A program made the position numbers and the translations under genes. Shown here one piece after another: positions 1 to 64,000 of a stretch of DNA of 64,000 bases. This stretch comes from Candidatus Bathyarchaeota archaeon (GTDB lineage: Archaea; Thermoproteota; Bathyarchaeia; Bathyarchaeales; Bathycorpusculaceae). The stretch lies in contig CAWGZR010000004.1 of the NCBI GenBank assembly GCA_963827165.1, positions 211,183 to 275,182 of the forward strand. The letters run 5' to 3'. The notes under the pieces are model-generated. The model made no database searches. It saw only the letters and a list, made by a program, of their open reading frames with translations, and had not been told where the DNA came from. Within the stretch, counting starts at the first letter, position 1. Every line of letters starts with the position of its first letter.

Positions 1-995
1 AGCCTATGGAATTTCGAGCTGCGGTATGAAGTGGTACTCGACAGGTTCGCGCTATCTCGATTAGGCCGTCGAATCCTGCTTCAGACAAAACGAAAGTATT
101 GCTCTCATCGATATGGATTCTTCCGTAAAGTCGGATAGGCCCAGCCCGGTAAAATGTGCGCCCATATGAAAAGAAAGTTTTTCCTGCAGGTGTTTTCGAA
201 GGAAACGGTGTGCCATCTCTACTCAATGTAAACTTTTCAATGACGTTGTTTATGATTGCTCGCTCTGTCAGGTAAGGGAAAAGGTGCGAGTCCCCTCCAG
301 AAGTTACCACGAAATCTGGATCAAGTGCCTTGACTATTTCAACTAGTTGCAGCAGCTTTCCAGATTCTTCCCCAGAATCGATTTGTATTTCTTTTTGGTC
401 TTGGCTTACCCGAATTGTGCCGATGGGGTCATTAAAGTCTGCAATTCTATTTTTCTTAGCAATCTCTACGTCCAATTTTAAAACTCGCAAAGTAGGAACA
501 GTGTAGTCAGTGCTGGAAACTGAATCAAGCAGATTGTATTGAAGGCCTGTTTTTTCGACTTTAACTTCCGCGAAGGCAAGGGGAAAGATATCGTGGCTGA
601 AAAAGTAAGCTCGGTCTCCTTTGAGGTCGCAGTTGGAGACCTGATAGCGCAAGAAATCGCCCTGCCTCAGAATATAGTTTGTTAAACTCTGCGTTCGCCT
701 GCAATCTCTAAGCGAAAGCTCCAAAACTTTGGATTTCTCTGAATCTGTCGGTTGAGCATACTTGTAAGCAAAACTCCATTTAGCTATGTCCTGGTTGTTA
801 TAAAGTCGACCAATCAAGAGATCAATACACTCTTGCCTTGAAGAAACGTAAATTTTGGGATGGAATATATCGGTGAGTCTGATTCTCTGACCCGATTCAC
901 TTATGACCCAAACTGTGATTTCGCCTTCATTTGAAGGGTAAGCATCAAGTATCCAACCTTTAATTTTACAAGAACTGCTAATTCTAAGCGTTCAA
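1..995 (-). CDS. Family B DNA polymerase, PolB2-like, N-terminal part (runs off the window; start uncertain)
   Basis: Manual translation gives GWILDAYPSNEGEITVWVISESGQRIRL...DPDFVVTSGGDSHLFPYL...GKTFLSYGRTFYR..GRIHID..GFDGLIEIARTCRVPLHTAARNSIG, typical of archaeal PolB2 N-terminal/exonuclease-like regions. The SD-associated TTG at 995 is out of frame with the body. Confidence 0.75.
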
Positions 996-1430
996 TTCCC
1001 TCCCAGCCTTAGATCATTTGAAATTCTCTAATTGCGCTAAATCGAAAGACTTGCGCTTATTCGTAAAATTACTTAAAAGTGATTTGCCAAAACGACCGAA
1101 CCACACAGTGGAGGGGTGAATGAAAATGAATCTTTTGGCAACAACGCCTGAAGAGACCTTGGCAATAGAAAGCGCGAGACAAAAACACGTTGAAGCCGAT
1201 TTCGCAGTTGCACAGATCATTTATGCAGGAACCCTAAGCCGTTCGGCGGATTGCAAATACAGGAAGATAAGCCCGAAAAACCCGTCGATAGGTTTTTATC
1301 TTCTCAGAGTGGCGAAATCTCCCGCACAACAATCTCTTTTTCTTTTTATACGTTAGTTTTCTAAAGTTTTGATGGAGACAGGACCTTAGTCGAAACCCTT
1401 AAGATAGCAGGAAATCCTCCACAACTATTT

Positions 1431-1622
1431 TTATGTTTTTCGTCCAACAAAAACTCCGGCAACTATTCCAGTTAAGCCCGTAATGGCACTGAAAACTTCG
1501 CTATTCCAGCTATGCAAGAAAGCCATGCTACCAATCTCTAACGCTGAAAGACACACAGTTACGCCTATCCCAAACTTTACAACGTACACAAGCGTCTCAT
1601 CTGGCTCCTCTTCAATCACCAC
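1431..1622 (-). CDS. Small two-TM membrane protein
   Basis: 63 aa with two hydrophobic segments and a basic C-terminus; AGGTG precedes the start. Confidence 0.6.
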   Translation of the reverse strand: MVIEEEPDETLVYVVKFGIGVTVCLSALEIGSMAFLHSWNSEVFSAITGLTGIVAGVFVGRKT

Positions 1623-1705
1623 CTATTAAGTTGATTTGAAAAAATAAAGATGAGTTTGCTTTGTGTTTTGCCGCTTGTTGGACTACACTGTGTGGGATGT
1701 CGCTT

Positions 1706-4700
1706 TTAGCTTATGCTAAGATTGCTTGTTGCACAGGGCATTAGTTGATTTCCACTTCCATTGTTGGGAGCGTAGAGTGCGTCTGTGGTAAATGTTATGT
1801 TTGTTGGCGCATTGTTCATAACTTGGAAGGTTAAGGTTGCAAGATCGCCGCTACCGCTAATGTTTGATAATGACAATAGAGCGTCGCACATGTCTCGTAA
1901 AATGCCATTGCTCAGCACCAGTGGGTCGTTGAGGGAATTTAGAAACAGTGTTGAACCGCCTGAAGAAAAAAATGACCCTTCAGCAATGTCAGTCAATCTT
2001 AGAATGTTAGGATCCCAGGAGAGGCTACAGTCCCAGCCCCAGAGGCCAGTGACATTGTCAACATGTAGAGTCACGGTGAAGCTTTCGCCAGCATTTGGCA
2101 AAACCGATGGACCGACGAGACTGAGCTCAACGTCTTCGTTTGCGGTGCCTTGTCCGCTCGACGTGTTTAAGTTGTTACCTGAAGTTTGTGATCCAGTGGA
2201 AACCGATTGATTGCCGATCTGCTGATTGCAAGTATTGTTCCAAGCTTGATAGTAACTAGTGAAAGCCGTGACATCATTGAAGTTTATTTGTCCCGAAGCG
2301 GTGAAGTCAAGATACGGATTGTAGATTTGCTGAGCGGCGTATGCCTGGTAGTAAGCTGTAAAATAACTTATGTCGTTCATGTTACAACTGCCGTCAGGCA
2401 TTGTCCAAGTCTGGTTTGATTGCGGCGTCACAGGGTAGCCCTTATTGTCTTCCGGTTGCATTCCCGCCATGTCCGCTGGGTATTGATAACAGTTTCCACG
2501 CTGCATACTTGCGCCTCGAATCAAACTAATAAAGACCCCTACAGCCATATCAGCAGCACTAGTTGGGCTTAACACATTGTTTGTTATCATCCAGAACATC
2601 TTTGATGGGTAAAATGGTTCAGTTGGATCTCCGCCGTACCCAACAGCCCAAAGCTGCAGGTTAGTTATGTCTGCCCATTCCTCGTCAGTCGGCAGCCTAC
2701 CCACTACACCTAGATCATAAAAACCCTGTGATACGGCACTATATATGTAATCGTCGCCGCTTCCTATTCCGGTAAAAGTGTTTATTGAAAAGTTCTGTTG
2801 TTGCATGGACTGCAGAGTATTAAAGTAATTTGGGAAGAAAAGCGTTTGGTCCAAAATGAATCCACTTGCGCTGCTTGAGCTACTGAGGGCTACAATTAAG
2901 TTTTCTGTTGTATGTGCCATGAAGATCGCTGAAATCGTGTGGGAAGCTTGGACGTTGTTGAAGGTATATGATGATGCAGCCCCCAATGAGGAGCCATCAA
3001 TTGTCAAGGAAGCAATAGAGTAACCGGTACTTGGCGTGATAGTGAAGGTCTGACTTCCGCCACGAGGGACGGAGGTTGTTCCAGGAGAAATGGTGCCGTT
3101 GGAAGTCTGAGTAACAGTGATCGTGTATGTCTCTACAAAAGTTGCTGAGATCGAGGCGGGACCTCCGATGTCAGTAAATGTGTAGGTACTTACAGCACCT
3201 TGATCTTGATTAGGATTAGTAGTGGTAACATCGAAAATCGAGTAGCCTGAGTTAGCCGTTACAGTAAATGTTTGGTTCGTTCCTGCAGGAACCTGGACCG
3301 AGCCTGATGGACTAATGGAACCACCTAAACCAGCAGAAGCAGTAATTGTACAGTTAAAATTTGCTACCAAAGCTGTGACCCCTGTAAGACTAAAATTGGT
3401 CAGCGGATTTCCGTATATGTTTCCATAGCCATTTGCGCCATAATTCGCATACCAATATCCAAACGTGTATCCGGCGTATGCGTTAGCGGTGAACGTCTCC
3501 CCATTAATAGAAACAGTTCCTGCGTTAATTGGGTAGCATGAAACAGGATTATTGCTTGAACCAAAATACACTGAAATTATGTTAGGGTTTTGATTAATTG
3601 CATTGAATTGATGGCTGCTGCCGTTTCCAACGTAATTACCATCGACATAGATAGCCGTTACGACATTGCCAGTGTTGGGCATCATCACGAATTGTGGAGT
3701 ATCCCCTGCGTTAACGCCCAGAGTCGCCACTTGAGAATAGGTGTTCGGGGGAATGTAATAATAGACGGTGCCTCCAGTGCTCGAATAAACATTTACGAGG
3801 TATTGTTTTTGTGTTTGATAAGTACGGTATAGGTTGACGCGGCCATCGCCTCCGTCATTTAGATGTAAATTAACGCCGGGGTCAGGATTGGTGGGTATTT
3901 TCAGATATAAAATGTTAGTGCCTCCTGGATGGTCGTTGTAGTATTGGCTGAGGACCGAGTCAGTTGCCAAGTCGACTCCGTGAGCCATCGTATAGTTGCC
4001 GTCTTTGACATGGTAGAAAGTCTTCCAGTGCGTATTGTCCAGTGAAAGTTGAAAGGGGACATCTGAGGTGATAGCATCTGCAGCGTTTCCCTGATCGTCA
4101 CATGTGTTCACATTGTTTAAGTTAAATAGACAATGAGAAGGGCCAACGTAACTATTGTAAATGCCAAAAGTTGCGTTTGGGTTTGTCCAGGTCCAAGTGT
4201 AGGTTGTTTCTCTGTTAAGAATCCTTCCATTGTGATTATCCCAATAATAGGCAGTGTAGCTGAGTCCTCCACAGTTTTCATAATTACATGGGTAATCTTG
4301 TCTCGGGGCGATATCATTGCTGCCTGATTTCGTTTGATTAGTTGAGCATGGTACGCCGGAACCGTTGCACATTCCACCGTTACATTGCTGACTACTATCG
4401 CAGGGCAGTTGGCACATACCATAACCCCTAACTATTTGTAATCCCTTTATCCAGACAGTAACTTTTGGATCATTATTCGTAAAGGACAGCGTATTTGATC
4501 CAGTGTCATCGAATATGATATCACCATTTGAATTCTCAAATAGAGAAACATCCTGCGTCTCTGTACAGTCATCACCTGCTAATTTGCTATGATAACGGTC
4601 ATTACTGAATGTCCCAAAAGAACTATGAGATCGCAAACCCTATTGGTCCAACGTAAGCCCCCGACGAATCTTCCTCCGTATGAATGGTATACGTAATGTT

Positions 4701-4919
4701 GCAAACGTTAGCGCCTTGATAGCATTGTGGTTGAGTGCATGTGAAAGAACCCCCTACATTGGTTAATGGCGGTATTTCGAGGTCCAAAGGTCCCCAGATT
4801 GTAGTTCCAAATCCACCTACCTGATTTATTGGTGGACAAGATGGACCGCTTTTTCCACCCGTCGCGTTTGATGAGCAATTAAAGTCACTAACGCAATCCA
4901 TTAAATGAGTCTGTGACAT
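1706..4919 (-). CDS. Large Cys/Asn/Thr-rich surface-type protein with InlB-B-like repeats, a dockerin-like domain and a C-terminal cohesin-like domain (frameshift near 4630)
   Basis: ORFs 4623-4919 (GGAGGTGA SD) and 1706-4636 overlap in different frames. Repeats TITASAGLGGSISPSG..TFTVTANSGY and YTITVTQTSNGTISPG..; paired EF-hand-like DGSCNMNDI / DFTASGQINFNDV; cohesin-like FTVTLHVDNVTGLWGW..LSWDPNIL..EGSFF..SGSGDLATLTFQV. Confidence 0.7.
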
Positions 4920-5418
4920 CCATTTTCACCTCCTTTTGCATTTGAATGGTTTTTTTGTTTTCGGTCTGTATTGGACATGCGGTTAAGTCGTGAAGACTTT
5001 CGCATGTCGCTTTCGCTTTGTTTCTCTTTTCTAACATATTTGATTCATCCAATTATCAATATCAAAGAGCATGTTACCTAAGAAAATGGGAAAAGGTTCG
5101 TGTCTTGGATTCTTAATTAGCTAAATTAAAAATTAATGCTAGATAAGTTGTCTTCCAAAAACTCGGAATTTAAATAATTTTTCCAATATTGTCTTTTTCG
5201 CTTAAGCACTCTCGCTGTTATTTGTTTCAAGCCTCTTACTTGCAGTTATACTTAGGTATCGAAAGACAACCAACTTTAGCAGGCAGAACCTTTCTTCCAT
5301 GATAGAGTGTACCCCTTCTCCTTTAGCGGTTACCAGCTAGTCAAAGAAACCTTGACTAAATCAAGTCAAGAAACCTTTATGGATAGGCTTTAATAGCCTA
5401 TAGTTCGAAATAGTAAGC

Positions 5419-6390
5419 ATGGGCTGTTCAAGTAGGGTTGCGACTTTGGTGCTTGTTTTCGTATGTCTGACTTCTTTGGTTACTGAGCAACTTATCACTG
5501 TTAAGGGTCAACCAAACAATAAACAAGTTTCAGCCCCTACTCTAGAGTGGCAACAATACTATTTTAATTCAGGCTCCCAAGATGAGAACGGTATTGAGTC
5601 GGCATCCAACCTAATTCAAACAAGAGACGGCGGATATGTCTTCATGGATTTAGGCTGGTCACACCAAGAGACCTTTACGCCAACAACCGTTTACAAAGTT
5701 GATTCTTCAGGCAACATGGAATGGACGAAAACCATCGATGGGTTTGTGGGGTCAACCATTATCCAAACCAACGATGGAGGATATGAAATAGCAGGAGAAT
5801 GGTCCACGTACGGAACGACCTACAAATACACGCCCACCCTCATCAAAACTGACTCTCAAGCAAATATTCAATGGGTCCAAAATTATTCAAAAGTGCCAAA
5901 CTTGGGCGATCTGACTTCGCCGAACTTTAGTGTTTCTTCAAGCACTCCGAGAATCCAAACCAGCGACGGCGGTTATGCTTATTGGAACTATCAAACCGAT
6001 AATGCCTCGTTTGAAAGCATTGCGAAGACTGACTCAAATAACACCATACAGTGGGTAGAAAACTTGACCTTCGCAAGTGACTATGGCATTACTATTCTTC
6101 CAATAACTTCGCTAATTGAAACATCCGATGGAGCGCTTGCCGCATTAGGGGTAGGATACATGATGGGTACTGATTCACCTCTAACTGGCAGAATTTACTT
6201 AGTTAAGACAGAACCATTTTTGCCTCTGCCCTCACCGACTGCATTACCGACTCCAATTCAAACGCCTTCAATGATTCTTAGCGAGCCAGTTTTGGAATCA
6301 ATAATCATAGCTCTTACGTTAACCTTAGCCGTGGTTGTCAGTTTGCTGCTTTTCAGAAGACATCGAAAGAACCGAGAACAAGGTGAGTAG
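5419..6390 (+). CDS. Secreted, membrane-anchored protein with (L/I)IQTxDGGY repeats
   Basis: N-terminal signal peptide, four QTxDGG-type repeats, a Pro/Thr linker, and a C-terminal TM followed by RRHRK. Confidence 0.75.
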   Translation: MGCSSRVATLVLVFVCLTSLVTEQLITVKGQPNNKQVSAPTLEWQQYYFNSGSQDENGIESASNLIQTRDGGYVFMDLGWSHQETFTPTTVYKVDSSGNMEWTKTIDGFVGSTIIQTNDGGYEIAGEWSTYGTTYKYTPTLIKTDSQANIQWVQNYSKVPNLGDLTSPNFSVSSSTPRIQTSDGGYAYWNYQTDNASFESIAKTDSNNTIQWVENLTFASDYGITILPITSLIETSDGALAALGVGYMMGTDSPLTGRIYLVKTEPFLPLPSPTALPTPIQTPSMILSEPVLESIIIALTLTLAVVVSLLLFRRHRKNREQGE

Positions 6391-7127
6391 ATTTTCTCAC
6401 AGAATTATTCTAGATTTCTCGCTTCTGATGCTGAGGTCTTATTGTATATTAAGGTTTTTTGCTATTTAATAATAAACGTAATCGGGAAAAAAAGGGATGA
6501 TGTTGTTTTTATCGATCGCCGTATTCGGGGTTGGGTATGTCGGCGCCACATTTTTGACATTTATAGCTGTGGATTTTTTTGCGGCAGCTCTGGCATCGGC
6601 TCTGGATTACTGAGGTTCCGCAGGTTGGGCATTGCAAATCAACGACTTTCAACCTCTTTCACCTCCAGTTCAACGCGCCTGTTAGAAGGTAAGTTTGCCG
6701 TTCCATTAGCATACAGCGAGATGATTTTTGGGGCAAGGTTTCTATGCCGTCGTTCAAGGAACCGGCGAATTGATGTTCGTAGGTAATCGAGCAGCCGTTT
6801 TCTTGGGAAGCGTTTCCTTGCGCGGATGCCTTGATTTGGGGGATTTCCATAGATAGCTTTTTCATTTTTTCTTTTCAACTCTATGTTTGTTTAATTGCCG
6901 TTTTGAACAATGATTCTAGAGACAAATGGAGAGCCGTCTCTAGGTTTCTGTGACTTTGGGTTGGCATGAGAAACCGTGGATGTGCATGCGGACGGTTATT
7001 CGTCGTCTATCCAGATGCGGCAGATCGGACGTGCTTGCCGAAACATGACTGGGACAACCTATCAAGGCAGCCCGAGCCGAAAATGTCGAAATTGAACGCT
7101 TCAGGCAATTCAGCGCTCAAAGGGCTT

Positions 7128-7470
7128 TAGTCCGGTGCCCCCAAATTTCTCGGCGGCTCCCAACACTGGAACCCTCACTCGCATCCCCGGCAGCGGTTTT
7201 TTTCAACATCGCTTCCAGCATGTCCAGGTCTTTGTCAATTTGCTTTTCATTTACGCCCTTTTGCGATACGGTTTACGATTTGGACGGTGTAAGCGGCGAT
7301 TCGGTGCAATATTGGTGTTCGGCTATGGTTAAGGGGCGTTGGTTTCCTTTTCGTCGACGACGTACTTGAAGATGCGTCGAGCGCAGTTGGTGGCGATTTG
7401 AAAGAGCCCTTCAAGCTGGAACATAAGTTTTCTGAGGTATGCTCGGCGTCCACGTAGAGAACGCGGCACG
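7128..7470 (-). pseudogene. Frameshifted hypothetical protein (helical, mobile-element-like)
   Basis: Joining frames gives ..LRKLMFQLEGLFQIA..RIAAYTVQIVNRIAKGVNEKQIDKDLDMLEAML..; several indels are needed. Confidence 0.35.
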
Positions 7471-7877
7471 TCTTTATGACTCGAACGTCAACACGTTTAT
7501 CAAGACTTAATCTATTAGGGATATTCTCATCTTATAGGGCCACATAGTAGTAGTGACAAAAAACCAACACAAATTTGGAACCCAAAGTCAACCCATCCGC
7601 TGCAAACTACCTGTACCCCGCGAATCAATCAACACCTCACCCCGAGCCACATCAGGGACAAGATGCACCTCAACGGGTTCATGAAGCTGAGCCATCACAT
7701 CAACGCGAGTCATCTGCGAAACAGCTTCGCCCAGTCCCCGATCATAAAAGCTGCCGCGCAAAATGATGCCGCGGATTTTTCTCTCCTGCATTTTTTTCTG
7801 GTTTCTTTTGTGCATAGAATCAACTCAACGCCACTCGAGGCGGCGAAAAGAAATCGGCGACATTTGAAGGCAAGGTT

Positions 7878-8033
7878 TAGGGTTGTTTTAGGGTCGCGAG
7901 GTAGGTTCGGACGGTTTCTCTTACCAGTTCAGCCCGTGATCCGTAGCCGAGGAGTTTATGTTTGATGGCATGGTCGATTTGGGCCGACGAGTTCTTTGGG
8001 AAGTTTGACTGTCACCCAATCTGAGTCTGCCAT
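7878..8033 (-). CDS. Ribbon-helix-helix (CopG/MetJ-like) regulator, frameshifted; 3' end approximate
   Basis: MADSDWVTVKLPKELV plus one indel continues QIDHAIKHKLLGYGSRAELVRETVRTYL, a full RHH pattern. Confidence 0.65.
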
Positions 8034-8178
8034 GGTTGTGTCACTGTTGATACATGCATGTCTTGAGTCACATATAGGCATTACGAACACCAACCACTCA
8101 AACGCCGGCCACAAAGTCAAAAGAACTTCCGCAGTTTTACACAACTAAGTTTAAATCTTTGTTATTCACAGATGAATC

Positions 8179-8604
8179 ATGAGTGACAAAATGTCTTCTG
8201 AAGAACCCAACTCCGACGACTACACAACAGTAAGACTACCCAAAGAACTGATGAAAGAAATAGACCAAATAATCAAACGCGGAACAAGAGGATACAAAAG
8301 CAGATCAGAATTCATAAAAGAAGCCCTAAGAAAACGCTTCGAAGAACTGCAAATCGCACAACTCACGCCGCAGCTACCGCCACTGGAGCATTTCAACGTA
8401 GATGAGGAAGGAGTCAGGATCCTTGACAGAACTTTAGCCACTAAGACAACAAACGGCAGAATAATAGACATCTACTTTAAACCCGACAGCGTATGGTGCG
8501 ACTACTGCCAATCCAGCAGTTGCCAACACATCAAATTCGCCCTCGAACTTCCAGTCGTTCAGGAGATTTTAGACAAGAAAGGCTGGATCACGAAAAGACA
8601 ATAA
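8179..8604 (+). CDS. RHH regulator with a C-terminal SWIM-like zinc finger
   Basis: YTTVRLPKELMKEIDQII..GYKSRSEFIKEALRKRF (RHH) and WCDYCQSSSCQH. Confidence 0.85.
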   Translation: MSDKMSSEEPNSDDYTTVRLPKELMKEIDQIIKRGTRGYKSRSEFIKEALRKRFEELQIAQLTPQLPPLEHFNVDEEGVRILDRTLATKTTNGRIIDIYFKPDSVWCDYCQSSSCQHIKFALELPVVQEILDKKGWITKRQ

Positions 8605-8667
8605 AAAAAATAGAAATCTGTTGTGCTTTCAGCTTATCTGACTTTCATAATCCTGCTGATACAAAGA

Positions 8668-9188
8668 TCATTGTCGTTTTTCTTTTACAAGGCTTTTTAA
8701 TTCGATGACTTGGATTGGGCATTCTTTCCAATCGTGCTCCCAACAAACCACATAATCGCAACCATCTTTAGGGTGACCATGTTTAACAAAGTCACTGCTT
8801 CGGTATTCAAACTCAATCGTAATCGGATAACCCTTTATCCTTCTCATATTTTTTGCCAAAAGTGTCCGGAAACCTGACCTGCTCTCCTTCGATGGTTATG
8901 CCTAGATCTTCCGCCACTTTAGAAAATAAGTAAATTACACCATTTTCGCTAAGTTGGAGCGTATGTTAATCCCCTGAAGTTTAAGGATGATCCAACCAAG
9001 GGTGTTGTTCCATGTTTTTGGTTAATCGGTTTTGCATGGTCTATGGGAACGGGGGATTTTCTGAAATTGTTAATTTCAAGAGTTTCAGACACCGGGGCGG
9101 AACAAAGATAGCAGCTGTCCAACGGAAACCCACTGTTCATAATGCGGATGCTAAGACACAAGTCATTCAAAAGCAGCCTCAAATACAC
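8668..9188 (-). CDS. PD-(D/E)xK-like endonuclease domain protein (frameshifted)
   Basis: Joined reading LNFRGLTYAPT/SENGVIYLFSKVAEDLG..FPD../IEFEYRSSDFVKHGHPKDGCDYVVCWEHDW, a restriction-endonuclease-like motif set. Confidence 0.6.
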
Positions 9189-9207
9189 CCATTCAATACA
9201 ACATAAA

Positions 9208-9363
9208 GAGTAATACTAAGGCGTCACATCGGTAACAACACCAGAAGAAATCTAAGCTCTAGGCAAAGCTGGCTGGACAAAATACGACGAAATCACCGTT
9301 GCAGGCACAGCAATCCATTTCTTCCGAAAACCAAAACGATTCGGCGGACTAAACCAAATATAG
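9208..9363 (+). pseudogene. Remnant resembling the C-terminal tail of an archaeal tyrosine integrase
   Basis: With stops: E*Y*GVTSVTTPEEI*ALGKAGWTKYDEITVAGTAIHFFRKPKRFGG. This resembles the tails (A..EE...L.x.G[FW].....FRK.K) I recall on bathyarchaeal integrases. Confidence 0.4.
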
Positions 9364-9460
9364 GTAGATAAGGTTGCATAGACCGACGATAGGTTTTTAT
9401 GCTCCTCTTAAGTCTTTTAGGTGGCATCAACATATATTAATTAGAAAAATAATGGATTGA

Positions 9461-9778
9461 TTGACTAAAATGGTAAGAAAAGCACGAATACGCCTCACAA
9501 GCACAGATTACAGCAAACTTGAAGAGGTATGCGGAGAACTCAGAAGCATCGCACAGAAGACAGGCGTAAAAATCAACGGTCCAGTGCCATTGCCCACCAA
9601 GCGACTTCGCGTTCCAGTTTTGAAAGGACCTTCAGGTGAAGGAACAGCAACATGGGACAGGTGGGAGATGCGTATTCACAAACGTTTAATCGACATTGAC
9701 TCAGAAGAACGGGTTATGCGTAGAATCATGCGTATCCGTGTACCTGAAGAAGTCCACGTGACAATCGAACTCATCTAA
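9461..9778 (+). CDS. rpsJ: 30S ribosomal protein S10 (uS10)
   Basis: [48 protein letters not shown]; the likely start is the ATG at 9470. Confidence 0.98.
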
Positions 9779-9846
9779 AAACACTCGTTTTTTAGAGCCA
9801 TTTATTTTGTTTTTTGCAGATTCATTTTTCAGTTTTATTGGAAAAT

Positions 9847-10620
9847 TTAGTGATTATGCCTAAAGCCACCGATTATGGCGCTACGTGAATGCTTTTCTAA
9901 GCAGTCCACTTCATCAAACCCAGCTTCGCTTAGCCATTTCAGATGAGTTATTACCGTAGGGGATCCTATGGTTAATATTCTGTCGTCAGCGTTGAAGAAG
10001 GCTTTGTAACCTTTACGCCGCTCATTTAATTGCTGCTGTACTTCTGGGATGGTTTTGTCTGCGCCAGTTTTCATTTTAATTCCAGATTGGCGGTCGATGA
10101 GCCTGGATTTATGGTAAATCCGCTCAAGAACAGGACCAGGGGGAGGAAAGATATCACAGGACAAGAAACACCCAGCCGGATTAACTAATCCGAAAAGCTC
10201 TCGGTATAACGTGTCGATTTTGTCGGGGACGGTGTGGGTTACGAAAGAAGAGACTACCGAGTCAAAAGTTCCCCCTACGGCTTTTGACCAGCCGAAGTTT
10301 CGGAGGTTGCTTTGAACGAAGGCTACTCTTTCCCCGAATTTTCCTAATCGCTCTTGGGCATGGCGTAGCATCGCCTCAGAGAAGTCTAGGCAAGTGAGCG
10401 AAACGTTTGGGTAGCGGTTAAGGATATCTAAGCTTAAGGCGCCAGTTCCCGTTCCTAAATCCAGCAGGCGGAAACTGTCAGACGGGTCAAAAGGCAAGAA
10501 AGAAATTAATCTGTGACGCCATAAACTTCGGCCTGCTTCCATGCCTTTGTCAGCCATCCAGAAATCAACATATTTTGACGAAAGATAACGATTTTCAAAC
10601 GATTCCGAGTCCGAGGTCAA
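9847..10620 (-). CDS. Class I SAM-dependent methyltransferase
   Basis: LLDLGTGTG motif I, LDFSEAML, FDSVVSS. Confidence 0.9.
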   Translation of the reverse strand: MTSDSESFENRYLSSKYVDFWMADKGMEAGRSLWRHRLISFLPFDPSDSFRLLDLGTGTGALSLDILNRYPNVSLTCLDFSEAMLRHAQERLGKFGERVAFVQSNLRNFGWSKAVGGTFDSVVSSFVTHTVPDKIDTLYRELFGLVNPAGCFLSCDIFPPPGPVLERIYHKSRLIDRQSGIKMKTGADKTIPEVQQQLNERRKGYKAFFNADDRILTIGSPTVITHLKWLSEAGFDEVDCLEKHSRSAIIGGFRHNH

Positions 10621-10716
10621 AACAATCCCTCAAGTTGCAAATAGTCAATATAGTGGCGGGAAAATATAACATATGCTCAAAAAAAAATGTAGTTCAAGAA
10701 AAAAAACTTCTTGATT

Positions 10717-11559
10717 TTATAAGTTGACAGAGATTAATATGAAAGTTGAAATTGCTAGGGCAACGCTTGGAATAAAGGATAGAAGCCAGACTTTCTTGTT
10801 GAAGCTGAAGATTTTGTAGCCGTCGAGGATTCCGAAGGGTATTAAATTGAAGGTTGCTAAGAAGGCATTGATGTACGCGGCGAAGAACAGCATCGCTGCA
10901 AGCGGGGTTTGGGCCACAAGGGGATTTGGGGACAAAGCTAATGCGACTCCAATAATTCCGCCTGAGAGCAGGAGGTTGGTTGCGGGTCCTGCAATCGAAA
11001 TCTTGACTATTTCATCTCCGTTTGGTGAACCTGAAATCATCATTGCACCAGGTGCAATCATCCTGAAAGGCAGAAACACTGAAACAAAAGTCAACACCAC
11101 GCCCCACGTTGTTAAGCGGAATTCAGCCCATAAACCGTGTTTTTGAGCCGTGATTTTATGTGCCATTTCATGTATCAAGACGGAGCCGGTCATGAGAGCT
11201 GCGAAAGCAGCCATTAATGTCCAGGTCCAAGTGAAGTTGAATCCTCCAAAGTATCTACCATAAAGCCCGATGGAAAAACCTATAGCGACGATAAGCGCCG
11301 CCGCTACTGCTATGTGTTTAACCTCTTTGGGGCTAGATGTAATGTGGTGGTTTTGATGTGGTGGACCCATTTTGTATGAGTACTGATAGGAGTTGTATGA
11401 TTGAGGTGTTAGCACTTGTCCTTGCCTTTGTGCACGTGCAAAATCGATTCTTGGGCAGGAGTGGTTCTCAGGAAGACGGTGCGCAGTGCAGAATTGTCCG
11501 CCGCAGAAAGGACAATGAAATGGAATATCGACTTCTTGATTACAAGTTTGGCATTTCAT
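10717..11559 (-). CDS. AN1 zinc finger fused to a site-2 (M50) membrane metalloprotease
   Basis: CQTC..CPFCGGQFCTAHRLPENHSC; HEMAH, AGPATN and NLIPFGILDG motifs. Confidence 0.93.
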   Translation of the reverse strand: MKCQTCNQEVDIPFHCPFCGGQFCTAHRLPENHSCPRIDFARAQRQGQVLTPQSYNSYQYSYKMGPPHQNHHITSSPKEVKHIAVAAALIVAIGFSIGLYGRYFGGFNFTWTWTLMAAFAALMTGSVLIHEMAHKITAQKHGLWAEFRLTTWGVVLTFVSVFLPFRMIAPGAMMISGSPNGDEIVKISIAGPATNLLLSGGIIGVALALSPNPLVAQTPLAAMLFFAAYINAFLATFNLIPFGILDGYKIFSFNKKVWLLSFIPSVALAISTFILISVNL

Positions 11560-11700
11560 TCGAATAAGTGCGCCTTTTACACATAGTTGTAGGTAGTTGC
11601 TTATATTTTTCCCGTTTAAAAACCCAAATTTTCAGGGCGTTCTTATGCGAGCAGTTTGGAGCTCTGGGGTTGGAAATTTGTGGCAGGAGCTGCATTAGTC

Positions 11701-11740
11701 TTATATATTCCCCGTATACATTCTACTTTAATTGTATACG
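11701..11740 (+). promoter_or_regulatory. TATA box and inverted repeat upstream of vapB (probable autoregulatory operator)
   Basis: TTATATAT at 11701, then CGTATACA-N12-TGTATACG (11713-11740), 10 nt before the ATG. Confidence 0.5.
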
Positions 11741-11750
11741 AGGCGCGGCT

Positions 11751-11972
11751 ATGGCAACTGAAGTCCTATCGATAAGAGTCAAGAAAAGCCTTAAAAATGA
11801 AGCGGAAAAACTCGGGGTTGACCTAAAAAAAGCGGTAGAAGAGCGGCTTGAAGAACTTGTTGCAGAAAAGAAAATAAAAGCACAACAGATTGCCAAACAA
11901 CTACGTGACCTCATGCAAGTTACGCCTGAGGAGTGGGTAAATGATGTCAGAACGACAAGGCAAGAAATGTAA
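11751..11972 (+). CDS. VapB-type antitoxin
   Basis: MATEVLSIRVKKSLKNEAEKLGVDLKKAVEE..EEWVNDVRTTRQEM, overlapping a PIN gene. Confidence 0.8.
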   Translation: MATEVLSIRVKKSLKNEAEKLGVDLKKAVEERLEELVAEKKIKAQQIAKQLRDLMQVTPEEWVNDVRTTRQEM

Positions 11973-12340
11973 ATACCTAATTGATACATCTGCACTTTAC
12001 CCAATACTCGTTTCCGGCCTCCCATTTAACCCTGAAGAATGCGCCGTAATATCGTTAACCCAGTATGAAATTGGGAACGTCCTATGGAAAGAAAACCAGC
12101 AGAAAAAAAATCAAAGAGCCTGAACAGGTTGCAAAAATTTTTTCCGAAGCAATTCAGCCTCTTCGAAAACTGGAGATTGATTCTATAGCCAATGTCCTTG
12201 CTGTGGCCATACAAAGAAAACTCACATTCTACGACGCCTCATACGCGTATGTTGCTGAAAAAGAAAACTTGAAATTAGTTACCGGAGACACTGACTTGCT
12301 GGAAAAATGCAAGCTGGCAATTACGATAAAAGAAATGTGA
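11941..12340 (+). CDS. vapC: VapC PIN-domain toxin (frameshift in the A-run near 12105)
   Basis: YLIDTSAL..YEIGNVLWK joined to ..LTFYDASYAYVAEKENLKLVTGD. Confidence 0.85.
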
Positions 12341-12428
12341 AAAATCATCGAAGCATGGACGATCCCTGCTTTTTGTAACAAAAACTGTCACAAAACCGGA
12401 TTAACTACTAGAGGTCAAGAAATTTTGG

Positions 12429-13715
12429 TTGCGCATAATGAAAAGCCAAGAGCTAAATACATACAAGCCCCTAATCTGGGAACGGAAAAGTGAGGGGAGC
12501 AATAGCGCGTTGAAGCCGTTTAGTTTTGTTCACGCTTCGGACCTACATTTGGGCTATGCACAGTACGGGTTAGAGGCGAGAAGGCAAGACTTTGATAACG
12601 CCTTCAAAGAGTTGGTGGATAAAACCATCGCGTTAAAAGTTGACTTCATAATCATCGCGGGCGACCTTTTCCACCAGGCCAGACCGTCAAACGTCACTTT
12701 GGAAAACACAATTAAAAGTTTCAAACGGCTCAAAGACGCATGCATCCCAGTTTTAACCGTCGACGGCTCACATGATTCAGCGCCCAACACCGTTACCGGC
12801 ACAATTCTCTACCCTTTGGATAGCGCCGGATTGATTCATCATCTTCCAAGACACAGCGGCGCCTGCTGGCGAAAACAAGACGCCTGCTACGTGTACGGCA
12901 TACCAAACTTCCACAACAGGCACAAAACAGAAGAGGCACTGCCCAAATTCATGGCGGAAAACCCGCCTTCACCCGAAAAAGGCGTCTGTAACATTTTTGT
13001 TTTCCATGGAGCCTTAGATTTGCCCGCTGTTAAACCGCCCTACATCGAGGCTGAACTTTCGCCAGATCAGTTACCCAGCGACTTCAACTATTACGCTGCT
13101 GGCCACGTGCATGAACAGTTCATGGAGAAGTTCAAGGATGGTTTGCTGGTTTACAGCGGCTGCACGGAAACGGCTGATTATCGGGAAGCTAAGTACCGCA
13201 AAGGCTTCATGCATGTTACGGTAAACGAGAAATGCGAAGTCGACGCCCAACCTATCGAGCTTGAGTCAAACCGCAGATTCATCGTTCTAGAGCAAGAGTA
13301 CAACGGAGAGTCATCCTCAAAAATCACTGAGCTAACAGCCCAGCAAGTGAGAGACAACGACGCCGAAGGAGCAATCATAATCCCGGTCCTAAAGGGAACG
13401 CTCCCTGTTGAGGCAAGTCGATCCGAAATTGATACGGGTAAAATTCGAAGTGCAGGCGAAAAAGCCATGCTTGTGCACCCTATCGTTCTGCTCAAGGAAA
13501 CCGCGATTTCAGACGAGGTGGCACGATCCATTTTCGAGAGCGAATTCAAAGATTTGAGAACCAAAGCCTACGATTATTTTTTGGAGATTTTCTCGCAACG
13601 TTACGGCCGCGCAGAAGCCGAAAAAATCGCTAAGGGCGCACTCAACCTCATCGAGCCCTTAAGCCGAAAACAAGAAGACAAAGTCAAACAAGCAATAGAG
13701 GAGCTGATGAAATGA
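12429..13715 (+). CDS. mre11: Mre11/SbcD nuclease
   Basis: FVHASDLHLG, IAGDLFH, DGSHDS and YYAAGHVH phosphoesterase motifs; overlaps the rad50 start (ATGA). Confidence 0.93.
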   Translation: MRIMKSQELNTYKPLIWERKSEGSNSALKPFSFVHASDLHLGYAQYGLEARRQDFDNAFKELVDKTIALKVDFIIIAGDLFHQARPSNVTLENTIKSFKRLKDACIPVLTVDGSHDSAPNTVTGTILYPLDSAGLIHHLPRHSGACWRKQDACYVYGIPNFHNRHKTEEALPKFMAENPPSPEKGVCNIFVFHGALDLPAVKPPYIEAELSPDQLPSDFNYYAAGHVHEQFMEKFKDGLLVYSGCTETADYREAKYRKGFMHVTVNEKCEVDAQPIELESNRRFIVLEQEYNGESSSKITELTAQQVRDNDAEGAIIIPVLKGTLPVEASRSEIDTGKIRSAGEKAMLVHPIVLLKETAISDEVARSIFESEFKDLRTKAYDYFLEIFSQRYGRAEAEKIAKGALNLIEPLSRKQEDKVKQAIEELMK

Positions 13716-15799
13716 AAATCGAGGTTGTTCAGCTCGAAAACATTCGCAGTCACATCAAATCAACCGTACCTTTCACAGGCGGCTTTAACTGCTTAGTGGG
13801 AGGTTTAGGCTGCGGAAAATCAAGCGTCCTCTACGCACTAGACTTTGCCTTGTTCGGCGACTCCATCGGCAGAAGTTTTGAGTATTTACTTCGTGAAGGA
13901 GCAGACTGGGGTCGCGTCACAGTTCAATTTTCCCAGAACGGCAGCACCTACAAGCTTACCCGTGGAATCAGGCGAAAAGGAAAAAGCATCACCCAAAACA
14001 TCGAAGAACTAAAGCTTTTCGAGGATGAGAAGCTTGTCGCTAGCATGAAAACAGAGGCAATAGCTGAACAGTTCAAGGCCATAACGGGGTTGGATAAGGA
14101 GCTTTACCGAGAGATCGTCTGGTTTAGGCAAGAGCACCTTAAAGAACTCTTGGATTCCACGCCACGAGACAGACAAAGACGTCTGGATGAGTTATTCGGG
14201 TTATCTGACTATGAAGTTGCTTGGAGCAGCATTGCGCAGTATCAGCGGGATTATGAAACTGAAAGAAGGGTTTACGAGAAAGACCCTGACGTCAACGGAT
14301 TGGAAAAACTTGGCGGCGAATACAACAAGACAACCGAAGAATACACAATGCTTGAGATGGACCTTGAATCTTCGACGCAGACGCTGGTGATAGCTAAAAA
14401 AACGTTGGATGAAGCGGATTCAAAACTTAAGAGGCTTGAAGAGAAACGTCAAGCTATTGAAGAGCTAAAACGTAAAGAGGCAAGGCTACACTCCGACACC
14501 TTCAACACAACAAAAATCTTGGCTTCCCTAACCGAGCGATTACAGGGCAAAAAAACAATCCTTGACAATCTGCATCAACGTCAAGCCTCTATCGACAGTC
14601 AAATAAAACAATGCTTTAGCAAGCTTGAGCAAGCGGGCCTGCCCATAGACCTTCCACCTCAGACACTGCACAGTTGCTTGTCGACGTTTGACGACCAAAT
14701 CAGCGGTTTACGCGCTGACCAAGAAGTCACCAATAGAGACTTACAAACAGACAAAAGAAGAGCAGCCACATTGGCGCAGGAAAACAAATGCCCGCTTTGC
14801 ATACAACCTCTTGACGGCGAATACAAAACCAACTTGATGTCACGGATAGAAAAAGAAAACTTTGAACGTGAGAAAAACCTCGTTCAACTGAGAACACAGA
14901 TCGATTCAATGCAGAAAACAAAAGCCGCCGCCTCAGACGCCTGCGCTAACCTGCAGACCTGCCTGACAAGAGCCGAAGAACTGAAAAACCGCTTAAGCGA
15001 AGAAGAAACCAATCTCAAAAGCTTGACAAGCGAGTTTGAGGAAAAACAGCGGGTTGAAGCCGACCTGAAGATGCAGCTTGAGCATGTGCAATTTGAAGTT
15101 GGCAGATTCGACTCATCTGAATTGGATGCTGCACGAGCACAGCGGGAAGCCGCATTCCGACGATATTACGTTGTGGACTCTGAGTTGAAAACTAAAGAGA
15201 GCCGCAAAAAAGACCTTTTCAGACGATTAGACGAAATTAAAGAGCGAATCAATGTTGCTCAGGAAAAGCTTGAGCGCATGGAGAAGAACCGCAAAACCGT
15301 AGAGGTCTTAGGCGCTATTCGCGATGCCTACCGCAGCATTCAGCCTAAACTTCGCAGCGAGTTCGTGAAGGTTCTGCGCAACTACATCCAACAAGTGCTC
15401 GACAGCTTAGTCGGCTCCGAAGCATCCATGCTAAACGTGGTAATCGACGACACCTACACTCCATATGTGAAAAGCGAGGCAGGAGTGGATCGTGAAGTTT
15501 CTAACCTTTCAGGCGGCGAACGCACGCTTTTGGCTTTCGCTTACCGCTTGGGCTTGGGTCAGCTCATCATGCAGTCGCGCACGGGTCATGGCTTAAGCAT
15601 GCTGGTGCTTGACGAACCGACAGAAAACTTGGGCAGCGAAGACGGCAGCATAGAGCGGCTGGCCGAAGCGATAAGTCGATTCAAAGCGATAGAGCAAATC
15701 ATCGCTGTCACCCACAGTGAAGCCTTCGCCGGCAAAGCAGACCACGTGATAACACTCGAAAAAGAGACTGGCATAAGCAAAATATCAATCGAACGATAA
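13712..15799 (+). CDS. rad50: Rad50/SbcC SMC-type ATPase
   Basis: Walker A GGLGCGKSS, coiled coil with a CPLC zinc hook, LSGGE signature, VLDEPT Walker B, AVTH. Confidence 0.9.
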   Translation: MKIEVVQLENIRSHIKSTVPFTGGFNCLVGGLGCGKSSVLYALDFALFGDSIGRSFEYLLREGADWGRVTVQFSQNGSTYKLTRGIRRKGKSITQNIEELKLFEDEKLVASMKTEAIAEQFKAITGLDKELYREIVWFRQEHLKELLDSTPRDRQRRLDELFGLSDYEVAWSSIAQYQRDYETERRVYEKDPDVNGLEKLGGEYNKTTEEYTMLEMDLESSTQTLVIAKKTLDEADSKLKRLEEKRQAIEELKRKEARLHSDTFNTTKILASLTERLQGKKTILDNLHQRQASIDSQIKQCFSKLEQAGLPIDLPPQTLHSCLSTFDDQISGLRADQEVTNRDLQTDKRRAATLAQENKCPLCIQPLDGEYKTNLMSRIEKENFEREKNLVQLRTQIDSMQKTKAAASDACANLQTCLTRAEELKNRLSEEETNLKSLTSEFEEKQRVEADLKMQLEHVQFEVGRFDSSELDAARAQREAAFRRYYVVDSELKTKESRKKDLFRRLDEIKERINVAQEKLERMEKNRKTVEVLGAIRDAYRSIQPKLRSEFVKVLRNYIQQVLDSLVGSEASMLNVVIDDTYTPYVKSEAGVDREVSNLSGGERTLLAFAYRLGLGQLIMQSRTGHGLSMLVLDEPTENLGSEDGSIERLAEAISRFKAIEQIIAVTHSEAFAGKADHVITLEKETGISKISIER

Positions 15800-16050
15800 C
15801 AAATTCCCCAAAGCGTGAGCGCCGCCTATTTTCATGAAAACCTTTTCATTTTTCCATTAATAAGGCTGTTTAGTGTGCTGTTCTAAAAAGAAGTACAAGA
15901 GGAAGTTTCCAAAGCTTTCAACCGAGCGCTCTAAAGTTGGTAAAGCCTTATATCGAACCCACTCCATATCTTGAAAAGCGAAAAAAAAGTTGTTTGAATG
16001 GTTAGAAGCCTCTTCAAACAAAATTTATCAATAAAGGAGTAGAAAAAATC

Positions 16051-16845
16051 TTGAATACAAAAAAACTTAAAGTTCTTGCAATGATTATACTAACGTCAAC
16101 ACTCTTAATTCTCGCAAGTGCAGCCAGCTTTCCAAGTGTTAAAGCAGCAACGACGTCCAGTTTGGTTGTCTACACTACATTAGGCGGAGCCTCATCCGGA
16201 GCTGTCATGGCAAACGGTACAGCAATGGTCATGGGGTCAGCGGGCAATCCTCTAACTACCGGCGATACATACACATTCACCGCCACGGCTGCTTCCGGCT
16301 ACCAATTCTTAGGCTGGGCGTACGCCGACGCAAGCGGTTCGGCCGGGACGACCAGTGCCTCATACTCGAAAGTCATTTCACAGGCCTGCGCTCTAGAGGC
16401 GGTCTTCGTTCCTACCACTAACGTAACGGCAACACCATCGGGAAGTGGAGCATCTACAATGAGCCTCTTTGCAACAGAAGGTGGAACAACGTCTCCTACT
16501 GGACAACTCGATGGAGCAGCAGTCAGCGGTACCATAGGAACAGCGCAAACTTTCACAGAAACACCCGGAGACGGCTACAATTTCCTATGCTGGGTCGTGC
16601 AATGCGGACAAAACAACTATTACACTTCGTCAACTCTTAGTTACACGCCAACATCAAGCGGAGCAGCCATAGAAGCACTTTGGGTTCCAACCGACAGCGG
16701 AATAACCTTGACATCCACAACACCGACAGCAACGCCAACATCCACAGTACCAGAGTTTTCAGCAGCAATCACTGTCATAATCGCAGCAGCATTAGTCGCA
16801 GCTGCATTCGCAACGATAGCAATCAGCAAGAAAGCTCGAAAGTAA
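16051..16845 (+). CDS. Secreted protein with InlB-B-like repeats and a PEF-type C-terminal sorting signal
   Basis: Signal peptide; YTFTATAASGYQFLGW and TFTETPGDGYNFLCW repeats; VPEFS followed by a TM and KKARK. Confidence 0.8.
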   Translation: MNTKKLKVLAMIILTSTLLILASAASFPSVKAATTSSLVVYTTLGGASSGAVMANGTAMVMGSAGNPLTTGDTYTFTATAASGYQFLGWAYADASGSAGTTSASYSKVISQACALEAVFVPTTNVTATPSGSGASTMSLFATEGGTTSPTGQLDGAAVSGTIGTAQTFTETPGDGYNFLCWVVQCGQNNYYTSSTLSYTPTSSGAAIEALWVPTDSGITLTSTTPTATPTSTVPEFSAAITVIIAAALVAAAFATIAISKKARK

Positions 16846-17027
16846 AACCACTTTCTTTTTTATTTTTTTTTAGTTTTAACGCGCCATAGTTATCGATCAA
16901 TTGATTTCATGCAGGCGATGCCATTTACGGGCGACCCAAACTTTCTGCTTCAAAGCATCGCGTTAAGCCTTATATAAAGCCCAAGAGCACCGTTAAACCA
17001 TCAGAAGTGGTTGGCGGCGTACAAAAA

Positions 17028-18128
17028 ATGAAATTCAACGTAGGAATCGAATCTATTCAGGCGGAAGTAAAAGACAATATTCTCGCAATTTGCTCAAATG
17101 AACCATTAAGAGTTCTGAGCTCAGCCGTTTTGAACGGGGGACTAAAGGAAGCACGTGCAATAATTAATGTTCAAGTACCCGAAGGAAGCGGCGAAGACAA
17201 AAATGACGTGCATTGGAACGCCGAAGAATTCCTGAAAACACAAATTCAAGTTCTCGGACTCCCAAACGACACAGTTGGGTTAATGACCGCTGCCAAAATG
17301 AAGAATGTCACGACATCCAGCAGAAAAACCGGGAAAACAACGCTTACGCTTTTCGTGACAGGTGGAAAAACCGTCGCCGTAACAGCGGGCGAACCTGCAG
17401 CGTCAAGGCACGCAGAAAAACACGGCACAATAAACATCATCCTGCTGGTAGACGGAGATATGACGGATGGTTGCATGGTTGAAGCGCACAAAACCATCAC
17501 CGAAGCCAAAACTGTCGCGCTGCGGGAACTCGACTTGCGAAGTCAATTCTCAGGCGACCTCGCCACAGGAACATTAACCGACACCGTCGCAGTTGCCTGC
17601 ACCAAAAGAGGCGCCCGAATAAGTTTTGCTGGAACCTTCACATTGATAGGCGAACTCATCGCTCAAAGCGTCCGAGAATGCGTAAAAGAGGCAATTTACA
17701 AGCAAGAAAACTTTGCTGCAGACAGACCCCTAATAGAGAGACTGCAGGAAAGAGGAGTAAAAACAGAAGACATGCTTTCGATGCTAAAGAAGATCGAAAT
17801 TTCAGTTGGAAGCGATAAGTATCAGCGGCTCAAGAAAGAAGTCGAGAGGACCCTAACCGACAAGAAAATAGCGTCGCTGGTCTTGGCAAGTCTCAGGTCC
17901 GATGAGGATTTAGAAAAGGGTTTAGTTCCCAAGAACGAAAAAAACAATGTCGAACAAGAAGTCTTTGAAGGAATCCTTGTTGCTGCAATCAGGGATTATT
18001 TGGCCCCCGAAAAAGACGATTTGGAAACCATAAAGCAGAATCTTAGGAACGAAAAGAATCTGGGTCCGCTTACTACCTGCGTCTTGAAAGCAATTGTTAA
18101 AGATGCCTACTCCAAAGTTGGATGCTAA
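17028..18128 (+). CDS. cbiZ: Adenosylcobinamide amidohydrolase CbiZ with a C-terminal extension
   Basis: LSSAVLNGG, VGLMTAA, GTINIILL, TITEAKT..L and ATGTLTD are CbiZ motifs. Confidence 0.85.
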   Translation: MKFNVGIESIQAEVKDNILAICSNEPLRVLSSAVLNGGLKEARAIINVQVPEGSGEDKNDVHWNAEEFLKTQIQVLGLPNDTVGLMTAAKMKNVTTSSRKTGKTTLTLFVTGGKTVAVTAGEPAASRHAEKHGTINIILLVDGDMTDGCMVEAHKTITEAKTVALRELDLRSQFSGDLATGTLTDTVAVACTKRGARISFAGTFTLIGELIAQSVRECVKEAIYKQENFAADRPLIERLQERGVKTEDMLSMLKKIEISVGSDKYQRLKKEVERTLTDKKIASLVLASLRSDEDLEKGLVPKNEKNNVEQEVFEGILVAAIRDYLAPEKDDLETIKQNLRNEKNLGPLTTCVLKAIVKDAYSKVGC

Positions 18129-18233
18129 ACCACGGGATGCCACACTTAAGCGTGGAGTTAGGGTTAATTCAACTGGCAACCCATGATTAACCATACAGCA
18201 GTCAACCATAGTTAACTTTAATAATGCAGGAAC

Positions 18234-19523
18234 TTGCTTTTTAGCAAGGTGCAAATTTACGTGGTCTCTATAAACCCCAATGAGCTCCCCTATGACACGC
18301 TCAAGCATTGGCCTCCCATGACGTATAGAGACAACAAAGCACCCAGCAAAGAGGCAATCAAGGGCTTTGCGGATTTCCTTCAAACAGAAAACGTTTCTAA
18401 AGGACCCAAAGAGTTGCAGCCTTGGATTCCCTTCTGCGACGGCAGATGCTCTTTTTGTTATTTTCCAGTTAACTGCGAAAAACACGACATAGCCGCCTAC
18501 ATCGAGGCTTTGAAGAGCGCGTTGCATCGCTACTCAGAAACCAAATATGTGAAATCAACCGTTTTTGATGAGATCTACGTCGGCGGCGGCAGCCCATCCG
18601 TTCTTTCGGAGACCCAGATCGCGGATGTCATCGACTATTGCCGGGGCAACTTTGCCTTTTCTGAGGGGTGCACAACAAAGTTTACTGCATGCACTTTTGG
18701 GTTGACAGACAAAAAAATTCATCTCTTGGCGTCCCGTGAAGTTGACCAATTAGACATCGGAATCCAAACCTTCGAAGATGCCTTCCGAAAAAACCTTACA
18801 CTTCGCGACGGAAGCAAAGACGCCGTCGACAAGCTTAAGGCCGTCAAGAAAAACGGTTTGCACCTCAGCATCGACTTGTTATATAATCTTCCTGGGCAAA
18901 CGATGGAGCAGTGGCGTGGAGACATAAAACAGGCTTTGGAGCTTGAAGTCGAAAGCGTTGACTGCTACCCGCTGGATTTATACGCTGATACCCCGCTTGC
19001 CCGAAGAGTCGCAGGCGGAGAACTACCCTCGCCCGGTGACTATCGCAAAGAACTTGAAATGTACATGGAAGCCTACGACATCTTTAAACAAAATGGGTAC
19101 TTCCCAACCTGCCATAACAGGTTCTCAAGACTCAAAGAAGACCGCGGAAAAGTGTCTTCAGAAGTTGTGGGTTCAGGCGCAGGTTTCTTCATGGGGCACC
19201 TTGGAAATTTCCAGTACTCCGACATAAACGACGTAAAAGGCTACGTAGCTTCAGTTCAGCAAGGATCTTTCCCATTGGCGTCTCTAGCAACGCTTTCAAA
19301 GGCAGATAAAATGCGAAAAGCAATGATGCTTATCTACGTCCGCCAGAGATTGGACCGAAAAGATTTCAGGGATGAGTTTGGAAAGTTCCCCGAAGAAGCA
19401 TTCCCAGACGCAATAGAGAGGCTCAAGCAGAAAGGTTTGATTGAAGTTACTGACGAAGAGATTCGGTTGTCTGAGAAAGGAGATCCTTGGCGATTCAACA
19501 TCGCTTGGGAGTTCTTCAAATAG
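18234..19523 (+). CDS. HemN/HemW-like radical SAM protein
   Basis: IPFCDGRCSFCYF, IYVGGGSPS, IGIQTF, IDLLYNLPGQT. Confidence 0.88.
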   Translation: MLFSKVQIYVVSINPNELPYDTLKHWPPMTYRDNKAPSKEAIKGFADFLQTENVSKGPKELQPWIPFCDGRCSFCYFPVNCEKHDIAAYIEALKSALHRYSETKYVKSTVFDEIYVGGGSPSVLSETQIADVIDYCRGNFAFSEGCTTKFTACTFGLTDKKIHLLASREVDQLDIGIQTFEDAFRKNLTLRDGSKDAVDKLKAVKKNGLHLSIDLLYNLPGQTMEQWRGDIKQALELEVESVDCYPLDLYADTPLARRVAGGELPSPGDYRKELEMYMEAYDIFKQNGYFPTCHNRFSRLKEDRGKVSSEVVGSGAGFFMGHLGNFQYSDINDVKGYVASVQQGSFPLASLATLSKADKMRKAMMLIYVRQRLDRKDFRDEFGKFPEEAFPDAIERLKQKGLIEVTDEEIRLSEKGDPWRFNIAWEFFK

Positions 19524-19622
19524 CCACACATAACGTTTTCATCGGGCTGAACAATCTCCAGTTGAGCATGTTGTTTTTCCGAAAAGCCAAAGAAATGGGG
19601 CATAGCGCTTTTCTTAATTTCC

Positions 19623-20831
19623 CTATGCGGTTTTGTTTGTTTTTTGGGGTGCCCCGCTTTTCATCATCGCAAGCATCGCTTCTGTCTTAGCACCCCCAAG
19701 ATCCTTTGACACCGATTTCAGACGTTCAGGGATATCTATATGCTGCGGGCAACGTTCCATACATTGTTTGCACTCCTGACATAATGAAGCATCAGCGCGT
19801 TTACCCATCAGACCACCCATCAACATCATTCCATACATAACACGCGAATGTTGTTCATCACCAAACATGCAATAGTCATTATAGGCGCTGAAGTTGCGGG
19901 GAATATTAACGCCGAATGGACATGGCATACAGTATTCGCAGCCCGTGCATTGAACCTTCATAAGACGCTTGAAGGATTCAGCAACATTTTTGATGGTTGC
20001 CAGTTCATCGGGTTTCATTGAGCACGGCAACGCGGTTTCAGCAGTCTTTATGTTTTCGGCAACTTGTTTTTCCTCATTCATTCCTGAAAGAACCACCGTT
20101 ACTTCGGGGTGATTCCATACCCAGCGAAGACCCCATTCAGCTGCGCCCCATTGAGTTTTAGAATCATCATAAAGCTGCTTCACTTCCTTTGGGATATTGC
20201 TCGCTAATGCTCCGCCTCTAAGAGGCTCCATAACCATGACTGCAAGATTCTTTGATGCAGCATACTTTAGTCCCTCTGTTCCAGCTTGGGTTTTTTCGTC
20301 TAGAAAATTGTACTGTATTTGACACATTACCCAGTCGTTGGCATCAACAATAGATTTGAAAGTTTCAGTTGAACCATGAAATGAGAAACCCATGTTAACT
20401 ATTTTTCCTTCTGCTTTTGCTTTTTCTAAGAATTTTAAAGCCCCGAATCCTTGAAGTTTATTCCAGGATTCTTTTTCAAGCCCATGTAAAAGATAGTAGT
20501 CAATGTGGTCTGTTTGGAGTTTTTGCAGAGAGGTGTTTAACATTTTGTCCATGTCTTCAGCGTTATTTAGCATAAAATGTGTAAGTTTCGTAGCGATTTT
20601 TACTCTTTTGCGGTAATCATCTAACAGGGCTTTTCCAAGCACTATTTCGCTGCTACCTCCATGATATGGAGGGGCTGAGTCAACGTAATTTACCCCGTTG
20701 TCGATCGCGTAGCGAATTTGGTCTATTGCGCGTTCTTCATCGATGGCTTGCCCCTTTAAGGGTAAGCGCATACATCCTAATCCTAACGCCGATAATTTGT
20801 CTCCGTTTTTCGGTACCGTTCTGAACTGCAT
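19623..20831 (-). CDS. Aldo/keto reductase with a C-terminal 4Fe-4S dicluster domain
   Basis: LGLGCMRLP, GVNYVDSA, IDYYLLH, CTGCEYCMPCP and CQECKQCMERCP. Confidence 0.93.
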   Translation of the reverse strand: MQFRTVPKNGDKLSALGLGCMRLPLKGQAIDEERAIDQIRYAIDNGVNYVDSAPPYHGGSSEIVLGKALLDDYRKRVKIATKLTHFMLNNAEDMDKMLNTSLQKLQTDHIDYYLLHGLEKESWNKLQGFGALKFLEKAKAEGKIVNMGFSFHGSTETFKSIVDANDWVMCQIQYNFLDEKTQAGTEGLKYAASKNLAVMVMEPLRGGALASNIPKEVKQLYDDSKTQWGAAEWGLRWVWNHPEVTVVLSGMNEEKQVAENIKTAETALPCSMKPDELATIKNVAESFKRLMKVQCTGCEYCMPCPFGVNIPRNFSAYNDYCMFGDEQHSRVMYGMMLMGGLMGKRADASLCQECKQCMERCPQHIDIPERLKSVSKDLGGAKTEAMLAMMKSGAPQKTNKTA

Positions 20832-21032
20832 TATTTCACTTCCAATTTTTAATTCAATTAGTTTAGATTAACCCTAATTTGGACCGACTAGACAATAATG
20901 TTCTGATTTTTATCCGCCTATTAAGCTATCGCTAGCTACGCGGCACTAAAAATACGCAAGACCTCTCAGAAAAACTGAGCAAAATCAGCGCTTATGTCAG
21001 AAATTAATAACGCTTACTTCGTCTTTGGGATA

Positions 21033-22373
21033 TCAGTTTTTCTGACGCGCCTTTTTCATTCTAAGTCCAATTATTAAACTTACGATTATGACGACAATCA
21101 GGATGACTGCAGCAACAATCAAAAAGGAGCCATCACCAATCGAAGTTGAAGGTTTTGAGGAAACAACGGGACTAGACAAGGGCGAGGTAGAAGGCATTTG
21201 AGGCGAGGGTTGCGGAACTACAATCGAACCAAAAGCATACACGCCGTTGTCATCTGAGCCCACATAGACAACTCCGTTAACTATCGAAGGAGAAGACTCC
21301 ACCGCACTGCCGGTTGTGAAACTCCAAATCTTAACACCCGTGGCAGCGTTCAAAGCATAAACATTACCGTTCTCCGAACCGAAGCAGACTACGCCGTCGG
21401 CCACAAACGGAGAAGAATCCACGATGTTGCCAGTTGAGAAGTTCCACGTTTTGATCCCGCTTGCAGCATTCAACGCATAAAGGTTGCCGTCGTCGGAACC
21501 AATGTAGACCAAGCCGTTTGCGACCGCAGGACAAGACTCGATAACACCGGCTGTCCCATAGCTCCATATTTTTTCGCCCGTTGCATCGCTTAAAGCATAA
21601 ACATAATTGTTTGAGCCCGTGTAGACCACGCCGTCGACGACAGCTGGGGAAGAATACATCGGTGAACCAGCTGGAAATCCCCAAATCTTGCTGCCAGAGG
21701 AGGCATTCAACGCATAAACGTCGACGTAAGAGTCAACGTAGACTACGCCGTTAACGAGTGCAGGTGAAGAATATACATAATTTCCTGTTCCGTAACTCCA
21801 AATTTTGAGGCCCGTTGCCGCATTCAGTGCATAAACATTGAAATCGTTGGACCCCACGTAAACCACCCCATCAGCAACCATAGGAGAAGAATACACTTCG
21901 CCCCCAGTCCCAAAGCTCCAGATTTTACCGCCGGTTGAAGCATTCAACGCATACACGTAGTGATCGTCGGAGCCAATGTAAACAACGCCGTCGGCAACCG
22001 AGGGAGAATCCTCTACTGCGCTGCCCGTTTGATAGCTCCAGATTTTGGCGCCGGTCGCAGCATTCAAAGCATAAACGTAGTCATCATCCGAACCGACGTA
22101 GACCACGCCGTTGATAACTGCAGGGGAAAGGTATTCCAGAGAGTTCTCGGTCGGGAAGATCCAGAGGGTTTTATTTGTCAGCGGCGCGTCGGAGGTGGAG
22201 AATCCTGTGTGGAATTGATCATGATGGAATTGGGAAGACCAATCCACGGTGGACTGTTGGGCACTCACTTTTGGCGAAAACGCTGAAAACATTGCTAAAC
22301 ATAACAGTCCCAGAAGAATTATTGGTTTTTTTCTGTTTATTTTTATGCGGTGAGAACGGGATTGCGTGATCAT
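21033..22373 (-). CDS. PQQ-like/BamB beta-propeller repeat protein, secreted and membrane-anchored
   Basis: About eight SSPxVxDGVVYVGSxDxxVYALNAxTGxKIW repeats, a signal peptide and a C-terminal TM. Confidence 0.93.
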   Translation of the reverse strand: MITQSRSHRIKINRKKPIILLGLLCLAMFSAFSPKVSAQQSTVDWSSQFHHDQFHTGFSTSDAPLTNKTLWIFPTENSLEYLSPAVINGVVYVGSDDDYVYALNAATGAKIWSYQTGSAVEDSPSVADGVVYIGSDDHYVYALNASTGGKIWSFGTGGEVYSSPMVADGVVYVGSNDFNVYALNAATGLKIWSYGTGNYVYSSPALVNGVVYVDSYVDVYALNASSGSKIWGFPAGSPMYSSPAVVDGVVYTGSNNYVYALSDATGEKIWSYGTAGVIESCPAVANGLVYIGSDDGNLYALNAASGIKTWNFSTGNIVDSSPFVADGVVCFGSENGNVYALNAATGVKIWSFTTGSAVESSPSIVNGVVYVGSDDNGVYAFGSIVVPQPSPQMPSTSPLSSPVVSSKPSTSIGDGSFLIVAAVILIVVIIVSLIIGLRMKKARQKN

Positions 22374-22719
22374 TTTTTAGCCTTTGCAGGTTGGTTTATC
22401 CAGCCATGTATATATAAGACTTTGCGTGATGTGCCGAGACAAGAAGTCATCTAAAGCAATTTTCTTAAAACACAGCCAAAAAACCAATTGCAGATTACTC
22501 CAAACATGAATCTGGCCTTTCCCCTATCCTGGTCTGCTCAACATGATTATGGAGGTTTTTTTGGCGATGTGTTGAGTGTGATTATTTGCTTGTATTTTGA
22601 TGGGAAAACTTCATGGAGATTGGCTTTGATTTTGACTTTCGGGTTTGCGACGCGTTTTTTTCAGAAAGTTTCTTATAGCAGGTTGGATAATCCAACCCAA
22701 CACAAGGGGAATCAAAAGG

Positions 22720-23685
22720 ATGAGAAATAGAAATATCATTTACATCGCAACCGTAATAATAATCGTAGTAATAGCATCAAGCGCTTTCCTCTACATTAAC
22801 CACAAATCACCAAGCCAAACAAGTTCGCAAAAAAACATCACATTACTGGATGATGAAGGTTATACCACCAACCTAACCGCTCCTGCACAAAGAATCGTTT
22901 CATTAGCGCCCAGTTGCACCCAAATCGTCTATGCAATCGGCCAAGGGAGCAAAGTTGTCGGTGTAACAACTTATGACGATTACCCATACAATTTCTCAGC
23001 GTGGGCAGCGGCAGGCAACATGACAATCGACGGCGGCTACGGAACACCAAACATGGAAGCCATAGCGTCACTTCGCCCTGATCTAATACTCACTGACAGT
23101 ATCAATGACGCAAGCCTCCCAAGCCTGAGGAACTTAGGATACAACGTGGTGGTTTTGAACCCAAGCACCATCAGCGGAATATGCAATGACATAACTTTGG
23201 TTGGAACTGCAACAGGCGCCCAAACCCAAGCAAACGCAGTAGCGACAAACATAACAAACACAATCAACGACATATCGGCAAAAATCGCTGGTTTGAAAGA
23301 AGCCCCAATGAAGGTCTTTTATGAAGTCTGGACTCCACCGCTTATGACCGCTGGCTCGACAACTTGGATTAACGACGTCATAAGCAAAGCAGGCGGCGCC
23401 AACATATTTGCCAACGAAACCGACCAGTTCCCAACAGTTGCCTCCGAAACAGTAGTTTCACTTAATCCCGACGCAATATTCTTACCAACCGAAATGGGAC
23501 AAACACCATTCTACGGAAGCGTGTCCCAAGTCGAAGCTCAACCTGGATGGAACACAATCAGCGCAGTTAAAAACAGCCATGTCTACGTAATCGACGGAGA
23601 TTTGTTCTCCGAAGCTGGTCCAAGAGTTGCTGACTGCGTTTACGCCGTCGCCGCTGACTTGTATCCGCAACTTTTCACCTCCTAA
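22720..23685 (+). CDS. btuF: Cobalamin/Fe-siderophore ABC transporter substrate-binding protein
   Basis: RIVSLAPSCTQIVYAIG, VVGVTTYDDYP, PDLIL, W..ISAVKN..VY, GPR. Confidence 0.85.
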   Translation: MRNRNIIYIATVIIIVVIASSAFLYINHKSPSQTSSQKNITLLDDEGYTTNLTAPAQRIVSLAPSCTQIVYAIGQGSKVVGVTTYDDYPYNFSAWAAAGNMTIDGGYGTPNMEAIASLRPDLILTDSINDASLPSLRNLGYNVVVLNPSTISGICNDITLVGTATGAQTQANAVATNITNTINDISAKIAGLKEAPMKVFYEVWTPPLMTAGSTTWINDVISKAGGANIFANETDQFPTVASETVVSLNPDAIFLPTEMGQTPFYGSVSQVEAQPGWNTISAVKNSHVYVIDGDLFSEAGPRVADCVYAVAADLYPQLFTS

Positions 23686-23709
23686 CCTCTTTTTTTGTTG
23701 TGACACATA

Positions 23710-24789
23710 ATGAGCGAAGGCAATATCGAAGGAACATACAGTAAACGTTCATCACGATGGAAAGTAATCTTAGCCGCGCTAGTGTTAGCTCTCGTTTTGA
23801 CCCTTATAGTTTCTCTTAACATAGGTTATGCTTCGATACCTTTTTCTCAAATTCTAGCCATAATAGGCAAGCAAATTCCATTCCTAGGCGCCTCAATAAA
23901 TTCATCTTCAATATCACCCTCTAGCCAAGCAATTATCGTTTTAATTCGTCTGCCACGTGTGCTCGCCGCCGCTCTGGTCGGCGCTGGTTTGGCTGCGGCG
24001 GGTGTAATTTATCAAGGCATTTTCCGAAATCCCATGGCTGACTCATATTTGCTAGGCGCCTCAGCAGGGGCATCGGTGGGTTACTCCATTGCCGTTTTGT
24101 ATGTTTCGTCCGCCTTGACGATTGTAGGTTTGGGCATAGCGCAGACTTTCGCCTTCATTTTTGCCTTGCTGACCGTTTTTCTAGTATTATTCATTTCAAG
24201 AGTCGGACACAGAATTCCCATAACTACCCTGCTGCTTTCCGGTGTGGTTGTGAACATTTTTCTTTTGGCTATGGAAACACTTATGGAGCTTCATTCCGGG
24301 CAAGCACTCACGGGCATAATTGCTTGGCTCGCAGGCGGATTCTCAGATATCGTCTGGCTCCAAGTATACGCAATATTCCCATTCGTCATCATCGGCATAG
24401 CCATAACGTTCTTTTTCACCCGCGACCTAAACATGCTTTCCATGGGAGACGAAACCGCGCAGCATCTTGGAGTGAACACGGAAAAAGTTCGTCAACTCCT
24501 TCTTGTCATAGCTTCTTTGATGACGGCTGCAGCGGTCGCCATAAGCGGTGTCATAGGCTTTGTAGGCTTAATAATTCCGCATATGACTAGGCTGGCGATT
24601 GGACCTGACCATCGCATCCTTCTACCTGCTTCAGCTGTTGTCGGAGCCATGTTCTTGGTGATCTGCGACGCCGTTGCACGAGTTGCCACGGGAGCTTCTG
24701 AATTGCCAGTTGGCGTTATAACTGCCCTTGTCGGAACGCCCTTCTTCATATACCTACTCAGGAGAAGAAAAACAACCTATTCACTTTGA
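23710..24789 (+). CDS. btuC: FecCD/BtuC-family ABC permease
   Basis: IRLPRV, QGIFRNPMAD..LLGASAGA, GVIGFVGLIIPH, ELPVGVITALVGTPFF. Confidence 0.9.
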   Translation: MSEGNIEGTYSKRSSRWKVILAALVLALVLTLIVSLNIGYASIPFSQILAIIGKQIPFLGASINSSSISPSSQAIIVLIRLPRVLAAALVGAGLAAAGVIYQGIFRNPMADSYLLGASAGASVGYSIAVLYVSSALTIVGLGIAQTFAFIFALLTVFLVLFISRVGHRIPITTLLLSGVVVNIFLLAMETLMELHSGQALTGIIAWLAGGFSDIVWLQVYAIFPFVIIGIAITFFFTRDLNMLSMGDETAQHLGVNTEKVRQLLLVIASLMTAAAVAISGVIGFVGLIIPHMTRLAIGPDHRILLPASAVVGAMFLVICDAVARVATGASELPVGVITALVGTPFFIYLLRRRKTTYSL

Positions 24790-24799
24790 GGCGAAAAAA

Positions 24800-26109
24800 A
24801 TGGTGTCACTAAATATCGATGGTGTCGAATGCCGTTACGGCTCAATAAAAATCTTAGAGAACGTCAGCATTTCAGTTAAGGCAGGCGACTTCGTAGGCAT
24901 CCTTGGACCCAACGGCTCCGGAAAATCAACCCTTCTCAAAAGCATAAGCCGAACTCTTAAACCTTCCAAGGGCGCAATCATTCTCAACGACAAGGACATC
25001 TACACTCTAAAAAACATCGAAGTCGCAAAACAGTTGGCTGTGGTTCCGCAAGACAACACCATCAGCTTCAGCTTTACCGCCTTGAGGTTGTTTTGATGGG
25101 GCGCAACCCTCACATGGAAAGGTTCCAGATGGAAACCGAAAGTGACATGGCGATCGCCCGACGAGTTATGAATTTAACGAACACGTGGCATTTAGCGCCC
25201 AGGCCCGTAAACGAGTTAAGCGGCGGTGAGAGGCAACGCGTTATTATTGCCCGGGCGCTGGCGCAGGAGCCTAAAGTTTTGCTTTTGGATGAGCCCCTCA
25301 CTTATCTGGACATCATCAATCAGCTGGAAATCATGGATTTGATCAAGTCGCTTTGTGTAACACAGGGAATCATTGTTATGGCTGTTGTCCATGACCTAAA
25401 CCTTGCCGCACGGTACTGCAACAACGCTTTGCTTCTTAAAAACGGAAAAGTTTATGCCGCCGGACCCATAGATAAAGTGCTAACCAGTGAAAACATAAAG
25501 AGCGTCTTCAATGTGGAAGCCATGGTGAAAAAAAACGCTGTTACCGACTCACTATACATTATTCCACTATCACCTCCAAAATCCTCGCCACCTAGAAACT
25601 GCTCAATTCACATAATAAGCGGTGCAGGAACGGGAACTGTCCTAATGAAAACTCTTCAGGAAGAAGGCTACAACATCACCGCGGGCGTTCTTAACGTCTT
25701 AGACACCGATTTTGAAACCGCCCAATATCTCAATATACCCGTAATAAGTGAAGCCCCATTTTCTCCTATAACCGAAAAAACCCGCAAGCAAACTTCGACA
25801 TAATGAAAAAAGCGGGGTATGATCGTCATAACATCAGTTCCGTTTGGCTACGGCAACCTCTCTAACCTAGAGTCGGCGTTTGAAGCGGTTAAGCAGGGAG
25901 TCACAAATATACGTGATAGAAGAGGAGCCGATGGAAAGCCGAGACTTCACAGGCGGAAAAGCCACCGCATTGATCGAAGAGCTCAAGAAACAGGCGCCGT
26001 TTTCATCAAACACGCATCCGAACTGCCAGCCTTGGTCAATGCAAAACATGACTTAATGAACTGCAGAAAAACGGGCACAAAGAGGTCCCAGGTCACACAA
26101 AAAAAATAA
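24800..26109 (+). CDS. BtuD/FecE-like ABC ATP-binding protein with a C-terminal extension (at least two frameshifts)
   Basis: GPNGSGKST (first fragment), LSGGERQR, LLLDEP and HDLNLAA (second fragment), tail in a third fragment. Confidence 0.85.
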
Positions 26110-26154
26110 CCAAAGAAATCATACAACCCAACCGCCGAAAGGAGCAAACCTAAA

Positions 26155-27264
26155 ATGTCCACCCAAAAAAACAGCAAGTTAGTTTTCGGCGCAGAGAAAA
26201 CCGGCAAAAAACTCGATCACTTCATCTGGTCATGCACCCGAGCCTACCCAGTCAAACACGCTTTTTCGTTGGGAGATGGAAAGCCATTGCCTAACGAGTT
26301 AACCACTGCTGAAGCAAAAATGATGCTAAAGAAAGCCGCGGACTTCGGGGTTGATAACATTTTCATTTCTGGGGCGGGTTGGACTGGAGAACCTTTGATG
26401 CGAGAAGACTTCTTTGAACTCATTCATTATGTTGCTGAGCTTGGGATATCGCCCTACGTTAAGGTTACGGGTTGGCATTTCGACCGCAAGGTAGCGAAAG
26501 AACTTGCCGCGGCGAATTGCAAGGCCATTGTCTGCGTAGCAGGTCTCAGAGAAGTCGACGCTAAACTTCGTGGGAAAGGTGCCTTCGACGACAGCTTAAC
26601 GGCGGCGAAGCTCTGCAAAGAATTCAGTATCCCATTCGCGTTAAGTGTCATTAACACAAAGTACGTGGTTGACCAAATTCCCGCGTTAGTTGACCTTGCC
26701 ATCGAGTTGGGAGCACGCGGTTTTCATTTGGCTTCCCTGATTCCTCAGCCCATAGACGTCGAAAACCAGCTCAAAGTACTTTGTCCTCTTGAGCCGACGC
26801 CGACGGAAAAAGAAAAACAACTTGAAGAAATTTATGAGCTCAACAAAAAAGTAAAAGATAAAATCCTAATTGTCCCCTACGAAATGTTCAACAATCGCGT
26901 TTTGAAAACCAAAGAGCCTCAGAGGGAGCTTAAGAGCACCTGCAGCATGTGCGACGACCTGGTCAAAAACGAGTGGCTGGAGGTTTTGGAGGACGGAAAA
27001 GCCTACGCTTGCGCTCCACTCGGCTTAGAGTTTGGCGACATAAGAACCGACAGCATCCAACAAATAATGGATCGCATGCGTGTATCAGACAAGCTCAAGG
27101 TTTTGGCGGACCGATCCAACCTCAAAGGCAAATGCGGCATCTGCCAATTCAAAAATATCTGTGGCGGCTGCAGAGCCCGAGCATACATCTACTCCAAAGA
27201 CCCCCTGAATCAAGATCCTGCATGCGCATATCAGCCGAAAAAGGCACAAACATTGGAAAACTAA
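26155..27264 (+). CDS. Radical SAM/SPASM-family homolog with a degenerate CxxxCxxC motif
   Basis: NELTTAEAK, GEPLMREDF, RGKGAFD and SPASM LKGKCGICQFKNICGGCRARAY..DPAC are present, but the motif position reads WSCTRAYPVKHAF. Confidence 0.8.
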   Translation: MSTQKNSKLVFGAEKTGKKLDHFIWSCTRAYPVKHAFSLGDGKPLPNELTTAEAKMMLKKAADFGVDNIFISGAGWTGEPLMREDFFELIHYVAELGISPYVKVTGWHFDRKVAKELAAANCKAIVCVAGLREVDAKLRGKGAFDDSLTAAKLCKEFSIPFALSVINTKYVVDQIPALVDLAIELGARGFHLASLIPQPIDVENQLKVLCPLEPTPTEKEKQLEEIYELNKKVKDKILIVPYEMFNNRVLKTKEPQRELKSTCSMCDDLVKNEWLEVLEDGKAYACAPLGLEFGDIRTDSIQQIMDRMRVSDKLKVLADRSNLKGKCGICQFKNICGGCRARAYIYSKDPLNQDPACAYQPKKAQTLEN

Positions 27265-27289
27265 AGGTTTTATTAAGCCAGGTGAGACT

Positions 27290-27921
27290 ATGGCAGAAAA
27301 TGTTAACGAAAAATCGCTTGAACTCATAAGGCAGTGCGCATTAGATTTAGGCGCGTTAATGCAAAGGTGATTGGTGCCGAAAAAATCGTTGTTGCCGACC
27401 GCGTTGTGTTTAAATGCCGGCTAGGCTGTGAAAAATATGGAAAAACATTAGCCTGCCCTCCATACGCGCCAACGCCCAGCGAATTTCGAAAAATCGTCAG
27501 CGAATACCACTACGCGCTCTTCATGAAATTCAACTCGCACGCCGAAGGCGACTCTGAACTCATAAAATACCTTGCAAAAGCGGATGATCCCTCCATTTCG
27601 CCAGAGATGAAGGTAAAAGTTGAAGGCTTCTGGCTCGCTTGGAAGGATGACATGAAGCATCTGCTTGAAGTCGTGTTAGAGCTTGAAAAGGCGGCGGCTG
27701 AAAAAGGGTACCTTCTTGCCGTGGGACTGGTCTCGGGCTCATGTCAGCTATGCGAAAAATGCAATGTTCAGAATGGAATCTGTGTGCACCCTTCCAAGAG
27801 ACGTTTCTCCGAAGAAGGCGTTGGAGTCGACGTAAAAGCAACCGCTGAAAACGCAGGCGTAAAATTCACTTTGCCCTTCAACAAAAACCCTGAAACATTT
27901 GCTCTGCTCCTGATTGATTAG
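27290..27921 (+). CDS. DUF2284 predicted metal-binding protein (frameshift near 27355)
   Basis: KCRLGCEKYGKTLACPPYAP, GSCQLCEKC..CVHP..RRFSEEGVGVDV..TA; the true start is probably the ATG at 27290 after GGTGA. Confidence 0.85.
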
Positions 27922-28096
27922 ACAAAGTGCGAGTTCGCAAAGCTTGAGTACGCACTCAAGTTCGCTTCTAAAGATAAAACGTATTTAATGAATAAAGAAA
28001 CCATAAATCTTTTATTAGCCACACCCTATCAGTTATTCGGCGAATATTGGTGAAAATTTCACTAATATATCGAGTAAAGTTTGATTGGCGACTATA

Positions 28097-28234
28097 ATGC
28101 TTCCCAAACCGATTCCTGCGTTAAATGAAGAGCAGTGGGCTACAGTAGAGAAAGAAATGAAGCGGAAGCCATCAAAGAAAGACGTTGAACGTTTGAAGCG
28201 TGTGAAGAAGACTTTTAAGAATTGTCCGTTATAA
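28097..28234 (+). CDS. 45-aa putative antitoxin, below the ORF-track cutoff
   Basis: MLPKPIPALNEEQWATVEKEMKRKPSKKDVERLKRVKKTFKNCPL*, ending 12 nt before a GNAT gene. Confidence 0.55.
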   Translation: MLPKPIPALNEEQWATVEKEMKRKPSKKDVERLKRVKKTFKNCPL

Positions 28235-28246
28235 TACAGGTTCTAA

Positions 28247-28789
28247 ATGAGCGCTAACAGGGTAACTGCTAAAGACTTATCGTCACCAAAGATTTTGGAT
28301 CAAAATGATGACGTGAGTAGTTTTAGTTGCGGCGTCAAAGATATGGATGAGTTCATCCAAAAGGAAGCCTTGGATTTTCAGAAAGAACGACTTGGCGTGA
28401 CCTACCTTTTTATGCACGACCAAGAATTAGTGGGGTTTGCTACATTATCTATGGCAGATTTGAAAAGGGAAAAAATGGAAGCCAAGTATAGACCTCAATC
28501 GAAAATTGAGAATTATCCAGCGCTTTTGATTGGGCAGCTAGCTGTTTGTGAAGGTCTTCAAGGTCAAGACGTCGGCACTTTCATTTGCGATTTTTGTTTT
28601 GATCGAGCATTAAGGTTCTCCAAGATAGTTGGATGCAGGTTTATGTTTGTAAATGCCATAGAATCTGCATTGGGATTTTACCTGAAATATGGTTTTGTGT
28701 TGCTTCCAAAACAAGAAGGAAGAGATCAGAAAGTGATGTTTTTGGACATATCAAAAGCAACCGATTCATTAACAAAGGCTTCATCATGA
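28247..28789 (+). CDS. GNAT acetyltransferase (AtaT/TacT toxin-like)
   Basis: FSCG..DMDEFI, YPALLIGQLAV..QGQDVG, VNAIESALGFYLKYGF. Confidence 0.85.
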   Translation: MSANRVTAKDLSSPKILDQNDDVSSFSCGVKDMDEFIQKEALDFQKERLGVTYLFMHDQELVGFATLSMADLKREKMEAKYRPQSKIENYPALLIGQLAVCEGLQGQDVGTFICDFCFDRALRFSKIVGCRFMFVNAIESALGFYLKYGFVLLPKQEGRDQKVMFLDISKATDSLTKASS

Positions 28790-28790
28790 A

Positions 28791-29519
28791 TTATTTTGGG
28801 TGCCCTACAACGCTAAGACAGATCGCGCTTTCCTCAGCTCCATCCACATCCACAATTGAGTTGACTTCGTCGTCAAAGAACGCTCCCACTTGGCATGATC
28901 CGCAGGTTATGCTTGCCGCCGCCAACGCCAAATTCTCCGCAATATGACCAGCATCAAGATAGATGTACCGATACGCTCTCTGATTGTACTTCCACTTTGC
29001 CCTCCCAAAAACAGCCGTCCAAACAAAGACCACAGATGCATCCGCACACATCTCCTGATCCAAAGCCGCATGCGCCAATTTTTCGCCGAATCCCCCGGGT
29101 TTTATTTCTTCCAACAAGTGTTTCTTAATGTTGTAATGATAAATGCCCCTGGCTAGGTCTTCCACGTTGTTTGCAGCAATGTACGTCTCGATGGGATACA
29201 GTGCTCCAGCAGACGGCGCCACGCGAAACTCGTAACCGCGTTCAATTCTCTGGATACCTGTCGATGCCCAAAGAAGATAGGCCAAATCAACCAAACTCAA
29301 AGGTTGAGTTGAAAAGGAGCGGGTGCTTTTGCGTTTTCGAAGAACCTCAGTAAAGTTAAGAGTTTCTCGGAACTCGCTAGGCAGCTGAACGGTTTTGCTT
29401 GATGGATAGTTCTTGTAGGTTTCAGGCTTATTCGCCCAGTCCAGGTTGCCACCTAGCCTTTTGGTTCGGAGGTATTTTGTTTCTGTTTGGAAATCGTCTC
29501 CAACGTTTTGTCCCATCAT
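28791..29519 (-). CDS. SagB/ThcOx-family nitroreductase-like dehydrogenase
   Basis: RKSTRSFS, RVAPSAGALYPIE, RAYRYIYLDAGH, GAFFDDEVN. Confidence 0.9.
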   Translation of the reverse strand: MMGQNVGDDFQTETKYLRTKRLGGNLDWANKPETYKNYPSSKTVQLPSEFRETLNFTEVLRKRKSTRSFSTQPLSLVDLAYLLWASTGIQRIERGYEFRVAPSAGALYPIETYIAANNVEDLARGIYHYNIKKHLLEEIKPGGFGEKLAHAALDQEMCADASVVFVWTAVFGRAKWKYNQRAYRYIYLDAGHIAENLALAAASITCGSCQVGAFFDDEVNSIVDVDGAEESAICLSVVGHPK

Positions 29520-29568
29520 CTTAACCTTCTATGAATGCGTCAAGGAAAGAGTTCCTTCAAGGAATGGT

Positions 29569-30057
29569 TTAGGGAAATCCGGTTATCAGGTCGTATAGGT
29601 AAGCGTCCCATTCATCTGCTTCCTTCTTGAGAATCCCAAGCAAATCCGTCAACACTCTATGATGCTTCTTCTCATCTTCCAAAATATTTAGCACAAGCTG
29701 CCTAATCTTTTGGTCTTTCACAACTTCACTTATGTCTTTTGCCTGCTTCAACATCTTAGCCTCTTCTTTAATATGGCTCGTAAGCTCTTTCGCCCCCATT
29801 TCCCAACTTTCCTTGCCCATAACGGCAGTTGAATTCAAATCGATAAGCATCTGATAAGTGTCAGAATGCCTCATCGTATCCAAAATAATGCTGTGAAGAA
29901 ACAGCTTAATGACGGGATTTTGTGCCGATTCATAAAATGGGGTAAGCTTCTTAACAGTTTGGTCTTCAAACTCTTTTTGCTTCTTGATTTTGCCAAGTGC
30001 AGCCTCATCTAGAATTTCCCAAGACAAAACAAATTCCTCACTATTCCTTGGGCACAA
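29569..30057 (-). CDS. Ferritin/rubrerythrin-like di-iron protein
   Basis: DTMRH and DEKKH ExxH-type motifs in a four-helix-bundle pattern. Confidence 0.7.
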   Translation of the reverse strand: MCPRNSEEFVLSWEILDEAALGKIKKQKEFEDQTVKKLTPFYESAQNPVIKLFLHSIILDTMRHSDTYQMLIDLNSTAVMGKESWEMGAKELTSHIKEEAKMLKQAKDISEVVKDQKIRQLVLNILEDEKKHHRVLTDLLGILKKEADEWDAYLYDLITGFP

Positions 30058-30098
30058 ATTCCTATTTAACTCTTTAAAAACTCAATTCAGCGGCGATA

Positions 30099-30377
30099 TT
30101 AGTTCTTGCCCACATCGACTTTGGTGACTTCAACTATCGAGTCAGCGGGGAAAGCAATCTTCTGAAGCGCCGCTTCCAAAACCTCTTTGGATGGTGCTTC
30201 AAACTCTATGAGGGCTTTTTCCACGTCAGCATTCGCTTCAGGAGCGCAACAATAGCAGGTTTTCAAATGAACATCTTTAATACCTGTCCTCTCAAAAATG
30301 TCAGCTGTACCTATAATGCAGGTAAGTCTGTTGAGCTGGATTTGAGGTACCTTCGAATTAACTATGAAACGTTTCAC
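30099..30377 (-). CDS. Small hypothetical protein (ferredoxin-like fold suspected)
   Basis: 92-aa ORF with CYCC and EFEAPSKEVL..FPADSIVEV. Confidence 0.55.
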   Translation of the reverse strand: MKRFIVNSKVPQIQLNRLTCIIGTADIFERTGIKDVHLKTCYCCAPEANADVEKALIEFEAPSKEVLEAALQKIAFPADSIVEVTKVDVGKN

Positions 30378-30533
30378 GGCTCTGTCTCCAACTTAAAAAA
30401 CCGAAAGCACCATATAAGCTGTGTGCAAACGCTGGTTCTAGTCACAAAGCTCTTGAGGCTTTTCTTACGACAATTAAACTGGAAAATAGAACATTAATGT
30501 CGAAAAATAGAACAATCAAGTAATTCCCGAGAC

Positions 30534-30833
30534 CTATGCTTTTTTAGCCCTTGCAGCCCTCTTTTTTCTGTATTTTTGTATTATCTTTTCAATGTCATCT
30601 TGCGTTAACTCGCCGTATTTTGCTATTCTTTCATCGACTCTTTTGTACATGGCCTCAATCTCCTTCGATAAGTCCGGCTCCACAAATTTCTTCAATATCA
30701 CCGCGTCGTCGCACTCATACACTAGAAATTTTGTTTTAGGTTTGAGACCCATTCGTGACCTTATTTTTGCAGGTATAACAACTTGACCTTTTTGGCTAAG
30801 AATCGTAAGTTCAGCCTTTTCACTTTGAGTCAT
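30534..30833 (-). CDS. AbrB/MazE/SpoVT-family DNA-binding protein
   Basis: LSQKGQVVIPAKIRSRMGLKP..VILKK. Confidence 0.88.
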   Translation of the reverse strand: MTQSEKAELTILSQKGQVVIPAKIRSRMGLKPKTKFLVYECDDAVILKKFVEPDLSKEIEAMYKRVDERIAKYGELTQDDIEKIIQKYRKKRAARAKKA

Positions 30834-30983
30834 TCACGTTAACCCCGAATATAATCTTACATTCTTACCTAAAATAGATACCTCATAAAACGCTTTCCAA
30901 GCTAAAACGCTGGCATGAATTGCTCCTGTTGGTTAGGCAAGTTTGGGCCGGGATGATTGAAAGGATTTATTGCTAAATAGAGC

Positions 30984-31371
30984 CTACCCTTTGTCAGCAA
31001 AACGAAACCGTTGCTGGATTATTCGTATCTTTCTTTTTGTAATAATAACGAGTTTGTTTCGTATTTCTTTGAGATTTATTTTGTTTTGAGCTAAATTTAA
31101 TGTTTCAATAATGTTGCTAGGAGGTGGAGGGTTTGCTTTTACGATTATGACTGTGAGTAATGCGCCTTTTTGAAAGGTCCGGTATAGTTGGGCAAAACCT
31201 TTGTCTAACGTGACGATTGACATTTTGTTTTTTTATGGCATAGTCCGCTATTGCGCTGTCTTTGGCGCTTTTAAGGAGCAAATTCGAAACGTTTACTGTT
31301 TCAAAACCTTTCTTAAATAACCATTCCTCGACATCCTTTGGAGTGTTTTCATCGATTATAATCTTAGCCAA
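30984..31371 (-). CDS. DUF5615 (Mut7-like PIN) toxin, frameshifted
   Basis: IIIDENTP..AKDSAIADYAIK joined to SIVTLDKGF. Confidence 0.78.
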
Positions 31372-31391
31372 AGGATAAGCAGCAGCTCTTT

Positions 31392-31619
31392 TCAGATCAC
31401 TATGGTTTCTTCAGTTTCTAAGCATTTTGAAGCATAAGTGAGCGCAGCTTTGATATCTTCTTTTTTTAGAGTTGGATATTGACTTAGTATTTCTTTTTCG
31501 GTCATACCACTTGCTAGAAGCTCGATGACGAGATAAACTGGAATACGAGTTCCTTCAATGACTGGTTTCCCAGATAGAACTTCGGGGTCAATCATTATCC
31601 TATCCATGAGCTCTTCCAT
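31392..31619 (-). CDS. DUF433 antitoxin
   Basis: RIMIDPEVLSGKPVIEGTRIPV..YPTLKKEDIKAALTYA. Confidence 0.92.
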   Translation of the reverse strand: MEELMDRIMIDPEVLSGKPVIEGTRIPVYLVIELLASGMTEKEILSQYPTLKKEDIKAALTYASKCLETEETIVI

Positions 31620-31827
31620 ACGAGTTCACTACTGCCATCACATTAACTAACATCAATACAAGTCATTAGTTAGGCAAATTACAATTGCCCCATGTCAACT
31701 AACGTAATTCACATTAATAACATATAAGTAAAGTCGCAATTCTTACTTATCATTATCATCTCACGCACGTTTATATTATCGTTTTATACTATAATATTAT
31801 CTCCCAATAGGACATGATGAAAAAGTA

Positions 31828-32898
31828 ATGGAAAAAATAACAGAAACACCTCTTCACAGGATCTTAGACACAATCTCATCTCACTTAGGCGAACCATTAT
31901 CAATCAACCAACTAACCGAAAAAATCAAAGAAAAATATGGTGCCGCATATTACTCAAATATCTACAAACAAGTCAAAGAATTAGAAAACAAAAGATTACT
32001 AACAACCACTTCCTATGGAAAATCAAGCATAATAAAACCCAATTTCGACAATGAACTAATAATAGAATTATTTGCACAAATGGAAATCGAAAACAAAATA
32101 AATTTCCTAAAGGATAAGAACGAATTATTAATTGTCCTATCAAGCATGAACAAATCTCTGGATGACATTTGCTCAATAAAGTCAATAACCTCAATAAATC
32201 CTGAAAAGAATTCTGAACTCAACAGATTGGAACTGCTCTTTCTCTTAAGAAAAACCATTGACTACAAAGATGCGACATTTGAGCTTTATAACAAAATGAG
32301 ACAATTACGGGACCAACATAACTTGAAGATTGATAGCCTTATTTTAAACGAGGATGATTTTTCTTCATTGATAAGATCAAATGAAATAAATCCCTTAAGG
32401 GAAGCTTTTGCCAAAGAGATAACCATCTTCTGTCCACAGGCATTCTGGAGTCAAATTAAGAAGATCTCGGAAGAATCCGAAATCAAAACAATAGACGCAG
32501 AGACAAAACCTAACCACATTTCAGAAACAGACCTAATTTACAACCTCAACCGATTTGGCTACAAAGAATTTGGCAACAAAATATCCCAAGCTAACAAGTA
32601 CTGCATTGAATTCATAATCACAAGTTTACTACTTTCAGATGATGCAAGAAGATTAGAGGCCATCCCAATAATTCTCGCAAAAAATAACTATCGCAGTAAT
32701 TTATTGGCATTTCTTTGCCAAAAGTACAGGATTTCGGGCAAACTCTTGGGACTGCTGATAAGTCTCCAAAACATTAAACCAAACGATAAAATTAGGGACA
32801 CAATTAGTCTTTTAGAGATTCTCAAAGAGGAGCAAGAAACACCAGCTGACGAAGAGAGCATAAGGCGAAATATGAGGTTATATAATGCCATTAGATAA
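31828..32898 (+). CDS. HTH plus degenerate nucleotidyltransferase-like protein (AbiEi-like antitoxin suspected)
   Basis: N-terminal wHTH (PLSINQLTEKI..YYSNIYKQVKELE) and C-terminal RRLEAIPIILAKN..IRRNMRLYNA; AT-rich. Confidence 0.55.
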   Translation: MEKITETPLHRILDTISSHLGEPLSINQLTEKIKEKYGAAYYSNIYKQVKELENKRLLTTTSYGKSSIIKPNFDNELIIELFAQMEIENKINFLKDKNELLIVLSSMNKSLDDICSIKSITSINPEKNSELNRLELLFLLRKTIDYKDATFELYNKMRQLRDQHNLKIDSLILNEDDFSSLIRSNEINPLREAFAKEITIFCPQAFWSQIKKISEESEIKTIDAETKPNHISETDLIYNLNRFGYKEFGNKISQANKYCIEFIITSLLLSDDARRLEAIPIILAKNNYRSNLLAFLCQKYRISGKLLGLLISLQNIKPNDKIRDTISLLEILKEEQETPADEESIRRNMRLYNAIR

Positions 32899-33036
32899 AG
32901 GTCAAAACCCGAAAATATCGGCTAGCTTGATCACTTTTTCGTTAGCAAAATAGTTCGCCGTTATGATCCTAAACGTGGACTAACTTGCACAAATTTGCTT
33001 CGAGTCATAGAGCCATCATCGTATGATCTTTTTGTT

Positions 33037-33435
33037 TCAGTTAACAAATTCAACGCCTTCCAAGTCTTTGAACCATTTATCCCCTGTTAGAAATTTTATG
33101 TTAGACTTTTTTGCAAGATAATATCCCATAGCATCGGCATAAGATATGTCATGACCAATTTTCTTTAGTTTTAACCGCAGTTTCATGGCGCCTTCAATAT
33201 CCGCGATCCCAAAGTCCATTGCATATTTAGCAAATGCTTTGACCACTTCGGAGGCAGCTTGTGCGCCATGAACTTCAAGAGTGCGGTAGTATATTTCCAT
33301 TAAATTTAGCTTCGTTAGAATGCCGTCGTCTTCTTCGAAAAAAACCCTGTAGTTTGGGTTATCGCTCAGATAAGCTAGAACTGCGTAGCTGTCATAGAAG
33401 AACCGTTTAGATTTCTGCAAATCATGCCCAGCCAT
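33037..33435 (-). CDS. vapC: VapC PIN-domain toxin
   Basis: FFYDSYAVLAYL, NLMEIYY, ISYADAMGY..FLTGDKWF. Confidence 0.9.
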   Translation of the reverse strand: MAGHDLQKSKRFFYDSYAVLAYLSDNPNYRVFFEEDDGILTKLNLMEIYYRTLEVHGAQAASEVVKAFAKYAMDFGIADIEGAMKLRLKLKKIGHDISYADAMGYYLAKKSNIKFLTGDKWFKDLEGVEFVN

Positions 33436-33652
33436 GTTTCATTTCGTCTTTCTCATGCTGCAAATCCTTGAAAGGATATTTGCCTCTAAGACAACTAACG
33501 TCAGATGCTTTTCTCACCGTTACTTCCACTTCTTCGCCTTCTTTGAGCCCTTCTTTGTCCACCAGCGATTTCGGCAGCACTATGCCTAACGAATTTCCCC
33601 AACACTTAATTTTTGTCTTCACTATCATAATTAGACATGTATAACTACGCAA
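33422..33652 (-). CDS. AbrB/MazE-family antitoxin
   Basis: KIKCWGNSLGIVLPK..GLKEGEEVEV; overlaps vapC. Confidence 0.9.
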   Translation of the reverse strand: MRSYTCLIMIVKTKIKCWGNSLGIVLPKSLVDKEGLKEGEEVEVTVRKASDVSCLRGKYPFKDLQHEKDEMKHGWA

Positions 33653-33790
33653 ATTTAAGACTTTCCCAACTCTCCTTCAAATGGAGACAAGCGCTCTGGC
33701 TTGTCCCTAAATTAAACGCTCATTTTGTAAAAGGGATTTAGCGAGCATAAATTACACACATCTTAATATTTTCTAGCTGACTTATGGGGG

Positions 33791-34039
33791 TTGGTAGAAG
33801 TAAGAATGATTGGTTATTGGCAAGAAAGAATTGTAGTTGACCCAAAAGTCTTGGTTGGAAAACCAGTTATCAAAGGCACTCGGCTTTCGGTTGAGTTCAT
33901 TTTGGGTCTTCTTGCTAACGATTGGACGACCACGCAGATACTGGACGAATATCCCCAGTTGAAACGAGAAGACGTAATGGCCGTTTTGAAGTATGCCGCC
34001 GAGTTGGTCAAGGAAGAGAAGGTATATTCATTATCCTAA
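33791..34039 (+). CDS. DUF433 antitoxin
   Basis: RIVVDPKVLVGKPVIKGTRLSVEFIL..YPQLKREDV. Confidence 0.9.
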   Translation: MVEVRMIGYWQERIVVDPKVLVGKPVIKGTRLSVEFILGLLANDWTTTQILDEYPQLKREDVMAVLKYAAELVKEEKVYSLS

Positions 34040-34085
34040 AGTTCCTTGCGACGAAAACATCTCTGGCAAAATGGTCAGTTGCATG
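34036..34085 (+). pseudogene. Truncated DUF5615 PIN toxin start
   Basis: LKFL(A)DENISGKMV can be read with one indel directly after DUF433, then the similarity stops. Confidence 0.45.
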
Positions 34086-34118
34086 TGTAAGTAACCTGTA
34101 TCGCCACAGTTTTGGGAA

Positions 34119-34904
34119 CTAGAGGTTTTCTGGTCCGAACGCTGGTTCATCGGCTACTGAAGCAACTATTTGTTGGGCGTACTCTTCCTGCTCTTCGTTG
34201 CCGCTGACCGCAAGCCAGCATGCTCCCTCAGCTCCACAGACCCCGCCTGAAGCAATCAACTCAACGCAGGCGCCAGTTAAAGCCGCCAACGCATCCAACT
34301 CGGTGAAAACCTCGCCTGGAACCGGCAGCAAACGGCTTCCACAAGCACCCGGCGCGTTAAGCTTCTGTGCAAGCACAAATAAATCGCCGTTCACCCGCTT
34401 CTCAAGGCCCACAGGGATTATGAGTTTTACTCGGCGACCAACAACCGCGGGCAAAGCCAAACCAATCGTTCCCGCCTTTGGGTGACCAATCAAAACCGCC
34501 GCTTGCCTCCTCGTCAAGTCCAAAGCGTTTGCACCCTTCAAGATGACGTCGCCCTCCTTCAGAGAGTCTACAACATCCTCAATCGACTTCCCCTTCTGCC
34601 AAACCCCCTTAACAATCACAACGTCTCCCGGAAACGCGCTCACATCAGATAACCGCCCTGTTCCAGTCACCGGTTTTTTTGATGGCAGCGTTATGCCGCG
34701 GAAAAAATGTTTCCTCGAAAAATCACATGCGATCTGATGCGTCTTTAGTATCTCTTCAGCAACATATCCATTAGTTGTTCCAGCAACAATGACAACTGTT
34801 CCGTTCTTGAGCGCCTTTTTTACTGCAGGGTGGTTTGCCAGGGTCTTGGCGATTAAACGTTTTCCCGCCGCGGGAGTAATTACAAACTGCTTCAAAGTCA
34901 GCAC
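34119..34904 (-). CDS. Conserved hypothetical protein (CoA-transferase/isomerase-like fold suspected)
   Basis: [48 protein letters not shown]. Confidence 0.7.
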
Positions 34905-35160
34905 CTTACGGAGTGTTATTTGAAAGGTGCATTATAACAATTTTGTAGAGCAGAAGAGGGACGAAAAAAGAGTTTAATGCTCCTGGGCTCCTGGGTCAGA
35001 TTTTGCAAGACATTGGGCATGCCTTGAAGCAGTTCACTTTGCACGGGCAACTGGCAACGCAGTTTTCGACTACTACTGAAATATCGTGCAGCATAAAGGC
35101 AAAGATAAATTTAAAAGCTGAAACTTCTGAGAACCCCGTATTAATGAGAGAAATCTAAGC

Positions 35161-35598
35161 ATGAGCCAGAATAAACGATTTATCAGATTGACTGCGAGAA
35201 TCAGAAATATTGCCCAACCAATGAAAAAACGGCGAGGCAAAACATTGCTTTTAGTTGCAGTTATTTCCTTCATGGTGGTCCTTGCCGACCCCATAAGCAC
35301 GTATCTCGCATTAGAAATGCCTGGTTTTTATGAAAAAAACGCGATCTCCAGATGGTGGTTAGAACATTACGGAATGCCCGGACTGTTTTTAGCTAACTTG
35401 CTTCCTTTCTTATTCTTTATCCTCTTCTTTTTATTTGGGTACGCCGTCCTCTCATACGCCATCAATAAAAACTTCCAAAAAAACAAAAACATCGCGGATT
35501 GGTTAGTTTTCTTGTTTTTCTTAGGTGTCTTTGTTGCTTTAATTGTTTTGAAGGCGGAAGTGGTTTACAACAATGTACGGTTGCTACTTGGGCATTGA
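35161..35598 (+). CDS. Three-TM membrane protein (DUF5658-like)
   Basis: LADPISTYLAL..FYEKNAI pattern, three hydrophobic helices and a VVYNNV tail. Confidence 0.6.
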   Translation: MSQNKRFIRLTARIRNIAQPMKKRRGKTLLLVAVISFMVVLADPISTYLALEMPGFYEKNAISRWWLEHYGMPGLFLANLLPFLFFILFFLFGYAVLSYAINKNFQKNKNIADWLVFLFFLGVFVALIVLKAEVVYNNVRLLLGH

Positions 35599-35854
35599 TG
35601 CCTAGTCCGCGGTGTTAAAAAAACGCAGAAATATTTGACGGAATTCTATGCTAACAAACGACTGGGAGAGGCGTGTGAGAATTCCTAAATATAGGCTTGT
35701 TTTAAGAAGATTTGGGAAGAGTACATAGATGGTAAATACGTTGAATCCTGAAAAGACTCATCAAGTTGGGGACTTTGAATTCTATCCAAAAAAGATTCCC
35801 AAGGGATTGTTACTTAAAAGGTACATATGATAATTTTATTAATGAAATCTCAAG

Positions 35855-36967
35855 CTAAAGGGTTTTCACTTTGCATATTTCGTATACAATCAAATGCGGA
35901 TACTTCAAGTAAAACTTGTACAAATGCGGATTTTCTTTTTTCAATTCAACACTTGGATCCGGCTCGTAAATCCTACAAATAGCCAAGTGATTCTCGCAAA
36001 GAGCGCTTGTCATTTCATCAAGAGTAAACCAATGATGCGGATTATCCTTAGCCTTATACTCTATCCTGTAATTAGGCAAACGACCATGAAAACGTCCTTC
36101 CTTTGAATGCGTTATTCCTTTGGCAAGTTGACCAAAAAACGGATGCGCCTCAATAATAAAAAATCGTCCCTGATCCGTCAGAATTCTGCTGATTTCGCTT
36201 AAGGCTTTGGAGAATTCCTGATGGTTATGTGTTTTTCTGCAATAGTCAAAACTCACAACTGTATCTATCGCCACAACATAGTCAAAGTGTTTGCAAGGCA
36301 CGTTTTTTGCGAAATCAAGAAAATCCCCCTGAAAAAATTCTTCGTTATCGAGACATAGCCTTTGTTTGAGATCGTTTGCTTTTTCAATTAGAAATGCGCT
36401 TCTATCAACACCGGTCACGTGTGCTCCCAGTTTAGCCAGAATCGTGGAATAATATCCTGGGCCACATCCAAAGTCGAAGATCCTCTTTCCAGCTATTTTT
36501 TCTTTGGTGAAAAATTGTGTTACAAAATTTTCTACGCAATATTTGTAGTAGGTTCGGCTTTCAGGTCGTATATCTGAAACGTCGTCATAAAATTTCTTTT
36601 TAAACCATTTTTCCATAATTCCCTGCGAATCATCATCTTCCTTCAAAGCTTTGGGAATTGCTGCTTTCATTGCTTTGTTAACCGCTGAAACCACCATAGC
36701 TTCGACGTTTTGCATGGATCCATTTGAAGCATCATTGCCAATGATTTTTTCGCCAAATTCTGAGTTTAGCCATTCTTTGTATTGGGGCAACGTTTTTTCT
36801 ATGACTTCATGGATTGTTGACTGCAGTCTTGCATAATCTTCTGGATCCAATTTTTCGTAAAGCTGAACTTTTTCTGAAGGTGCATTGTGGTGTTGATTTT
36901 GCTTTTCGGTTATTGCAGGCCTTTTAGGGAGGGGTTTAGTGTTTGGTTTATTTTTTGGCAAAAACAA
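35855..36967 (-). CDS. Class I SAM-dependent methyltransferase with an N-terminal precursor-like scaffold domain
   Basis: IFDFGCGPG, GVDRS, FDYVVA. Residues ~38-109 align with the leader and follower of the 38735-39160 peptide. The likely start is the TTG at 36961. Confidence 0.9.
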   Translation of the reverse strand: MFLPKNKPNTKPLPKRPAITEKQNQHHNAPSEKVQLYEKLDPEDYARLQSTIHEVIEKTLPQYKEWLNSEFGEKIIGNDASNGSMQNVEAMVVSAVNKAMKAAIPKALKEDDDSQGIMEKWFKKKFYDDVSDIRPESRTYYKYCVENFVTQFFTKEKIAGKRIFDFGCGPGYYSTILAKLGAHVTGVDRSAFLIEKANDLKQRLCLDNEEFFQGDFLDFAKNVPCKHFDYVVAIDTVVSFDYCRKTHNHQEFSKALSEISRILTDQGRFFIIEAHPFFGQLAKGITHSKEGRFHGRLPNYRIEYKAKDNPHHWFTLDEMTSALCENHLAICRIYEPDPSVELKKENPHLYKFYLKYPHLIVYEICKVKTL

Positions 36968-37026
36968 TCAACGCCCTAATATGATCTCTCAAGATAATAT
37001 TTATGGGTTTAGTGACTCCAAATTTG

Positions 37027-38613
37027 TCAATAATATGGAACGATTATTTTTATAGGATAATTTCTTTTCGAGCTTGCCGTTTTTCCCATGCTTAATCGGT
37101 TCCACTCCGAACGGAGATTTTCAAATCGGTTGCTATCGGGCAGAGGTGAATAAAAATAACTATAATTATTTCCGGTTTTTTCTTTGCTCAGCTCAATTCC
37201 ATATTCTTGCGGGTTATTGGAAATTTCTGAATCAGGCAAAACCCCAAAACGTGAAATGCTGACTTGATCAATAAATTCTTGGTTTTGCTCCAAGAAACCA
37301 ACGGATTGTTCGAAATCTCTCTGAGTTTCTCCTGGAAAATCTACTATCATGAATGTCAAAACGCGAATGCCATTTTTTGCGGTATCGCGGATCACGTTTT
37401 TAGCCGTTTCTATGTCGTACCCTTTTTTCATTTTACGAAGAATTCTCTGCGACCCAGATTCTATGCCAAACCACAAGCCTATGCAACCCGCCTGCCGCAT
37501 TTTCCCAAGCAACTTGTCATTCATTTCAGAACGAACTCTAGCCATGCCCATCCACTTCATTTCGACGTCTTCTTCAATCAATAAATCACAGAGTTTCTCC
37601 AACGATTTGATATTGCAATTAATCAAACTGTCATTGAAGCGAATAGTAGAAACCCCATATTTTTCTTTGACATATTTGAATTCCGAAACTACGTTTTCCG
37701 GTGACCGCATCCGATACGTATTACCCCATAAACGTTTTTCAACACAAAAAACACAATCACCAATACAACCTCTAGATCCGACAACCGGCATTATAGGCAC
37801 CCCAAACTTATTCTGAGGATACTCCCACAACGGCAAATCATCGTAATCCGGAAAAGGCAAATCGTCAAGAGATTTAATTAAAGGTCGATCCGCGTTAGAA
37901 ATAATTTTGCCGTTCTCTCTGTAGGAAATTCCTGCGATTCCCCTTAATGATTCTAAACTTCCGTTATAGGAAATAGCTACTTCAGAGATTGTCGATTCGC
38001 CCTCCCCTCGAACTATTAAGTCAATTTCGGGGTGGATTGACAGAACTTCTTCCCATGAGGCGAATGCTGGACCGCCCAAAACAGTTAAAATTCTCGGTTG
38101 AATTTTCTTTAATTTGCGTGAGAGAAGTACACTCCAGAGCAAACCAGTGTGGGTTATTACATGAAATCCCACAATACTTTGACTTTTGGTATCGGCGGCA
38201 ACCTCTAAAAACCAATCATTACAAATTTTCCAAACATCTAACAATGTTGCCTGTTTTGATTCTTCGCTGATAATACCTTTGAACACCGAATTTGAATGGG
38301 GATAACCTAATTTATCAGAAGCCTCTCTTAGCATAATTTCTTCGAAAAGTTTTTGGCCATCTTGAATTGTTGAATAAATTTCTGCCTCGGGAACCTTTGT
38401 CCATTTCGCCTTTCCCTTGTTATCGCTTTCTCTTAAGATTTTTGCAGGGTTGATTTCGAGTCCTTGATGGAAAAGAGTCAAGTTAAAAGATTTAATGTTT
38501 AGATCAAAGGTGCTTACCTTTTGTTTGCTTGCCTTTAAGGTGCTTGTCAAGTATGGAATTGCAGGATAAGGAACCAAGGATGAAACTGGCGGGATGCAAA
38601 GAAAAACAGGCAA
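37027..38613 (-). CDS. B12-binding radical SAM protein (class B methylase-like)
   Basis: Cobalamin-binding domain (IVGF..LGGP..IDLIVRGEGE), LDDLPFPDY, SRGCIGDCVFC, GIESGSQRIL, FPGET. Confidence 0.93.
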   Translation of the reverse strand: MPVFLCIPPVSSLVPYPAIPYLTSTLKASKQKVSTFDLNIKSFNLTLFHQGLEINPAKILRESDNKGKAKWTKVPEAEIYSTIQDGQKLFEEIMLREASDKLGYPHSNSVFKGIISEESKQATLLDVWKICNDWFLEVAADTKSQSIVGFHVITHTGLLWSVLLSRKLKKIQPRILTVLGGPAFASWEEVLSIHPEIDLIVRGEGESTISEVAISYNGSLESLRGIAGISYRENGKIISNADRPLIKSLDDLPFPDYDDLPLWEYPQNKFGVPIMPVVGSRGCIGDCVFCVEKRLWGNTYRMRSPENVVSEFKYVKEKYGVSTIRFNDSLINCNIKSLEKLCDLLIEEDVEMKWMGMARVRSEMNDKLLGKMRQAGCIGLWFGIESGSQRILRKMKKGYDIETAKNVIRDTAKNGIRVLTFMIVDFPGETQRDFEQSVGFLEQNQEFIDQVSISRFGVLPDSEISNNPQEYGIELSKEKTGNNYSYFYSPLPDSNRFENLRSEWNRLSMGKTASSKRNYPIKIIVPYY

Positions 38614-38734
38614 AATTTAGATCATCGTTGACAGTTTATGGAAATTGGTGTTTATGGTTGATTCCATCTTTTGTGGCGTGAATTGACGAACTATTCTTCA
38701 TTTGAGAGCGTTGGTTTCTGAACCGCACTGCTTC

Positions 38735-39160
38735 TTATTCGAATTGATCTTTCAAAGCTTGACGAATTGCGCCTATCATTGCCTCGTTAACAGCATTAAC
38801 AACCATATCGTCCATTTTTCTATTTGGCGTAGGGCAATCGTTACCGCATGAACTGCACAAAGGTGTCGGACAGTCGTTTCCACATGAACTACAAAGCGGC
38901 GTCGGACAATCGTTGCCACATGAACTGCACAAAGGTGTCGGGCAATCATCAGCCGCAATCAAAGAAGTAGCTACCCACTGCTGATATTCCGGTAGAGTTT
39001 TTGCAATGGTATCTCGAATTGTTGACTGAAGTTTTGCATACATCTTAGGATCCAGTTTTTCAACAGGCGGCATTTTTGCTAAGAGTTTGTTTAACCGTAT
39101 CTTTTGTGCTGGGGTCAGTTTTTTTGAGGAAGCGTTAGATGTAGATTTATTTTTTGACAA
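38735..39160 (-). CDS. Putative RiPP precursor with an internal Cys-rich repeated core
   Basis: 141 aa: helical leader, (DCPTPLCSSCGN)x3-DCPTP, helical follower; lies between two radical SAM genes. Confidence 0.85.
   Translation of the reverse strand: MSKNKSTSNASSKKLTPAQKIRLNKLLAKMPPVEKLDPKMYAKLQSTIRDTIAKTLPEYQQWVATSLIAADDCPTPLCSSCGNDCPTPLCSSCGNDCPTPLCSSCGNDCPTPNRKMDDMVVNAVNEAMIGAIRQALKDQFE
38825..38947 (-). repeat. 36-nt coding tandem repeat, 3.4 copies
   Basis: GATTGCCCGACACCTTTGTGCAGTTCATGTGGCAAC / GATTGTCCGACGCCGCTTTGTAGTTCATGTGGAAAC / GACTGTCCGACACCTTTGTGCAGTTCATGCGGTAAC / GATTGCCCTACGCCA. Confidence 0.95.
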
Positions 39161-39195
39161 AAATATCCCTACAATGATGTATTGAGTCGTTTTAT

Positions 39196-40650
39196 TTAAT
39201 GTTTGTTGTGAAGCAAATCCTGAGCAGGATTATTTGGTAGAATTTTTTGAGTTCTGGTTTTTTGAGATTCCATCAGGAAATTGTATGAAATTAGGAGCTT
39301 TAGTATTTCATTTTGAAAAGTGCAGAAGTAGTCCTCTTTAATGCCAAGTTGCCCAGTCTTAACATAAATATCGTATGCGCATCCCCCGCCGCAAATTCCA
39401 ACCGCAGCACACCTCATACAGTCTTTATTCTTAAGCGTGCCCATTTCCAGCCACGTATAAAACAACGGTTCATCCTGAACCTTCAAATCATCTTTAATTG
39501 GAATCTGATACTTTCCCGACGGATAAAACGCATGGCACGGCCCCACTGTCCCAGTTGGCGAAAAAAACAGCAGTTGACCAAACGCCGGGCAATCGTAAAT
39601 ATGGAATATTTCTTTGAAAAAATAATTGGCCCGCCGATTATCAATACGGTCTTCAAACATTTTTAGTTCTTTTGCTTTTAAGTAGGCTCCAAAAAGATGA
39701 TGGGCAAGTTGTTTGGGGTCTGGAACCTCAAATTCACTTGGCTCTTTAAGCCGGGTCAACAAGTTAAAGCCTATGGTTCTGACGCCTAATTTCTGGATAA
39801 ATTCTATTATTTCTTCTGCATGCATATAGTTCTGCTTCGTGATTGTACATGATATTCCCGTGTTTACACCCGCCTCTTTTAGAAGCGCCAACGCTTTGAG
39901 TGCTGCGTAAAAGGTTTCTTTTCCATCCGTGAAAACACGGTTTTTGTCAATGGCAGCCCACCCATCAAGCGACAACCCCACGGTAACATCATGCTGCTTA
40001 AGTTTCTTAGCCATAGCTTCAGTTATTAGGCTTCCATTTGTGACACAAGAAAAAAAGAATTTTCCCTTAGAAGCCGCCTCAAGCTTCTCAATAATATAAA
40101 ACACAATTTCACTATTACTAAACGGCTCACCCCCATAAAATGTGACCCTGTATTCAGGAACTTGCTTTGCCTCGTTAACTATAACATTTATGACTTTATC
40201 AGCCAAATCCTTAGACATCACTGTACTTGGACCTTTGAGAGAGTTCTCTATAAAACAGTAACCGCACCTAAAATTGCAGAAATCGGTAACCAAAATGTAG
40301 GCAAGGTTGGTTTGTGGTTTTTTTCTAAGCAAGCTAGCCGCAACAGTTTCAAAAACTTTTTCCCCATTAAAGCCTTGAGGCACCAAAAATTTTAGTTCCA
40401 TTAACTCCTTAACGTCCTTGCTATGCGCGCCCTTACTCAGATCTGCCAAAACCTTTTCGTATTTTTTGTTGGTTAAGTACACTTTCTTTAGAGTTAAAGA
40501 ATTGAAAAGACACTTCGTCGATTCATCAACATTGAACAAGTGGACAAACGGCGAAAGAACCAATTGAGCAAGCTCTTCGCGGGGCATTTGCACAGAAGGC
40601 TGGTTCTTATTCACAATCGCATTAACCGCCTCAGATCGTTTCTTGCTCAT
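39196..40650 (-). CDS. Radical SAM/SPASM peptide maturase-like enzyme
   Basis: CNFRCGYC, FYGGEP, VTNGSL, GLSLDG; SPASM CPAFG..GPCH..CMRCAAVGICGGGC..YFC; ~110-aa N-terminal extension resembling an RRE. Confidence 0.92.
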   Translation of the reverse strand: MSKKRSEAVNAIVNKNQPSVQMPREELAQLVLSPFVHLFNVDESTKCLFNSLTLKKVYLTNKKYEKVLADLSKGAHSKDVKELMELKFLVPQGFNGEKVFETVAASLLRKKPQTNLAYILVTDFCNFRCGYCFIENSLKGPSTVMSKDLADKVINVIVNEAKQVPEYRVTFYGGEPFSNSEIVFYIIEKLEAASKGKFFFSCVTNGSLITEAMAKKLKQHDVTVGLSLDGWAAIDKNRVFTDGKETFYAALKALALLKEAGVNTGISCTITKQNYMHAEEIIEFIQKLGVRTIGFNLLTRLKEPSEFEVPDPKQLAHHLFGAYLKAKELKMFEDRIDNRRANYFFKEIFHIYDCPAFGQLLFFSPTGTVGPCHAFYPSGKYQIPIKDDLKVQDEPLFYTWLEMGTLKNKDCMRCAAVGICGGGCAYDIYVKTGQLGIKEDYFCTFQNEILKLLISYNFLMESQKTRTQKILPNNPAQDLLHNKH

Positions 40651-40785
40651 TTACCCACCTAAAAAGAAAACCATCTCAATGTCCCTAAACTAACAAATTA
40701 TTAAAATCTTTCCTAAAAACTCCAACCTAATCTCGTGTATGTTCGAAAGCGCAAAGCAAAAAGCTGTTATACTGCAACAATTTAA

Positions 40786-41592
40786 TTGAATAGTAGGAGA
40801 GGCGCCTACTTGGCGATTATTGTTGTTTCTGATTTGCATCTGGGATTTGATAGCTCCGACAAAGCAGCATTTATCCGTTTTCTAGGAAAACTTCAATCTG
40901 ACCCCACTGTTACCGATCTGGTGTTTCTTGGCGACATCGTGGATATGTGGAGGCGGGATTCCTCAGGCGTTTTTCTTGAGAACCATGATGTTCTCGACCT
41001 AATCATCGAACTCCAAAAGAAGATGCACGTATATTACGTGGCAGGAAACCACGATTTCCATGTTCTCAAGTTGCAAGGCTTCGGATATCCCATCGACTTT
41101 AAAATGGAATTGACCCTTCAGCAAGACGGCGTGAATTACAGGTTTGTTCACGGCTGGGAATTTGACGATCTGCAGCATGAGCACTTCATGGAATCGCTCT
41201 GCCACTCAATGTCCGACAATAAAGGCGAACGCGACAACAACATCTGGGCCGCACTTGGCCGCTACGAAAGTGACTTTTCCCGCTTTTTCTCGGTGATCGA
41301 TAGGGGAAGAAAACGCCGAATCGCAGAGATGCTGCAGCTAGGTCCCGAGCAGAGGCTCATAGAAAGCCTGAAGGGTGTAGAAAAGAAGGCCCGCGCCACA
41401 GTTCAGCCTGGAGAAGTTCTTGTCTTCGGGCACACTCACAGACCCTTCGTGAATAAGGAGGAAAACCTCGCAAATACCGGATCATGGGTTAAAGCCGCGC
41501 CTGTCCACAACACCTATGTGCGGATAGAAGGCGGCAAACCCAAGCTATTCGTATTCGAAGGAGCCGAGATTACGGAAAGAGCCGACATCTAA
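40786..41592 (+). CDS. Calcineurin-like metallophosphoesterase (LpxH-like)
   Basis: SDLHLG, LGDIVD, AGNHD, VHGW, FGHTH, NTGSW. Confidence 0.92.
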   Translation: MNSRRGAYLAIIVVSDLHLGFDSSDKAAFIRFLGKLQSDPTVTDLVFLGDIVDMWRRDSSGVFLENHDVLDLIIELQKKMHVYYVAGNHDFHVLKLQGFGYPIDFKMELTLQQDGVNYRFVHGWEFDDLQHEHFMESLCHSMSDNKGERDNNIWAALGRYESDFSRFFSVIDRGRKRRIAEMLQLGPEQRLIESLKGVEKKARATVQPGEVLVFGHTHRPFVNKEENLANTGSWVKAAPVHNTYVRIEGGKPKLFVFEGAEITERADI

Positions 41593-41698
41593 CTATTTCC
41601 TGTTTGATTTTTGTTAGAGGTTCCAGAGTGCGTTTGCGCTGTGTTTGGCTTTCTCAATGATTGACTGCACGGTAGCTTGGCTTAAACCGGTTTTCCGC

Positions 41699-42460
41699 TC
41701 AATCGCCGACGCGTCTTGGCTTACTAGCTCGTTTTATGAGAACAATTCCGGAGTCAACTAGCCTCTGTCTTGCTTCGACGTTTACGTCTCTTAGGCAACT
41801 CAATGGATACAGCTTGTTTTCCAAAATAGCGTCTCTTAATCCGAAATGTTCAGGTGAAGTCCAACCAATCTGAATAAGATTTTTACATTTGCCATATTGC
41901 ATTGCATGCTCCGAGTACCGGGTGTTAGTAACAATAACTGCACGGTCAATTCTCAAATCCGTTAACCCCGCCGCGAAGGCATCCGACACATCTTCTAATA
42001 CTGCCCAAGCTATTCGACTCTCATCCAACCCCGTGAGCGCATGATAGCTGAAATGATGCTTAACCTCAACAAAATAAGTAACCCCCTCTTTGCGTACAAT
42101 GCCATCAACCTCATGTTCCCCACATTTACCCCTAAGAACCCGATTAGGCGTAACCTCAAAACCAGTATGCGCCAACAAAACCTGAATAAACAATTCAAAC
42201 TCCGGCTTAGGCTCCATCAAACTTATGCCCTGCTTCAAATCGTAAAGGTGACCAATACCAGGCCTGAACTCCTGCATAAACGAGAAAATAAGCTGAAGAA
42301 TCAACTGAGTAGTAATACCCTCATAAAGTCTTTTTTCAATTCGATCAGCAACTTCATTCGCAGTGTTGCTATCCGCACCCATCCTCAAGCACGTCTGCAC
42401 AATTTTTTCTCTACTAAAGGACTGTTTAGAACCGTCTGCTTTGGTTACCCGAAACGCCAC
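41699..42460 (-). CDS. ATP-cone domain plus Mrr-like restriction endonuclease (C-terminus probably frameshifted)
   Basis: VTKADGSKQSFSREKI (ATP cone); FELFI..GFEV..EHEVDGI..FVEVKHH..IVTNT. Confidence 0.85.
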   Translation of the reverse strand: MAFRVTKADGSKQSFSREKIVQTCLRMGADSNTANEVADRIEKRLYEGITTQLILQLIFSFMQEFRPGIGHLYDLKQGISLMEPKPEFELFIQVLLAHTGFEVTPNRVLRGKCGEHEVDGIVRKEGVTYFVEVKHHFSYHALTGLDESRIAWAVLEDVSDAFAAGLTDLRIDRAVIVTNTRYSEHAMQYGKCKNLIQIGWTSPEHFGLRDAILENKLYPLSCLRDVNVEARQRLVDSGIVLIKRASKPRRVGD

Positions 42461-42633
42461 GCTGAATGCACCATTAAAGAGAAAAATACACAGAGTGCAG
42501 TTTTAAGTCTATTCAATTCTCAAGCCGGTTAGCTGTATCTTCTGGGGGCGTTTCGATATTGTGGCTGTCGGTTCACAGTCACACATCTTAAAATAACCTC
42601 AACCGAGTTAAGGGTAAGTGAGGTTTTTTGACA

Positions 42634-42792
42634 ATGGGAGCACTTGATTTTCTTTTCGTAGTTGCCGCGATACTCATCATACTTTGGCTACTTGGCTTTG
42701 TTTTATTCAGCCTTGGCACCATCATATGGGTACTGCTTGTCATAGCCCTCATCATAATAGCTGTCCGATTACTTTCAGGACGAAGAATATAA
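42634..42792 (+). CDS. 52-aa membrane protein (lmo0937/DUF5670-like)
   Basis: MGALDFLFVVAAILIILWLLGFVLFSLGTIIWVLLVIALIIIAVRLLSGRRI*; below the ORF-track cutoff. Confidence 0.75.
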   Translation: MGALDFLFVVAAILIILWLLGFVLFSLGTIIWVLLVIALIIIAVRLLSGRRI

Positions 42793-42831
42793 CATTCGCC
42801 GGAAAGTATCCAAAAGTAATCAATTAAATAA

Positions 42832-43572
42832 ATGGTAAATTTGGAGGAGAAAAAAATGAACGATATACTTAGTATTTTTATTGAGGGTGGAACCTTCAGG
42901 ATGTTTGTCTCAGCGATTCAAGCAACAGAGATAGTTGATACTCTTAGAAGTGTTGGGCCGTTCACTGTTTTTGCACCCGACGAGGAAGCGTTTGAAAAAA
43001 TTCCCAAAGGTGAATTAGACAGTTTTCTTAAGGACACGCCAAAGTTAAAGGCAATTCTAATGTATCACATTGTCGCCGGAAAATATACAATTAATGAAAT
43101 CAGCAAAATGAAGACCCTCAAAACAATTCAAGGCCAAGAAGTCAAAATCGACGCACACAAATGGCACCTTCACGTGAACCCAAAAATCAACGACGCACTC
43201 ATCACAAATTACAACCTCGAAGCAGACAACGGCATAATACATGTAATAGACAAAGTGCTTATGCCAAATATGGAGCTAACTTGCCCCGTCTGCGGAATGG
43301 GCTTCATGACCATGGAAGATTTAACTGCTCACACTAAAATGGGCCATGTTGCTGAGAAAGCCATAGAGCCAATGCCGCCCGCTGAAACTATGCCTGCCGG
43401 CGAATTAACCAATGAATCAATGTCTGGCATGTCATCTCAAGAAACACCAATGAAGGGTTTAGAACCTGATCGGGTCAAATGTCCTGATTGTGGAAAAACC
43501 TTCATGAGTCATTCGGAGATGGCACGTCACAGAGATTCAATGCACCATGAAACAAAAGGACACGACGAATGA
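42832..43572 (+). CDS. Fasciclin (FAS1) domain protein with two C2H2-type zinc fingers
   Basis: GPFTVFAPDEEAF, ILMYHIV, ADNGIIHVIDKVLMP; CPVC..HTKMGH and CPDC..HRDSMH. Confidence 0.88.
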   Translation: MVNLEEKKMNDILSIFIEGGTFRMFVSAIQATEIVDTLRSVGPFTVFAPDEEAFEKIPKGELDSFLKDTPKLKAILMYHIVAGKYTINEISKMKTLKTIQGQEVKIDAHKWHLHVNPKINDALITNYNLEADNGIIHVIDKVLMPNMELTCPVCGMGFMTMEDLTAHTKMGHVAEKAIEPMPPAETMPAGELTNESMSGMSSQETPMKGLEPDRVKCPDCGKTFMSHSEMARHRDSMHHETKGHDE

Positions 43573-43804
43573 TATTTCCTCAGCAGATTTAAGAAAGATC
43601 AGTCGTAGCGTTATCGGCCATCCCCAAGGAATTACGATTGCTATTTCTTAAAAGTTGCAAAATGTGATCAAAACCAGATTAAGAGCAGGATCAGTTTTTT
43701 TTTTGTTCCAGGTTTTTCTAATTCGGTTACGTAGACTTCAAGTGCGCATAGGGATTAGTTAAAGTTGAATTGAGGTTTATCCGAAACCTCTTTAGAGGTT
43801 AGAA

Positions 43805-44095
43805 TTGGTTAAAGTTAGCATACTCGTATATGATGAAGTCTGGGGCAGCTTCAAAATGCACTTATTTCACAAACATCGAAACCTAAGAAGACTAAACAGT
43901 GAATTTGAAAGCCTTTTGCAGGCGGCTATAATGGAAGATCAGGTTGTTTTGGCTTTCGAAAAAATAGGAGTTACCGCCAAAGGTACATTATCTACAAATG
44001 AAATCAAAACTGCGAGACCTAAACTGAGAGGACCACCCTCTGAGGAAATCCTAAAAGAAATAAGGCAAGATCGGTTTGCTCAAACTATCTCTTGA
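43805..44095 (+). CDS. Putative antitoxin
   Basis: KVSILVYDEVW..GPPSEEILKEIRQDR (VapB-like tail), preceded by the palindrome AACCTCT-TT-AGAGGTT at 43785-43800. Confidence 0.55.
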   Translation: MVKVSILVYDEVWGSFKMHLFHKHRNLRRLNSEFESLLQAAIMEDQVVLAFEKIGVTAKGTLSTNEIKTARPKLRGPPSEEILKEIRQDRFAQTIS

Positions 44096-44150
44096 TACGA
44101 GCACAACCATCAAACGCTAAATAAGTGAGCCAAGCACAGAAACAATAGAT
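44076..44150 (+). pseudogene. Truncated vapC PIN remnant
   Basis: LLKLSLDTSTTIKR*ISEPSTETID resembles the LDTS..IKRY..EPG start of PIN toxins. Confidence 0.45.
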
Positions 44151-44270
44151 ACGAAAGGTTTCTAACCCAGCCAACTATTCATTAGCTGTGAGGAGAATAG
44201 CCAACGAGCAGCAATGATTGCACATGCAAAGAACGTTTTGGCGGTACCTCTTTGTTAGAAGGCGAAAAAC

Positions 44271-44668
44271 ATGGAAGATAGTTTCGATGTCAATTTGTGT
44301 AAAGTACTTGTTAAGAAACCCACCTCGGACAGCACTATTTTTGAAGAATATGAAGAGCCTTTGATAGATGTTATCGACGAAGAAGACAATGTTAAGCTAT
44401 TAGTTCAATGCAGATGTCAAGAAGAACAAGTCAGCATTCACGTGAACAATAACCATGATGGAATAACAGTATGCAAAGAACGATGCCAAATCAAGAAAGA
44501 ATCAGAAATAGATGGTATGCGGAGACGTCTGTAGCAGAAACATTCCATTAAACCTAAAAGATCTACAACTGGAAAACATGCTCTTCATCGTATCTCAATG
44601 CAACAGCAACAACGTCGTTGAAATAACGATCCCAAAAATAAAACTCAAAACCAACAACGAACGTTAAG
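44271..44668 (+). CDS. Hsp20-like protein fragment (frameshifted near 44510)
   Basis: EPLIDVIDEEDNVKLLVQ; the shifted frame continues ..CNSNNVVEITIPK. Confidence 0.55.
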
Positions 44669-45105
44669 CAATCAAACCCTTAAGGCTTCATTTAACCAAC
44701 TTGCCCCATTCTTCCCTGTTTCCTTCGTTTCTCAGAGTTTATCCATCTCCAAGGTTCTGCATGGAGCTATGTTGAGTTAAGGGGAAAAATTATGGTTAAG
44801 AGGATTTAGCCTTACGCTAACAGAGATAAGGCGAAAAGGAAGAGAGTAGGGGAACCTTATCGTCCATTAGCAGCCGAACCCGCCTAAACAACCGCTGCCT
44901 CTTATCACCCATTATCCATCAAAGAGAATATAAAATAATGTTGTCACAAACTGAAACCAACAAGAAAACCGTTTGCTCGAAAATAAGCAGTTTATGATTA
45001 ATCTATGCTCAAAATATTTCATAAAGCGATGCTTTATAAGGAATGCGGATATATGCAGCAGGAAACCGGTGAGAACAAATACAAAACCGCGAAACCATTA
45101 AGAAG

Positions 45106-45405
45106 TTGTCCATCCGGGTCGGTATAGCATTCATAGCGTTTGCGGGATTGGCCGCCTTAACAAATTATGAATTAAATAGGGTAATGTATACGTCAGCCGC
45201 TCCGTCAAGCTTGTTTGTATATAGCATCTTCACTTCAATTTTGCCGTACTTGCTGGGAGCCGTCATTTCATTTGTAGTGGCCTCCCTCGCCTCACATGAA
45301 GAAACATCATCAAATCAAAAAGAAACAGAAATTAAAAAAGAAGAAACCAAAGAAGCAGAAAAAGAACCCGTAGCTGAAGACGCTTTCGAAGAAACGCCAA
45401 ACTAA
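45106..45405 (+). CDS. Small two-TM protein with an acidic tail
   Basis: Two hydrophobic helices followed by a Glu/Lys-rich tail. Confidence 0.6.
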   Translation: MSIRVGIAFIAFAGLAALTNYELNRVMYTSAAPSSLFVYSIFTSILPYLLGAVISFVVASLASHEETSSNQKETEIKKEETKEAEKEPVAEDAFEETPN

Positions 45406-45736
45406 ACCCTTTTGTTTTATCCATCTTCTCGTTATTTTTGAGTTAAATAGCAAAATAAAACTCAATAGAGACTTCGCATTTATGTGATACGATTTGTGAC
45501 TGTTTGTTATCAATCACATAGATTCATATTCCGTTTTCAAGCTCTATGTCTAACGCCGTGCCTGTTGCGCCTACTTTTGTTTGATGAGTGCGAATTGTAG
45601 GTAACAAGCGGCATGAAAGGATGAAAGATATGAAGAAAATCAAAGTTTTTATGTTTAGATTTCCAATATCGTTTTCGTTATTAATTTCTAAATTAGCGAC
45701 TATGCAATCTAAGGGTTTATCCTGTGGGGTGAAACA

Positions 45737-46906
45737 ATGAAGCATGGGACAGCAAAGACTTTGAGAGTTGGTTGCATCCTTCTCGCTATCTTCTTCTTGT
45801 TCTGTGCTTTCGCATTGTTGCCTCAGCCAGTTCACGCTGATAATACGAATACTGTGACGGCGACGGTGACTGTTGGAAGCGAGCCTGGCGGTGTTGCTGT
45901 AACGTCCGACGGTGCATACGCCTACGTTGCAAATTACGAGAACAACACAGCCTCGGTGATTAACACGGCTACAAATACTGTGACGGCGACGGCAACCGCT
46001 GGAAGCAAACCTACTGGTAGTCTCTGCACAGTTTTGTCGGCGGACTTGGCTTTAACGCCCGACGGCAAATACGCGTATGTGACAAATAGCGGCGGCACTA
46101 CAGTCTCGGTGATAGACACATCGACGAATGCGGTGACGGCGACGGTAACCGTTGGAAGCGAGCCTGTTGGTGTAGCTGTAACTCCCAACGGTGCATACGC
46201 CTATGTAACAAATTACGGTAGCAAGTCGGTTTCGGTGATAAACACGGCTACGAATACGGTGACGGCGACGGTAACCGTTGAAGACGAGCCTGGCGGTGTG
46301 GCTGTAACGCCCAACGGTGCATACGCCTACGTCGCAAATCTTGGCAGTAATTCGGTTTCAGTGATAAGCACGGCTACGAATACGGTGACGGCGACAATAC
46401 CTGTTGGAGGCTATCCTGCCGGTGTGGCCATAACTCCCAACGGTGCAAACGCCTACGTTACAAATAGCGGTAGCAACTCGGTTTCAGTGATAAGCACAGC
46501 CACGAATACGGTGACGACGAATGTAACCGTTGGAAGCATTCCCGTTGGTGTCGCTGTAACACCTAACGGTGCATACGCCTACGTTGCAAATTACGAGAGC
46601 AAGACAGTCTCGGTGATTAACACGGCTACGAATACTGTGACGGCGACGGTAACCGTTGGAAGCGAGCCTACAGGTGTGGCTGTAACGCCCAACGGCGCAT
46701 ACGCCTATGTTACAAATTTTGGCAGTAATTCGGTCTCGGTGATAAGCGCGGCGACAACTGCTTCCCCATCCCCCACAATTCCAGAATTTCCAGCCCAATT
46801 GCTAGTAATTGCGTTAGTTGTCTTTATGATCACAGGCTTGTCTGCGGTTATAGTTGCAAAGAAGCGGATAACGCGTGCGGAAAAAGTCCATGGGAATTCG
46901 CCTTAA
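45737..46906 (+). CDS. YVTN/YncE beta-propeller repeat surface protein with a PEF-type sorting signal
   Basis: Seven ~42-aa repeats PxGVAVTPNGAYAYVTN..SVSVINTATNTVTATVTVG; IPEFP, a TM and a basic tail. Confidence 0.95.
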   Translation: MKHGTAKTLRVGCILLAIFFLFCAFALLPQPVHADNTNTVTATVTVGSEPGGVAVTSDGAYAYVANYENNTASVINTATNTVTATATAGSKPTGSLCTVLSADLALTPDGKYAYVTNSGGTTVSVIDTSTNAVTATVTVGSEPVGVAVTPNGAYAYVTNYGSKSVSVINTATNTVTATVTVEDEPGGVAVTPNGAYAYVANLGSNSVSVISTATNTVTATIPVGGYPAGVAITPNGANAYVTNSGSNSVSVISTATNTVTTNVTVGSIPVGVAVTPNGAYAYVANYESKTVSVINTATNTVTATVTVGSEPTGVAVTPNGAYAYVTNFGSNSVSVISAATTASPSPTIPEFPAQLLVIALVVFMITGLSAVIVAKKRITRAEKVHGNSP

Positions 46907-47009
46907 TTGGAATGTGTGAACGTCAATAATTTAGCAACAAACTGTCGCTTGCTATTGGATCAAAGAAAAGCCACGATCTTCTGAGTTAGCTTGATTTTTT
47001 TTTCAAGCA

Positions 47010-48194
47010 CTATTTTTTTCTTTGCCTTGAGTTTGCTATAGAAAGTATTATGATTAGGCTTGTGGCGATAAAGTATAGTATCCCAAAAATGGTTATTGGG
47101 ATTTTGAAGATGGCTTCTCCGATAAGCACCTTAGTTGACGGGATTGGAATATAGTAGGCAACTGAAAATATGGCGTAGAAAATTATGCCTAAGCCTTCAA
47201 TAACAAACAAAAATCGGTTTAATCGTTTTTTGCTGAGCATGAGTGCCGAATCTTGTTGGGCGTCAGATGTTGCTTTTGGGGAGTCGTTATCCTGGTAGAA
47301 GAGCAAAGGTAACCCAATGAACGGGATGGTTAATCCCCAAAGGTCAAGGTAACCGTGGCCTAAGAGCCATGCATACCAACTGCCCCAACCTCCGACTGAC
47401 CCGAAAATAAACCACAGCAACAAAGTAAACGTGAGATAAATGCCTGTAACTGAAATAATGAGTCCTATTTTCTGGTAGTCTTTTCCTGACAAGTTGTTCT
47501 TTCCAATTGTTTTCTTTGAGAAGAACGCCGTGTAAACCGATAGTAAAAGCAAGCCTACAGTTGTTAAAAGAAAGCTAAACATGTTAACCGGATAATCAGT
47601 TAAGTAGCCTGCGCCTTTTGCGAAGACAGCGCCTATCCAGTTGCCCGCGTTGTTAACCCAAAATGCAAAAAGATAAACCGAACCCGCAATAAGTGACCAC
47701 TTGATTATTTCTTTTGGCGGCTTGCTAGGATTCAAGGTCAAGAACAGTTTCGCTAAGACAGCCGGTATCGCTATACCGTCAACAATGCATGGCAGTGTAA
47801 CCTCAAACAGCTTCATTATGCTAAAATGAAAAGTTCCCGGCAATCCCTCAACGAAAACCGCCGGCAGAAAAGCTAACACAAAATACGCTCCTACAGCAAA
47901 CAGAATAATCCGAACAGCCATCGTTAATTCGGGCTTTGAAAGATCTCTTTTTAAAACGAAGAAAAGCATTATCAAGACAGCTATAGCGCTCGCAGCAACC
48001 ACAAAGCCCAATCCCACAGTTGCAGCAATATCTTCCCTCACCAAAGGTATAGTGGTATGACGATTGTAAATACCTAGAACGCCTTCATAAACGACATAAA
48101 CAAACCACGCCACCAAAACAAGAAATATTCCACTTCTTAACGGCCAATCAACGTTTCCGACTGTGTCCTGTCTATCAGCGACATTTAAGCTCAA
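47010..48194 (-). CDS. Multi-pass membrane protein
   Basis: 394 aa with about 10 hydrophobic segments. Confidence 0.75.
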   Translation of the reverse strand: MSLNVADRQDTVGNVDWPLRSGIFLVLVAWFVYVVYEGVLGIYNRHTTIPLVREDIAATVGLGFVVAASAIAVLIMLFFVLKRDLSKPELTMAVRIILFAVGAYFVLAFLPAVFVEGLPGTFHFSIMKLFEVTLPCIVDGIAIPAVLAKLFLTLNPSKPPKEIIKWSLIAGSVYLFAFWVNNAGNWIGAVFAKGAGYLTDYPVNMFSFLLTTVGLLLLSVYTAFFSKKTIGKNNLSGKDYQKIGLIISVTGIYLTFTLLLWFIFGSVGGWGSWYAWLLGHGYLDLWGLTIPFIGLPLLFYQDNDSPKATSDAQQDSALMLSKKRLNRFLFVIEGLGIIFYAIFSVAYYIPIPSTKVLIGEAIFKIPITIFGILYFIATSLIIILSIANSRQRKK

Positions 48195-48426
48195 AATCTA
48201 ATGCTCCCTGGAGGATTTTATTATTTTTTTGTTTTACCTTTTAAGCTTTTTCAATGTGCGAGATTATAAGCCTCGCTTGTTGAGGGAATCTGCAACTAGT
48301 GGGTAGGTGACAAAATTTATATCAATGGCTGTTTATCGCCTTCCAAACGATGGAAAAGTGAGGGCTAAATTTGTCTTCATTTTGCGGTTTTTCAGCTGAA
48401 AAAGGGATACATAGGGAGGGAAAAGC

Positions 48427-49008
48427 TTGGAAAACGAGCATTTTCCTGGAATAGACGAAATTAGAGAAGTTCAGCACAGAAAAAATCGCACTTTCAGCAG
48501 CGAACCGGGGCATTCTAACGTAAAAGAGGCGTCTTACCGCAAGGTTGGCGTCTACATCAAGAGTATGAAGAAGTATAGGCATGAGCGAGAGCGAAGACGG
48601 CAGGTGCGGCTTTTGGCTGAGAAGGGACATACGCAGAAGCAGATTGCAAGCGAGCTTGGCGTTTCTACCCGGACCATTAAGCGTGACTGGGGTAAGATTC
48701 GATCCTACATTAAAGGTCAAACCCGCAAAGAAATCCGACCGGTTGTGGATGCGCATCAGAAAGAGTTTGAGCAGCGCTACCAAGGTTTAACTGCGAATGA
48801 AAAACTCCACCTCCTAAAACAAGACATAAAAAGCGCGACCAAGAGCGCACATAAACTATCATCAAGCCATACGCCACGAAACCCACATCAGCAACCCCTC
48901 CGACAAGTAGACTACATTTTAGATCTCGATTCACCAACAACCGACGGCTTTCCCAGCGTAATCCTCCCCCAGAAGGGTAATTTCCACTCGCAGAAGGATA
49001 CGAAATGA
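48427..49008 (+). CDS. HTH domain protein (C-terminus probably frameshifted to ~49088)
   Basis: RRRQVRLLAEKGHTQKQIASELGVSTRTIKRDW. Confidence 0.75.
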   Translation: MENEHFPGIDEIREVQHRKNRTFSSEPGHSNVKEASYRKVGVYIKSMKKYRHERERRRQVRLLAEKGHTQKQIASELGVSTRTIKRDWGKIRSYIKGQTRKEIRPVVDAHQKEFEQRYQGLTANEKLHLLKQDIKSATKSAHKLSSSHTPRNPHQQPLRQVDYILDLDSPTTDGFPSVILPQKGNFHSQKDTK

Positions 49009-49402
49009 AGTTCTACGCAATAAAAAACAGAGAAAAAAAAAGAACTCTTCAAAATCACCATATCAACAAAAACCACCACACCCTACTAACCGCAAATATT
49101 TGATTTACAATGTTCTAATAAAAAAGGCCGTCAAGGCTTAAGTTCATTCTCCGGGTCATCAGGCTCATCAACAATAGGCCAGTCTTCCTCTTCCTCATCA
49201 GGTTCTTCTTCAAACAAGCTTTCTTTTATAACTTTCAGGTGTCATTAGCCTCATCGTAGAATCCTGGAGGAAACATAGGATCATCAAAAAGAATCAAGCT
49301 GTCACCCTTGCTATCCGTAATGCTGTCTTTACCCGTTTTGAGCGAACAGCTCCCAAAGGAAAAGAACTCCGTTACTACACACTAACCTTCAGCGGCTTAA
49401 TC

Positions 49403-49894
49403 ATGTATCTTAGCAAGAAAATAACCCTCAATGAAATAAGAGAGGTTGCAAAAGCGCATAAGGATAGGCTCTTGGTTTTTAAGAAATGGGACAAGTTTGT
49501 CACTGCAGGATGTGAGGAAGAAATCTTTCTGCAGCTAAAGAACGCATTGAGATTTGAGCGGCAACGAGACATAATTCAATACAGCATCGATTTCTTAACT
49601 TCGTTTGGACGAGTTCCGCAAAAGGAACCTGAAAGTAGTCCGCTGGATTTTTTTGATTCAGCCGTTTTAGGCTTAATTTTTATGGACCAGCCAATTGAGT
49701 ATGTGAAGGAAAGTCTGCCTGAACAATGGAAAGTGTTGCAGAAGATTTGGCCAGTAATAGAGAAAGATTATGAGCTAAGAAAGAAACGTGACGAGTTCTT
49801 GAGCTATTTGGAAAGAGAGCATGATGAAGGTCTCAAAGCTGTTGCAGAATGGCAAAAATACATAAAGCAAGAAAAAACCAATCCAGACAAATAA
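49403..49894 (+). CDS. Hypothetical protein
   Basis: 163-aa ORF with plausible composition; followed by a hairpin. Confidence 0.55.
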   Translation: MYLSKKITLNEIREVAKAHKDRLLVFKKWDKFVTAGCEEEIFLQLKNALRFERQRDIIQYSIDFLTSFGRVPQKEPESSPLDFFDSAVLGLIFMDQPIEYVKESLPEQWKVLQKIWPVIEKDYELRKKRDEFLSYLEREHDEGLKAVAEWQKYIKQEKTNPDK

Positions 49895-49926
49895 TCCGTA
49901 TGACGGCAATTCCGCCGAAGAAAATC

Positions 49927-49950
49927 ATGAAGCTTTTTTGAGAGCTTCAT
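49927..49950 (+). terminator. Hairpin downstream of 49403-49894
   Basis: ATGAAGCT-TTTTTGAG-AGCTTCAT followed by T-rich sequence. Confidence 0.35.
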
Positions 49951-50779
49951 TTAGCGGTTTTTAGTGGTTTTCCCCTATTTTCAGCGAGAAAAGGACAAAG
50001 TAGAATGCAACGATTCTTTCATGTAATTTGAAGACCCTTGGTTTCTGAGAAAAGCTCACAAGCAGATGGGACAATTTTTTTATTTCAAGGGAGCAACACC
50101 CTGCTTAGTGCAAAAAGGTGCAAAAGTTCTGTAACGATTTTTTAGAAGATGGTTCTTCAGCTATTTTCAAAAAAATTTAGGGTCAAGGGTTGTGGTTGCT
50201 GAGAAAATCTGCTTGGTTGTTCTGTAGACTTTTCATCGAGCACTTGATTAATAGAGTCTTCTTAAAATTGTGGGCGAACTAAGTTTTAAAATAAGCAATT
50301 ATCAACGTGGTGTCTTCACCCATGTGACTGTTCCCTAAGGTAGCTTTTCTCGGTCAAGAGGCGTCATAATGAAGTTTTACGCAAAAAAAACGGAGAAAAA
50401 AGAGACCTACTCAATATCAGCATTTCACCATAAAGGGCCTTCTCCTTTCTACGCTTGTGAAGCTTGAAAATGAGCTGAAATGCGCTGAAAAAGAAGACCC
50501 TGAGCTCTTATTATTTGATGTCTACAAATTACTTAATCTGACGCTATTGATTTTCTGAGAAGCTAGCTTGAAGCATCTCTATATTAGGTCTTCGAACATG
50601 TTGTCGGATTCTTCAGTTAGCGGTTATCCCGGCATTCCCGGCTCATGCCCTATAACTAATGATAGATCGCACATACTTTGATGCAGGATTCCATTTCTTT
50701 GGAAAGTCTTAACTATTTACTTCGCCCATATGCTACAGGTTTCCAGTTATAATGAATCCCATCATGGGAGTTGAGATGA

Positions 50780-51571
50780 GTGCCTGTTGAAATCAGCTTA
50801 GAAATGTATGCTGAGAAGCCCCTGGAGTTGCCGTTTTTTACGGGCCATATCGCAAGGGGGTTGCTGTTGCATTTCATTCGGCAGGTTGATCCTTCCGTTT
50901 CTGGCTTGCTGCATGAGCTTAATGTGTCTAAGCCGTATAGTGTGACGCCTCTGCGGTTCAGAAGCAGCAGCCGCAATGATGAGGGTTACGTTTTGGATCC
51001 TCTGTTCCCCTGCAAAGTTGGTTTTAGGTTTTTGAAAGACGAGTACTCAACCTATCTGCTTAACTTCTTTCAGAAACAAAATACAGCGTTGATTTTTGAC
51101 ACAACTTTCCAAATTGCCTCAATGAGCATAAACTGCAAGACCTACGCCGATTTGGAAAAAGAAGCACAAGCGGTTGACAGGTTCACGCTGGATTTTAGAA
51201 CGCCCACGTATCTGGCGAATCTCAATAGCAGTTACCACTGGATGTTTCCCGACCCCGTAAAAGTATTCTGTAGCTTGATGCGGTGCTGGAACCAGTTCAG
51301 CGACGAACGCCGCTTCACCAAAGAAGAGTATGTAGCCTACAAGGACTGGCTTAGTAAAAATGTGGGCGTGAGCCGCTACGAGTTGCAGACTCGGCTAACA
51401 GTAATGCGGAACAAGAAAGCCACAGGCTTCACCGGCACCGTAACCTACGAATTAGGCGACAAAGAAAACCCCTACAACAAAACCACCCATATGCTCGCAC
51501 ACTACGCCGAATACGCCAACATAGGCGGAAACAAAACAGCAGCATACGGAATGGTGCGATTTACAATTTAG
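50780..51571 (+). CDS. cas6: CRISPR endoribonuclease Cas6
   Basis: KPYSVTPL, FRTPT, GFTGTVTY and the C-terminal G-loop NIGGNKTAAYGMV. Confidence 0.93.
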   Translation: MPVEISLEMYAEKPLELPFFTGHIARGLLLHFIRQVDPSVSGLLHELNVSKPYSVTPLRFRSSSRNDEGYVLDPLFPCKVGFRFLKDEYSTYLLNFFQKQNTALIFDTTFQIASMSINCKTYADLEKEAQAVDRFTLDFRTPTYLANLNSSYHWMFPDPVKVFCSLMRCWNQFSDERRFTKEEYVAYKDWLSKNVGVSRYELQTRLTVMRNKKATGFTGTVTYELGDKENPYNKTTHMLAHYAEYANIGGNKTAAYGMVRFTI

Positions 51572-51715
51572 ATCAAAAGTTATTAAACTAAAGTCTATCT
51601 ACCTTTTCGATTTTTTTCCAAAATTAGATATTATGCGTCCCGTTATACTTGAAACTAAGCTTTATCAAATGGGTCCAAAAAGTTGTCGTCACAAAAGTTC
51701 AAAACAACTATTTTC

Positions 51716-53461
51716 TTAACCATAATTTTCGAGTGCCACTTTCGTTCCGTCTTTTAACATCACAATTTCAGGAACGATTATTCGTTTTAAATCTATGCTA
51801 AGGAGTTCTTGCAGTAGCCACCTATGATTCTTATTCAATAGCCCAAGATTTTCTATTCGTCGCCATTTTTCTAAAATTTCTTGTTTTAATTGTTCTGTAA
51901 ACTTGTAGAAGTCATAAGGTACTTTTTGGTAGATCAACGAATGAACCATATTTAGTTCTGATGGTGCTAAGAGTTCTATGTAATTCTGATTAATGGCAAC
52001 ATCGTAGTTGTTTAACGAGTGCAAAAGATCATATGAAGTAAAGGTCCAGTCTTCACCACGTTGGTATCTTATTTTAGCCGATACAGATTGCCCTCTTAAA
52101 AGGGATAGCCCTGCTTTGTAGTCTTCTAAAAAGGTCATTAGCGAATCCAACTCTTTATTACTCGTAATTCCACAAGCACTCAATTTTCCTTTTGCACTAT
52201 CTATTTCTTTGAGGAAGGCATAGTATTTCTTCCAATTAATTGCGAAAAAAATTTGGTTGAGGAAATCAAAATGTTTCCTATAGGTGCCAAGTACTAAATT
52301 TGCTCTGAATTCTAACAGAAACCTGAGCGTTCTTTCAGATAATTTTCTTTCTAAGAAATAATCTCTGATTGTTTCAATGAATTCGAGATAGCCTATTTGC
52401 TGATCAAGATTAAAGACTCTTTTAACAAAGATGAATGCGGTACCTTCCTTCTGTCTTGATACTCGACCAAATCTTTGGATGAAGCTCTGTAAATCTGGAG
52501 CAATATCCATTATTATTACATCCAGAGGATAATTAATACCGATTTCACTTTTTGATGTAGAAATTATTACAAGCCTTGTCAGGTCCGCCTTTATTGTTCC
52601 TCTTGTTTCATCCCCAGTATCCTTTGTTATAAATTCACCATACCCTTCAGACACAAGTGAGTTATATAATTCCCGAGCAAATTTATTTGAATTACAGATA
52701 ACCAGTGTTTTTAATTTTTTTTCTATACACGATTTTATTATGATATTCACATTTGCTTTAAATTTTTCATTTGTAACGCATATTTTCGTATCGTATCTAA
52801 CAATCGCACCTTTCTCAATACCTCTTTCCTCCATAATTTTTATTTTGCAAGTAGGCGCCATATCTTGCAAAACACTGATAAACTCAAAAGAAGGTGTAGC
52901 AGACGAAAGGATGACTTTTGCTTTAGAAGAACCCAAAAATAATGCAAGCTGTAAAAGTAAATCAGAAAGTTCCAGTTCCCGGTATATGTGAAATTCATCG
53001 TAAATAATATAATGAAAGTAACTAAAAATTCTCAACAAATCTTCTTCTGGATTAACATAAACATGGTGAAGTACTGCTGAAAGAATGTCTGGATTTGTGA
53101 TTATTACATCATATCGTTGGAAAAAAGCCATCAATTCTCTTGATCTTGAATACCCGCGAATATCACCTAAGCTACTTGAGTCCAGAATAAATGAATTTAC
53201 TCCATGACATTTAAGTTGCCGTTCTTGGTCTGCCATTAGTGCAGTAGTTGGATAGACAAGAAGAACTGGAGGATTTTTCTTGCAGAGGTATTCAAAGCAT
53301 AGAGTTTTTCCCGCTCCAGTTGGAGCTGATAAGAAGATTACATCAGACTTCTCGATATTTTCGATGAAATCTCGCTGGAATTTTCTTATTTTTTGAAAAG
53401 GTAATTCATTGAAAGGATTATCAACTTCGAGCACAGAAAAACCGTTCACTTTTGTCCCCAT
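51716..53461 (-). CDS. cas3: Cas3' helicase (type I-D, no HD domain)
   Basis: APTGAGKT, YPTTAL, ITNPD, YDEFH, SSATP, QRFGRVSR. Confidence 0.9.
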   Translation of the reverse strand: MGTKVNGFSVLEVDNPFNELPFQKIRKFQRDFIENIEKSDVIFLSAPTGAGKTLCFEYLCKKNPPVLLVYPTTALMADQERQLKCHGVNSFILDSSSLGDIRGYSRSRELMAFFQRYDVIITNPDILSAVLHHVYVNPEEDLLRIFSYFHYIIYDEFHIYRELELSDLLLQLALFLGSSKAKVILSSATPSFEFISVLQDMAPTCKIKIMEERGIEKGAIVRYDTKICVTNEKFKANVNIIIKSCIEKKLKTLVICNSNKFARELYNSLVSEGYGEFITKDTGDETRGTIKADLTRLVIISTSKSEIGINYPLDVIIMDIAPDLQSFIQRFGRVSRQKEGTAFIFVKRVFNLDQQIGYLEFIETIRDYFLERKLSERTLRFLLEFRANLVLGTYRKHFDFLNQIFFAINWKKYYAFLKEIDSAKGKLSACGITSNKELDSLMTFLEDYKAGLSLLRGQSVSAKIRYQRGEDWTFTSYDLLHSLNNYDVAINQNYIELLAPSELNMVHSLIYQKVPYDFYKFTEQLKQEILEKWRRIENLGLLNKNHRWLLQELLSIDLKRIIVPEIVMLKDGTKVALENYG

Positions 53462-54141
53462 TTTTTCACTACCAAGGGAAGGATCTCTTTTTCGAAGTAT
53501 TTTAAAGGCACACCATGTATGAAAAAGAGACGATAATCGCCCGATCTCTTTATTGTGGTACCATGTACGAGTAGTTTTTCTCGTGGTATCTTGTAAATCG
53601 TGTCCAACATAAAGTAATTCAGGGTTACATATTCTGGTGGCTTAGTTTTCCTTAATCTGCCCTCGCCATTTTTTCTTATTCCTATATTTACGAGTATTTC
53701 ATCGTCCAGTTTTTCTTCAGAAACAAGCACGCATTGAAACTTGGAACCTATTTCTATACCAACATATTGCCGCACTTGTTTGAAAAATGGGGATTTTGAT
53801 GCAGTCATCAATATTGATGGATACGGGTTCTTTTGAGCGTTTATTTGAATATTTTCTTCTGCCCACAACATGGCACTCCTAAACTCTATCGAGGTATATC
53901 GTAGATTAGTTGCAATAGCATCTGTGGCGAAAATAGGCACTTCCGATAATTCTTGATATTTTGGTGTAGTTGTATCAGCCCCATAGAGAAAGTACTCTTT
54001 GTCTCGTAATCTAAGAGCGTCAGCCAATGCATAAGTCAATGCAGTAGAAGAAATTATTCCCTCTGCACTAATGGTGTTTCCTTCAAATGAAGAAAAGAAA
54101 ACTGGAGAAAAGATTTCTAATTCATATCCTTGAAATAACAT
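53446..54141 (-). CDS. cas5: Cas5d/Csc1
   Basis: PVFFSSFEG..ISSTALTYAL, IGIRKNG; located between cas7 and cas3. Confidence 0.75.
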   Translation of the reverse strand: MLFQGYELEIFSPVFFSSFEGNTISAEGIISSTALTYALADALRLRDKEYFLYGADTTTPKYQELSEVPIFATDAIATNLRYTSIEFRSAMLWAEENIQINAQKNPYPSILMTASKSPFFKQVRQYVGIEIGSKFQCVLVSEEKLDDEILVNIGIRKNGEGRLRKTKPPEYVTLNYFMLDTIYKIPREKLLVHGTTIKRSGDYRLFFIHGVPLKYFEKEILPLVVKKWGQK

Positions 54142-54150
54142 TAATCTCGC

Positions 54151-55251
54151 CTAAGAACCGCCTGGTCGGTTTTGCTCTATAGGCGGAACATAGGCGCTTT
54201 TGCCTTGTTTGGTTAACTCAACCAAACATTCCTTTAGGACTTTCTTGTCATTCTCATTTGTCAAAAGGGCCACATCAATTACAGGTGACATAAGGTTTTT
54301 GAATTCATCCTCTTTTTCGTCCCACATAATTTTCCAAAAAATATTCTTATGGTTATTAACATAAATTTTTACTGCGTTGAGTACTTCCTCACCTGTATAT
54401 TCACTCTGGATTTTAGAGCTAAAATGTTCCTTTATCAATTCACCGCTTGATAAACCAATAGCTGTTTTTGAAAATATTATGCCCAGGACCCTATTTCGAA
54501 TAAGGCCCTTCCTAGTGCTTCTGGCAAAATAGGTCGTAGTATTCAAGATGTTATGAAGAACGTAAAGAAGCATCTCCTTGGTTGGAGCGTCTATTCTCAC
54601 AAAGTGAATCATTTTTGCGGGAGGTTCAATATTTACATGCGTGTACAACCCACGCCCTCTTTCTTCTTCATTCGCATTTTCCGCGCCTACTTTCATCATT
54701 GTTCCAGTTTCATACATTGCATTATGCTGTTCCTTGTTAAGCAAATTGTATGGCTCTAGCGTGTACGTGTACCCTTCAATAACACGAGACTTTATAGCGA
54801 ACGTCTCGTCCTCGGTACCTACTGCGCCATAGGTTACAGTGTCTGGATTAATGGCCGCTTGAAGACCCCCAAAAATTTCATTATAACTATAACTGGATGA
54901 TATTATGTCCCAGTTGTTGTTATTGTCTTGCTTTTGATTCAGTATCCTGCACATTCTCAGCCCAGTTAGTCTTTCGGCAGAAACGAATTTTTCCCCATTT
55001 ATTCTTGCTCTAATAATTTCATTCCAACTATCTTTTCCTTCATTATCTTTGGTGTTGATCCTTGTAACAAATAGTTCAGCTCTTTCTGGGTCAGAGCTTC
55101 TAGCTAAGACCGGATCAACGACTTCTCTTAAAACGATTAAGCACAGCTCGGGCCTTAGCTTTCTGCTCCTGTCAATTTTAGCTGCAAAGTACTCACTTGG
55201 CAATTTTTTCTCAAGTTCTTTCCACGAATCTAATGTTTTTACTTCAACCAT
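54151..55251 (-). CDS. cas7: Cas7d/Csc2
   Basis: LIVLREV, KFVSAERLTG, NPDTVTYGA, KSRV, HNA, ARSTRKG. Confidence 0.85.
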   Translation of the reverse strand: MVEVKTLDSWKELEKKLPSEYFAAKIDRSRKLRPELCLIVLREVVDPVLARSSDPERAELFVTRINTKDNEGKDSWNEIIRARINGEKFVSAERLTGLRMCRILNQKQDNNNNWDIISSSYSYNEIFGGLQAAINPDTVTYGAVGTEDETFAIKSRVIEGYTYTLEPYNLLNKEQHNAMYETGTMMKVGAENANEEERGRGLYTHVNIEPPAKMIHFVRIDAPTKEMLLYVLHNILNTTTYFARSTRKGLIRNRVLGIIFSKTAIGLSSGELIKEHFSSKIQSEYTGEEVLNAVKIYVNNHKNIFWKIMWDEKEDEFKNLMSPVIDVALLTNENDKKVLKECLVELTKQGKSAYVPPIEQNRPGGS

Positions 55252-55258
55252 GTTTGAT

Positions 55259-57751
55259 TCACCTTAGAGAAATTATTTCAAACTCATAAGCATCTACGAG
55301 ATACTTTTCAACTGAACTCAATTCATGAACAGAGAGCCATTTCTTTTCTTTTAGATATTGTATCAAGCTGTCAACAAAATCGACGACGTAGTTTTCTGCC
55401 TCTCTTTTCTTTGCAAACTTTTCTCTCATTGCCAACTTGTATATTTGGGCAGAAACAAAGGTTTTCAACTCTTCTTCTGAAAATTGCTGCTGCAATCCAA
55501 TTAATAATGCGTCTAACGCCGTTCTCATAAGCACTGTTCTTTTGTATGAAGAGCCCCAGACATTGCCATAAAAATCCTTCCCCTTTTTAGCAAGGTCTTT
55601 TATTTTCATACTTTCTTCCCAGAAGCAGTTGTTTACTGCATTTAAATATTTTTCTTTTGCGACTCTTTTCAAATCGTATGTTTTCAGTTTAAGATAATGA
55701 ATCAAAGAAAAAAAATCGTACCGCCCTACTTGATAATAGCCCTTTTTCCTGTCTAAAGTGTAAACTACGTCCAAGAACTCGTCTATTTTACTGAGAGTAT
55801 CAAAATCTCGGACTACCGCTATATTCAATGACATTTCGAGCCTGGTGGGGTTTTCGTTAACAAACAGTTCATTATACATTCGTAAAAGAGTATAAGGCGA
55901 TGTAAGTGTTGCTTTGCAGCCGTATCCACTTATAAAACTCAATATTTGTTTTGTTACGTTTACTCTGCTGCTCTGTTTTGCCGATTCTTCTTTGCCACTA
56001 TAGCGATAAGGAATTATGAAGTGCATTCCGTTGAAATCACCTAGCCTAAAATAATGTTCTGCGTATTCGATCGGCGATGCAGGCTCTAATGGTACATTAC
56101 TGAGTTCTTTTGAAAAATAAGAAATGTTGGCGAAAATTCTGTCAAAGTAGAATATTGCGAATAAGTAATCGCCTACAAAATTGTAACCTTTCTCCGCAAT
56201 AGTGCTTTCTATCAAACTTCGTTCAATCAAACATAAAGAGCAAATTTTCTTCTGCATTTCAAATATTGCCCCTCTTTTTGAAAATCCTCTGGCTTGGAGA
56301 AAGTAGTTCCTTCCAGCTTGATACTTGACATTTGCTTTTGACCCGCACAAGAAACACATATCATGTTTACCCAGGGGATTTTCACTTGTTTCAAGTGTAT
56401 GTTGAAAGTCTACAGAAATAGTCTTAATTATCTTATCAAACAAGCTTGTGTTATTTTGGTTCTCAAATTGCAAATCCAAAAATTCATCGCAGAAATTATA
56501 AATTTCATCAATACCATAGCCCTCGTAGTTTTCCATTATTTCTTTTGCAATATAAATTTTGTATTTTTGAGATCCGATGGTATCATCGTTTTTAAACAAT
56601 TTAATTTTCTCTTTAATTGAATCGGGAAGCGGTGTCAAATCACTGCATTTGTATAAATAATATATTATCGTTGTAATTTTTCGCTGAATTTCTTTGTTTG
56701 GAGGTAAACTGATGACAACGCCTTTCATTGCTTTTGGAATTTTTCTTATTATCGCATCAACGAGGATTTTCTTTTTGTCTCCTTTTGGAAGTGGGAAGTG
56801 AATTATAGAACTATCATCTATCGATTGGAAATCAATTCGTATATCCAGCAAAGGTATGGGCGGCTCATTCTCTCGATTTCCGTTGTTCTTGTTTTCGGAT
56901 CTAATAGATTCTGCAAATGGCAAATTCGCATTCTCACTTTCTTCGTCATTTTCTACCAATCTCATTGAATCCTTGATTTCTGCAAGAAGATATTCTCTAA
57001 TTTTATCAAGTTCAGGTATTATGATCTCGTTGCTGACGTAAAAAAGGCCATCTTCAAACAATAAAAACGGGATTGTTTCTCTTTCATCATAGTATTTTTT
57101 CACCGCTTTAAGCAATTTTTGTCTAATGAAAAACTGGGGAAATTTCGGAATATACACTACATGAACATTATGATATTTGAGAGTATCAAATATCTTTGAA
57201 ACATATGATTCTTCTCTTGTCAGACTTGCAACTTTATCGCCTAGACGCGAGTAATCAGCCAATTTTCCAAATTCAGTTTTATGTCCAAACGTTTCCATTC
57301 TATTTTCATCATTAAGTTCAGTGTTTTGAACCAGCCAAACTATCTCATTTAGTGTCTCCTCGTTTCCAATCATCTCATTTATCTCTGGAAAAAAGTTCTT
57401 TATGTTGAAATCATCAGACTCAAAATACGTTTGGATATTCTCTTTAGAGTTGCCCCCTTCTTTACTATATTTGCCAAGAAGGTATTTTCCAATATCATGA
57501 AGTGTAATAATGGATATAAGAAGTTTCAAATCGCGGGAGTAATCTTTAGTTATCGAATTTGCGTGTTCATATGCATATAAAGCTGCCCCAGTGAAAACTG
57601 CATTGATTATATGAGTAGGGTAACTCACAACGTTCTCGATTTTGGCTGACACACCTGCAGACTTTTTAAATAAATTTGGAACAACCTTATCACAATAATC
57701 GTATAAGATTATTTTCAGTTCCGAACTATTTGTCACAATATCCCTCACCAA
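55259..57751 (-). CDS. cas10d: Cas10d/Csc3 with an N-terminal HD nuclease domain
   Basis: THIINA..TLHDIGK (HD) and zinc-finger pairs CFLC..CSLC; first gene of the effector operon. Confidence 0.85.
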   Translation of the reverse strand: MVRDIVTNSSELKIILYDYCDKVVPNLFKKSAGVSAKIENVVSYPTHIINAVFTGAALYAYEHANSITKDYSRDLKLLISIITLHDIGKYLLGKYSKEGGNSKENIQTYFESDDFNIKNFFPEINEMIGNEETLNEIVWLVQNTELNDENRMETFGHKTEFGKLADYSRLGDKVASLTREESYVSKIFDTLKYHNVHVVYIPKFPQFFIRQKLLKAVKKYYDERETIPFLLFEDGLFYVSNEIIIPELDKIREYLLAEIKDSMRLVENDEESENANLPFAESIRSENKNNGNRENEPPIPLLDIRIDFQSIDDSSIIHFPLPKGDKKKILVDAIIRKIPKAMKGVVISLPPNKEIQRKITTIIYYLYKCSDLTPLPDSIKEKIKLFKNDDTIGSQKYKIYIAKEIMENYEGYGIDEIYNFCDEFLDLQFENQNNTSLFDKIIKTISVDFQHTLETSENPLGKHDMCFLCGSKANVKYQAGRNYFLQARGFSKRGAIFEMQKKICSLCLIERSLIESTIAEKGYNFVGDYLFAIFYFDRIFANISYFSKELSNVPLEPASPIEYAEHYFRLGDFNGMHFIIPYRYSGKEESAKQSSRVNVTKQILSFISGYGCKATLTSPYTLLRMYNELFVNENPTRLEMSLNIAVVRDFDTLSKIDEFLDVVYTLDRKKGYYQVGRYDFFSLIHYLKLKTYDLKRVAKEKYLNAVNNCFWEESMKIKDLAKKGKDFYGNVWGSSYKRTVLMRTALDALLIGLQQQFSEEELKTFVSAQIYKLAMREKFAKKREAENYVVDFVDSLIQYLKEKKWLSVHELSSVEKYLVDAYEFEIISLR

Positions 57752-57905
57752 AGTTAATTTCGCAGCCCTGATAGCACCCAGTTACATCAATTCTCTAATA
57801 ATTAATATAATTAACTGGTTTCTATAAACATGTTATCGTTATCAGGACGTTTTTTGGTTTCTTCTCTTTGGATTTTTCCTGTTTGTACCTTTTGGAAAAA
57901 AGAAA

Positions 57906-58568
57906 CTATTGGCATATTTGTTTGTGTCCGCATCCGCCTGTGCATTTGTATTTTGCCACTCGGATAGGCAGCAATTCTTCATCTTGAATAATCCGTCTGA
58001 TGTGCCCTAAAACACGTTTAACGAAAATCTTCATGGTGGGCGTAATCTCAAACTGTAAAATCAGCCCTTCCAAAATGTAATCCACAAAAGCCCGTTTAAC
58101 AATAATATTAAAGTTATCTTCAATAAGCAGAGCGTAGCCAACCAGCTGATATTTATGTTGCATGCATACTCTGCCCTTGTCAGAATTCATGTTCTTGTAC
58201 TCAACTGGAATGTATTCGTTGCTGGCAGTTTTAATTATACAATCCACGTTCCCCTGCAAACCATATGTGCTCGAACAAAGTGAGGTGAACATGATTTTTT
58301 CTGCTCCAACAAACTCAGGCGAATAATAGATGGCGTCCTTTCTTCTCAACTCTTTCCCCACATAATCCTCATGCAGCTCCTTGCTATCTCCCTGCTGCGA
58401 ACCAAAAATCGGCTTTGCACGCAAAACCCTATCAAAATAAACTATGCGCGGACAGTAAATATACTGCTTGATATCCGTAACTGAAATAAAATCTTCTGCG
58501 ACATCAGAAACAAGCGGTCTCTGCTGGCTTTTTAACCATCGATCCTTTTTCGATTCTTTAAGCTTCAT
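57906..58568 (-). CDS. cas4: Cas4 exonuclease
   Basis: DIKQYIYCPR, GNVDC..PVEYK, QLVGYALL, CTGGCGHKQIC. Confidence 0.95.
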   Translation of the reverse strand: MKLKESKKDRWLKSQQRPLVSDVAEDFISVTDIKQYIYCPRIVYFDRVLRAKPIFGSQQGDSKELHEDYVGKELRRKDAIYYSPEFVGAEKIMFTSLCSSTYGLQGNVDCIIKTASNEYIPVEYKNMNSDKGRVCMQHKYQLVGYALLIEDNFNIIVKRAFVDYILEGLILQFEITPTMKIFVKRVLGHIRRIIQDEELLPIRVAKYKCTGGCGHKQICQ

Positions 58569-58584
58569 GGCATGACCTCAGACA

Positions 58585-58875
58585 TTAGAAATATGCGATT
58601 TTGTCGTTCCCTTCCTTATACTCATACTTCTTGGGCTTACCCACTTCCTTCTTCCCCTTCAAGCAACTATCACACATAGGGAAAAGCTGCACGTTCTCAA
58701 CCAAATCTTTAATCAAATTCTTCAAATCCACAAGCAAACTATTCAATTCATCTCGCCGAAGGTCGCCCATGAAGCCGCTGTACTGAATTCGCTGTAGCCC
58801 ATAATCCTTAAGCGTCTCAGCAACCAGCGTTCGCAGATTATCGTCGGAAACATCATAAATCACAACATAACGCAT
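58585..58875 (-). CDS. cas2: Cas2
   Basis: MRYVVIYDVSDDNLR..LKDYGLQRIQYSGF. Confidence 0.96.
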   Translation of the reverse strand: MRYVVIYDVSDDNLRTLVAETLKDYGLQRIQYSGFMGDLRRDELNSLLVDLKNLIKDLVENVQLFPMCDSCLKGKKEVGKPKKYEYKEGNDKIAYF

Positions 58876-58881
58876 TTTGGC

Positions 58882-59939
58882 TCACCAGCCCAAACAGAAT
58901 GGAACATACTCGGCTTCTTTTAACAAGAAACGGACCATGCAACGCGGTTGCAAATGGATGAAACTCTTCAGAGATCCCTTCTGACCGTTAAACATGACTT
59001 CGCTGTCTAAGCGCTCTTGAAGGCTATCTAACAAAACTTTAATGACCTCTTTGCGTAAAACCCGCCCTTCCTCAACCGATTCGCCGGCAATAATTTCATC
59101 TGGCTTAATGACGTTCTTTGTAAACAAACCAATCAACGTTCTATCTACAAGCTGTTGGCGAAACTCCTCCATCATATCCAAAACAAGCGAAGGCTTCCCA
59201 GACCGGTCAGCATGCAAATAACCCGCATAAAAATCCAGTCCAGCATAGCTCACCGCCTTCCAAACCTCCGTAAACAGAACCGCTTGATAACCAAAATTCA
59301 GCATCGCATTGAAAGGATCACTTGCGCCACGTGTCACTCTTCCAGTGAAGCTCAATTCAGGCGGCAAAATCTGCCGAACACAATCCCAATAGTACCTTGC
59401 TGCTTCTGCTTCCAAATTCATAATTTGCTGCCGCTTCTCGTCAATGTTACTGCCTTGTTCTTTGCTAATTCGGTCGTTTGCATCGTCAATAAGCTTAGCA
59501 GAATCATACAGCTTCTCTGCCAAATTAGAGTCGGTTTGGCGTCTATTCTTGGCCATAAGCTTCAAAAAATTCGCCTGGTTAACCAGCTTTCCAGCAATAA
59601 ACTTCTTCGCAAGAACCACGCTTCGCTCATCATTATAAGCGATGAACTGTTCTCTCTAGCCCTGACGGAGCCTGTCAAAGTTGCAGGCATCAACACAGCG
59701 TAAGGCCAGCCGCGATATTTAGCGAAGATTACCTGAATGTTCTTCTCGGTAGCCAGTTCCAATGCGCTCGCTGAAAAAGCAACACCTGAACAGCAGCAAA
59801 TTATGGAATCAACATCATCTGCCACTATCTCTTTGACTTCCCCATTCTTCTTGACGCTAAAGCGATTTCTCTTCCTTCCCACGAAAATGCCGAAATCATC
59901 CAAAAACACATTCATGGCAGCATCAACCGCTCTAGCCAT
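58882..59939 (-). CDS. cas1: Cas1 (frameshift near 59650)
   Basis: The N-terminal fragment (FGIFVGRKRNRF..) and C-terminal fragment (EAEAARYYW, DPFNAMLNFGY, AGLDFYAGYLH, SLVLDMMEEFR) are in different frames. Confidence 0.93.
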
Positions 59940-60836
59940 AGCAGACGTTGTAGTATTGGCAGTACTCTTTGCACTGGGAACTCTCAGGCTTGCCAGGGTC
60001 TTTCCTCTCAGCTACAATTTCCAGTTTCTTGTCTCGTTCCTCTATCCACCACTGTCTCAATTCATCATTGGCAAAAAAAGGTCCTTCTGAACACTGATCT
60101 TACCGTTCTCAACGTTCAAGTAAACAGTACAACAAATATCCACAGGCACTTCATGGATGCTCTCAAAAACAAGCGCATAACCAACAGAGTAAAGTCTATG
60201 CCAATCTTCTTTTAAACCGGTAACTTTTAGGTCAAACATGATGGTTCTAAGATAATCAAAACAATCCACACTAAGAATGTCGCTTAAGCCAAGCAGTTCA
60301 CCAGAGAGTTTGTGCTCAACCAAAAAAGGAACTGTTGTGCCTAGCAAATCCATCTCTGACGCATACGGCTGGCTGCAAGAAAGTTCTGCCAACTGGGCAT
60401 CACACATTTTATGCATGAAATCCCAAACCTGCCTGCACTTATCAATAACGTTCTCAGGCTTTTCGCCAATTTCCTGCCACCTAACCTTCTGCCACCATGC
60501 ATCAAAAGTTAGGTTTTGCCTTTGCCGAAAACTCTGCAAGCAATCGCTAATAATGCCATGAAATAATTTGCCCAAAGCCATCCGCGAGCTCGGAGCCGCA
60601 TACTTCTTTTCAATATTCCGCAGATACACATCCCGGTTACTCGGGCAATATTTGGAGCTAACTTGATACATTGGTAACTTGACGTTGTCAAAATACGGTT
60701 TTAAGGGCGGTTGATGCCAATTCCAACCTCTAAGCTCTTTACTTACACCAACTTCTCTCGCGGTCGGCAAAAGCTGGTAGAGGAGTCGCTTCTGCTCCAT
60801 GTCCGATAGAAAATACAACCTCTGGTCAACCATCAA
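59932..60836 (-). CDS. csa1: Cas4-like Csa1 (type I-A associated), frameshifted near 60075
   Basis: VSKELRGWNWHQPPL, KYCPSNRDVYLR, EHKLSGELLGLS, DLK, GYALVFES; the shifted frame continues DELRQWWIEERD..DPG..CKEYCQYYNVC. Confidence 0.88.
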
Positions 60837-60955
60837 AACGACGTTATCCGATTATATTTATAAACTCAATGACGTTTCAATAATAATCGAGCCTACATAT
60901 TTAGAATCACATTCGAAATAGGCTCCATTCAACAAATAAAGCCAAAATCGGCTCG
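60837..60955 (+). promoter_or_regulatory. CRISPR leader / divergent promoter region
   Basis: AT-rich 119 nt with TTATATTTATAAA between the csa1 start and the first repeat. Confidence 0.65.
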
Positions 60956-62460
60956 GGTGCATGGAAAAATCCCAAGTAACGGGAATTGAAAGATAATATC
61001 ACATGCTTCATAAGATTTTCTAACATGGGTGCATGGAAAAATCCCAAGTAACGGGAATTGAAAGGCCTTGAAATCAATGCTGCAGGATCACGGTAAGTAT
61101 AATGGTGCATGGAAAAATCCCAAGAAACGGGAATTGAAAGAGCATAGCTGCAAAATCAGTAACTGCAAAGATTAGTGGTGCATGGAAAAATCCCAAGTAA
61201 CGGGAATTGAAAGACAACTCTGTTATCAATAGATTACGACAAATAGGTGCATGGAAAAATCCCAAGAAACGGGAATTGAAAGCTACAAGCACAGTAACCA
61301 CTGGCATGACTATAAGGTGCATGGAAAAATCCCAAGTAACGGGAATTGAAAGATGACTACTTGACTACTATTCTCAGATGACTATGCAGGTGCATGGAAA
61401 AATCCCAAGTAACGGGAATTGAAAGACATAAGATTCGTCAGATGCATATAGTAAAGGGAGGTGCATGGAAAAATCCCAAGTAACGGGAATTGAAAGATAT
61501 AGTGCTGCGGACATACTTTAGATGCTAATTCACAGGGTGCATGGAAAAATCCCAAGAACGGGAATTGAAAGTTATATCCGCTGCAATGTACTTCGATGCT
61601 AAACCGATAGGTGCATGGAAAAATCCCAAGAACGGGAATTGAAAGTAGATGCGATTCCAGCATGCATCAGCCAACTCATCCGGTGCATGGAAAAATCCCA
61701 AGTAACGGGAATTGAAAGTAATTGTCATAATGTAGATCAGCCGCTGAAGTTAATGTTGAAGGTGCATGGAAAAATCCCAAGAACGGGAATTGAAAGATTA
61801 ACCTGCGACGGAATCTGCAATTAATGTTAATAGAGGGTGCATGGAAAAATCCCAAGGAACGGGAATTGAAAGCTGTAGAAGCACAAATCTAAGATGCTAT
61901 AGATAGGTGCATGGAAAAATCCCAAGTAACGGGAATTGAAAGGACTAACTACATCTTGATCGGTCTGAGGCATACGCTGGTGCATGGAAAAATCCCAAGT
62001 AACGGGAATTGAAAGTAATTAACTATGTTGTAGCTCCCATTACTCCTAAGGTGGTGCATGGAAAAATCCCAAGTAACGGGAATTGAAAGTGTATTCAGGT
62101 TGTAATACTGAAGTCTGAATAGCTAGGTGCATGGAAAAATCCCAAGGAACGGGAATTGAAAGAAGTGCGAATATCAAGGCTTCGAGTCATTAACTTACCG
62201 GTGCATGGAAAAATCCCAAGGAACGGGAATTGAAAGGCATGCTGTTGACGTTTCAGTTTTCCCACATGATGTCGGTGCATGGAAAAATCCCAAGGAACGG
62301 GAATTGAAAGAGTCAGTCAAGTATAGCGGCTCGATTACCTATGTGGGTGCATGGAAAAATCCCAAGTAACGGGAATTGAAAGTCAGCACCTGTAGAGGTA
62401 TTACACAGAACAAGTAGTCTTGGGGTGCATGGAAAAATCCCAAGTAACGGGAATTGAAAG
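60956..62460 (+). CRISPR. CRISPR array, 21 repeats and 20 spacers
   Basis: The 37-nt repeat GGTGCATGGAAAAATCCCAAGTAACGGGAATTGAAAG is separated by unique 32-42 nt spacers; the 3' ATTGAAAG implies + strand transcription. Confidence 0.99.
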
Positions 62461-62482
62461 TGCTCTATGTAATGTGGCTTCT

Positions 62483-64000
62483 TTAGCTCAAAAGTTGTTT
62501 TTCTGCGATAGAGTAGTCTTCTTCTTTTCGGACTGTGTAAATCGTGTCGGCGACGTCTTCTATTTCTGTATGGTGTGTAATTATGAGCATTTGTGGTATT
62601 ATTCTGCCGCCTTCCCTGAAGAAAGAGCTGAGAATGTTCACAAGCTCCTTTCTTCTTTGCTCATCCAAGTGCGTTGTGGGTTCGTCCATTATGATGGTCT
62701 CGATTTTTCCTGACAATACTTGAGCAATAGCTAATCTAAGAGCAATCGCTAATGCTACCCGTTCACCCCCACTTATCTGGTCAATATCTTTCTCGCCACT
62801 TGCACCTATTACAGCGATATTATAATCATCATCGATTTTAATGTCGGAATAAGAAAGATTGAACCGTTCAAACAGGTCACGGGTAGACCGTCAAGTAGAG
62901 GTTTAGCTCTTGCTCTGATTATCTTTTGTATTCCATCTTTTCCATAGGCATCTCTTATCTGGTTGAGTTTACCGATGAAATTCTCAACCTTTTTCTTTTC
63001 TGCGGCTTTCTTTTCGCAAAGCCTGTAGCTCTTCTTCGCATCTTCTTGCCTCTTCCTCAGCACTCGTTTTGGCTTGATTCAATTTGACGACTTCTTTCTC
63101 AAGACTACCCAGAGCATCCTTCTTTGAGTCATAAGCTACCTGTTGCTTTTCATGTTCTTTTTCCGAGTAGCCAAGCTTTTCAATTGCTTGAATCAAATCA
63201 GCGTATTTTCCGTTAACGATAGAAATCTCTTCTTTGGTTTTTTGCAAGATCGACTCGTATTCAGTTTTCTTCATTGCAAGAGGTAGCTTTTGGTCATAGG
63301 TTTCCTTTTTCTTTCGCAACTCCCGGAGTTCTTTTTGTGGCTCTTGAGGTTTGTAGCCGAGCTTTTCCAAAGAAACATCGATTAATCCAGAAATATTGCC
63401 CAGTGCTTTAGTGATTGGCGTAATTTGTTTTTCAATTTCTTCCTGGGCAGGAAGCTTTTCTAAACGTCGTTTTGCCGAATCAAACTCTTGGTATGAGTCT
63501 TCAAGACTCTTTTTTCCGCCTTTCTAGCTCGTCTATCGTTAGATCTATTTGTCTTAGAGCCTCTGCCTGTTGCTCAATCTCTTTAATCTCATTTTCTTGG
63601 AGCGTTATACGGCTTTTTGCTTCTTCAAACTCTGTAGCCAATGTTCTTATTCTCTCAGGGTCGATAGCGTCTACTTTCTTCGCTTTTCTTTTAGTCTGTT
63701 CCAAACTGCTGATTGCTTCGTTCAACACGTTTTGAAGTTTTGATTTCTTGCTTTCCGATTCAATTTTCTCTAAAGAGTATTTGCTTACTAACTGATTAAG
63801 ACGCTCTGTAGTTAATTCGGCTTCACATGTTGGGCAGCTTTTAATCACATTACTATGCGCAAATTTGGAGAGGTTCTCAACTATATCTTTCAGGCGCTGG
63901 GTCAGAACACTTATTATTCCATTGGTTTCAACGGTTCTAGAATCGAGTTCTCGAACCGCCTTTTGGTACTCTTGCTTTTTACGTTCAAGAATAAGCCCAA
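62483..64000 (-). CDS. rad50: Second Rad50/SMC ATPase, C-terminal part (several frameshifts; runs off the window)
   Basis: CPTC zinc hook, coiled coil, ISGGERVALAIALRLAI, IMDEPTTHLD, IITH across fragments. Confidence 0.85.

What the first reader, a model, noticed from the sequence alone, without database searches (positions are those of the whole stretch)
35855..40650. Candidate undescribed archaeal RiPP cluster: rSAM/SPASM, repeat-core precursor, B12-rSAM and scaffold-fused methyltransferase
Seen: four closely spaced co-directional genes encode a radical SAM/SPASM enzyme, a 141-aa peptide with a Cys-rich repeated centre, a cobalamin-binding radical SAM enzyme and a class I methyltransferase. 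Known: rSAM/SPASM enzymes beside Cys-rich peptides make sactionine or ranthionine thioethers (AlbA, CteB, PapB), and B12-rSAM enzymes C-methylate RiPPs (PoyC, TsrM). Inferred: the product is a thioether-crosslinked, methylated peptide. The precursor architecture matches no RiPP family I recognise, and few archaeal rSAM RiPPs are characterised.
Basis: partly seen in the sequence, partly recalled or inferred. Interest (0 to 1): 0.95.

Follow-up and report, generated by a model that had tools for sequence, protein, structure and literature searches.

The report
Bathyarchaeal radical-SAM peptide-modification gene cluster
A four-gene set found only in some members of one genus of soil and peat archaea appears to build a small protein with cysteine-rich repeats that is cross-linked and methylated by three enzymes, one of which carries a copy of its own substrate's handle; the family is undescribed, but it is a variant of a known kind of system.

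Summary
Window 35855-40650 (minus strand) holds four co-directional genes:
- a radical SAM enzyme with a seven-Cys SPASM-type C-terminus;
- a 141-aa protein whose disordered centre carries three identical 12-residue Cys repeats;
- a B12-type radical SAM enzyme;
- a class I methyltransferase whose first ~110 residues are a core-less copy of the small protein's helical flanks (BLASTP E = 6e-15).

The set is a conserved unit. All three enzymes lie next to a precursor homolog in 21 of 30 related loci. Precursor and rSAM ortholog occur in exactly the same 22 of 120 genomes of one Bathyarchaeia genus. The precursor was found in 0 of 360 other genomes sampled from the class. Flanking genes are not conserved, and no protease or transporter travels with the set.

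No Pfam or NCBIfam model hits the precursor. Every curated maturase model scores far below its cut-off (best: FibroRumin 184.7 bits against 400). No paper in the searched library describes the family.

Best reading: a RiPP-like pathway that installs non-alpha thioether rings at C-x-N-[D/Q] motifs and then methylates the product. The chemistry is inferred, not shown. The closest precedent is the Crp system of Methanococcus voltae (2026).

Verdict: a real, new variant of a known kind, of moderate to good interest (0.55), not the 0.95 first proposed.

The parts
39196..40650 (-). Radical SAM enzyme with a SPASM-type C-terminus (484 aa); proposed thioether-forming maturase. It has an N-terminal ~118-aa extension (possible recognition domain), a CX3CX2C motif at C125/C129/C132, and seven auxiliary-cluster Cys at 354, 372, 411, 414, 420, 424 and 443.
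   Evidence: Pfam Radical_SAM 79.2 bits and Fer4_12 36.9 bits. NCBIfam best hits are FibroRumin 184.7 bits (cut-off 400; aligned residues 33-454) and PapB 144.1 bits (cut-off 340). Best solved structure is CteB, 5wgg, E = 3.7e-23. All ten Cys are conserved in 49 of 49 orthologs.
38735..39160 (-). 141-aa precursor or substrate protein. It has a basic N-terminus, helices at about 17-29 and 38-70, a disordered Cys-repeat core at 69-113, and a C-terminal helix at 114-139.
   Evidence: No Pfam or NCBIfam hit. 163 homologs at E <= 0.01. Alignment A1. AF2 mean pLDDT is 57.5, with the core below 50.
38828..38947 (-). Core: three units of DCPTPLCSSCGN plus a terminal DCPTP (residues 72-111). The family consensus is [D/Q]-C-P-[T/V]-[E/P/Q]-[L/V/I]-C-S-[S/A]-C-[G/S/D]-N-[D/Q].
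   Evidence: TRF finds period 36 and 3.1 copies. All 4-8 nt differences between units are synonymous. The logo comes from 258 units in 120 proteins.
37027..38613 (-). B12-binding-domain radical SAM enzyme (528 aa), a class B type; proposed C-methyltransferase.
   Evidence: Pfam Radical_SAM 68.4 bits; B12-binding 30.7 bits (cut-off 32.1; E = 3.2e-7). NCBIfam ApyD 164.8 bits (cut-off 750) and RiPP C-methyltransferase TIGR03975 155.9 bits (cut-off 281.85). PDB hits include CysS and TokK.
35855..36622 (-). Class I SAM-dependent methyltransferase domain (residues ~116-370) of the 370-aa protein.
   Evidence: Methyltransf_31 70 bits, Methyltransf_11 50 bits. The AF2 model shows a Rossmann-type core with pLDDT 85-95 over residues 150-230. 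Foldseek gives only generic class I MT hits such as TleD, MitM and RebM.
36623..36967 (-). N-terminal ~115 residues of the methyltransferase: a core-less copy of the precursor scaffold. It has two helices (42-71 and 84-109) joined by a Cys-free loop, GNDASNGS.
   Evidence: BLASTP against the precursor gives E = 6e-15. The precursor profile hits it at E = 1.7e-15 in the own genome. Its representative P0133 scores E = 2.4e-14 in a library of 1.84 billion proteins. It is present in 18 of 18 aligned MT orthologs.
40651..40785 (-). Intergenic region upstream of the first gene, shared with a divergent metallophosphoesterase gene. An A/T-rich stretch and a GGTGG lie just before the ATG; this may be the promoter and ribosome-binding region.
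   Evidence: Read by eye from the sequence. Not tested.

Best explanation
This is a RiPP-like post-translational modification cluster found in only some genomes (22 of 120 searched) of a single genus of Bathyarchaeia.

The 141-aa protein is the substrate. Two conserved helical flanks (a leader and a follower, together the 'scaffold') hold a disordered loop of one to five 12-residue repeats, each with three invariant Cys, one invariant Pro and a near-invariant Asn.

Proposed steps, all inferred:
1. The rSAM/SPASM enzyme abstracts a hydrogen from a side-chain carbon and closes small intramolecular thioether (ranthionine-type) rings. The most likely site is the third Cys of each unit joined to the Asp/Gln three residues later (C-x-N-[D/Q]).
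2. The B12-type rSAM adds methyl groups to unactivated carbons of the core.
3. The class I methyltransferase adds a further methyl to a heteroatom. Its N-terminal copy of the scaffold finds the substrate, either by pairing with the substrate's helices or by using the same docking site on the rSAM enzymes as the substrate does.

Extra precursor genes elsewhere in the genome are served in trans. No dedicated protease or exporter exists, so the end product may be a modified small protein rather than a cleaved peptide.

Shown here: gene content, homology, co-occurrence, repeat conservation, disorder of the core. Inferred: every chemical step, the acceptor residues and the docking role.
For: Conserved unit:
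- In 30 related loci from 21 assemblies, an rSAM ortholog lies directly upstream of a precursor in 24.
- The B12-rSAM is present in 21 loci, the MT in 23, and all three enzymes in 21. Eight loci carry a second precursor between the B12-rSAM and the MT.
- The five loci without an intact neighbouring rSAM (L015, L025, L026, L028, L029) all come from assemblies that hold a full cluster elsewhere (L005, L023, L014, L016).
- At genome level, precursor and rSAM ortholog are found in the same 22 of 120 genomes of the genus. The precursor was found in 0 of 360 genomes outside the genus in a class-wide sample.

Enzyme type:
- The best NCBIfam hits are all peptide or protein maturases (FibroRumin, PapB, CefB, nif11, QhpD, SCIFF).
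- The best solved structure is the ranthisynthase CteB.
- The CX3CX2C motif and seven SPASM Cys are conserved in 49 of 49 orthologs.
- At the six 'catalytic site proximity' positions of PMC10288494 (passages read), this enzyme has F, Y, V, S, H, A. CteB has F, F, T, S, H, Q (3 identical). The sactisynthase StsB has Y, T, I, S, K, L (1 identical).

Substrate-like core:
- It is disordered in AF2 (pLDDT below 50 over residues 69-113).
- Unit number varies: 1 unit in 20 proteins, 2 in 65, 3 in 33, 4 in 1 and 5 in 1, out of 120.
- C0, P1, C5 and C8 are invariant in 258 of 258 units, N10 in 249 of 258, and D/Q/E at position 11 in 257 of 258.
- Within the window, unit differences are synonymous only.
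- C-x-x-D/Q is the motif that the Crp paper reports as modified (CAVD, PCAGD) and calls suggestive of rSAM thioether formation (PMC13692751, sections 8 and 12 read).

Shared scaffold. MT N-domains and precursors separate on one branch of a tree (support 90/98; 41 rows), so the fusion is old and maintained.
Against: - No chemistry has been measured, and no RNA or protein evidence exists.
- All curated maturase models score far below their cut-offs, so function cannot be transferred from them.
- Pfam finds neither a SPASM nor a PqqD/RRE domain.
- C-x4-C-x2-C-x3-C-P resembles the end of a ferredoxin-type cluster motif (my recall), so metal or Fe-S binding is not excluded.
- No protease or transporter is conserved, which is unusual for a secreted RiPP.
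- At 141 aa the substrate is long for a RiPP precursor.
- Two clusters lack the B12-rSAM (L006, L031), so methylation is not obligatory there. L006 shares a contig with a complete cluster (L010).
- Several loci have split ORFs (for example L004, L030). These may be assembly errors or decay.
- Genome counts are from related genomes and are not independent.
Confidence: 0.6

Rival explanations
1. Same substrate, different radical chemistry. The rSAM/SPASM enzyme modifies the repeat protein without making thioethers. Possibilities are alpha-carbon (sactionine) links, C-C or C-O cross-links, epimerisation, or oxidation of Cys or Ser.
For: rSAM/SPASM enzymes close in sequence perform varied reactions, and the hit list also contains cyclophane-forming enzymes, the anaerobic sulfatase maturase and QhpD at similar scores. 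According to PMC10288494 (passages), sequence similarity is a poor guide among these enzymes. I compared the six-position profile only with CteB and StsB.
Against: Three invariant Cys per unit and a conserved C-x-N-[D/Q] motif point to Cys as the reacting group. The best structural and profile matches are ranthisynthase-type enzymes, CteB and PapB. The proximity positions are nearer CteB than the one sactisynthase compared.
Confidence: 0.17
2. The 141-aa protein is not a substrate. It is a metal- or Fe-S-binding partner, such as an electron carrier, sulfur or metal donor, or assembly scaffold, for enzymes that act on another molecule.
For: The spacing C-x4-C-x2-C-x3-C-P recalls ferredoxin-type cluster motifs (my recall). 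No protease or exporter is present. The Crp authors also raise metal binding as the possible role of their protein (PMC13692751, section 14). The best methyltransferase hit, BchM/ChlM, and a B12-rSAM hit, BchE, are small-molecule enzymes, although all of these scores are far below cut-off.
Against: - Unit number varies from 1 to 5, and Cys count is 3n+1, which does not fit 4-Cys sites.
- The core is predicted disordered.
- The best matches of the rSAM are peptide maturases with an N-terminal extension.
- Core-less scaffold copies exist, both on the MT and free (P0129). This fits a recognition handle better than a metal site.
Confidence: 0.1
3. It is simply a member of an already described family: Crp/TIGR04463, FibroRumin, SCIFF/CteB, PapB/freyrasin, or Cys-every-fifth.
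For: All of these models hit the rSAM with E <= 1e-25. The repeat motif C-x-x-D/Q is shared with Crp.
Against: - Scores against cut-offs: FibroRumin 184.7 against 400, PapB 144.1 against 340, CefB 115.7 against 600, SCIFF maturase 100.8 against 425, TIGR04463 91 against 525.
- The precursor hits no NCBIfam or Pfam model.
- A profile search of 1.84 billion representatives finds only 19 clusters, 2 of them unrelated repeat proteins.
- rSAM orthologs form a tight group at 67% identity or more, then drop to 50% or less.
Confidence: 0.03

Closest known systems
Crp system of Methanococcus voltae (CrpA/CrpB/CrpC; rSAM family TIGR04463). Source: PMC13692751; abstract and sections 8, 12, 13 and 14 read.
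   Same: - Archaeal.
- An rSAM/SPASM enzyme with a predicted RRE sits beside a protein with repeated Cys motifs that include C-x-x-D/Q.
- Ranthionine-type links were shown there.
- The product is discussed as a modified protein, not an excised peptide.
- A second protein in the cluster (CrpB) shares the substrate's N-terminal region, just as the MT here shares the scaffold.
- No protease or exporter was identified.
   Different: - The rSAM here scores only 91 bits on TIGR04463 (cut-off 525).
- The core here lies in the middle, between two conserved helices, not at the C-terminus.
- Units are 12 residues repeated 1-5 times, against 17 residues repeated 10 times.
- A B12-rSAM and a methyltransferase are part of the unit here.
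- The shared region here is fused to an enzyme.
- The host is Bathyarchaeia, not a methanogen.
Ranthipeptide maturases: CteB (SCIFF/thermocellin; PDB 5WGG/5WHY) and PapB (freyrasin; NF047865).
   Same: CteB is the best solved-structure match (E = 3.7e-23), and PapB is the second-best NCBIfam hit. Both share the CX3CX2C motif and the seven-Cys SPASM layout. Three of the six catalytic proximity residues are identical to CteB. That freyrasin has repeated Cys...Asp motifs is my recall.
   Different: - Scores are below the family cut-offs (144.1 against 340; 100.8 against 425).
- The precursor is unrelated in sequence, three times longer, and has a follower helix.
- The extra methylating enzymes are not part of those systems (recall).
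FibroRumin system radical SAM maturase (TIGR04136).
   Same: It is the best-scoring curated model. It aligns from residue 33 to 454, so it includes the N-terminal extension.
   Different: The score is 184.7 bits against a cut-off of 400. The precursor does not hit any FibroRumin-type model. As far as I recall, that system is itself uncharacterised.
QhpD/QhpC: thioether cross-linking of the small subunit of quinohemoprotein amine dehydrogenase.
   Same: An rSAM/SPASM enzyme makes Cys-to-Asp/Glu thioethers in a small protein that stays a protein (recall; also cited as an analogy in PMC13692751, section 14). The TIGR03906 model aligns over residues 30-447.
   Different: The score is 109 bits against a cut-off of 453. 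There are no dehydrogenase subunits nearby, and the architecture here is repeat-based.
Proteusin/polytheonamide-type pathways (B12-rSAM C-methyltransferases PoyB/PoyC plus a class I N-methyltransferase, PoyE). Recalled from memory, not from any call.
   Same: The combination of a B12-rSAM methylase and a SAM-dependent methyltransferase acts on a long precursor with a large structured leader. The RiPP C-methyltransferase model TIGR03975 is among the top hits.
   Different: The TIGR03975 score is 155.9 against a cut-off of 281.85. There is no nitrile-hydratase-like leader and no epimerase, and a thioether-type rSAM/SPASM enzyme is the lead enzyme here.
Borosins (methyltransferase fused to its own precursor). 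Recalled; 10.1101/2021.12.24.474128 was seen only as a search listing.
   Same: A methyltransferase and precursor-derived sequence lie in one polypeptide.
   Different: Here the fused part has lost the core (no Cys in the window's copy) and lies N-terminal, and a separate precursor gene carries the core. The fused part therefore looks like a handle, not a substrate.

Membership tests
Radical SAM / SPASM superfamily | A CX3CX2C motif that binds the SAM cluster. | tested here: met
   C125, C129 and C132 are conserved in 49 of 49 orthologs. Pfam Radical_SAM scores 79.2 bits against a cut-off of 29.5.
Radical SAM / SPASM superfamily | A C-terminal seven-Cys SPASM domain for two auxiliary clusters. 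| tested here: met
   Cys 354, 372, 411, 414, 420, 424 and 443 are conserved in 49 of 49 orthologs. They align with the SPASM Cys stretches of CteB within the printed alignment, which ends at residue 429, so Cys443 is not covered. However, the Pfam SPASM HMM gives no hit even at E <= 10 on the C-terminal 184 aa.
Ranthipeptide maturase, PapB family (NF047865) | A score at or above the curated equivalog cut-off of 340 bits. | tested here: not met
   144.1 bits.
SCIFF system (TIGR03974 maturase plus SCIFF precursor) | Maturase score of at least 425 bits and a precursor that matches the SCIFF model. | tested here: not met
   The maturase scores 100.8 bits. The precursor has 0 NCBIfam hits at E <= 0.01.
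FibroRumin system (TIGR04136) | Maturase score of at least 400 bits. | tested here: not met
   184.7 bits. This is the best hit of all models, but it is under half the cut-off.
Crp system (TIGR04463) | Maturase score of at least 525 bits. | tested here: not met
   91 bits.
Crp system (TIGR04463) | A neighbouring protein with repeated Cys motifs that contain C-x-x-D/Q. | tested here: met
   C8-x-N-[D/Q/E] occurs in 257 of 258 units. The motif is as described in PMC13692751, section 8.
Class B (cobalamin-dependent) radical SAM methylases | An N-terminal B12-binding domain followed by a radical SAM core. | tested here: inconclusive
   Radical_SAM scores 68.4 bits. B12-binding scores 30.7 bits, just under the 32.1 cut-off (E = 3.2e-7). 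Long alignments cover the B12-domain region and the radical SAM core with ApyD, TIGR03975, HpnJ and BchE, all below their cut-offs. Cobalamin binding itself cannot be tested here.
RiPP maturation radical SAM C-methyltransferase (TIGR03975) | A score of at least 281.85 bits. | tested here: not met
   155.9 bits.
Class I SAM-dependent methyltransferases | A Rossmann-type SAM-binding fold with glycine-rich motif I. | tested here: met
   Methyltransf_31 scores 70 bits against a cut-off of 27. The motif D-[FL]-G-[CS]-G-P-G is conserved (its D, G, G-P-G positions invariant) in 18 of 18 orthologs. Foldseek probability is 1.00 to class I MTs.
RiPP (ribosomally synthesised, post-translationally modified peptide) pathway | A precursor gene next to its modifying enzymes, with a conserved recognition region and a variable core. 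| tested here: met
   Adjacency holds in 24 of 30 loci. The flanks are conserved, while core unit number and sequence vary.
RiPP (ribosomally synthesised, post-translationally modified peptide) pathway | A RiPP recognition element (PqqD-like) in the lead enzyme. | tested here: inconclusive
   Pfam finds no PqqD-like hit in residues 1-123 at E <= 10. The N-terminal extension does align with that of the FibroRumin, CefB and QhpD models.
RiPP (ribosomally synthesised, post-translationally modified peptide) pathway | Leader removal and export: a dedicated protease or transporter. | tested here: not met
   No gene family other than the four core genes recurs in the 7-kb flanks of the 30 loci. The only recurrent 'families' are antisense shadow ORFs and PIN-domain genes, the latter in 4 loci. 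The window's neighbours are unrelated to these functions.

The most novel reading that the evidence does not exclude
The methyltransferase finds its substrate by mimicry. Its N-terminal helix-loop-helix is an old, core-less duplicate of the substrate's own scaffold, and it pairs with the substrate's helices (or takes the substrate's docking site on the rSAM enzymes). A natural enzyme would thus carry a copy of its substrate's leader and follower as a targeting domain. The end product would be a cross-linked, methylated small protein that stays intact in the cell, not a secreted peptide. This would be a second, independent archaeal case of RiPP-type chemistry used on proteins.

Support for pairing is weak only. 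Complex prediction of MT residues 1-115 with the precursor scored 0.51 against a best control of 0.01 (3 controls). That mark was reached by 58 of 80 solved complexes and 2 of 110 mismatched pairs. But scores of 0.60 or under were seen in only 7 of those 80 solved complexes and in both mismatches that passed. The runs agree in at least 81% of contacts, and partner pLDDT is at least 59. My own alignments were used, so the counts hold only roughly.
Probability: 0.3. Interest if true: 0.75.

Novelty: new variant of a known kind. Interest (0 to 1): 0.55.

Why it matters
Radical-SAM-modified peptides of archaea are almost unexplored. One survey preprint reports that attempts to activate archaeal rSAM clusters failed (10.1101/2024.10.07.616454, section 5). 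The one characterised archaeal case that my searches found, Crp, dates from 2026.

This cluster offers a compact four-gene system from uncultured Bathyarchaeia. Three features make it a clean target for heterologous reconstitution:
- The substrate is easy to recognise.
- The core sits between two helices rather than at one end.
- The cluster combines three enzyme types: a thioether-type rSAM, a B12-rSAM and a SAM methyltransferase.

The scaffold copy on the methyltransferase could show a natural way of directing a tailoring enzyme to its substrate, which is useful for RiPP engineering. The cluster's presence in only 22 of 120 genomes of one genus, with no fixed neighbours, suggests an accessory trait, perhaps competitive or protective, in peat and soil archaea. 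Its biological role is unknown.

Tried and rejected
- Expression: the look-up of sequencing runs listed 13 DNA holders from 7 studies and no RNA holder.
rSAM with precursor, and the precursor homodimer, could not be tried.
- The protein-atlas search on the precursor gave no usable hit.
- The search for homologous proteins with lengths 'longer' gave none at E <= 0.001. By the tool's own note this is weak evidence. It even missed the known MT fusions, which other searches do find.
- A Pfam scan of the rSAM N-terminus for an RRE and of the C-terminus for SPASM at E <= 10 returned only a chance Med12 hit.
- PADLOC gave only superfamily-level hits (pVip to the rSAM core, mad2 to the MT domain, PDC-M51A to the B12-rSAM). 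I reject a known defence system.
- Foldseek of the MT model returned only generic class I methyltransferases, with no clue to the methyl acceptor.
- AF2 models are of modest confidence (57.5 and 64.1 mean pLDDT), so I drew no tertiary-packing conclusions from them.
- Literature:
  - 'Bathyarchaeota' + 'RiPP' + 'radical SAM' gave 0 papers.
  - Three core-motif strings gave 0 papers.
  - Broader searches gave Crp, the proximity-profiling paper and surveys.
  - The cold-seep paper mentions ranthipeptides and Bathyarchaeota only separately.
Three could list these genes:
  - Supplemental Data set 1 and Figure S3 of PMC13692751;
  - the ~15,000-enzyme dataset of PMC10288494;
  - Supplementary Data 1 of 10.1101/2024.10.07.616454.
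- Crp screen: it required at least 10% Cys for proteins of 100 aa or more. The window's protein has 10 Cys in 141 aa (7.1%), so I infer that the screen would have missed it.
- Phage or plasmid origin: I considered it and did not pursue it. The collections were not searched, and nothing in the four genes suggests it.
- Split ORFs in several related loci (for example L004, L010, L030) were not resolved as errors or decay.

Full report
**What is there.** On the minus strand of window 35855-40650 lie four co-directional ORFs separated by 35, 121 and 59 nt.
- 39196-40650 (484 aa) hits Pfam Radical_SAM. It aligns almost end to end with NCBIfam peptide- and protein-maturase models. The best are FibroRumin (184.7 bits), PapB (144.1), CefB (115.7), nif11 maturase (112.2), QhpD (109) and SCIFF maturase (100.8). 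All are well under their curated cut-offs of 340-600 bits.
- 38735-39160 (141 aa) hits nothing in Pfam or NCBIfam.
- 37027-38613 (528 aa) has a Radical_SAM domain and a B12-binding domain. The latter scores 30.7 bits, just under Pfam's 32.1, with E = 3.2e-7. Its best NCBIfam hits are class B methylase-type families (ApyD, RiPP C-methyltransferase TIGR03975, HpnJ, BchE), none reaching cut-off.
- 35855-36967 (370 aa) has a class I methyltransferase domain at about residues 146-315.

The window comes from a 3.13-Mb, 14-contig genome. Its relatives are labelled Candidatus Bathyarchaeota MAGs.

**The small protein.** Its centre holds three identical DCPTPLCSSCGN units and a terminal DCPTP. At DNA level the units differ at 4-8 of 36 positions, and every difference is synonymous. 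Selection therefore keeps the peptide; this is not a fresh duplication.

A word-indexed search found 163 homologs at E <= 0.01 among 304 candidates. In the 120 listed, 258 units give this consensus:
- [D/Q]-C-P-[T/V]-[E/P/Q]-[L/V/I]-C-S-[S/A]-C-[G/S/D]-N-[D/Q].
- C0, P1, C5 and C8 are invariant.
- Asn10 is present in 249 of 258 units, and D/Q/E at position 11 in 257 of 258.
- Spacing is 12 residues in 133 of 138 unit pairs.
- Unit counts per protein are 1 (20 proteins), 2 (65), 3 (33), 4 (1) and 5 (1). Some proteins come from short contigs and may be partial.

The regions on both sides of the core are conserved (alignment A1). AF2 with this alignment gives helices at 17-29, 38-70 and 114-139, with pLDDT of about 70-78 over the N-terminal helices and about 54-67 over the C-terminal one. 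The core, residues 69-113, scores below 50; mean pLDDT is 57.5.

An exhaustive HMMER profile search of 1.84 billion representatives found only 19 clusters at E <= 0.001. Two of these (P0137, P0138) are unrelated repeat proteins on inspection. Variants include other Cys-rich cores (P0124, P0128) and a free, nearly core-less scaffold (P0129).

**The methyltransferase carries the scaffold.** The precursor aligns with MT residues 30-110 at BLASTP E = 6e-15. The Cys core is replaced by a short Cys-free loop. Further evidence:
- The precursor profile finds this N-domain in the own genome at E = 1.7e-15.
- Its representative P0133 scores E = 2.4e-14 in the 1.84-billion-protein library.
- All 18 aligned MT orthologs have the domain, and several keep a single Cys in the loop.
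- AF2 models it as two helices (42-71, 84-109) ahead of the Rossmann core.
- In a tree of 23 precursors and 18 MT N-domains, the two groups separate on one branch (support 90/98; 90% of bootstrap trees). One old duplication is therefore not ruled out, and recent copying from the neighbouring precursor is unlikely. I used all rows of A1 and A2 and dropped none.

**Is the set a unit?** The search for related loci returned 30 loci from 21 assemblies. Twenty are labelled Candidatus Bathyarchaeota and one is a 10-kb contig labelled Sulfotelmatobacter. tblastn and ORF mapping give these counts:
- An rSAM ortholog lies directly upstream of a precursor in 24 of 30 loci. One more locus (L032) has it 2.4 kb away.
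- The B12-rSAM is present in 21 of 30, the MT in 23, and all three enzymes in 21.
- Eight loci carry a second precursor between the B12-rSAM and the MT.
- L006 and L031 lack the B12-rSAM. L006 shares a contig with the complete cluster L010.
- Five loci have a precursor without an intact rSAM: L015, L025, L026, L028 and L029. Each comes from an assembly that also holds a full cluster. Their neighbours are unrelated genes.

No other gene family recurs in the 7-kb flanks, and none of the window's neighbours does. The only recurrent 'families' are antisense shadow ORFs of the core genes and PIN-domain genes in 4 loci. So there is no conserved protease, transporter or immunity gene.

Across genomes:
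- The precursor profile matches 4 of 401 genomes sampled from the class, all in the window's genus. That is 0 of 360 outside it.
- Within the genus it matches 22 of 120 genomes, or 10 of 73 high-quality ones.
- The rSAM ortholog (E <= 1e-60) is found in exactly the same 22 genomes.

These genomes are kin, so the counts are not independent events. The presence/absence match is nonetheless complete.

**What the lead enzyme looks like.** CX3CX2C (C125/129/132) and seven C-terminal Cys are kept in 49 of 49 orthologs. Within the printed alignment, which ends at residue 429, these Cys align with the SPASM Cys stretches of CteB, the best solved-structure match (5wgg, E = 3.7e-23).

[quoted passage not shown] For the sactisynthase StsB they are Y113, T147, I174, S199, K338 and L339.
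- I mapped these through the HMMER alignment. The PDB chain is offset by +3, which I worked out from the printed alignment.
- This enzyme has F133, Y172, V203, S227, H373 and A374.
- That is three identities with CteB and one with StsB.
- Within the family, four positions are invariant, V203 varies among V/L/I, and H373 among H/Q.

This is a partial test against two references only. Pfam detects neither a SPASM nor a PqqD-type RRE. The ~118-residue N-terminal extension does align with the equivalent part of the FibroRumin, CefB and QhpD models.

rSAM orthologs form a tight group at 67% identity or more, apart from fragments. Similarity then drops to 43-50%, and some of those more distant proteins are fused to GNAT acetyltransferase domains.

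**Most likely mechanism.** The nearest documented system is Crp of Methanococcus voltae (PMC13692751; abstract and sections 8, 12, 13, 14 read). In that system:
- an rSAM/SPASM enzyme with a predicted RRE installs ranthionine-type thioethers in a repeat-rich Cys protein;
- the modified motifs include CAVD, PCAGD and CPLVL;
- the authors call C-x-x-Q/D suggestive of rSAM thioether formation;
- a second protein, CrpB, shares the substrate's first 47 residues and improves processing.

By analogy I propose three steps here.
1. The rSAM/SPASM enzyme closes small thioether rings in each unit. The most likely link is from the third Cys to the D/Q three residues on (C-x-N-[D/Q]). The first Cys (C-P-x-x-[L/V/I]) is a second candidate.
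2. The B12-rSAM methylates unactivated carbons.
3. The class I MT methylates a heteroatom. The near-invariant Asn, a free Cys or Asp are candidates; nothing here discriminates among them.

The conserved flanks would be the recognition handle. The MT, which has no other recognisable peptide-binding domain, would use its own copy of the handle.

One complex prediction of MT residues 1-115 with the precursor gave 'weak support':
- The score was 0.51 against a best control of 0.01 (three controls).
- That mark was reached by 58 of 80 solved complexes and 2 of 110 mismatches.
- Scores of 0.60 or under were seen in only 7 of those 80 solved complexes and in both passing mismatches.
- The runs agree in at least 81% of contacts, and partner pLDDT is at least 59.
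- My own alignments were used, so the counts hold only roughly.

I treat this as a lead, not as evidence of binding. Because no protease or exporter travels with the genes, the product may remain an intact modified protein, as discussed for CrpA.

**Rivals.**
- Another radical reaction on the same substrate (0.17).
- A metal- or Fe-S-binding partner protein (0.10). The spacing C-x4-C-x2-C-x3-C-P recalls ferredoxin motifs, which is my recall. Against this stand the 3n+1 Cys count, the variable unit number, the predicted disorder and the core-less scaffold copies.
- Plain membership of a described family (0.03). This fails on every curated cut-off and on the absence of any precursor model hit.

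**Novelty and score.** No paper in the searched library holds Bathyarchaeota together with RiPP and radical SAM or holds the core motifs. Surveys count archaeal rSAM RiPP clusters without describing them, and one reports failed attempts to activate them. Supplements that could list these genes were closed.

The system is a new precursor family and a new arrangement: a central core between two helices, and a handle copied onto a tailoring enzyme. It sits within a known kind, rSAM/SPASM thioether-type RiPP-like pathways, so I rate it a new variant of a known kind. It is a good reconstitution target, but not the near-unique find that 0.95 implied. My interest score is 0.55.

**Limits.**
- No chemistry, expression or binding was measured.
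- No RNA run holds the locus.
- AF2 confidence is modest.
- Start codons are mechanical calls.
- Several related loci have split ORFs that I did not resolve.

Noticed in passing
window 51716-62465: A CRISPR-Cas locus lies here. The minus-strand genes include a DEAD/Cas3-like helicase (51716-53461), a Csc2-family protein (54151-55251) and an 830-aa protein without a Pfam hit (55259-57751). An array of 21 repeats of about 37 nt, spaced 69-79 nt apart, follows at 60955-62465. Csc2 suggests a type I-D-like system; that assignment is my recall and was not tested.
   Followed up: partly
window 33037-34039: Small toxin-antitoxin-like genes lie just downstream of the cluster: a PIN-domain protein (33037-33435, minus strand) overlapped by a 76-aa ORF (33422-33652, minus strand), and a DUF433 protein (33791-34039, plus strand). 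PIN-domain genes also recur near the cluster in 4 of 30 related loci.
   Followed up: partly
P0193, P0195, P0225 (proteins): The nearest relatives of the rSAM outside the tight ortholog group (36-48% identity) include 584-595-aa forms fused to GNAT acetyltransferase domains (PF00583, PF13302). This may be a sister system with a different tailoring step. Their contigs are only 2.7-4.4 kb, and their neighbourhoods were not examined.
   Followed up: no
L027:917-4423: On the 10-kb contig labelled Sulfotelmatobacter, a second and distant rSAM/SPASM gene (1344-2732; 25% identity; Pfam SPASM hit) lies directly upstream of the ortholog, preceded by a 116-aa ORF with no Pfam hit. An alpha-amylase gene follows the precursor. 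The bacterial label may reflect mis-binning of an archaeal contig; this was not tested.
   Followed up: partly
window 12429-15799: A metallophosphoesterase (428 aa) is followed by an SMC_N/AAA ATPase (695 aa) with overlapping stop and start. This looks like an Mre11/Rad50-type pair; that naming is my recall.
   Followed up: no
window 41699-42460 (minus strand) and 42832-43572 (plus strand): There are two unusual domain combinations next to the cluster: an ATP-cone fused to an Mrr-type restriction endonuclease domain, and a fasciclin domain fused to C2H2 zinc fingers. Neither is conserved beside the cluster in relatives.
   Followed up: no
window 39161-39232: The precursor's reading frame stays open for 23 codons upstream of the TTG start (open frame of 164 aa). 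Relatives begin M-F-L-S-K-N-K, whereas the window reads I-F-L at that place (ATA TTT TTG). The window's copy therefore probably starts two codons later than its relatives. Some other homologs also begin MSKNK.
   Followed up: partly

Follow-up and report, generated by a model that had tools for sequence, protein, structure and literature searches.

A decayed copy of the precursor peptide is fused to the methyltransferase of a bathyarchaeal peptide-modifying gene cluster

The window analyzed here is a stretch of 64,000 nucleotides from contig CAWGZR010000004.1 of Candidatus Bathyarchaeota archaeon (assembly GCA_963827165.1), a soil archaeon, and it contains a peptide-modifying gene cluster. The genes and their parts are as follows, in coordinates of the window:

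35855-36967, minus strand: methyltransferase (MTase) of 370 amino acids, a class I SAM MTase identified from its open reading frame (ORF)
36626-36967, minus strand: pseudo-precursor N-domain of the MTase (residues 1-114), a decayed paralogue of the whole precursor
36755-36844, minus strand: leader-like helix (residues 42-71), the best-conserved part of the N-domain, helical in the AF2 model and part of the predicted interface
36713-36754, minus strand: linker (residues 72-85), the site of the lost Cys-repeat core and the place of the alignment gap, free of Cys in the window
36623-36712, minus strand: follower-like helix (residues 86-115), helical in the AF2 model and part of the predicted interface
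35855-36622, minus strand: MTase catalytic domain (residues 116-370) with the stop codon, Pfam Methyltransf_31
37027-38613, minus strand: B12-binding radical SAM enzyme of 528 amino acids, Pfam Radical_SAM and B12-binding
38735-39160, minus strand: precursor of 141 amino acids, recognized from its ORF and Cys repeats; its parts, on the same strand, are the leader (residues 1-70), the core (approximately residues 71-112; 38825-38950) and the follower helix (residues 113-141)
39196-40650, minus strand: radical SAM/SPASM peptide maturase of 484 amino acids, Pfam Radical_SAM, with a putative RRE-like N-terminal domain

The precursor contains three 12-residue Cys repeats and a terminal DCPTP, and its family comprised 163 clusters. 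The gene order of precursor, two radical SAM enzymes and MTase was conserved in the related loci. No protease or exporter adjoining the cluster was identified among the ORFs of the window or by Pfam; what the cluster makes could be a small protein that carries modifications, as has been argued in the case of CrpA (PMC13692751). At E ≤ 0.01, no curated leader family of Pfam or NCBIfam (NHLP, Nif11 and others) matched the precursor. Relaxed Pfam searches (E ≤ 10) with the precursor, with the N-domain and with the N-terminal parts of the two radical SAM enzymes returned noise only.

The BLASTP comparison revealed that the first 114 residues of the MTase were homologous to the whole 141-residue precursor (E 6e-15), with 43 identical residues in 122 positions and 41 gap positions that coincided with the Cys repeats. 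Upon alignment of 19 N-domains with 39 precursors by hhalign, a probability of 99.95% and an E-value of 2.7e-38 were obtained over 111 columns, and the only large gap was located at the core. A preceding sequence-only reading of this DNA had aligned two blocks of the MTase with the precursor; we counted 19/30 identical residues in the leader block and 13/24 in the follower block, and the earlier value of 13/19 for a shorter follower string was correct. The Cys-free linker that it placed where the precursor has its repeats was likewise confirmed from the ORF translation. The matching starts of the two proteins, also claimed before, proved to be real: the extreme N-terminus F-L-S/P-K-N-K is common to the precursor and the N-domain and nearly invariant in N-domains, and the DNA similarity of the two genes already sets in approximately 18 nt before the start codon (local score of 68; 200 shuffles averaged 22 and did not exceed 39). 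In the genome of the window, the precursor scaffold was found in these two copies only.

The N-domain was present in 19/19 related Bathyarchaeota loci and was kept across clades down to approximately 62-65% identity, while being confined to one genus among the genomes sampled. In the protein database, 50 of the 94 MTase clusters carried it, 47 of them with both helices. The fusion is therefore not a one-off, as would have been suspected had orthologous enzymes in related loci lacked the domain. By an approximate regular-expression count, the linker of the 47 full N-domains was free of Cys in 26, contained one Cys in 16 and retained a CPT-like remnant in five. In particular, the N-domains of clade B keep a two-Cys D-D-C ... 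C-P-T-P remnant exactly at the core gap, so that the earlier description of the domain as core-less holds for the copy in the window but not for the family, in which some N-domains keep a Cys or a CPT-like remnant. Free precursors with full repeats were present in 19/19 loci, and in 8/19 a free precursor gene lay directly upstream of the MTase gene. The N-domain was broken by a frameshift in at least one locus (L018); such frameshifts occur in metagenome-assembled genomes (MAGs) and may be sequencing errors.

In the phylogenetic tree, 29 N-domains and one fragment formed a single group (SH-aLRT 87) nested among the precursors, a grouping that fits a single old duplication followed by fusion. 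Since the homology begins in the 5' flank and at residue 1 and covers the precursor to its last residues, clade B retains a decayed core, and the N-domains group among the precursors, it is strongly supported that duplication of the precursor gene yielded a copy that, together with the region around its translation start, was joined in frame to the MTase gene at its 5' end. The duplication and fusion put forward in the sequence-only reading is thus borne out by the span of homology, the decayed core in one subclade and the tree. The data also fit a single event in the ancestor of this bathyarchaeal genus. After the fusion, the Cys-repeat core decayed, leaving a two-Cys CPTP remnant in one subclade, one Cys in many other N-domains and none in the window.

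Related bacterial MTases (clade C) did not contain the N-domain, and the N-terminal extensions of four of them (L024, L025, L026 and L032) showed no resemblance to their own precursors (z below 2). Therefore, the N-domain is an addition, and, as the bacterial relatives work without it, it is dispensable to the chemistry. To estimate selection, pN/pS was calculated from 15 coding sequences (105 pairs). The leader-like helix (residues 38-71) showed a value of 0.22, compared with 0.18 for the catalytic domain, and has stayed under purifying selection. The follower-like helix (0.72) and the tail (0.46-0.50) were weakly constrained, and residues 2-12 were under moderate constraint (0.50).

The AF2 monomer model of the MTase revealed that the N-domain is formed by two long helices (residues 42-71 and 86-115), with no strands before residue 162. 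The confidence for the N-domain was moderate (block pLDDT of approximately 53-75, with approximately 72-75 for the block of the leader-like helix); residues 79-85 had low pLDDT, and a low-confidence stretch (residues 110-136) joins the N-domain to the catalytic domain. The latter matched Pfam Methyltransf_31 (2.2e-19, residues 160-275) and the class I families Methyltransf_11, _25 and _23. A Foldseek search with the MTase model found generic small-molecule class I MTases only, with no hint of the substrate atom.

In the complex model of the MTase and the precursor, the ipSAE value was 0.62 (0.55, 0.63 and 0.62 in three runs), compared with 0.00 for the best of three controls. The mark used for ipSAE was reached by 58/80 solved complexes and 2/110 mismatched pairs, a calibration that is only roughly valid with our own alignments; a pass is support for binding and not proof of it. 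The runs agreed in at least 44% of contacts, and the pLDDT of the partner was at least 57. The predicted interface is antiparallel; residues 36-77 and 87-111 of the MTase face residues 11-55 and 115-140 of the precursor, and equivalent positions of the two homologous chains are in contact. Positions at which the paralogues have the same residue were not enriched at the predicted interface (21/35, compared with 11/19 of the others; Fisher p 0.55), nor was there any enrichment at the family level (Mann-Whitney p 0.49). The catalytic domain and the precursor core lay outside the confident interface, and the complex model is therefore silent on catalysis. Structure predictors may also find it easy to pair two amphipathic helical hairpins that are homologous.

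Our best explanation, to which we assign about an even chance, is that the N-domain is a pseudo-precursor docking module with which the MTase grips the real precursor through helix pairing. The helical hairpin of the N-domain would pair in an antiparallel manner with the equivalent leader and follower helices of the real precursor. The resulting four-helix bundle, which would be pseudo-symmetric, would keep the catalytic domain tethered to the substrate. The core loop of the substrate, probably modified beforehand by the radical SAM enzymes, would then be methylated. Recognition would thus depend on the pairing of the substrate with its own paralogue and not on an RRE within the MTase. The earlier proposal of a docking or dimerization scaffold that recruits the MTase to the precursor is favored by the predicted helix pairing, and its binding part stands at the level of the model. 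Two observations fit less well: the weak constraint on the follower-like helix sits poorly with a need for all four helices, and paralogue-identical residues were not concentrated in the interface (p ~0.5). A more tentative, related proposal is that precursors are native dimers, in which the leader and follower helices of two copies associate as antiparallel helical hairpins, and that the MTase captured a copy of the substrate to replace one protomer. If true, this would be an RRE-independent leader recognition, able to arise in one step by duplication of the substrate gene, and it might be recurrent; the N-terminus of the bacterial homologue P0059 also begins with a leader-like piece that resembles Bacillota-type precursors (z of 6.2 and 8.1, with 0/200 shuffles as high).

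An RRE is a winged helix-turn-helix composed of a three-stranded sheet and a three-helix bundle, as described in the available text of PMC12406949. The N-domain presumably serves the same purpose, namely to deliver a tailoring enzyme to the leader of the peptide that it modifies. We rejected the N-domain as an RRE, as its AF2 model has two long helices and no strands and no Pfam match was found; the earlier statement that the arrangement differs from RRE-based recognition accordingly stands for the N-domain of the MTase.

A conventional RRE-like domain seems to be retained at the N-terminus of the SPASM enzyme. Its AF2 model showed strands at residues 30-60 followed by helices at residues 61-109 (pLDDT of approximately 55-78), in a model that is poor overall (mean pLDDT of 56.6), and no Pfam PqqD match was found at the N-terminus (E ≤ 10). 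Among solved structures, the best sequence matches were the thioether maturase CteB (1.2e-35) and TigE (6.1e-34), and the cyclopropyl synthase TigE was also the top Foldseek match. The best NCBIfam match was the FibroRumin-type maturase family TIGR04136; membership was rejected at 184.7 bits, below the cut-off of 400. The B12-binding radical SAM enzyme is likely of the C-methyltransferase type. It scored 164.8 bits against ApyD (NF050148; cut-off of 750) and 155.9 against TIGR03975 (cut-off of 281.85), which excluded it from both families, and 30.7 against Pfam B12-binding (cut-off of 32.1).

It is possible but unlikely that the N-domain is instead a leader mimic that docks on the RRE-like domain of the SPASM enzyme or on the B12 enzyme. 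The MTase would then be part of the maturase complex, and the substrate would be methylated after cross-linking without being released in between. The RRE-like topology of the SPASM N-terminus is in line with such docking, as are the alignments of this enzyme with TigE, spanning almost all of it (query 24-489), and with CteB, starting at query position 65. The common F-L-S/P-K-N-K start points in the same direction; for the archaeal Crp system, the first five residues of the precursor are predicted to be what the RRE recognizes (PMC13692751). However, residues 2-12 are under moderate constraint, a permanently attached mimic and the real substrate would be competitors for the RRE, and the radical SAM model is poor.

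That the N-domain binds the catalytic domain of the same enzyme and keeps it active, so that the enzyme could act on substrates whose leader is occupied or removed, is distinctly unlikely. Tailoring enzymes with a leader appended in cis are reportedly constitutively active (PMC13003496), and the N-domain is an N-terminal fusion joined to the catalytic domain by the low-confidence stretch; yet the complex model sets the N-domain helices against the precursor and not the catalytic domain, and the bacterial MTase homologues have no such copy. There is little chance that the N-domain is a relic or spacer, a neutral accident tolerated as N-terminal ballast. A free precursor gene directly upstream in 8/19 loci would make accidental fusion easy, and the decayed core, the weak constraint on the follower-like helix and the tail, and the frameshifted copy in L018 are as expected of a relic. 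In contrast, the leader-like helix is constrained like the catalytic domain, the domain is kept in all 19 loci across diverged clades, and the frameshifts, found in MAGs, may be sequencing errors. Finally, although clade B retains the short D-D-C ... C-P-T-P at the core position, it is very improbable that its N-domain is itself cross-linked or methylated, as a self-modified enzyme loosely like a borosin, given the Cys-free linkers of the window and of 26/47 full N-domains and the free precursors with full repeats that are always present.

In borosins and burpitides, a precursor is fused to an MTase or cyclase; the borosin enzyme is a methyltransferase, its fused part is a core that is C-terminal and serves as the substrate, and its alpha-N-methyltransferase domain differs from generic class I MTases. 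The archaeal protein is alike in joining precursor-derived sequence and a tailoring enzyme in one polypeptide. Unlike borosins, however, it no longer has the core, carries the precursor-derived part at its N-terminus, coexists with free precursors and has a catalytic part of the generic class I MTase type. We rejected a borosin-type fusion on these grounds, as the N-domain of the window has neither Cys nor a repeat, lies at the N-terminus and is accompanied by free precursors with cores in 19/19 loci; a borosin alpha-N-methyltransferase domain was rejected as well, since Pfam gave class I families only and Foldseek small-molecule class I MTases.

RiPP enzymes are generally assumed to locate their substrates via RRE domains or dedicated leader-binding sites, and chemists fuse leaders to enzymes to remove the need for leader recognition; such engineered fusions reportedly include leaders appended in cis to lanthipeptide synthetases. 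Of the systems compared, these engineered fusions come nearest to the archaeal protein, which they resemble in having the substrate recognition sequence attached covalently to the N-terminus of the modifying enzyme (available text of PMC13003496). They are man-made, contain the leader only and occupy the enzyme's own leader-binding site, whereas the archaeal fusion arose naturally, includes the follower block as well as the leader block and would, according to the model, pair with the homologous helices of the substrate. No precedent was found for a natural tailoring enzyme with a core-less precursor copy in the freely accessible literature searched, nor was any paper found there on FibroRumin or on Bathyarchaeia RiPPs with radical SAM enzymes.

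The CrpA/CrpB/CrpC system of Methanococcus voltae has an archaeal Cys-repeat protein next to a SPASM radical SAM enzyme with a predicted RRE and is alike in this adjacency; two neighboring gene products have almost identical N-terminal 47 residues, and domain-domain contacts beyond the RRE and leader aid binding (PMC13692751, available text). It differs in that CrpB is a second Cys-bearing protein and not an enzyme, CrpC belongs to TIGR04463, and no MTase fusion is described in that text. Membership of the Crp system was rejected, as the SPASM enzyme of the window scored 91 bits against TIGR04463 (cut-off of 525).

The locus thus appears to hold a natural, conserved fusion of a substrate scaffold copy to a tailoring enzyme, with a visible series of core decay. 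If the pairing is real, it would show a simple way in which new enzyme-substrate specificity can evolve, make an orthogonal tethering module available for engineering without further design and supply a rule for genome mining, namely to seek enzyme termini that resemble neighboring small ORFs. A profile search of 1.84 billion representatives for other carriers of the scaffold, as suggested earlier, returned 19 matches at E ≤ 1e-3. These were precursors, fragments and members of this MTase family, together with one repetitive protein (P0229; 476 amino acids, E 3.6e-5) that was judged spurious; other precursors and fragments were thus found, but no enzyme beyond this MTase family. The comparisons also flag an uncharacterized cluster family (Cys-repeat peptide, SPASM radical SAM enzyme and MTase) common to Bathyarchaeia and several bacterial phyla, and the bacterial relatives of the SPASM enzyme scored 218-236 bits against TIGR04136.

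Four neighbouring genes on the minus strand of the window make up the cluster, and the enzyme types were confirmed by Pfam and NCBIfam.

Genes of the cluster in the window
39196-40650, minus strand: radical SAM/SPASM maturase, 484 aa (Pfam and NCBIfam)
38735-39160, minus strand: precursor, 141 aa, its middle consisting of three 12-residue Cys repeats and a terminal DCPTP (open reading frame)
37027-38613, minus strand: B12-binding radical SAM enzyme, 528 aa (Pfam and NCBIfam)
35855-36967, minus strand: class I SAM methyltransferase, 370 aa (Pfam and NCBIfam)

None of these enzymes reached a curated family cut-off in Pfam or NCBIfam, and the precursor matched no family in either. The best match of the SPASM enzyme was FibroRumin TIGR04136 (184.7 bits vs a cut-off of 400), the B12 enzyme scored 164.8 bits against ApyD (cut-off 750) and 155.9 against TIGR03975 (cut-off 281.85), and residues 160-275 of the methyltransferase matched the generic Pfam domain Methyltransf_31. 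The SPASM reading frame extends at its 3' end (39196-39234) 13 codons beyond the stop position of the orthologues in the related loci L005, L007, L011 and L014. No protease or exporter adjoining the cluster was recognised in the window. One flanking gene (34119-34904, minus strand) encodes a 261-aa protein without a Pfam or NCBIfam match; in locus L020 a homologue is encoded some 4 kb downstream of the methyltransferase. The other (35161-35598, plus strand) encodes a DUF5658-like membrane protein scoring below the cut-off.

BLASTP aligned the precursor with the methyltransferase (E 6e-15) from near the N-terminus through the precursor end, and the 41 gap positions fall exactly on the Cys repeats. 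When 19 methyltransferase N-domains (residues 1-114) and 39 precursors were compared as profiles, the probability was 99.95% and the E-value 2.7e-38; the alignment spanned 111 columns and had only one large gap. Both results confirmed the sequence-only reading, which had described the enzyme N-terminus as a copy of the precursor. Identical residues numbered 19/30 in the leader block and 13/24 in the follower block; the earlier count of 13/19 for the follower string was correct on recount, and the linker is indeed Cys-free, as the window's copy keeps no Cys at the core position. At the DNA level, the two genes are already similar from about 18 nt before their start codons (score 68; shuffled sequences averaged 22 and peaked at 39), and the duplication therefore carried the translation-start region along. 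These two copies are the only ones in their own genome (3.13 Mb, 14 contigs). We regard the proposed origin of the N-domain, duplication of the precursor gene and fusion to the methyltransferase, as close to certain.

The lost core has decayed to different degrees. Clade A, the closest enzymes (358-374 aa), has a short linker at this position, with one Cys kept in many members. Clade B (384-402 aa, 64-69% identity) has a two-Cys segment ending in CPTP exactly at the core position, which is a recognisable remnant of the Cys repeat. By an approximate regular-expression count, the linkers of 47 full N-domains contained no Cys in 26, one Cys in 16 and a CPT-like remnant in 5. In a quick tree search with 74 leader-plus-follower sequences, all 29 N-domains grouped with one 130-aa fragment, probably a broken N-domain (SH-aLRT 87); this group was nested among precursor lineages, and clade A had a support of 99. 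The tree is consistent with a single fusion event, short of proof because it comprises so few columns (122). Around the core end, the free precursor P0217 is similar to the domains of clade B. We also observed precursors extended past the follower helix by a Lys-rich C-terminal tail of some 30-45 residues (P0118, P0144, P0147, P0202, P0214, P0221 and P0222), a subgroup that branches apart from the main precursor group.

A scan of species-representative genomes yielded 19 loci, and each belongs to a Bathyarchaeota MAG. A methyltransferase with the N-domain is encoded in 19/19, which removes the worry that orthologues lack the domain and that it is a one-off fusion. The gene order SPASM enzyme, precursor, B12 radical SAM enzyme, methyltransferase was found in 18 of the 19, L013 being without the B12 enzyme. 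In 8/19 loci (L010, L011, L012, L015, L017, L019, L022 and L023), the methyltransferase is immediately preceded by a second complete free precursor gene, between it and the B12 enzyme (for example L011:6428-6820), giving three precursor-derived units in one cluster; a precursor gene thus easily lands where a fusion could form. Among 94 clusters of methyltransferase relatives in the protein collection, the N-domain profile matched 50, of which 47 had both helices. Five of the other 44 belong to close relatives whose gene calls are truncated, starting inside or after the N-domain, and nearly all the rest fall in the more distant clade C, whose alignment covers the catalytic domain only, at 49-62% identity. 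When 401 genomes were sampled evenly across the class, 4 carried the gene, all of one genus, where its carriers are 3 of 40 other members and the window's genome. Several loci, including L018, L019, L021, L022 and L023, contain frameshifts; these are MAG assemblies, and the shifts may be sequencing errors or real breaks. In the clade B locus L018 (6962-7380; also proteins P0218, P0051 and P0048), the N-domain and catalytic part lie in different frames, the shift being located within the decayed core. The same shifted frame is used at the start of P0048, which comes from another genome; the gene may be truly split, or an assembly error may have recurred.

The AlphaFold2 model of the methyltransferase (47-row alignment, mean pLDDT 69.5) has disordered residues 1-41, a leader-like helix (42-71), a low-confidence loop, a follower-like helix (86-115) and a well-defined Rossmann-type domain, for which Foldseek found generic class I methyltransferases only. 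Modelling of the enzyme with the precursor, as the sequence-only reading had proposed, was performed with the full enzyme, each chain having its own alignment, in three runs with three controls. The complex scored an ipSAE of 0.62 (runs 0.55, 0.63 and 0.62) vs 0.00 for the best control, a mark reached by 58/80 solved complexes and 2/110 mismatched pairs in a calibration that is only rough for own alignments. The runs shared at least 44% of contacts, with a partner pLDDT of at least 57. In the confident interface, residues 36-77 and 87-111 of the enzyme meet residues 11-55 and 115-140 of the precursor; the precursor core and the catalytic domain lie outside it. The nearest contacts (enzyme residue 51 to precursor 43/44/47, 59 to 33/36/37, 67 to 26/27 and 63 to 132/136) describe a predicted antiparallel packing of helices, and the homologous positions in contact are the same on both chains. 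The predicted complex would be a bundle with pseudo-symmetry, built from two paralogous hairpins. The model supports enzyme-precursor binding, short of demonstration; homologous amphipathic helices may pose little difficulty to such modelling. Docking of the N-domain by pairing with the precursor is the best-supported mechanism, and we hold it with moderate confidence.

It is also conceivable, if rather unlikely, that the pseudo-precursor docks on a radical SAM enzyme. The model of the SPASM enzyme was poor (pLDDT 56.6), with strands at 30-60 followed by helices at 61-109, and strands before helices is the RRE order in the accessible text of PMC12406949. Its profile matched CteB (5wgg/5why; E 1.2e-35, from query position 65) and TigE (8vpo; E 6.1e-34, query 24-489), and Foldseek ranked TigE first. 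Because of this strand/helix order and these matches, the SPASM maturase probably recognises the leader conventionally, via a putative RRE-like N-terminus, which leaves room for the pseudo-precursor to dock there too. The first residues, F-L-S/P-K-N-K, are common to the precursor and N-domain families, and in the archaeal Crp system the accessible text of PMC13692751 gives the first five precursor residues as the predicted RRE recognition sequence.

Selection was compared by region from 15 intact coding sequences (105 pairs).

Pooled pN/pS (Nei-Gojobori) by methyltransferase region; values are noisy because the regions are short
Residues 2-12, extreme N-terminus: 0.50
Residues 13-37, tail: 0.46
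Residues 38-71, leader-like helix: 0.22
Residues 72-87, linker: 0.32
Residues 88-111, follower-like helix: 0.72
Residues 115-370, catalytic domain: 0.18

The ranking was unchanged with the mean dN/dS per region. The leader-like helix is constrained about as strictly as the catalytic enzyme, and the follower-like helix is not. Activation of the methyltransferase in cis by the N-domain is improbable, and a mere relic is less probable again.

In borosins and burpitides, the core is fused to the enzyme and serves as substrate; that the N-domain is a residual substrate is very improbable. Leader-in-cis enzymes are an established engineering trick in the accessible text of PMC13003496, and CrpA and CrpB, beside a SPASM enzyme, have a common N-terminal domain in that of PMC13692751. 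None of these systems is a natural tailoring enzyme that carries its substrate's leader and follower as a paralogous copy without the core; no precedent for such an enzyme was found in the largely open-access literature searched.

Distant methyltransferase relatives were found in MAGs of Verrucomicrobiota, Bacillota and Alphaproteobacteria, adjoining a FibroRumin-like SPASM enzyme (218-236 bits). These clusters comprise a precursor, this radical SAM enzyme and a clade C methyltransferase (L024:4760-7894, L025:2896-5880, L026:6911-9808 and L032:4928-7771) and are without a B12 enzyme. Their precursors, too, combine a leader and Cys-rich repeats with a helical follower; the repeat units differ from the bathyarchaeal ones (e.g., a C-x3 repeat in Bacillota). 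The cross-domain spread of the cluster type suggests horizontal transfer. Because the bacterial methyltransferases have no pseudo-precursor, and their short N-extensions are unlike their own precursors, the N-domain was added in Bathyarchaeia, to a cluster type that is older and spans both domains. A scaffold profile search of 1.84 billion representatives, suggested earlier as a way to find other enzymes and precursors, returned precursors, fragments and, as the only enzyme, this methyltransferase family. A repetitive 476-aa protein was also returned and was judged spurious.

Three clade C or clade C-like sequences were also observed. A Methanoregula MAG (L046:7061-7384) encodes the C-terminal 107 residues only of such a methyltransferase, probably a gene remnant, with no radical SAM enzyme or precursor seen nearby. 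P0064 (412 aa) has an N-terminus resembling the Cys-rich C-terminus of a SPASM enzyme and is either a radical SAM-methyltransferase fusion or a read-through gene call. P0059 (320 aa, single contig), a bacterial-type clade C methyltransferase, has an N-terminus similar to the leader and initial core residues of precursors of the Bacillota type (z 6.2 and 8.1, 0/200 shuffles); it may represent a second precursor-enzyme fusion that arose independently, or an artefact of gene calling.

Follow-up and report, generated by a model that had tools for sequence, protein, structure and literature searches.

Radical-SAM enzymes of the SPASM clade, which includes the PqqE/MftC-type enzymes, carry two auxiliary clusters within a seven-Cys pattern, CX9-15GX4C ... 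CX2CX5CX3C ... C. Among them, PapB follows a Cys-x3-Asp rule, and QhpD forms Cys-to-Asp/Glu thioether bridges on QhpC, which is a protein subunit rather than a released peptide. Methylation of ribosomal substrates is represented by the proteusin polytheonamide, in which the precursor PoyA is accompanied by the B12 radical-SAM C-methyltransferases PoyB/C and the Asn N-methyltransferase PoyE, and by the borosins, in which an OphMA-type methyltransferase is fused to its own substrate. The closest precedent for the locus described here is the CrpA/CrpC system of Methanococcus voltae, in which, according to Dieter et al. 2026 (PMC13692751), the SPASM enzyme CrpC puts ranthionine links, detected by MS, on the Cys-rich proteins CrpA and CrpB. 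CrpB is described there as a paralog with the N-terminal recognition region of CrpA, and the C-X-X-Q/D motif in CrpA is called suggestive of radical-SAM thioether formation (PMC13692751). No example other than CrpA is so far known to have been studied experimentally for radical-SAM modification of a whole archaeal Cys-rich protein.

The DNA analyzed here, a stretch of 64,000 nucleotides from a Candidatus Bathyarchaeota archaeon (the window), encodes a Cys-repeat protein within a group of genes lying entirely on the minus strand, in the order putative SPASM radical-SAM enzyme, Cys-repeat protein, putative B12-type radical-SAM enzyme, and class I methyltransferase (Table 1). The Cys-repeat protein is probably the substrate of this four-gene posttranslational modification operon, in which it would be modified by the SPASM, B12, and class I enzymes.

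Table 1. Features of the Cys-repeat locus, in window coordinates
Feature	Position	Strand	Extent or basis
SPASM radical-SAM enzyme, predicted thioether-forming maturase	39196..40650	-	484 aa
Cys-repeat protein, putative substrate	38735..39160	-	141 aa, TTG start
Leader, aa 1-71	38948..39160	-	Alignment of homologs and AF2 helices
Three tandem 12-aa units DCPTPLCSSCGN, aa 72-107	38840..38947	-	Exact repeats
Terminal partial unit DCPTP, aa 108-112	38825..38839	-	Supplies the tenth Cys
Follower, aa 113-141 and stop	38735..38824	-	Alignment of homologs and AF2 helix
B12-binding-domain radical-SAM enzyme, predicted C-methyltransferase	37027..38613	-	528 aa
Whole methyltransferase, class I	35855..36967	-	aa 1-370
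Methyltransferase N-terminal 115 aa, Cys-free paralog of leader and follower	36623..36967	-	BLASTP
Class I SAM-dependent methyltransferase catalytic part, aa 116-370	35855..36622	-	Pfam

All 10 Cys of the protein were confined to residues 73 to 109, within three exact copies of DCPTPLCSSCGN (residues 72 to 83, 84 to 95, and 96 to 107) and the partial unit that follows them, in agreement with the core between a leader of about 70 residues and a follower of about 30 described in the earlier note. The partial fourth unit, DCPTP, was absent from that note. The leader, 71 residues when counted from the TTG start, consisted of a basic Lys/Ser-rich tail and a conserved helix, MPxIEKLDPxxYAKLQSTIxDxxAKTLPEYQQW, while the 29-residue follower was dominated by a second conserved helix, DDxVVNAVNEAMxGAIRQALKxQF. 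Homologs began with MFLSKNK, and the corresponding codons in the window read ATA-TTT-TTG, which leaves TTG as the start codon or else points to an error or a variant at the ATA. No signal peptide-like hydrophobic stretch was found at the N terminus when the translation was read, and the hydrophobic moments of leader and follower did not exceed those of shuffled sequences (fractions of 0.10 and 0.23). The protein gave no Pfam or NCBIfam match at an E value of ≤0.01 and no usable match in the ESM Atlas. Scaffold members scanned singly against Pfam returned noise only, as did a profile of the scaffold searched against the PDB, where the best E value (0.009) belonged to a designed repeat protein. 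AF2, run with a 30-row alignment, placed helices at residues 17 to 29 and 38 to 71 (both with a pLDDT of about 60 to 70) and at residues 114 to 139. With a mean pLDDT of 52, falling below 50 in the core, this model was unusable for a fold search, and the helical hairpin that had been proposed to display the core was not confirmed by it. ORFs on the plus strand were also considered as the real gene and were ruled out as shadows, the homologs all lying in the minus-strand frame.

The three units were identical in protein and differed in DNA at synonymous positions only. Units 1 and 2 differed by 7 nucleotides in 6 codons, units 1 and 3 by 4 nucleotides in 4 codons, and units 2 and 3 by 8 nucleotides in 7 codons, reproducing exactly the codon counts first given for units 1 and 2 and units 1 and 3. 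Read codon by codon, these differences amount to at least 10 distinct substitutions. Of the 108 single-base changes possible in a unit, only 23 are synonymous, so that the rough chance of 10 out of 10 being synonymous is 2e-7 if changes are taken as equal and independent. Orthologs at three other loci (L001, L002, and L003) likewise carried three protein-identical units with 4 to 11 synonymous differences, and a unit 2 signature, ACG CCG CT[TC] ... GGA AAC GAC, was common to these and the window. The units had therefore already diverged in DNA before the species split. The DCPTPLCSSCGN repeat is thus old, with its protein sequence held identical by selection, as had been proposed from the window alone, and purifying selection acts on both flanks as well as on the Cys-triad unit. 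Slippage and assembly artefact were ruled out by the synonymous-only differences and the signature common to the orthologs. At other loci, the units were identical in DNA (L009 and L014) or 0 to 1 nucleotide apart (L024), so that unit duplication or conversion is still ongoing.

A word-indexed homolog search returned 163 proteins at an E value of ≤0.01 among 304 candidates, and units were counted in the 120 matches listed together with the window's protein. Strict C-x4-C-x2-C-x3 units numbered one in 20 of these 121 proteins, two in 65, three in 34, and four and five in 1 protein each, a count that takes in truncated proteins and passes over variant first units such as CPPPTPVC. The consensus of the unit was C-P-[TV]-[EPQ]-[LVI]-C-S-[SA]-C-x-N-[DQ]. 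Among the matches listed and the window, C1, P2, C6, and C9 were invariant in all 261 units, S7 was present in 243 and N11 in 252, and position 12 was D, Q, or E in 260. Positions 9 to 12 thus read C-x-N-[D/Q/E] in nearly all of them, which fits the earlier suggestion of candidate thioether acceptors in CGND. Arrays ended in CP(T)P, giving a total of 3n+1 Cys for n units, and one-unit members had exactly four. The terminal Cys was present in 119 of the 121 proteins (matches listed and window) and missing in 2; 14 proteins lacked the first Cys, and in 5 it was displaced. Mean pairwise identity reached 0.79 in the last unit, compared with 0.75 in leader residues 34 to 71 and 0.61 in the follower. 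The core of close homologs is therefore about as conserved as the flanks, unlike that of most RiPP natural products. The comparison of homologs that the earlier note had called for thus gave a divided answer: the unit number varied from one to five, and other Cys units occurred within conserved flanks, but the core was not hypervariable among close homologs.

Those other units emerged from a search of 1.84 billion representative proteins with a flank profile, which found only 19 clusters at an E value of ≤0.001. Within the same flanks, some of these clusters carried the Cys arrays CPTPICDCNTCPAPVCDCTKCPTP, CQTQICDCNKCPTQ, and CMECDCDCTNCSSCGSCGSCIC, and one cluster represented a Cys-poor free form of the scaffold. 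At one locus (L033), two copies of CPTPICDCNT were followed by CPTPVCDCNK and then CPTP, directly after a fragment of the orthologous SPASM gene. The CDC-type 10-mer units of such distant members lacked C-x-x-D/Q. A further group of divergent homologs, termed class 2, was distinguished by an FGRKVV linker and a basic C-terminal tail.

The scaffold profile was detected in 22 of the 120 genomes of the window's genus, its own genome included, in 10 of the 73 high-quality genomes of that genus, and in none of the 300 other genomes sampled across the class; failure to detect it in an incomplete genome is no proof of absence. The family is narrow and patchy, and the operon is restricted to part of one Bathyarchaeial genus. 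One homolog was named, as Bathyarchaeia.

A genome scan yielded 30 loci, 29 of them in assemblies titled Bathyarchaeota MAGs and one on a 10-kb contig titled Sulfotelmatobacter. With the window's proteins as tblastn queries, the SPASM gene was found near full length in 24 of the 30 loci and as fragments in another 2. The B12 gene was found in 21 loci and the methyltransferase in 23, and all of these genes lay on the strand of the Cys-repeat gene and in the order seen in the window. The link to modifying enzymes predicted from the window was thus conserved. All-against-all clustering of ORFs over 31 loci, with antisense shadow ORFs within the B12 gene (one cluster, 21 loci) set aside, left as the only families present in more than eight loci the scaffold (31 loci), the SPASM enzyme (26), and the B12 enzyme (22); no protease, transporter or exporter, or regulator was conserved among these loci. 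In eight loci, a second Cys-repeat gene lay between the B12 gene and the methyltransferase. Orphan Cys-repeat genes with unrelated neighbors were found at five loci (L013, L022, L024, L025, and L027), and in each case the same MAG also held a full cluster. Class 2 members were paired with the SPASM gene alone at L026, L038, and L039, the last of these having no B12 gene or methyltransferase within its 12 kb. Such pairing singles out the SPASM enzyme as the core partner. An S53 pro-kumamolisin-like gene of 1,390 residues adjoined class 2 members at two loci, L025 and L039. Apparent frameshifts split many genes in the related MAGs and are probably assembly errors.

The SPASM enzyme belongs to the radical-SAM superfamily, with a Pfam Radical_SAM (PF04055) score of 79.2 bits against a cut-off of 29.5 (E = 5.3e-22) and the motif C125-x3-C129-x2-C132. 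Its C-terminal part displayed the seven-Cys pattern as C354..G-x4-C372, C411-x2-C-x5-C-x3-C424, and C443, with a first spacer of 17 residues (C354-x17-C372) as against 9 to 15 in the usual pattern. Alignments to SPASM maturase models were full length, reaching position 450 of the 458 in the profile, and the Pfam SPASM domain itself (PF13186) was not called in this enzyme at an E value of ≤0.01. The top NCBIfam matches were the Cys-peptide maturases FibroRumin, PapB, CefB, QhpD, and SCIFF, all below their cut-offs: 184.7 bits against 400 for the FibroRumin maturase (TIGR04136), 144.1 against 340 for the PapB family (NF047865), 109 (2.3e-31) against 453 for QhpD, and 100.8 against 425 for the SCIFF maturase (TIGR03974), the Cys-repeat protein also having no SCIFF precursor match. 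The CrpC family (TIGR04463) scored 91 bits against 525, and the ACGX system (TIGR04340) scored 35.7 against 400 with a match inside the SPASM gene (contig positions 250936-251472). The closest solved structure was that of the thioether-forming CteB (5wgg, 3.7e-23). No RRE/PqqD domain was found in the N terminus by Pfam at an E value of ≤10. Orthologs of the enzyme were at least 67% identical, followed after a gap by proteins at 43 to 48%, some of them GNAT fused, and then by others at 37% or less.

For the B12 enzyme, Pfam Radical_SAM scored 68.4 bits (1.1e-18), with the motif C283-x3-C287-x2-C290, and the B12-binding domain (PF02310) scored 30.7 bits, slightly below its cut-off of 32.1. Its NCBIfam matches were likewise below cut-off, at 164.8 of 750 bits for ApyD and 155.9 of 281.85 for the RiPP C-methyltransferase family TIGR03975. 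All assignments of the operon enzymes that are specific to maturation, and hence the activities predicted for them here, rest on such sub-cut-off matches.

The N-terminal domain of the methyltransferase aligned to the Cys-repeat protein by BLASTP (6e-15), leaving a gap of 41 residues where the Cys array lies, and shared the start of the protein as MFLPKNK. In the window, the array is replaced by the loop GNDASNGSMQN; loops elsewhere read GNDCSNGSLQN, ADDCSNDCPTLIK (L030), and NDDCSSDCPTSIK (L041), and those such as ADDCSNDCPTLIK and NDDCSSDCPTSIK are relics of a Cys unit. The methyltransferase thus bears a decayed, Cys-poor copy of the flanks of the Cys-repeat protein. In a tree of 25 scaffold sequences (unrooted), the 16 sampled N-domains formed one group with support of 92/82, which is compatible with a single old duplication and fusion. 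The window's genome contained exactly two copies of the scaffold, one in the Cys-repeat protein and one in this N-domain. That leader and follower may act as one unit is supported indirectly by their joint persistence in the Cys-poor copy. The catalytic part matched Pfam Methyltransf_31 (2.2e-19) and related families, with motif I as IFDFGCGPG at residue 163; it had no specific NCBIfam or PDB relative, and a search for shorter homologs returned only fragments of the same orthologs. The AF2 model of the methyltransferase, built from a 16-row alignment, had a mean pLDDT of 53 and was unusable.

From the SPASM motifs, the maturase kinship, CteB, and the motif precedent of CrpA, we infer thioether formation and methylation of the Cys-repeat protein. 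On the evidence of its kinship and of the C-x-x-D/Q motif, the SPASM enzyme would use the Cys thiols in each unit to form thioether bridges within the molecule. The most plausible link would join Cys9 to the Asp or Gln three residues on, in C-x-N-[D/Q]. Bridges may also span adjoining units by reaching the next Cys-Pro, and this would account for both the 3n+1 Cys and the terminal CPTP that is always kept. The B12 enzyme may add C-methyl groups and the class I enzyme an O-, N-, or S-methyl group, with the almost invariant Asn11 as a candidate site. Leader and follower would together form one recognition or scaffold module, and the copy in the methyltransferase may bring that enzyme into the same complex: it could pair with the flanks of the substrate or occupy the docking site that these would use on the radical-SAM enzymes.

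The conserved core and the dense CxxC/CxC patterns would fit a metal site equally well. If so, the Cys triads (C-x4-C-x2-C-x3-C-P) may be ligands in a metal or Fe-S mini-protein that serves as electron donor or carrier for the radical-SAM enzymes or as a metallothionein-like store, with the substrate of those enzymes lying elsewhere. A core conserved as much as the flanks, strict Cys spacing across the 261 units of the matches listed and the window, and the four Cys of one-unit members all agree with such a protein, and the distant members retain the dense CxC/CxxC and not the putative acceptor residues. The C-x2-C-x3-C-P of the units also resembles the end of the ferredoxin motif CxxCxxCxxxCP. 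Even for the modified CrpA, the CrpA paper suspects a metal-related role (PMC13692751). A fixed cluster site, however, is fitted poorly by one to five units and a dispensable first Cys. The units, rich in Pro, Ser, Gly, and Asn, contain a single hydrophobic residue and have no fold in the AF2 prediction, and no ferredoxin or metallothionein family was matched in Pfam or NCBIfam. The protein's close pairing with a SPASM enzyme related to modifiers of Cys-rich peptides, together with the minimal two-gene form, points instead to a substrate, and a purely metal-binding role is unlikely. Modification and metal binding could also act in sequence, with the protein modified first and then binding metal.

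The protein might alternatively be a multi-core RiPP precursor from which an unlinked protease frees n identical macrocycles, 12-mers here and 10-mers in the CDC type, with the unit number setting the yield. Tandem identical units in one to five copies, very recent duplication or conversion of units (the DNA-identical arrays of L009 and L014), and a long leader beside conserved modifying enzymes agree with this, and the S53 gene next to class 2 members (L025 and L039) would offer a protease. The units abut, however, without spacer or recognition sequence, the constant extra CPTP and the 3n+1 Cys suggest links across unit borders, and the conserved 29-residue follower would be wasted. Neither a protease nor a transporter was conserved in the 31 loci, and the N terminus has no signal peptide-like hydrophobic stretch. 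Release of three free 12-mers, one of two outcomes put forward in the earlier note, thus found no support, and a multi-core precursor is quite unlikely; the abutting units, the 3n+1 Cys, and the lack of a conserved protease make a continuous polycyclic array the likelier product. A precursor of a small peptide-derived cofactor following the logic of PQQ or mycofactocin, its unit residues cross-linked, methylated, and excised as a redox-active molecule, is very improbable: a fixed product would account for the conserved core, and the intracellular-looking precursor, the SPASM and tailoring enzymes without an exporter, the QhpD match, and the PqqE/MftC-type members of the SPASM clade would suit it, but no peptidase or other excision enzyme was conserved in the 31 loci, presence in 22 of 120 genomes of the genus is odd for a core cofactor, and the cofactor precursors known to us are short with a single C-terminal core, unlike the one to five internal units and conserved follower found here.

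The product of the modified Cys-repeat protein is therefore most likely one polycyclic array carried on an intracellular mini-protein or large peptide, which may serve in metal or redox chemistry or have a structural role. A fuller version of this reading is tentative. It would make the product a protein-sized, RiPP-like molecule in which the flank module presents tandem Cys triads stapled by thioethers and methylated, the methyltransferase is recruited through its fossil copy of that module, and the result is an intracellular, tunable metal- or redox-active element of one to five units, not a secreted antibiotic. No paper on the Bathyarchaeial Cys-repeat family was found in the literature, and the strings "Bathyarchae" and "CSSCGND" occurred in neither the text nor the supplement files of PMC13692751 that were searched. 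The family is most likely previously undescribed, and it is invisible to current family libraries. Its host belongs to a lineage of soil and peat that remains uncultured and whose secondary chemistry is barely known. If the N-domain copy is a docking device, it would be a simple natural means of substrate recruitment that could be borrowed for engineering.

Compared with the ranthipeptides and SCIFF peptides (CteA/CteB, thermocellin; PapA/PapB, freyrasin), the locus shares a Cys-rich core accompanied by a SPASM enzyme, putative here, and, with PapA/PapB, a Cys followed a few residues on by an Asp/Gln acceptor, which here is a candidate. It differs in its far longer leader, conserved follower, tandem identical units, and archaeal host, and the protein matched no precursor model, while its predicted maturase scored below every cut-off. 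QhpC/QhpD offers the parallel of a SPASM enzyme acting on a protein, as predicted here, but the Bathyarchaeial locus has no dehydrogenase partner genes, is built around a repeat array, and includes a B12 enzyme as well as a methyltransferase. With the proteusins it has in common a very long leader, the pairing of a class I methyltransferase with a B12 radical-SAM enzyme, both of which would act on one ribosomal substrate, and a conserved Asn as a possible N-methylation site; it has a Cys-rich core, no NHLP/Nif11-type leader match in Pfam or NCBIfam, a SPASM enzyme in place of the epimerase, and no protease. Borosins similarly unite a methyltransferase and precursor-derived sequence in a single polypeptide, whereas the precursor-like part here is N-terminal, has lost the Cys array, and coexists with a separate intact substrate gene. 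This part has the look of a domain for docking or mimicry, not of a self-substrate. The ACGX system (TIGR04340/TIGR04341) also combines a Cys-rich peptide, a SPASM enzyme, and a methyltransferase, but the Bathyarchaeial protein is three times longer, with helical flanks, and a B12 enzyme is present.

The likeness to CrpA extends furthest. In both cases, an archaeal gene for a Cys-rich tandem-repeat protein lies beside the gene for a SPASM radical-SAM enzyme, which has three clusters in the Crp system and is predicted to have them here, and the C-X-X-Q/D motifs are matched by the Bathyarchaeial C9-x-N-[D/Q] (PMC13692751). The product is a modified protein and not a short peptide, which for the present locus is a prediction, and the recognition region recurs on a second product, CrpB there and the methyltransferase N-domain here (PMC13692751). 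No protease or exporter is assigned to the Crp system, and none was conserved in the present loci; a metal role is suspected for the former (PMC13692751) and may apply here. The CrpA array comprises 10 repeats of 17 residues at the C terminus, whereas the Bathyarchaeial units are 12 residues long, number one to five, and are internal, with a conserved follower (PMC13692751). Unlike the Crp system, the Bathyarchaeial operon also encodes a methyltransferase and a B12-type radical-SAM enzyme, it is an enzyme that has the recognition region in common with the substrate, and the SPASM enzyme scores far below the CrpC family cut-off given above. If the proposed modification is correct, the Bathyarchaeial family would be a second, unrelated case of this chemistry, with an internal core, a conserved follower, two further tailoring enzymes, and a decayed copy of the substrate.

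The start of the Cys-repeat substrate gene departs from that of its relatives. Homologs in the substrate alignment (A1) begin with MFLSKNK, while the window has ATA-TTT (39161..39166) directly ahead of the TTG start of the open reading frame, and therefore the canonical ATG has been replaced in the window, whether the cause is a variant, an error in sequencing or the use of TTG as the start.

Two other genes were seen near divergent class-2 substrates, which carry an FGRKVV linker and a basic C-terminal tail. In two of the related loci, L025 and L039, the substrate gene is adjoined by a gene whose product, about 1,390 aa long, bears a pro-kumamolisin (S53 protease) activation domain. This S53-type gene could encode a processing protease, or could merely reflect synteny common to close relatives. 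Separated from the window's operon by 3 kb is a gene for a 356-aa protein, for which a Pfam search gave no match. In L024, an orphan class-2 substrate gene is followed, 1 kb downstream, by a gene for a homolog of this protein with 52% identity. Because such a homolog was found near a substrate gene in only 1 of the 30 loci, its proximity may be due to chance.

Coordinates of features in the window and in related loci
Feature	Position	Context
CbiZ	window 17007..18128	corrinoid salvage/uptake set
HemN-like radical-SAM gene	window 18234..19523	corrinoid salvage/uptake set
Periplasmic-binding protein	window 22645..23685	corrinoid salvage/uptake set
FecCD permease	window 23710..24789	corrinoid salvage/uptake set
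ABC ATPase	window 25093..25803	corrinoid salvage/uptake set
Radical-SAM gene, then DUF2284 protein	window 26155..27921	
356-aa protein	window 31828..32898	
Homolog of 356-aa protein	L024:9530-10582	
Fasciclin/C2H2 zinc-finger protein	window 42832..43572	
Type I CRISPR-Cas genes	window 50780..60836	
Pro-kumamolisin-domain gene, ~1390 aa	L025:753-4907	beside class-2 substrate gene
Pro-kumamolisin-domain gene, ~1390 aa	L039:883-5064	beside class-2 substrate gene

Approximately 11 kb separate the corrinoid salvage and uptake set, spanning 17007..25803, from the operon's B12-type radical-SAM enzyme gene. A second, unrelated radical-SAM pair in the window consists of a radical-SAM gene and, directly after it in the table, a predicted metal-binding protein (DUF2284) at 26155..27921. 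Elsewhere, a fasciclin domain and C2H2 zinc fingers occur together in a single protein of 246 aa, and a copy of it with 64% identity was observed near the operon in L005, another of the related loci. The type I CRISPR-Cas genes comprised Cas6, a Cas3-like helicase, Csc2, Cas4, Cas1 and Csa1. Since the alignment of the 245-aa Cas1 reading frame covered only profile positions 100-283, this frame may be truncated or frameshifted.

One class-2 substrate and two SPASM genes were present on the 10-kb contig of L026 (DATGZD010000010.1), which is binned as the bacterium Candidatus Sulfotelmatobacter. One of the two SPASM enzymes shared 74% identity with the archaeal enzyme of the window, and mis-binning is a likelier explanation than transfer. 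Three further SPASM enzymes, P0194, P0196 and P0226 (584-595 aa), are fusions with a GNAT acetyltransferase domain; with 36-48% identity to the window's SPASM enzyme, they may represent a sister system with another tailoring step.
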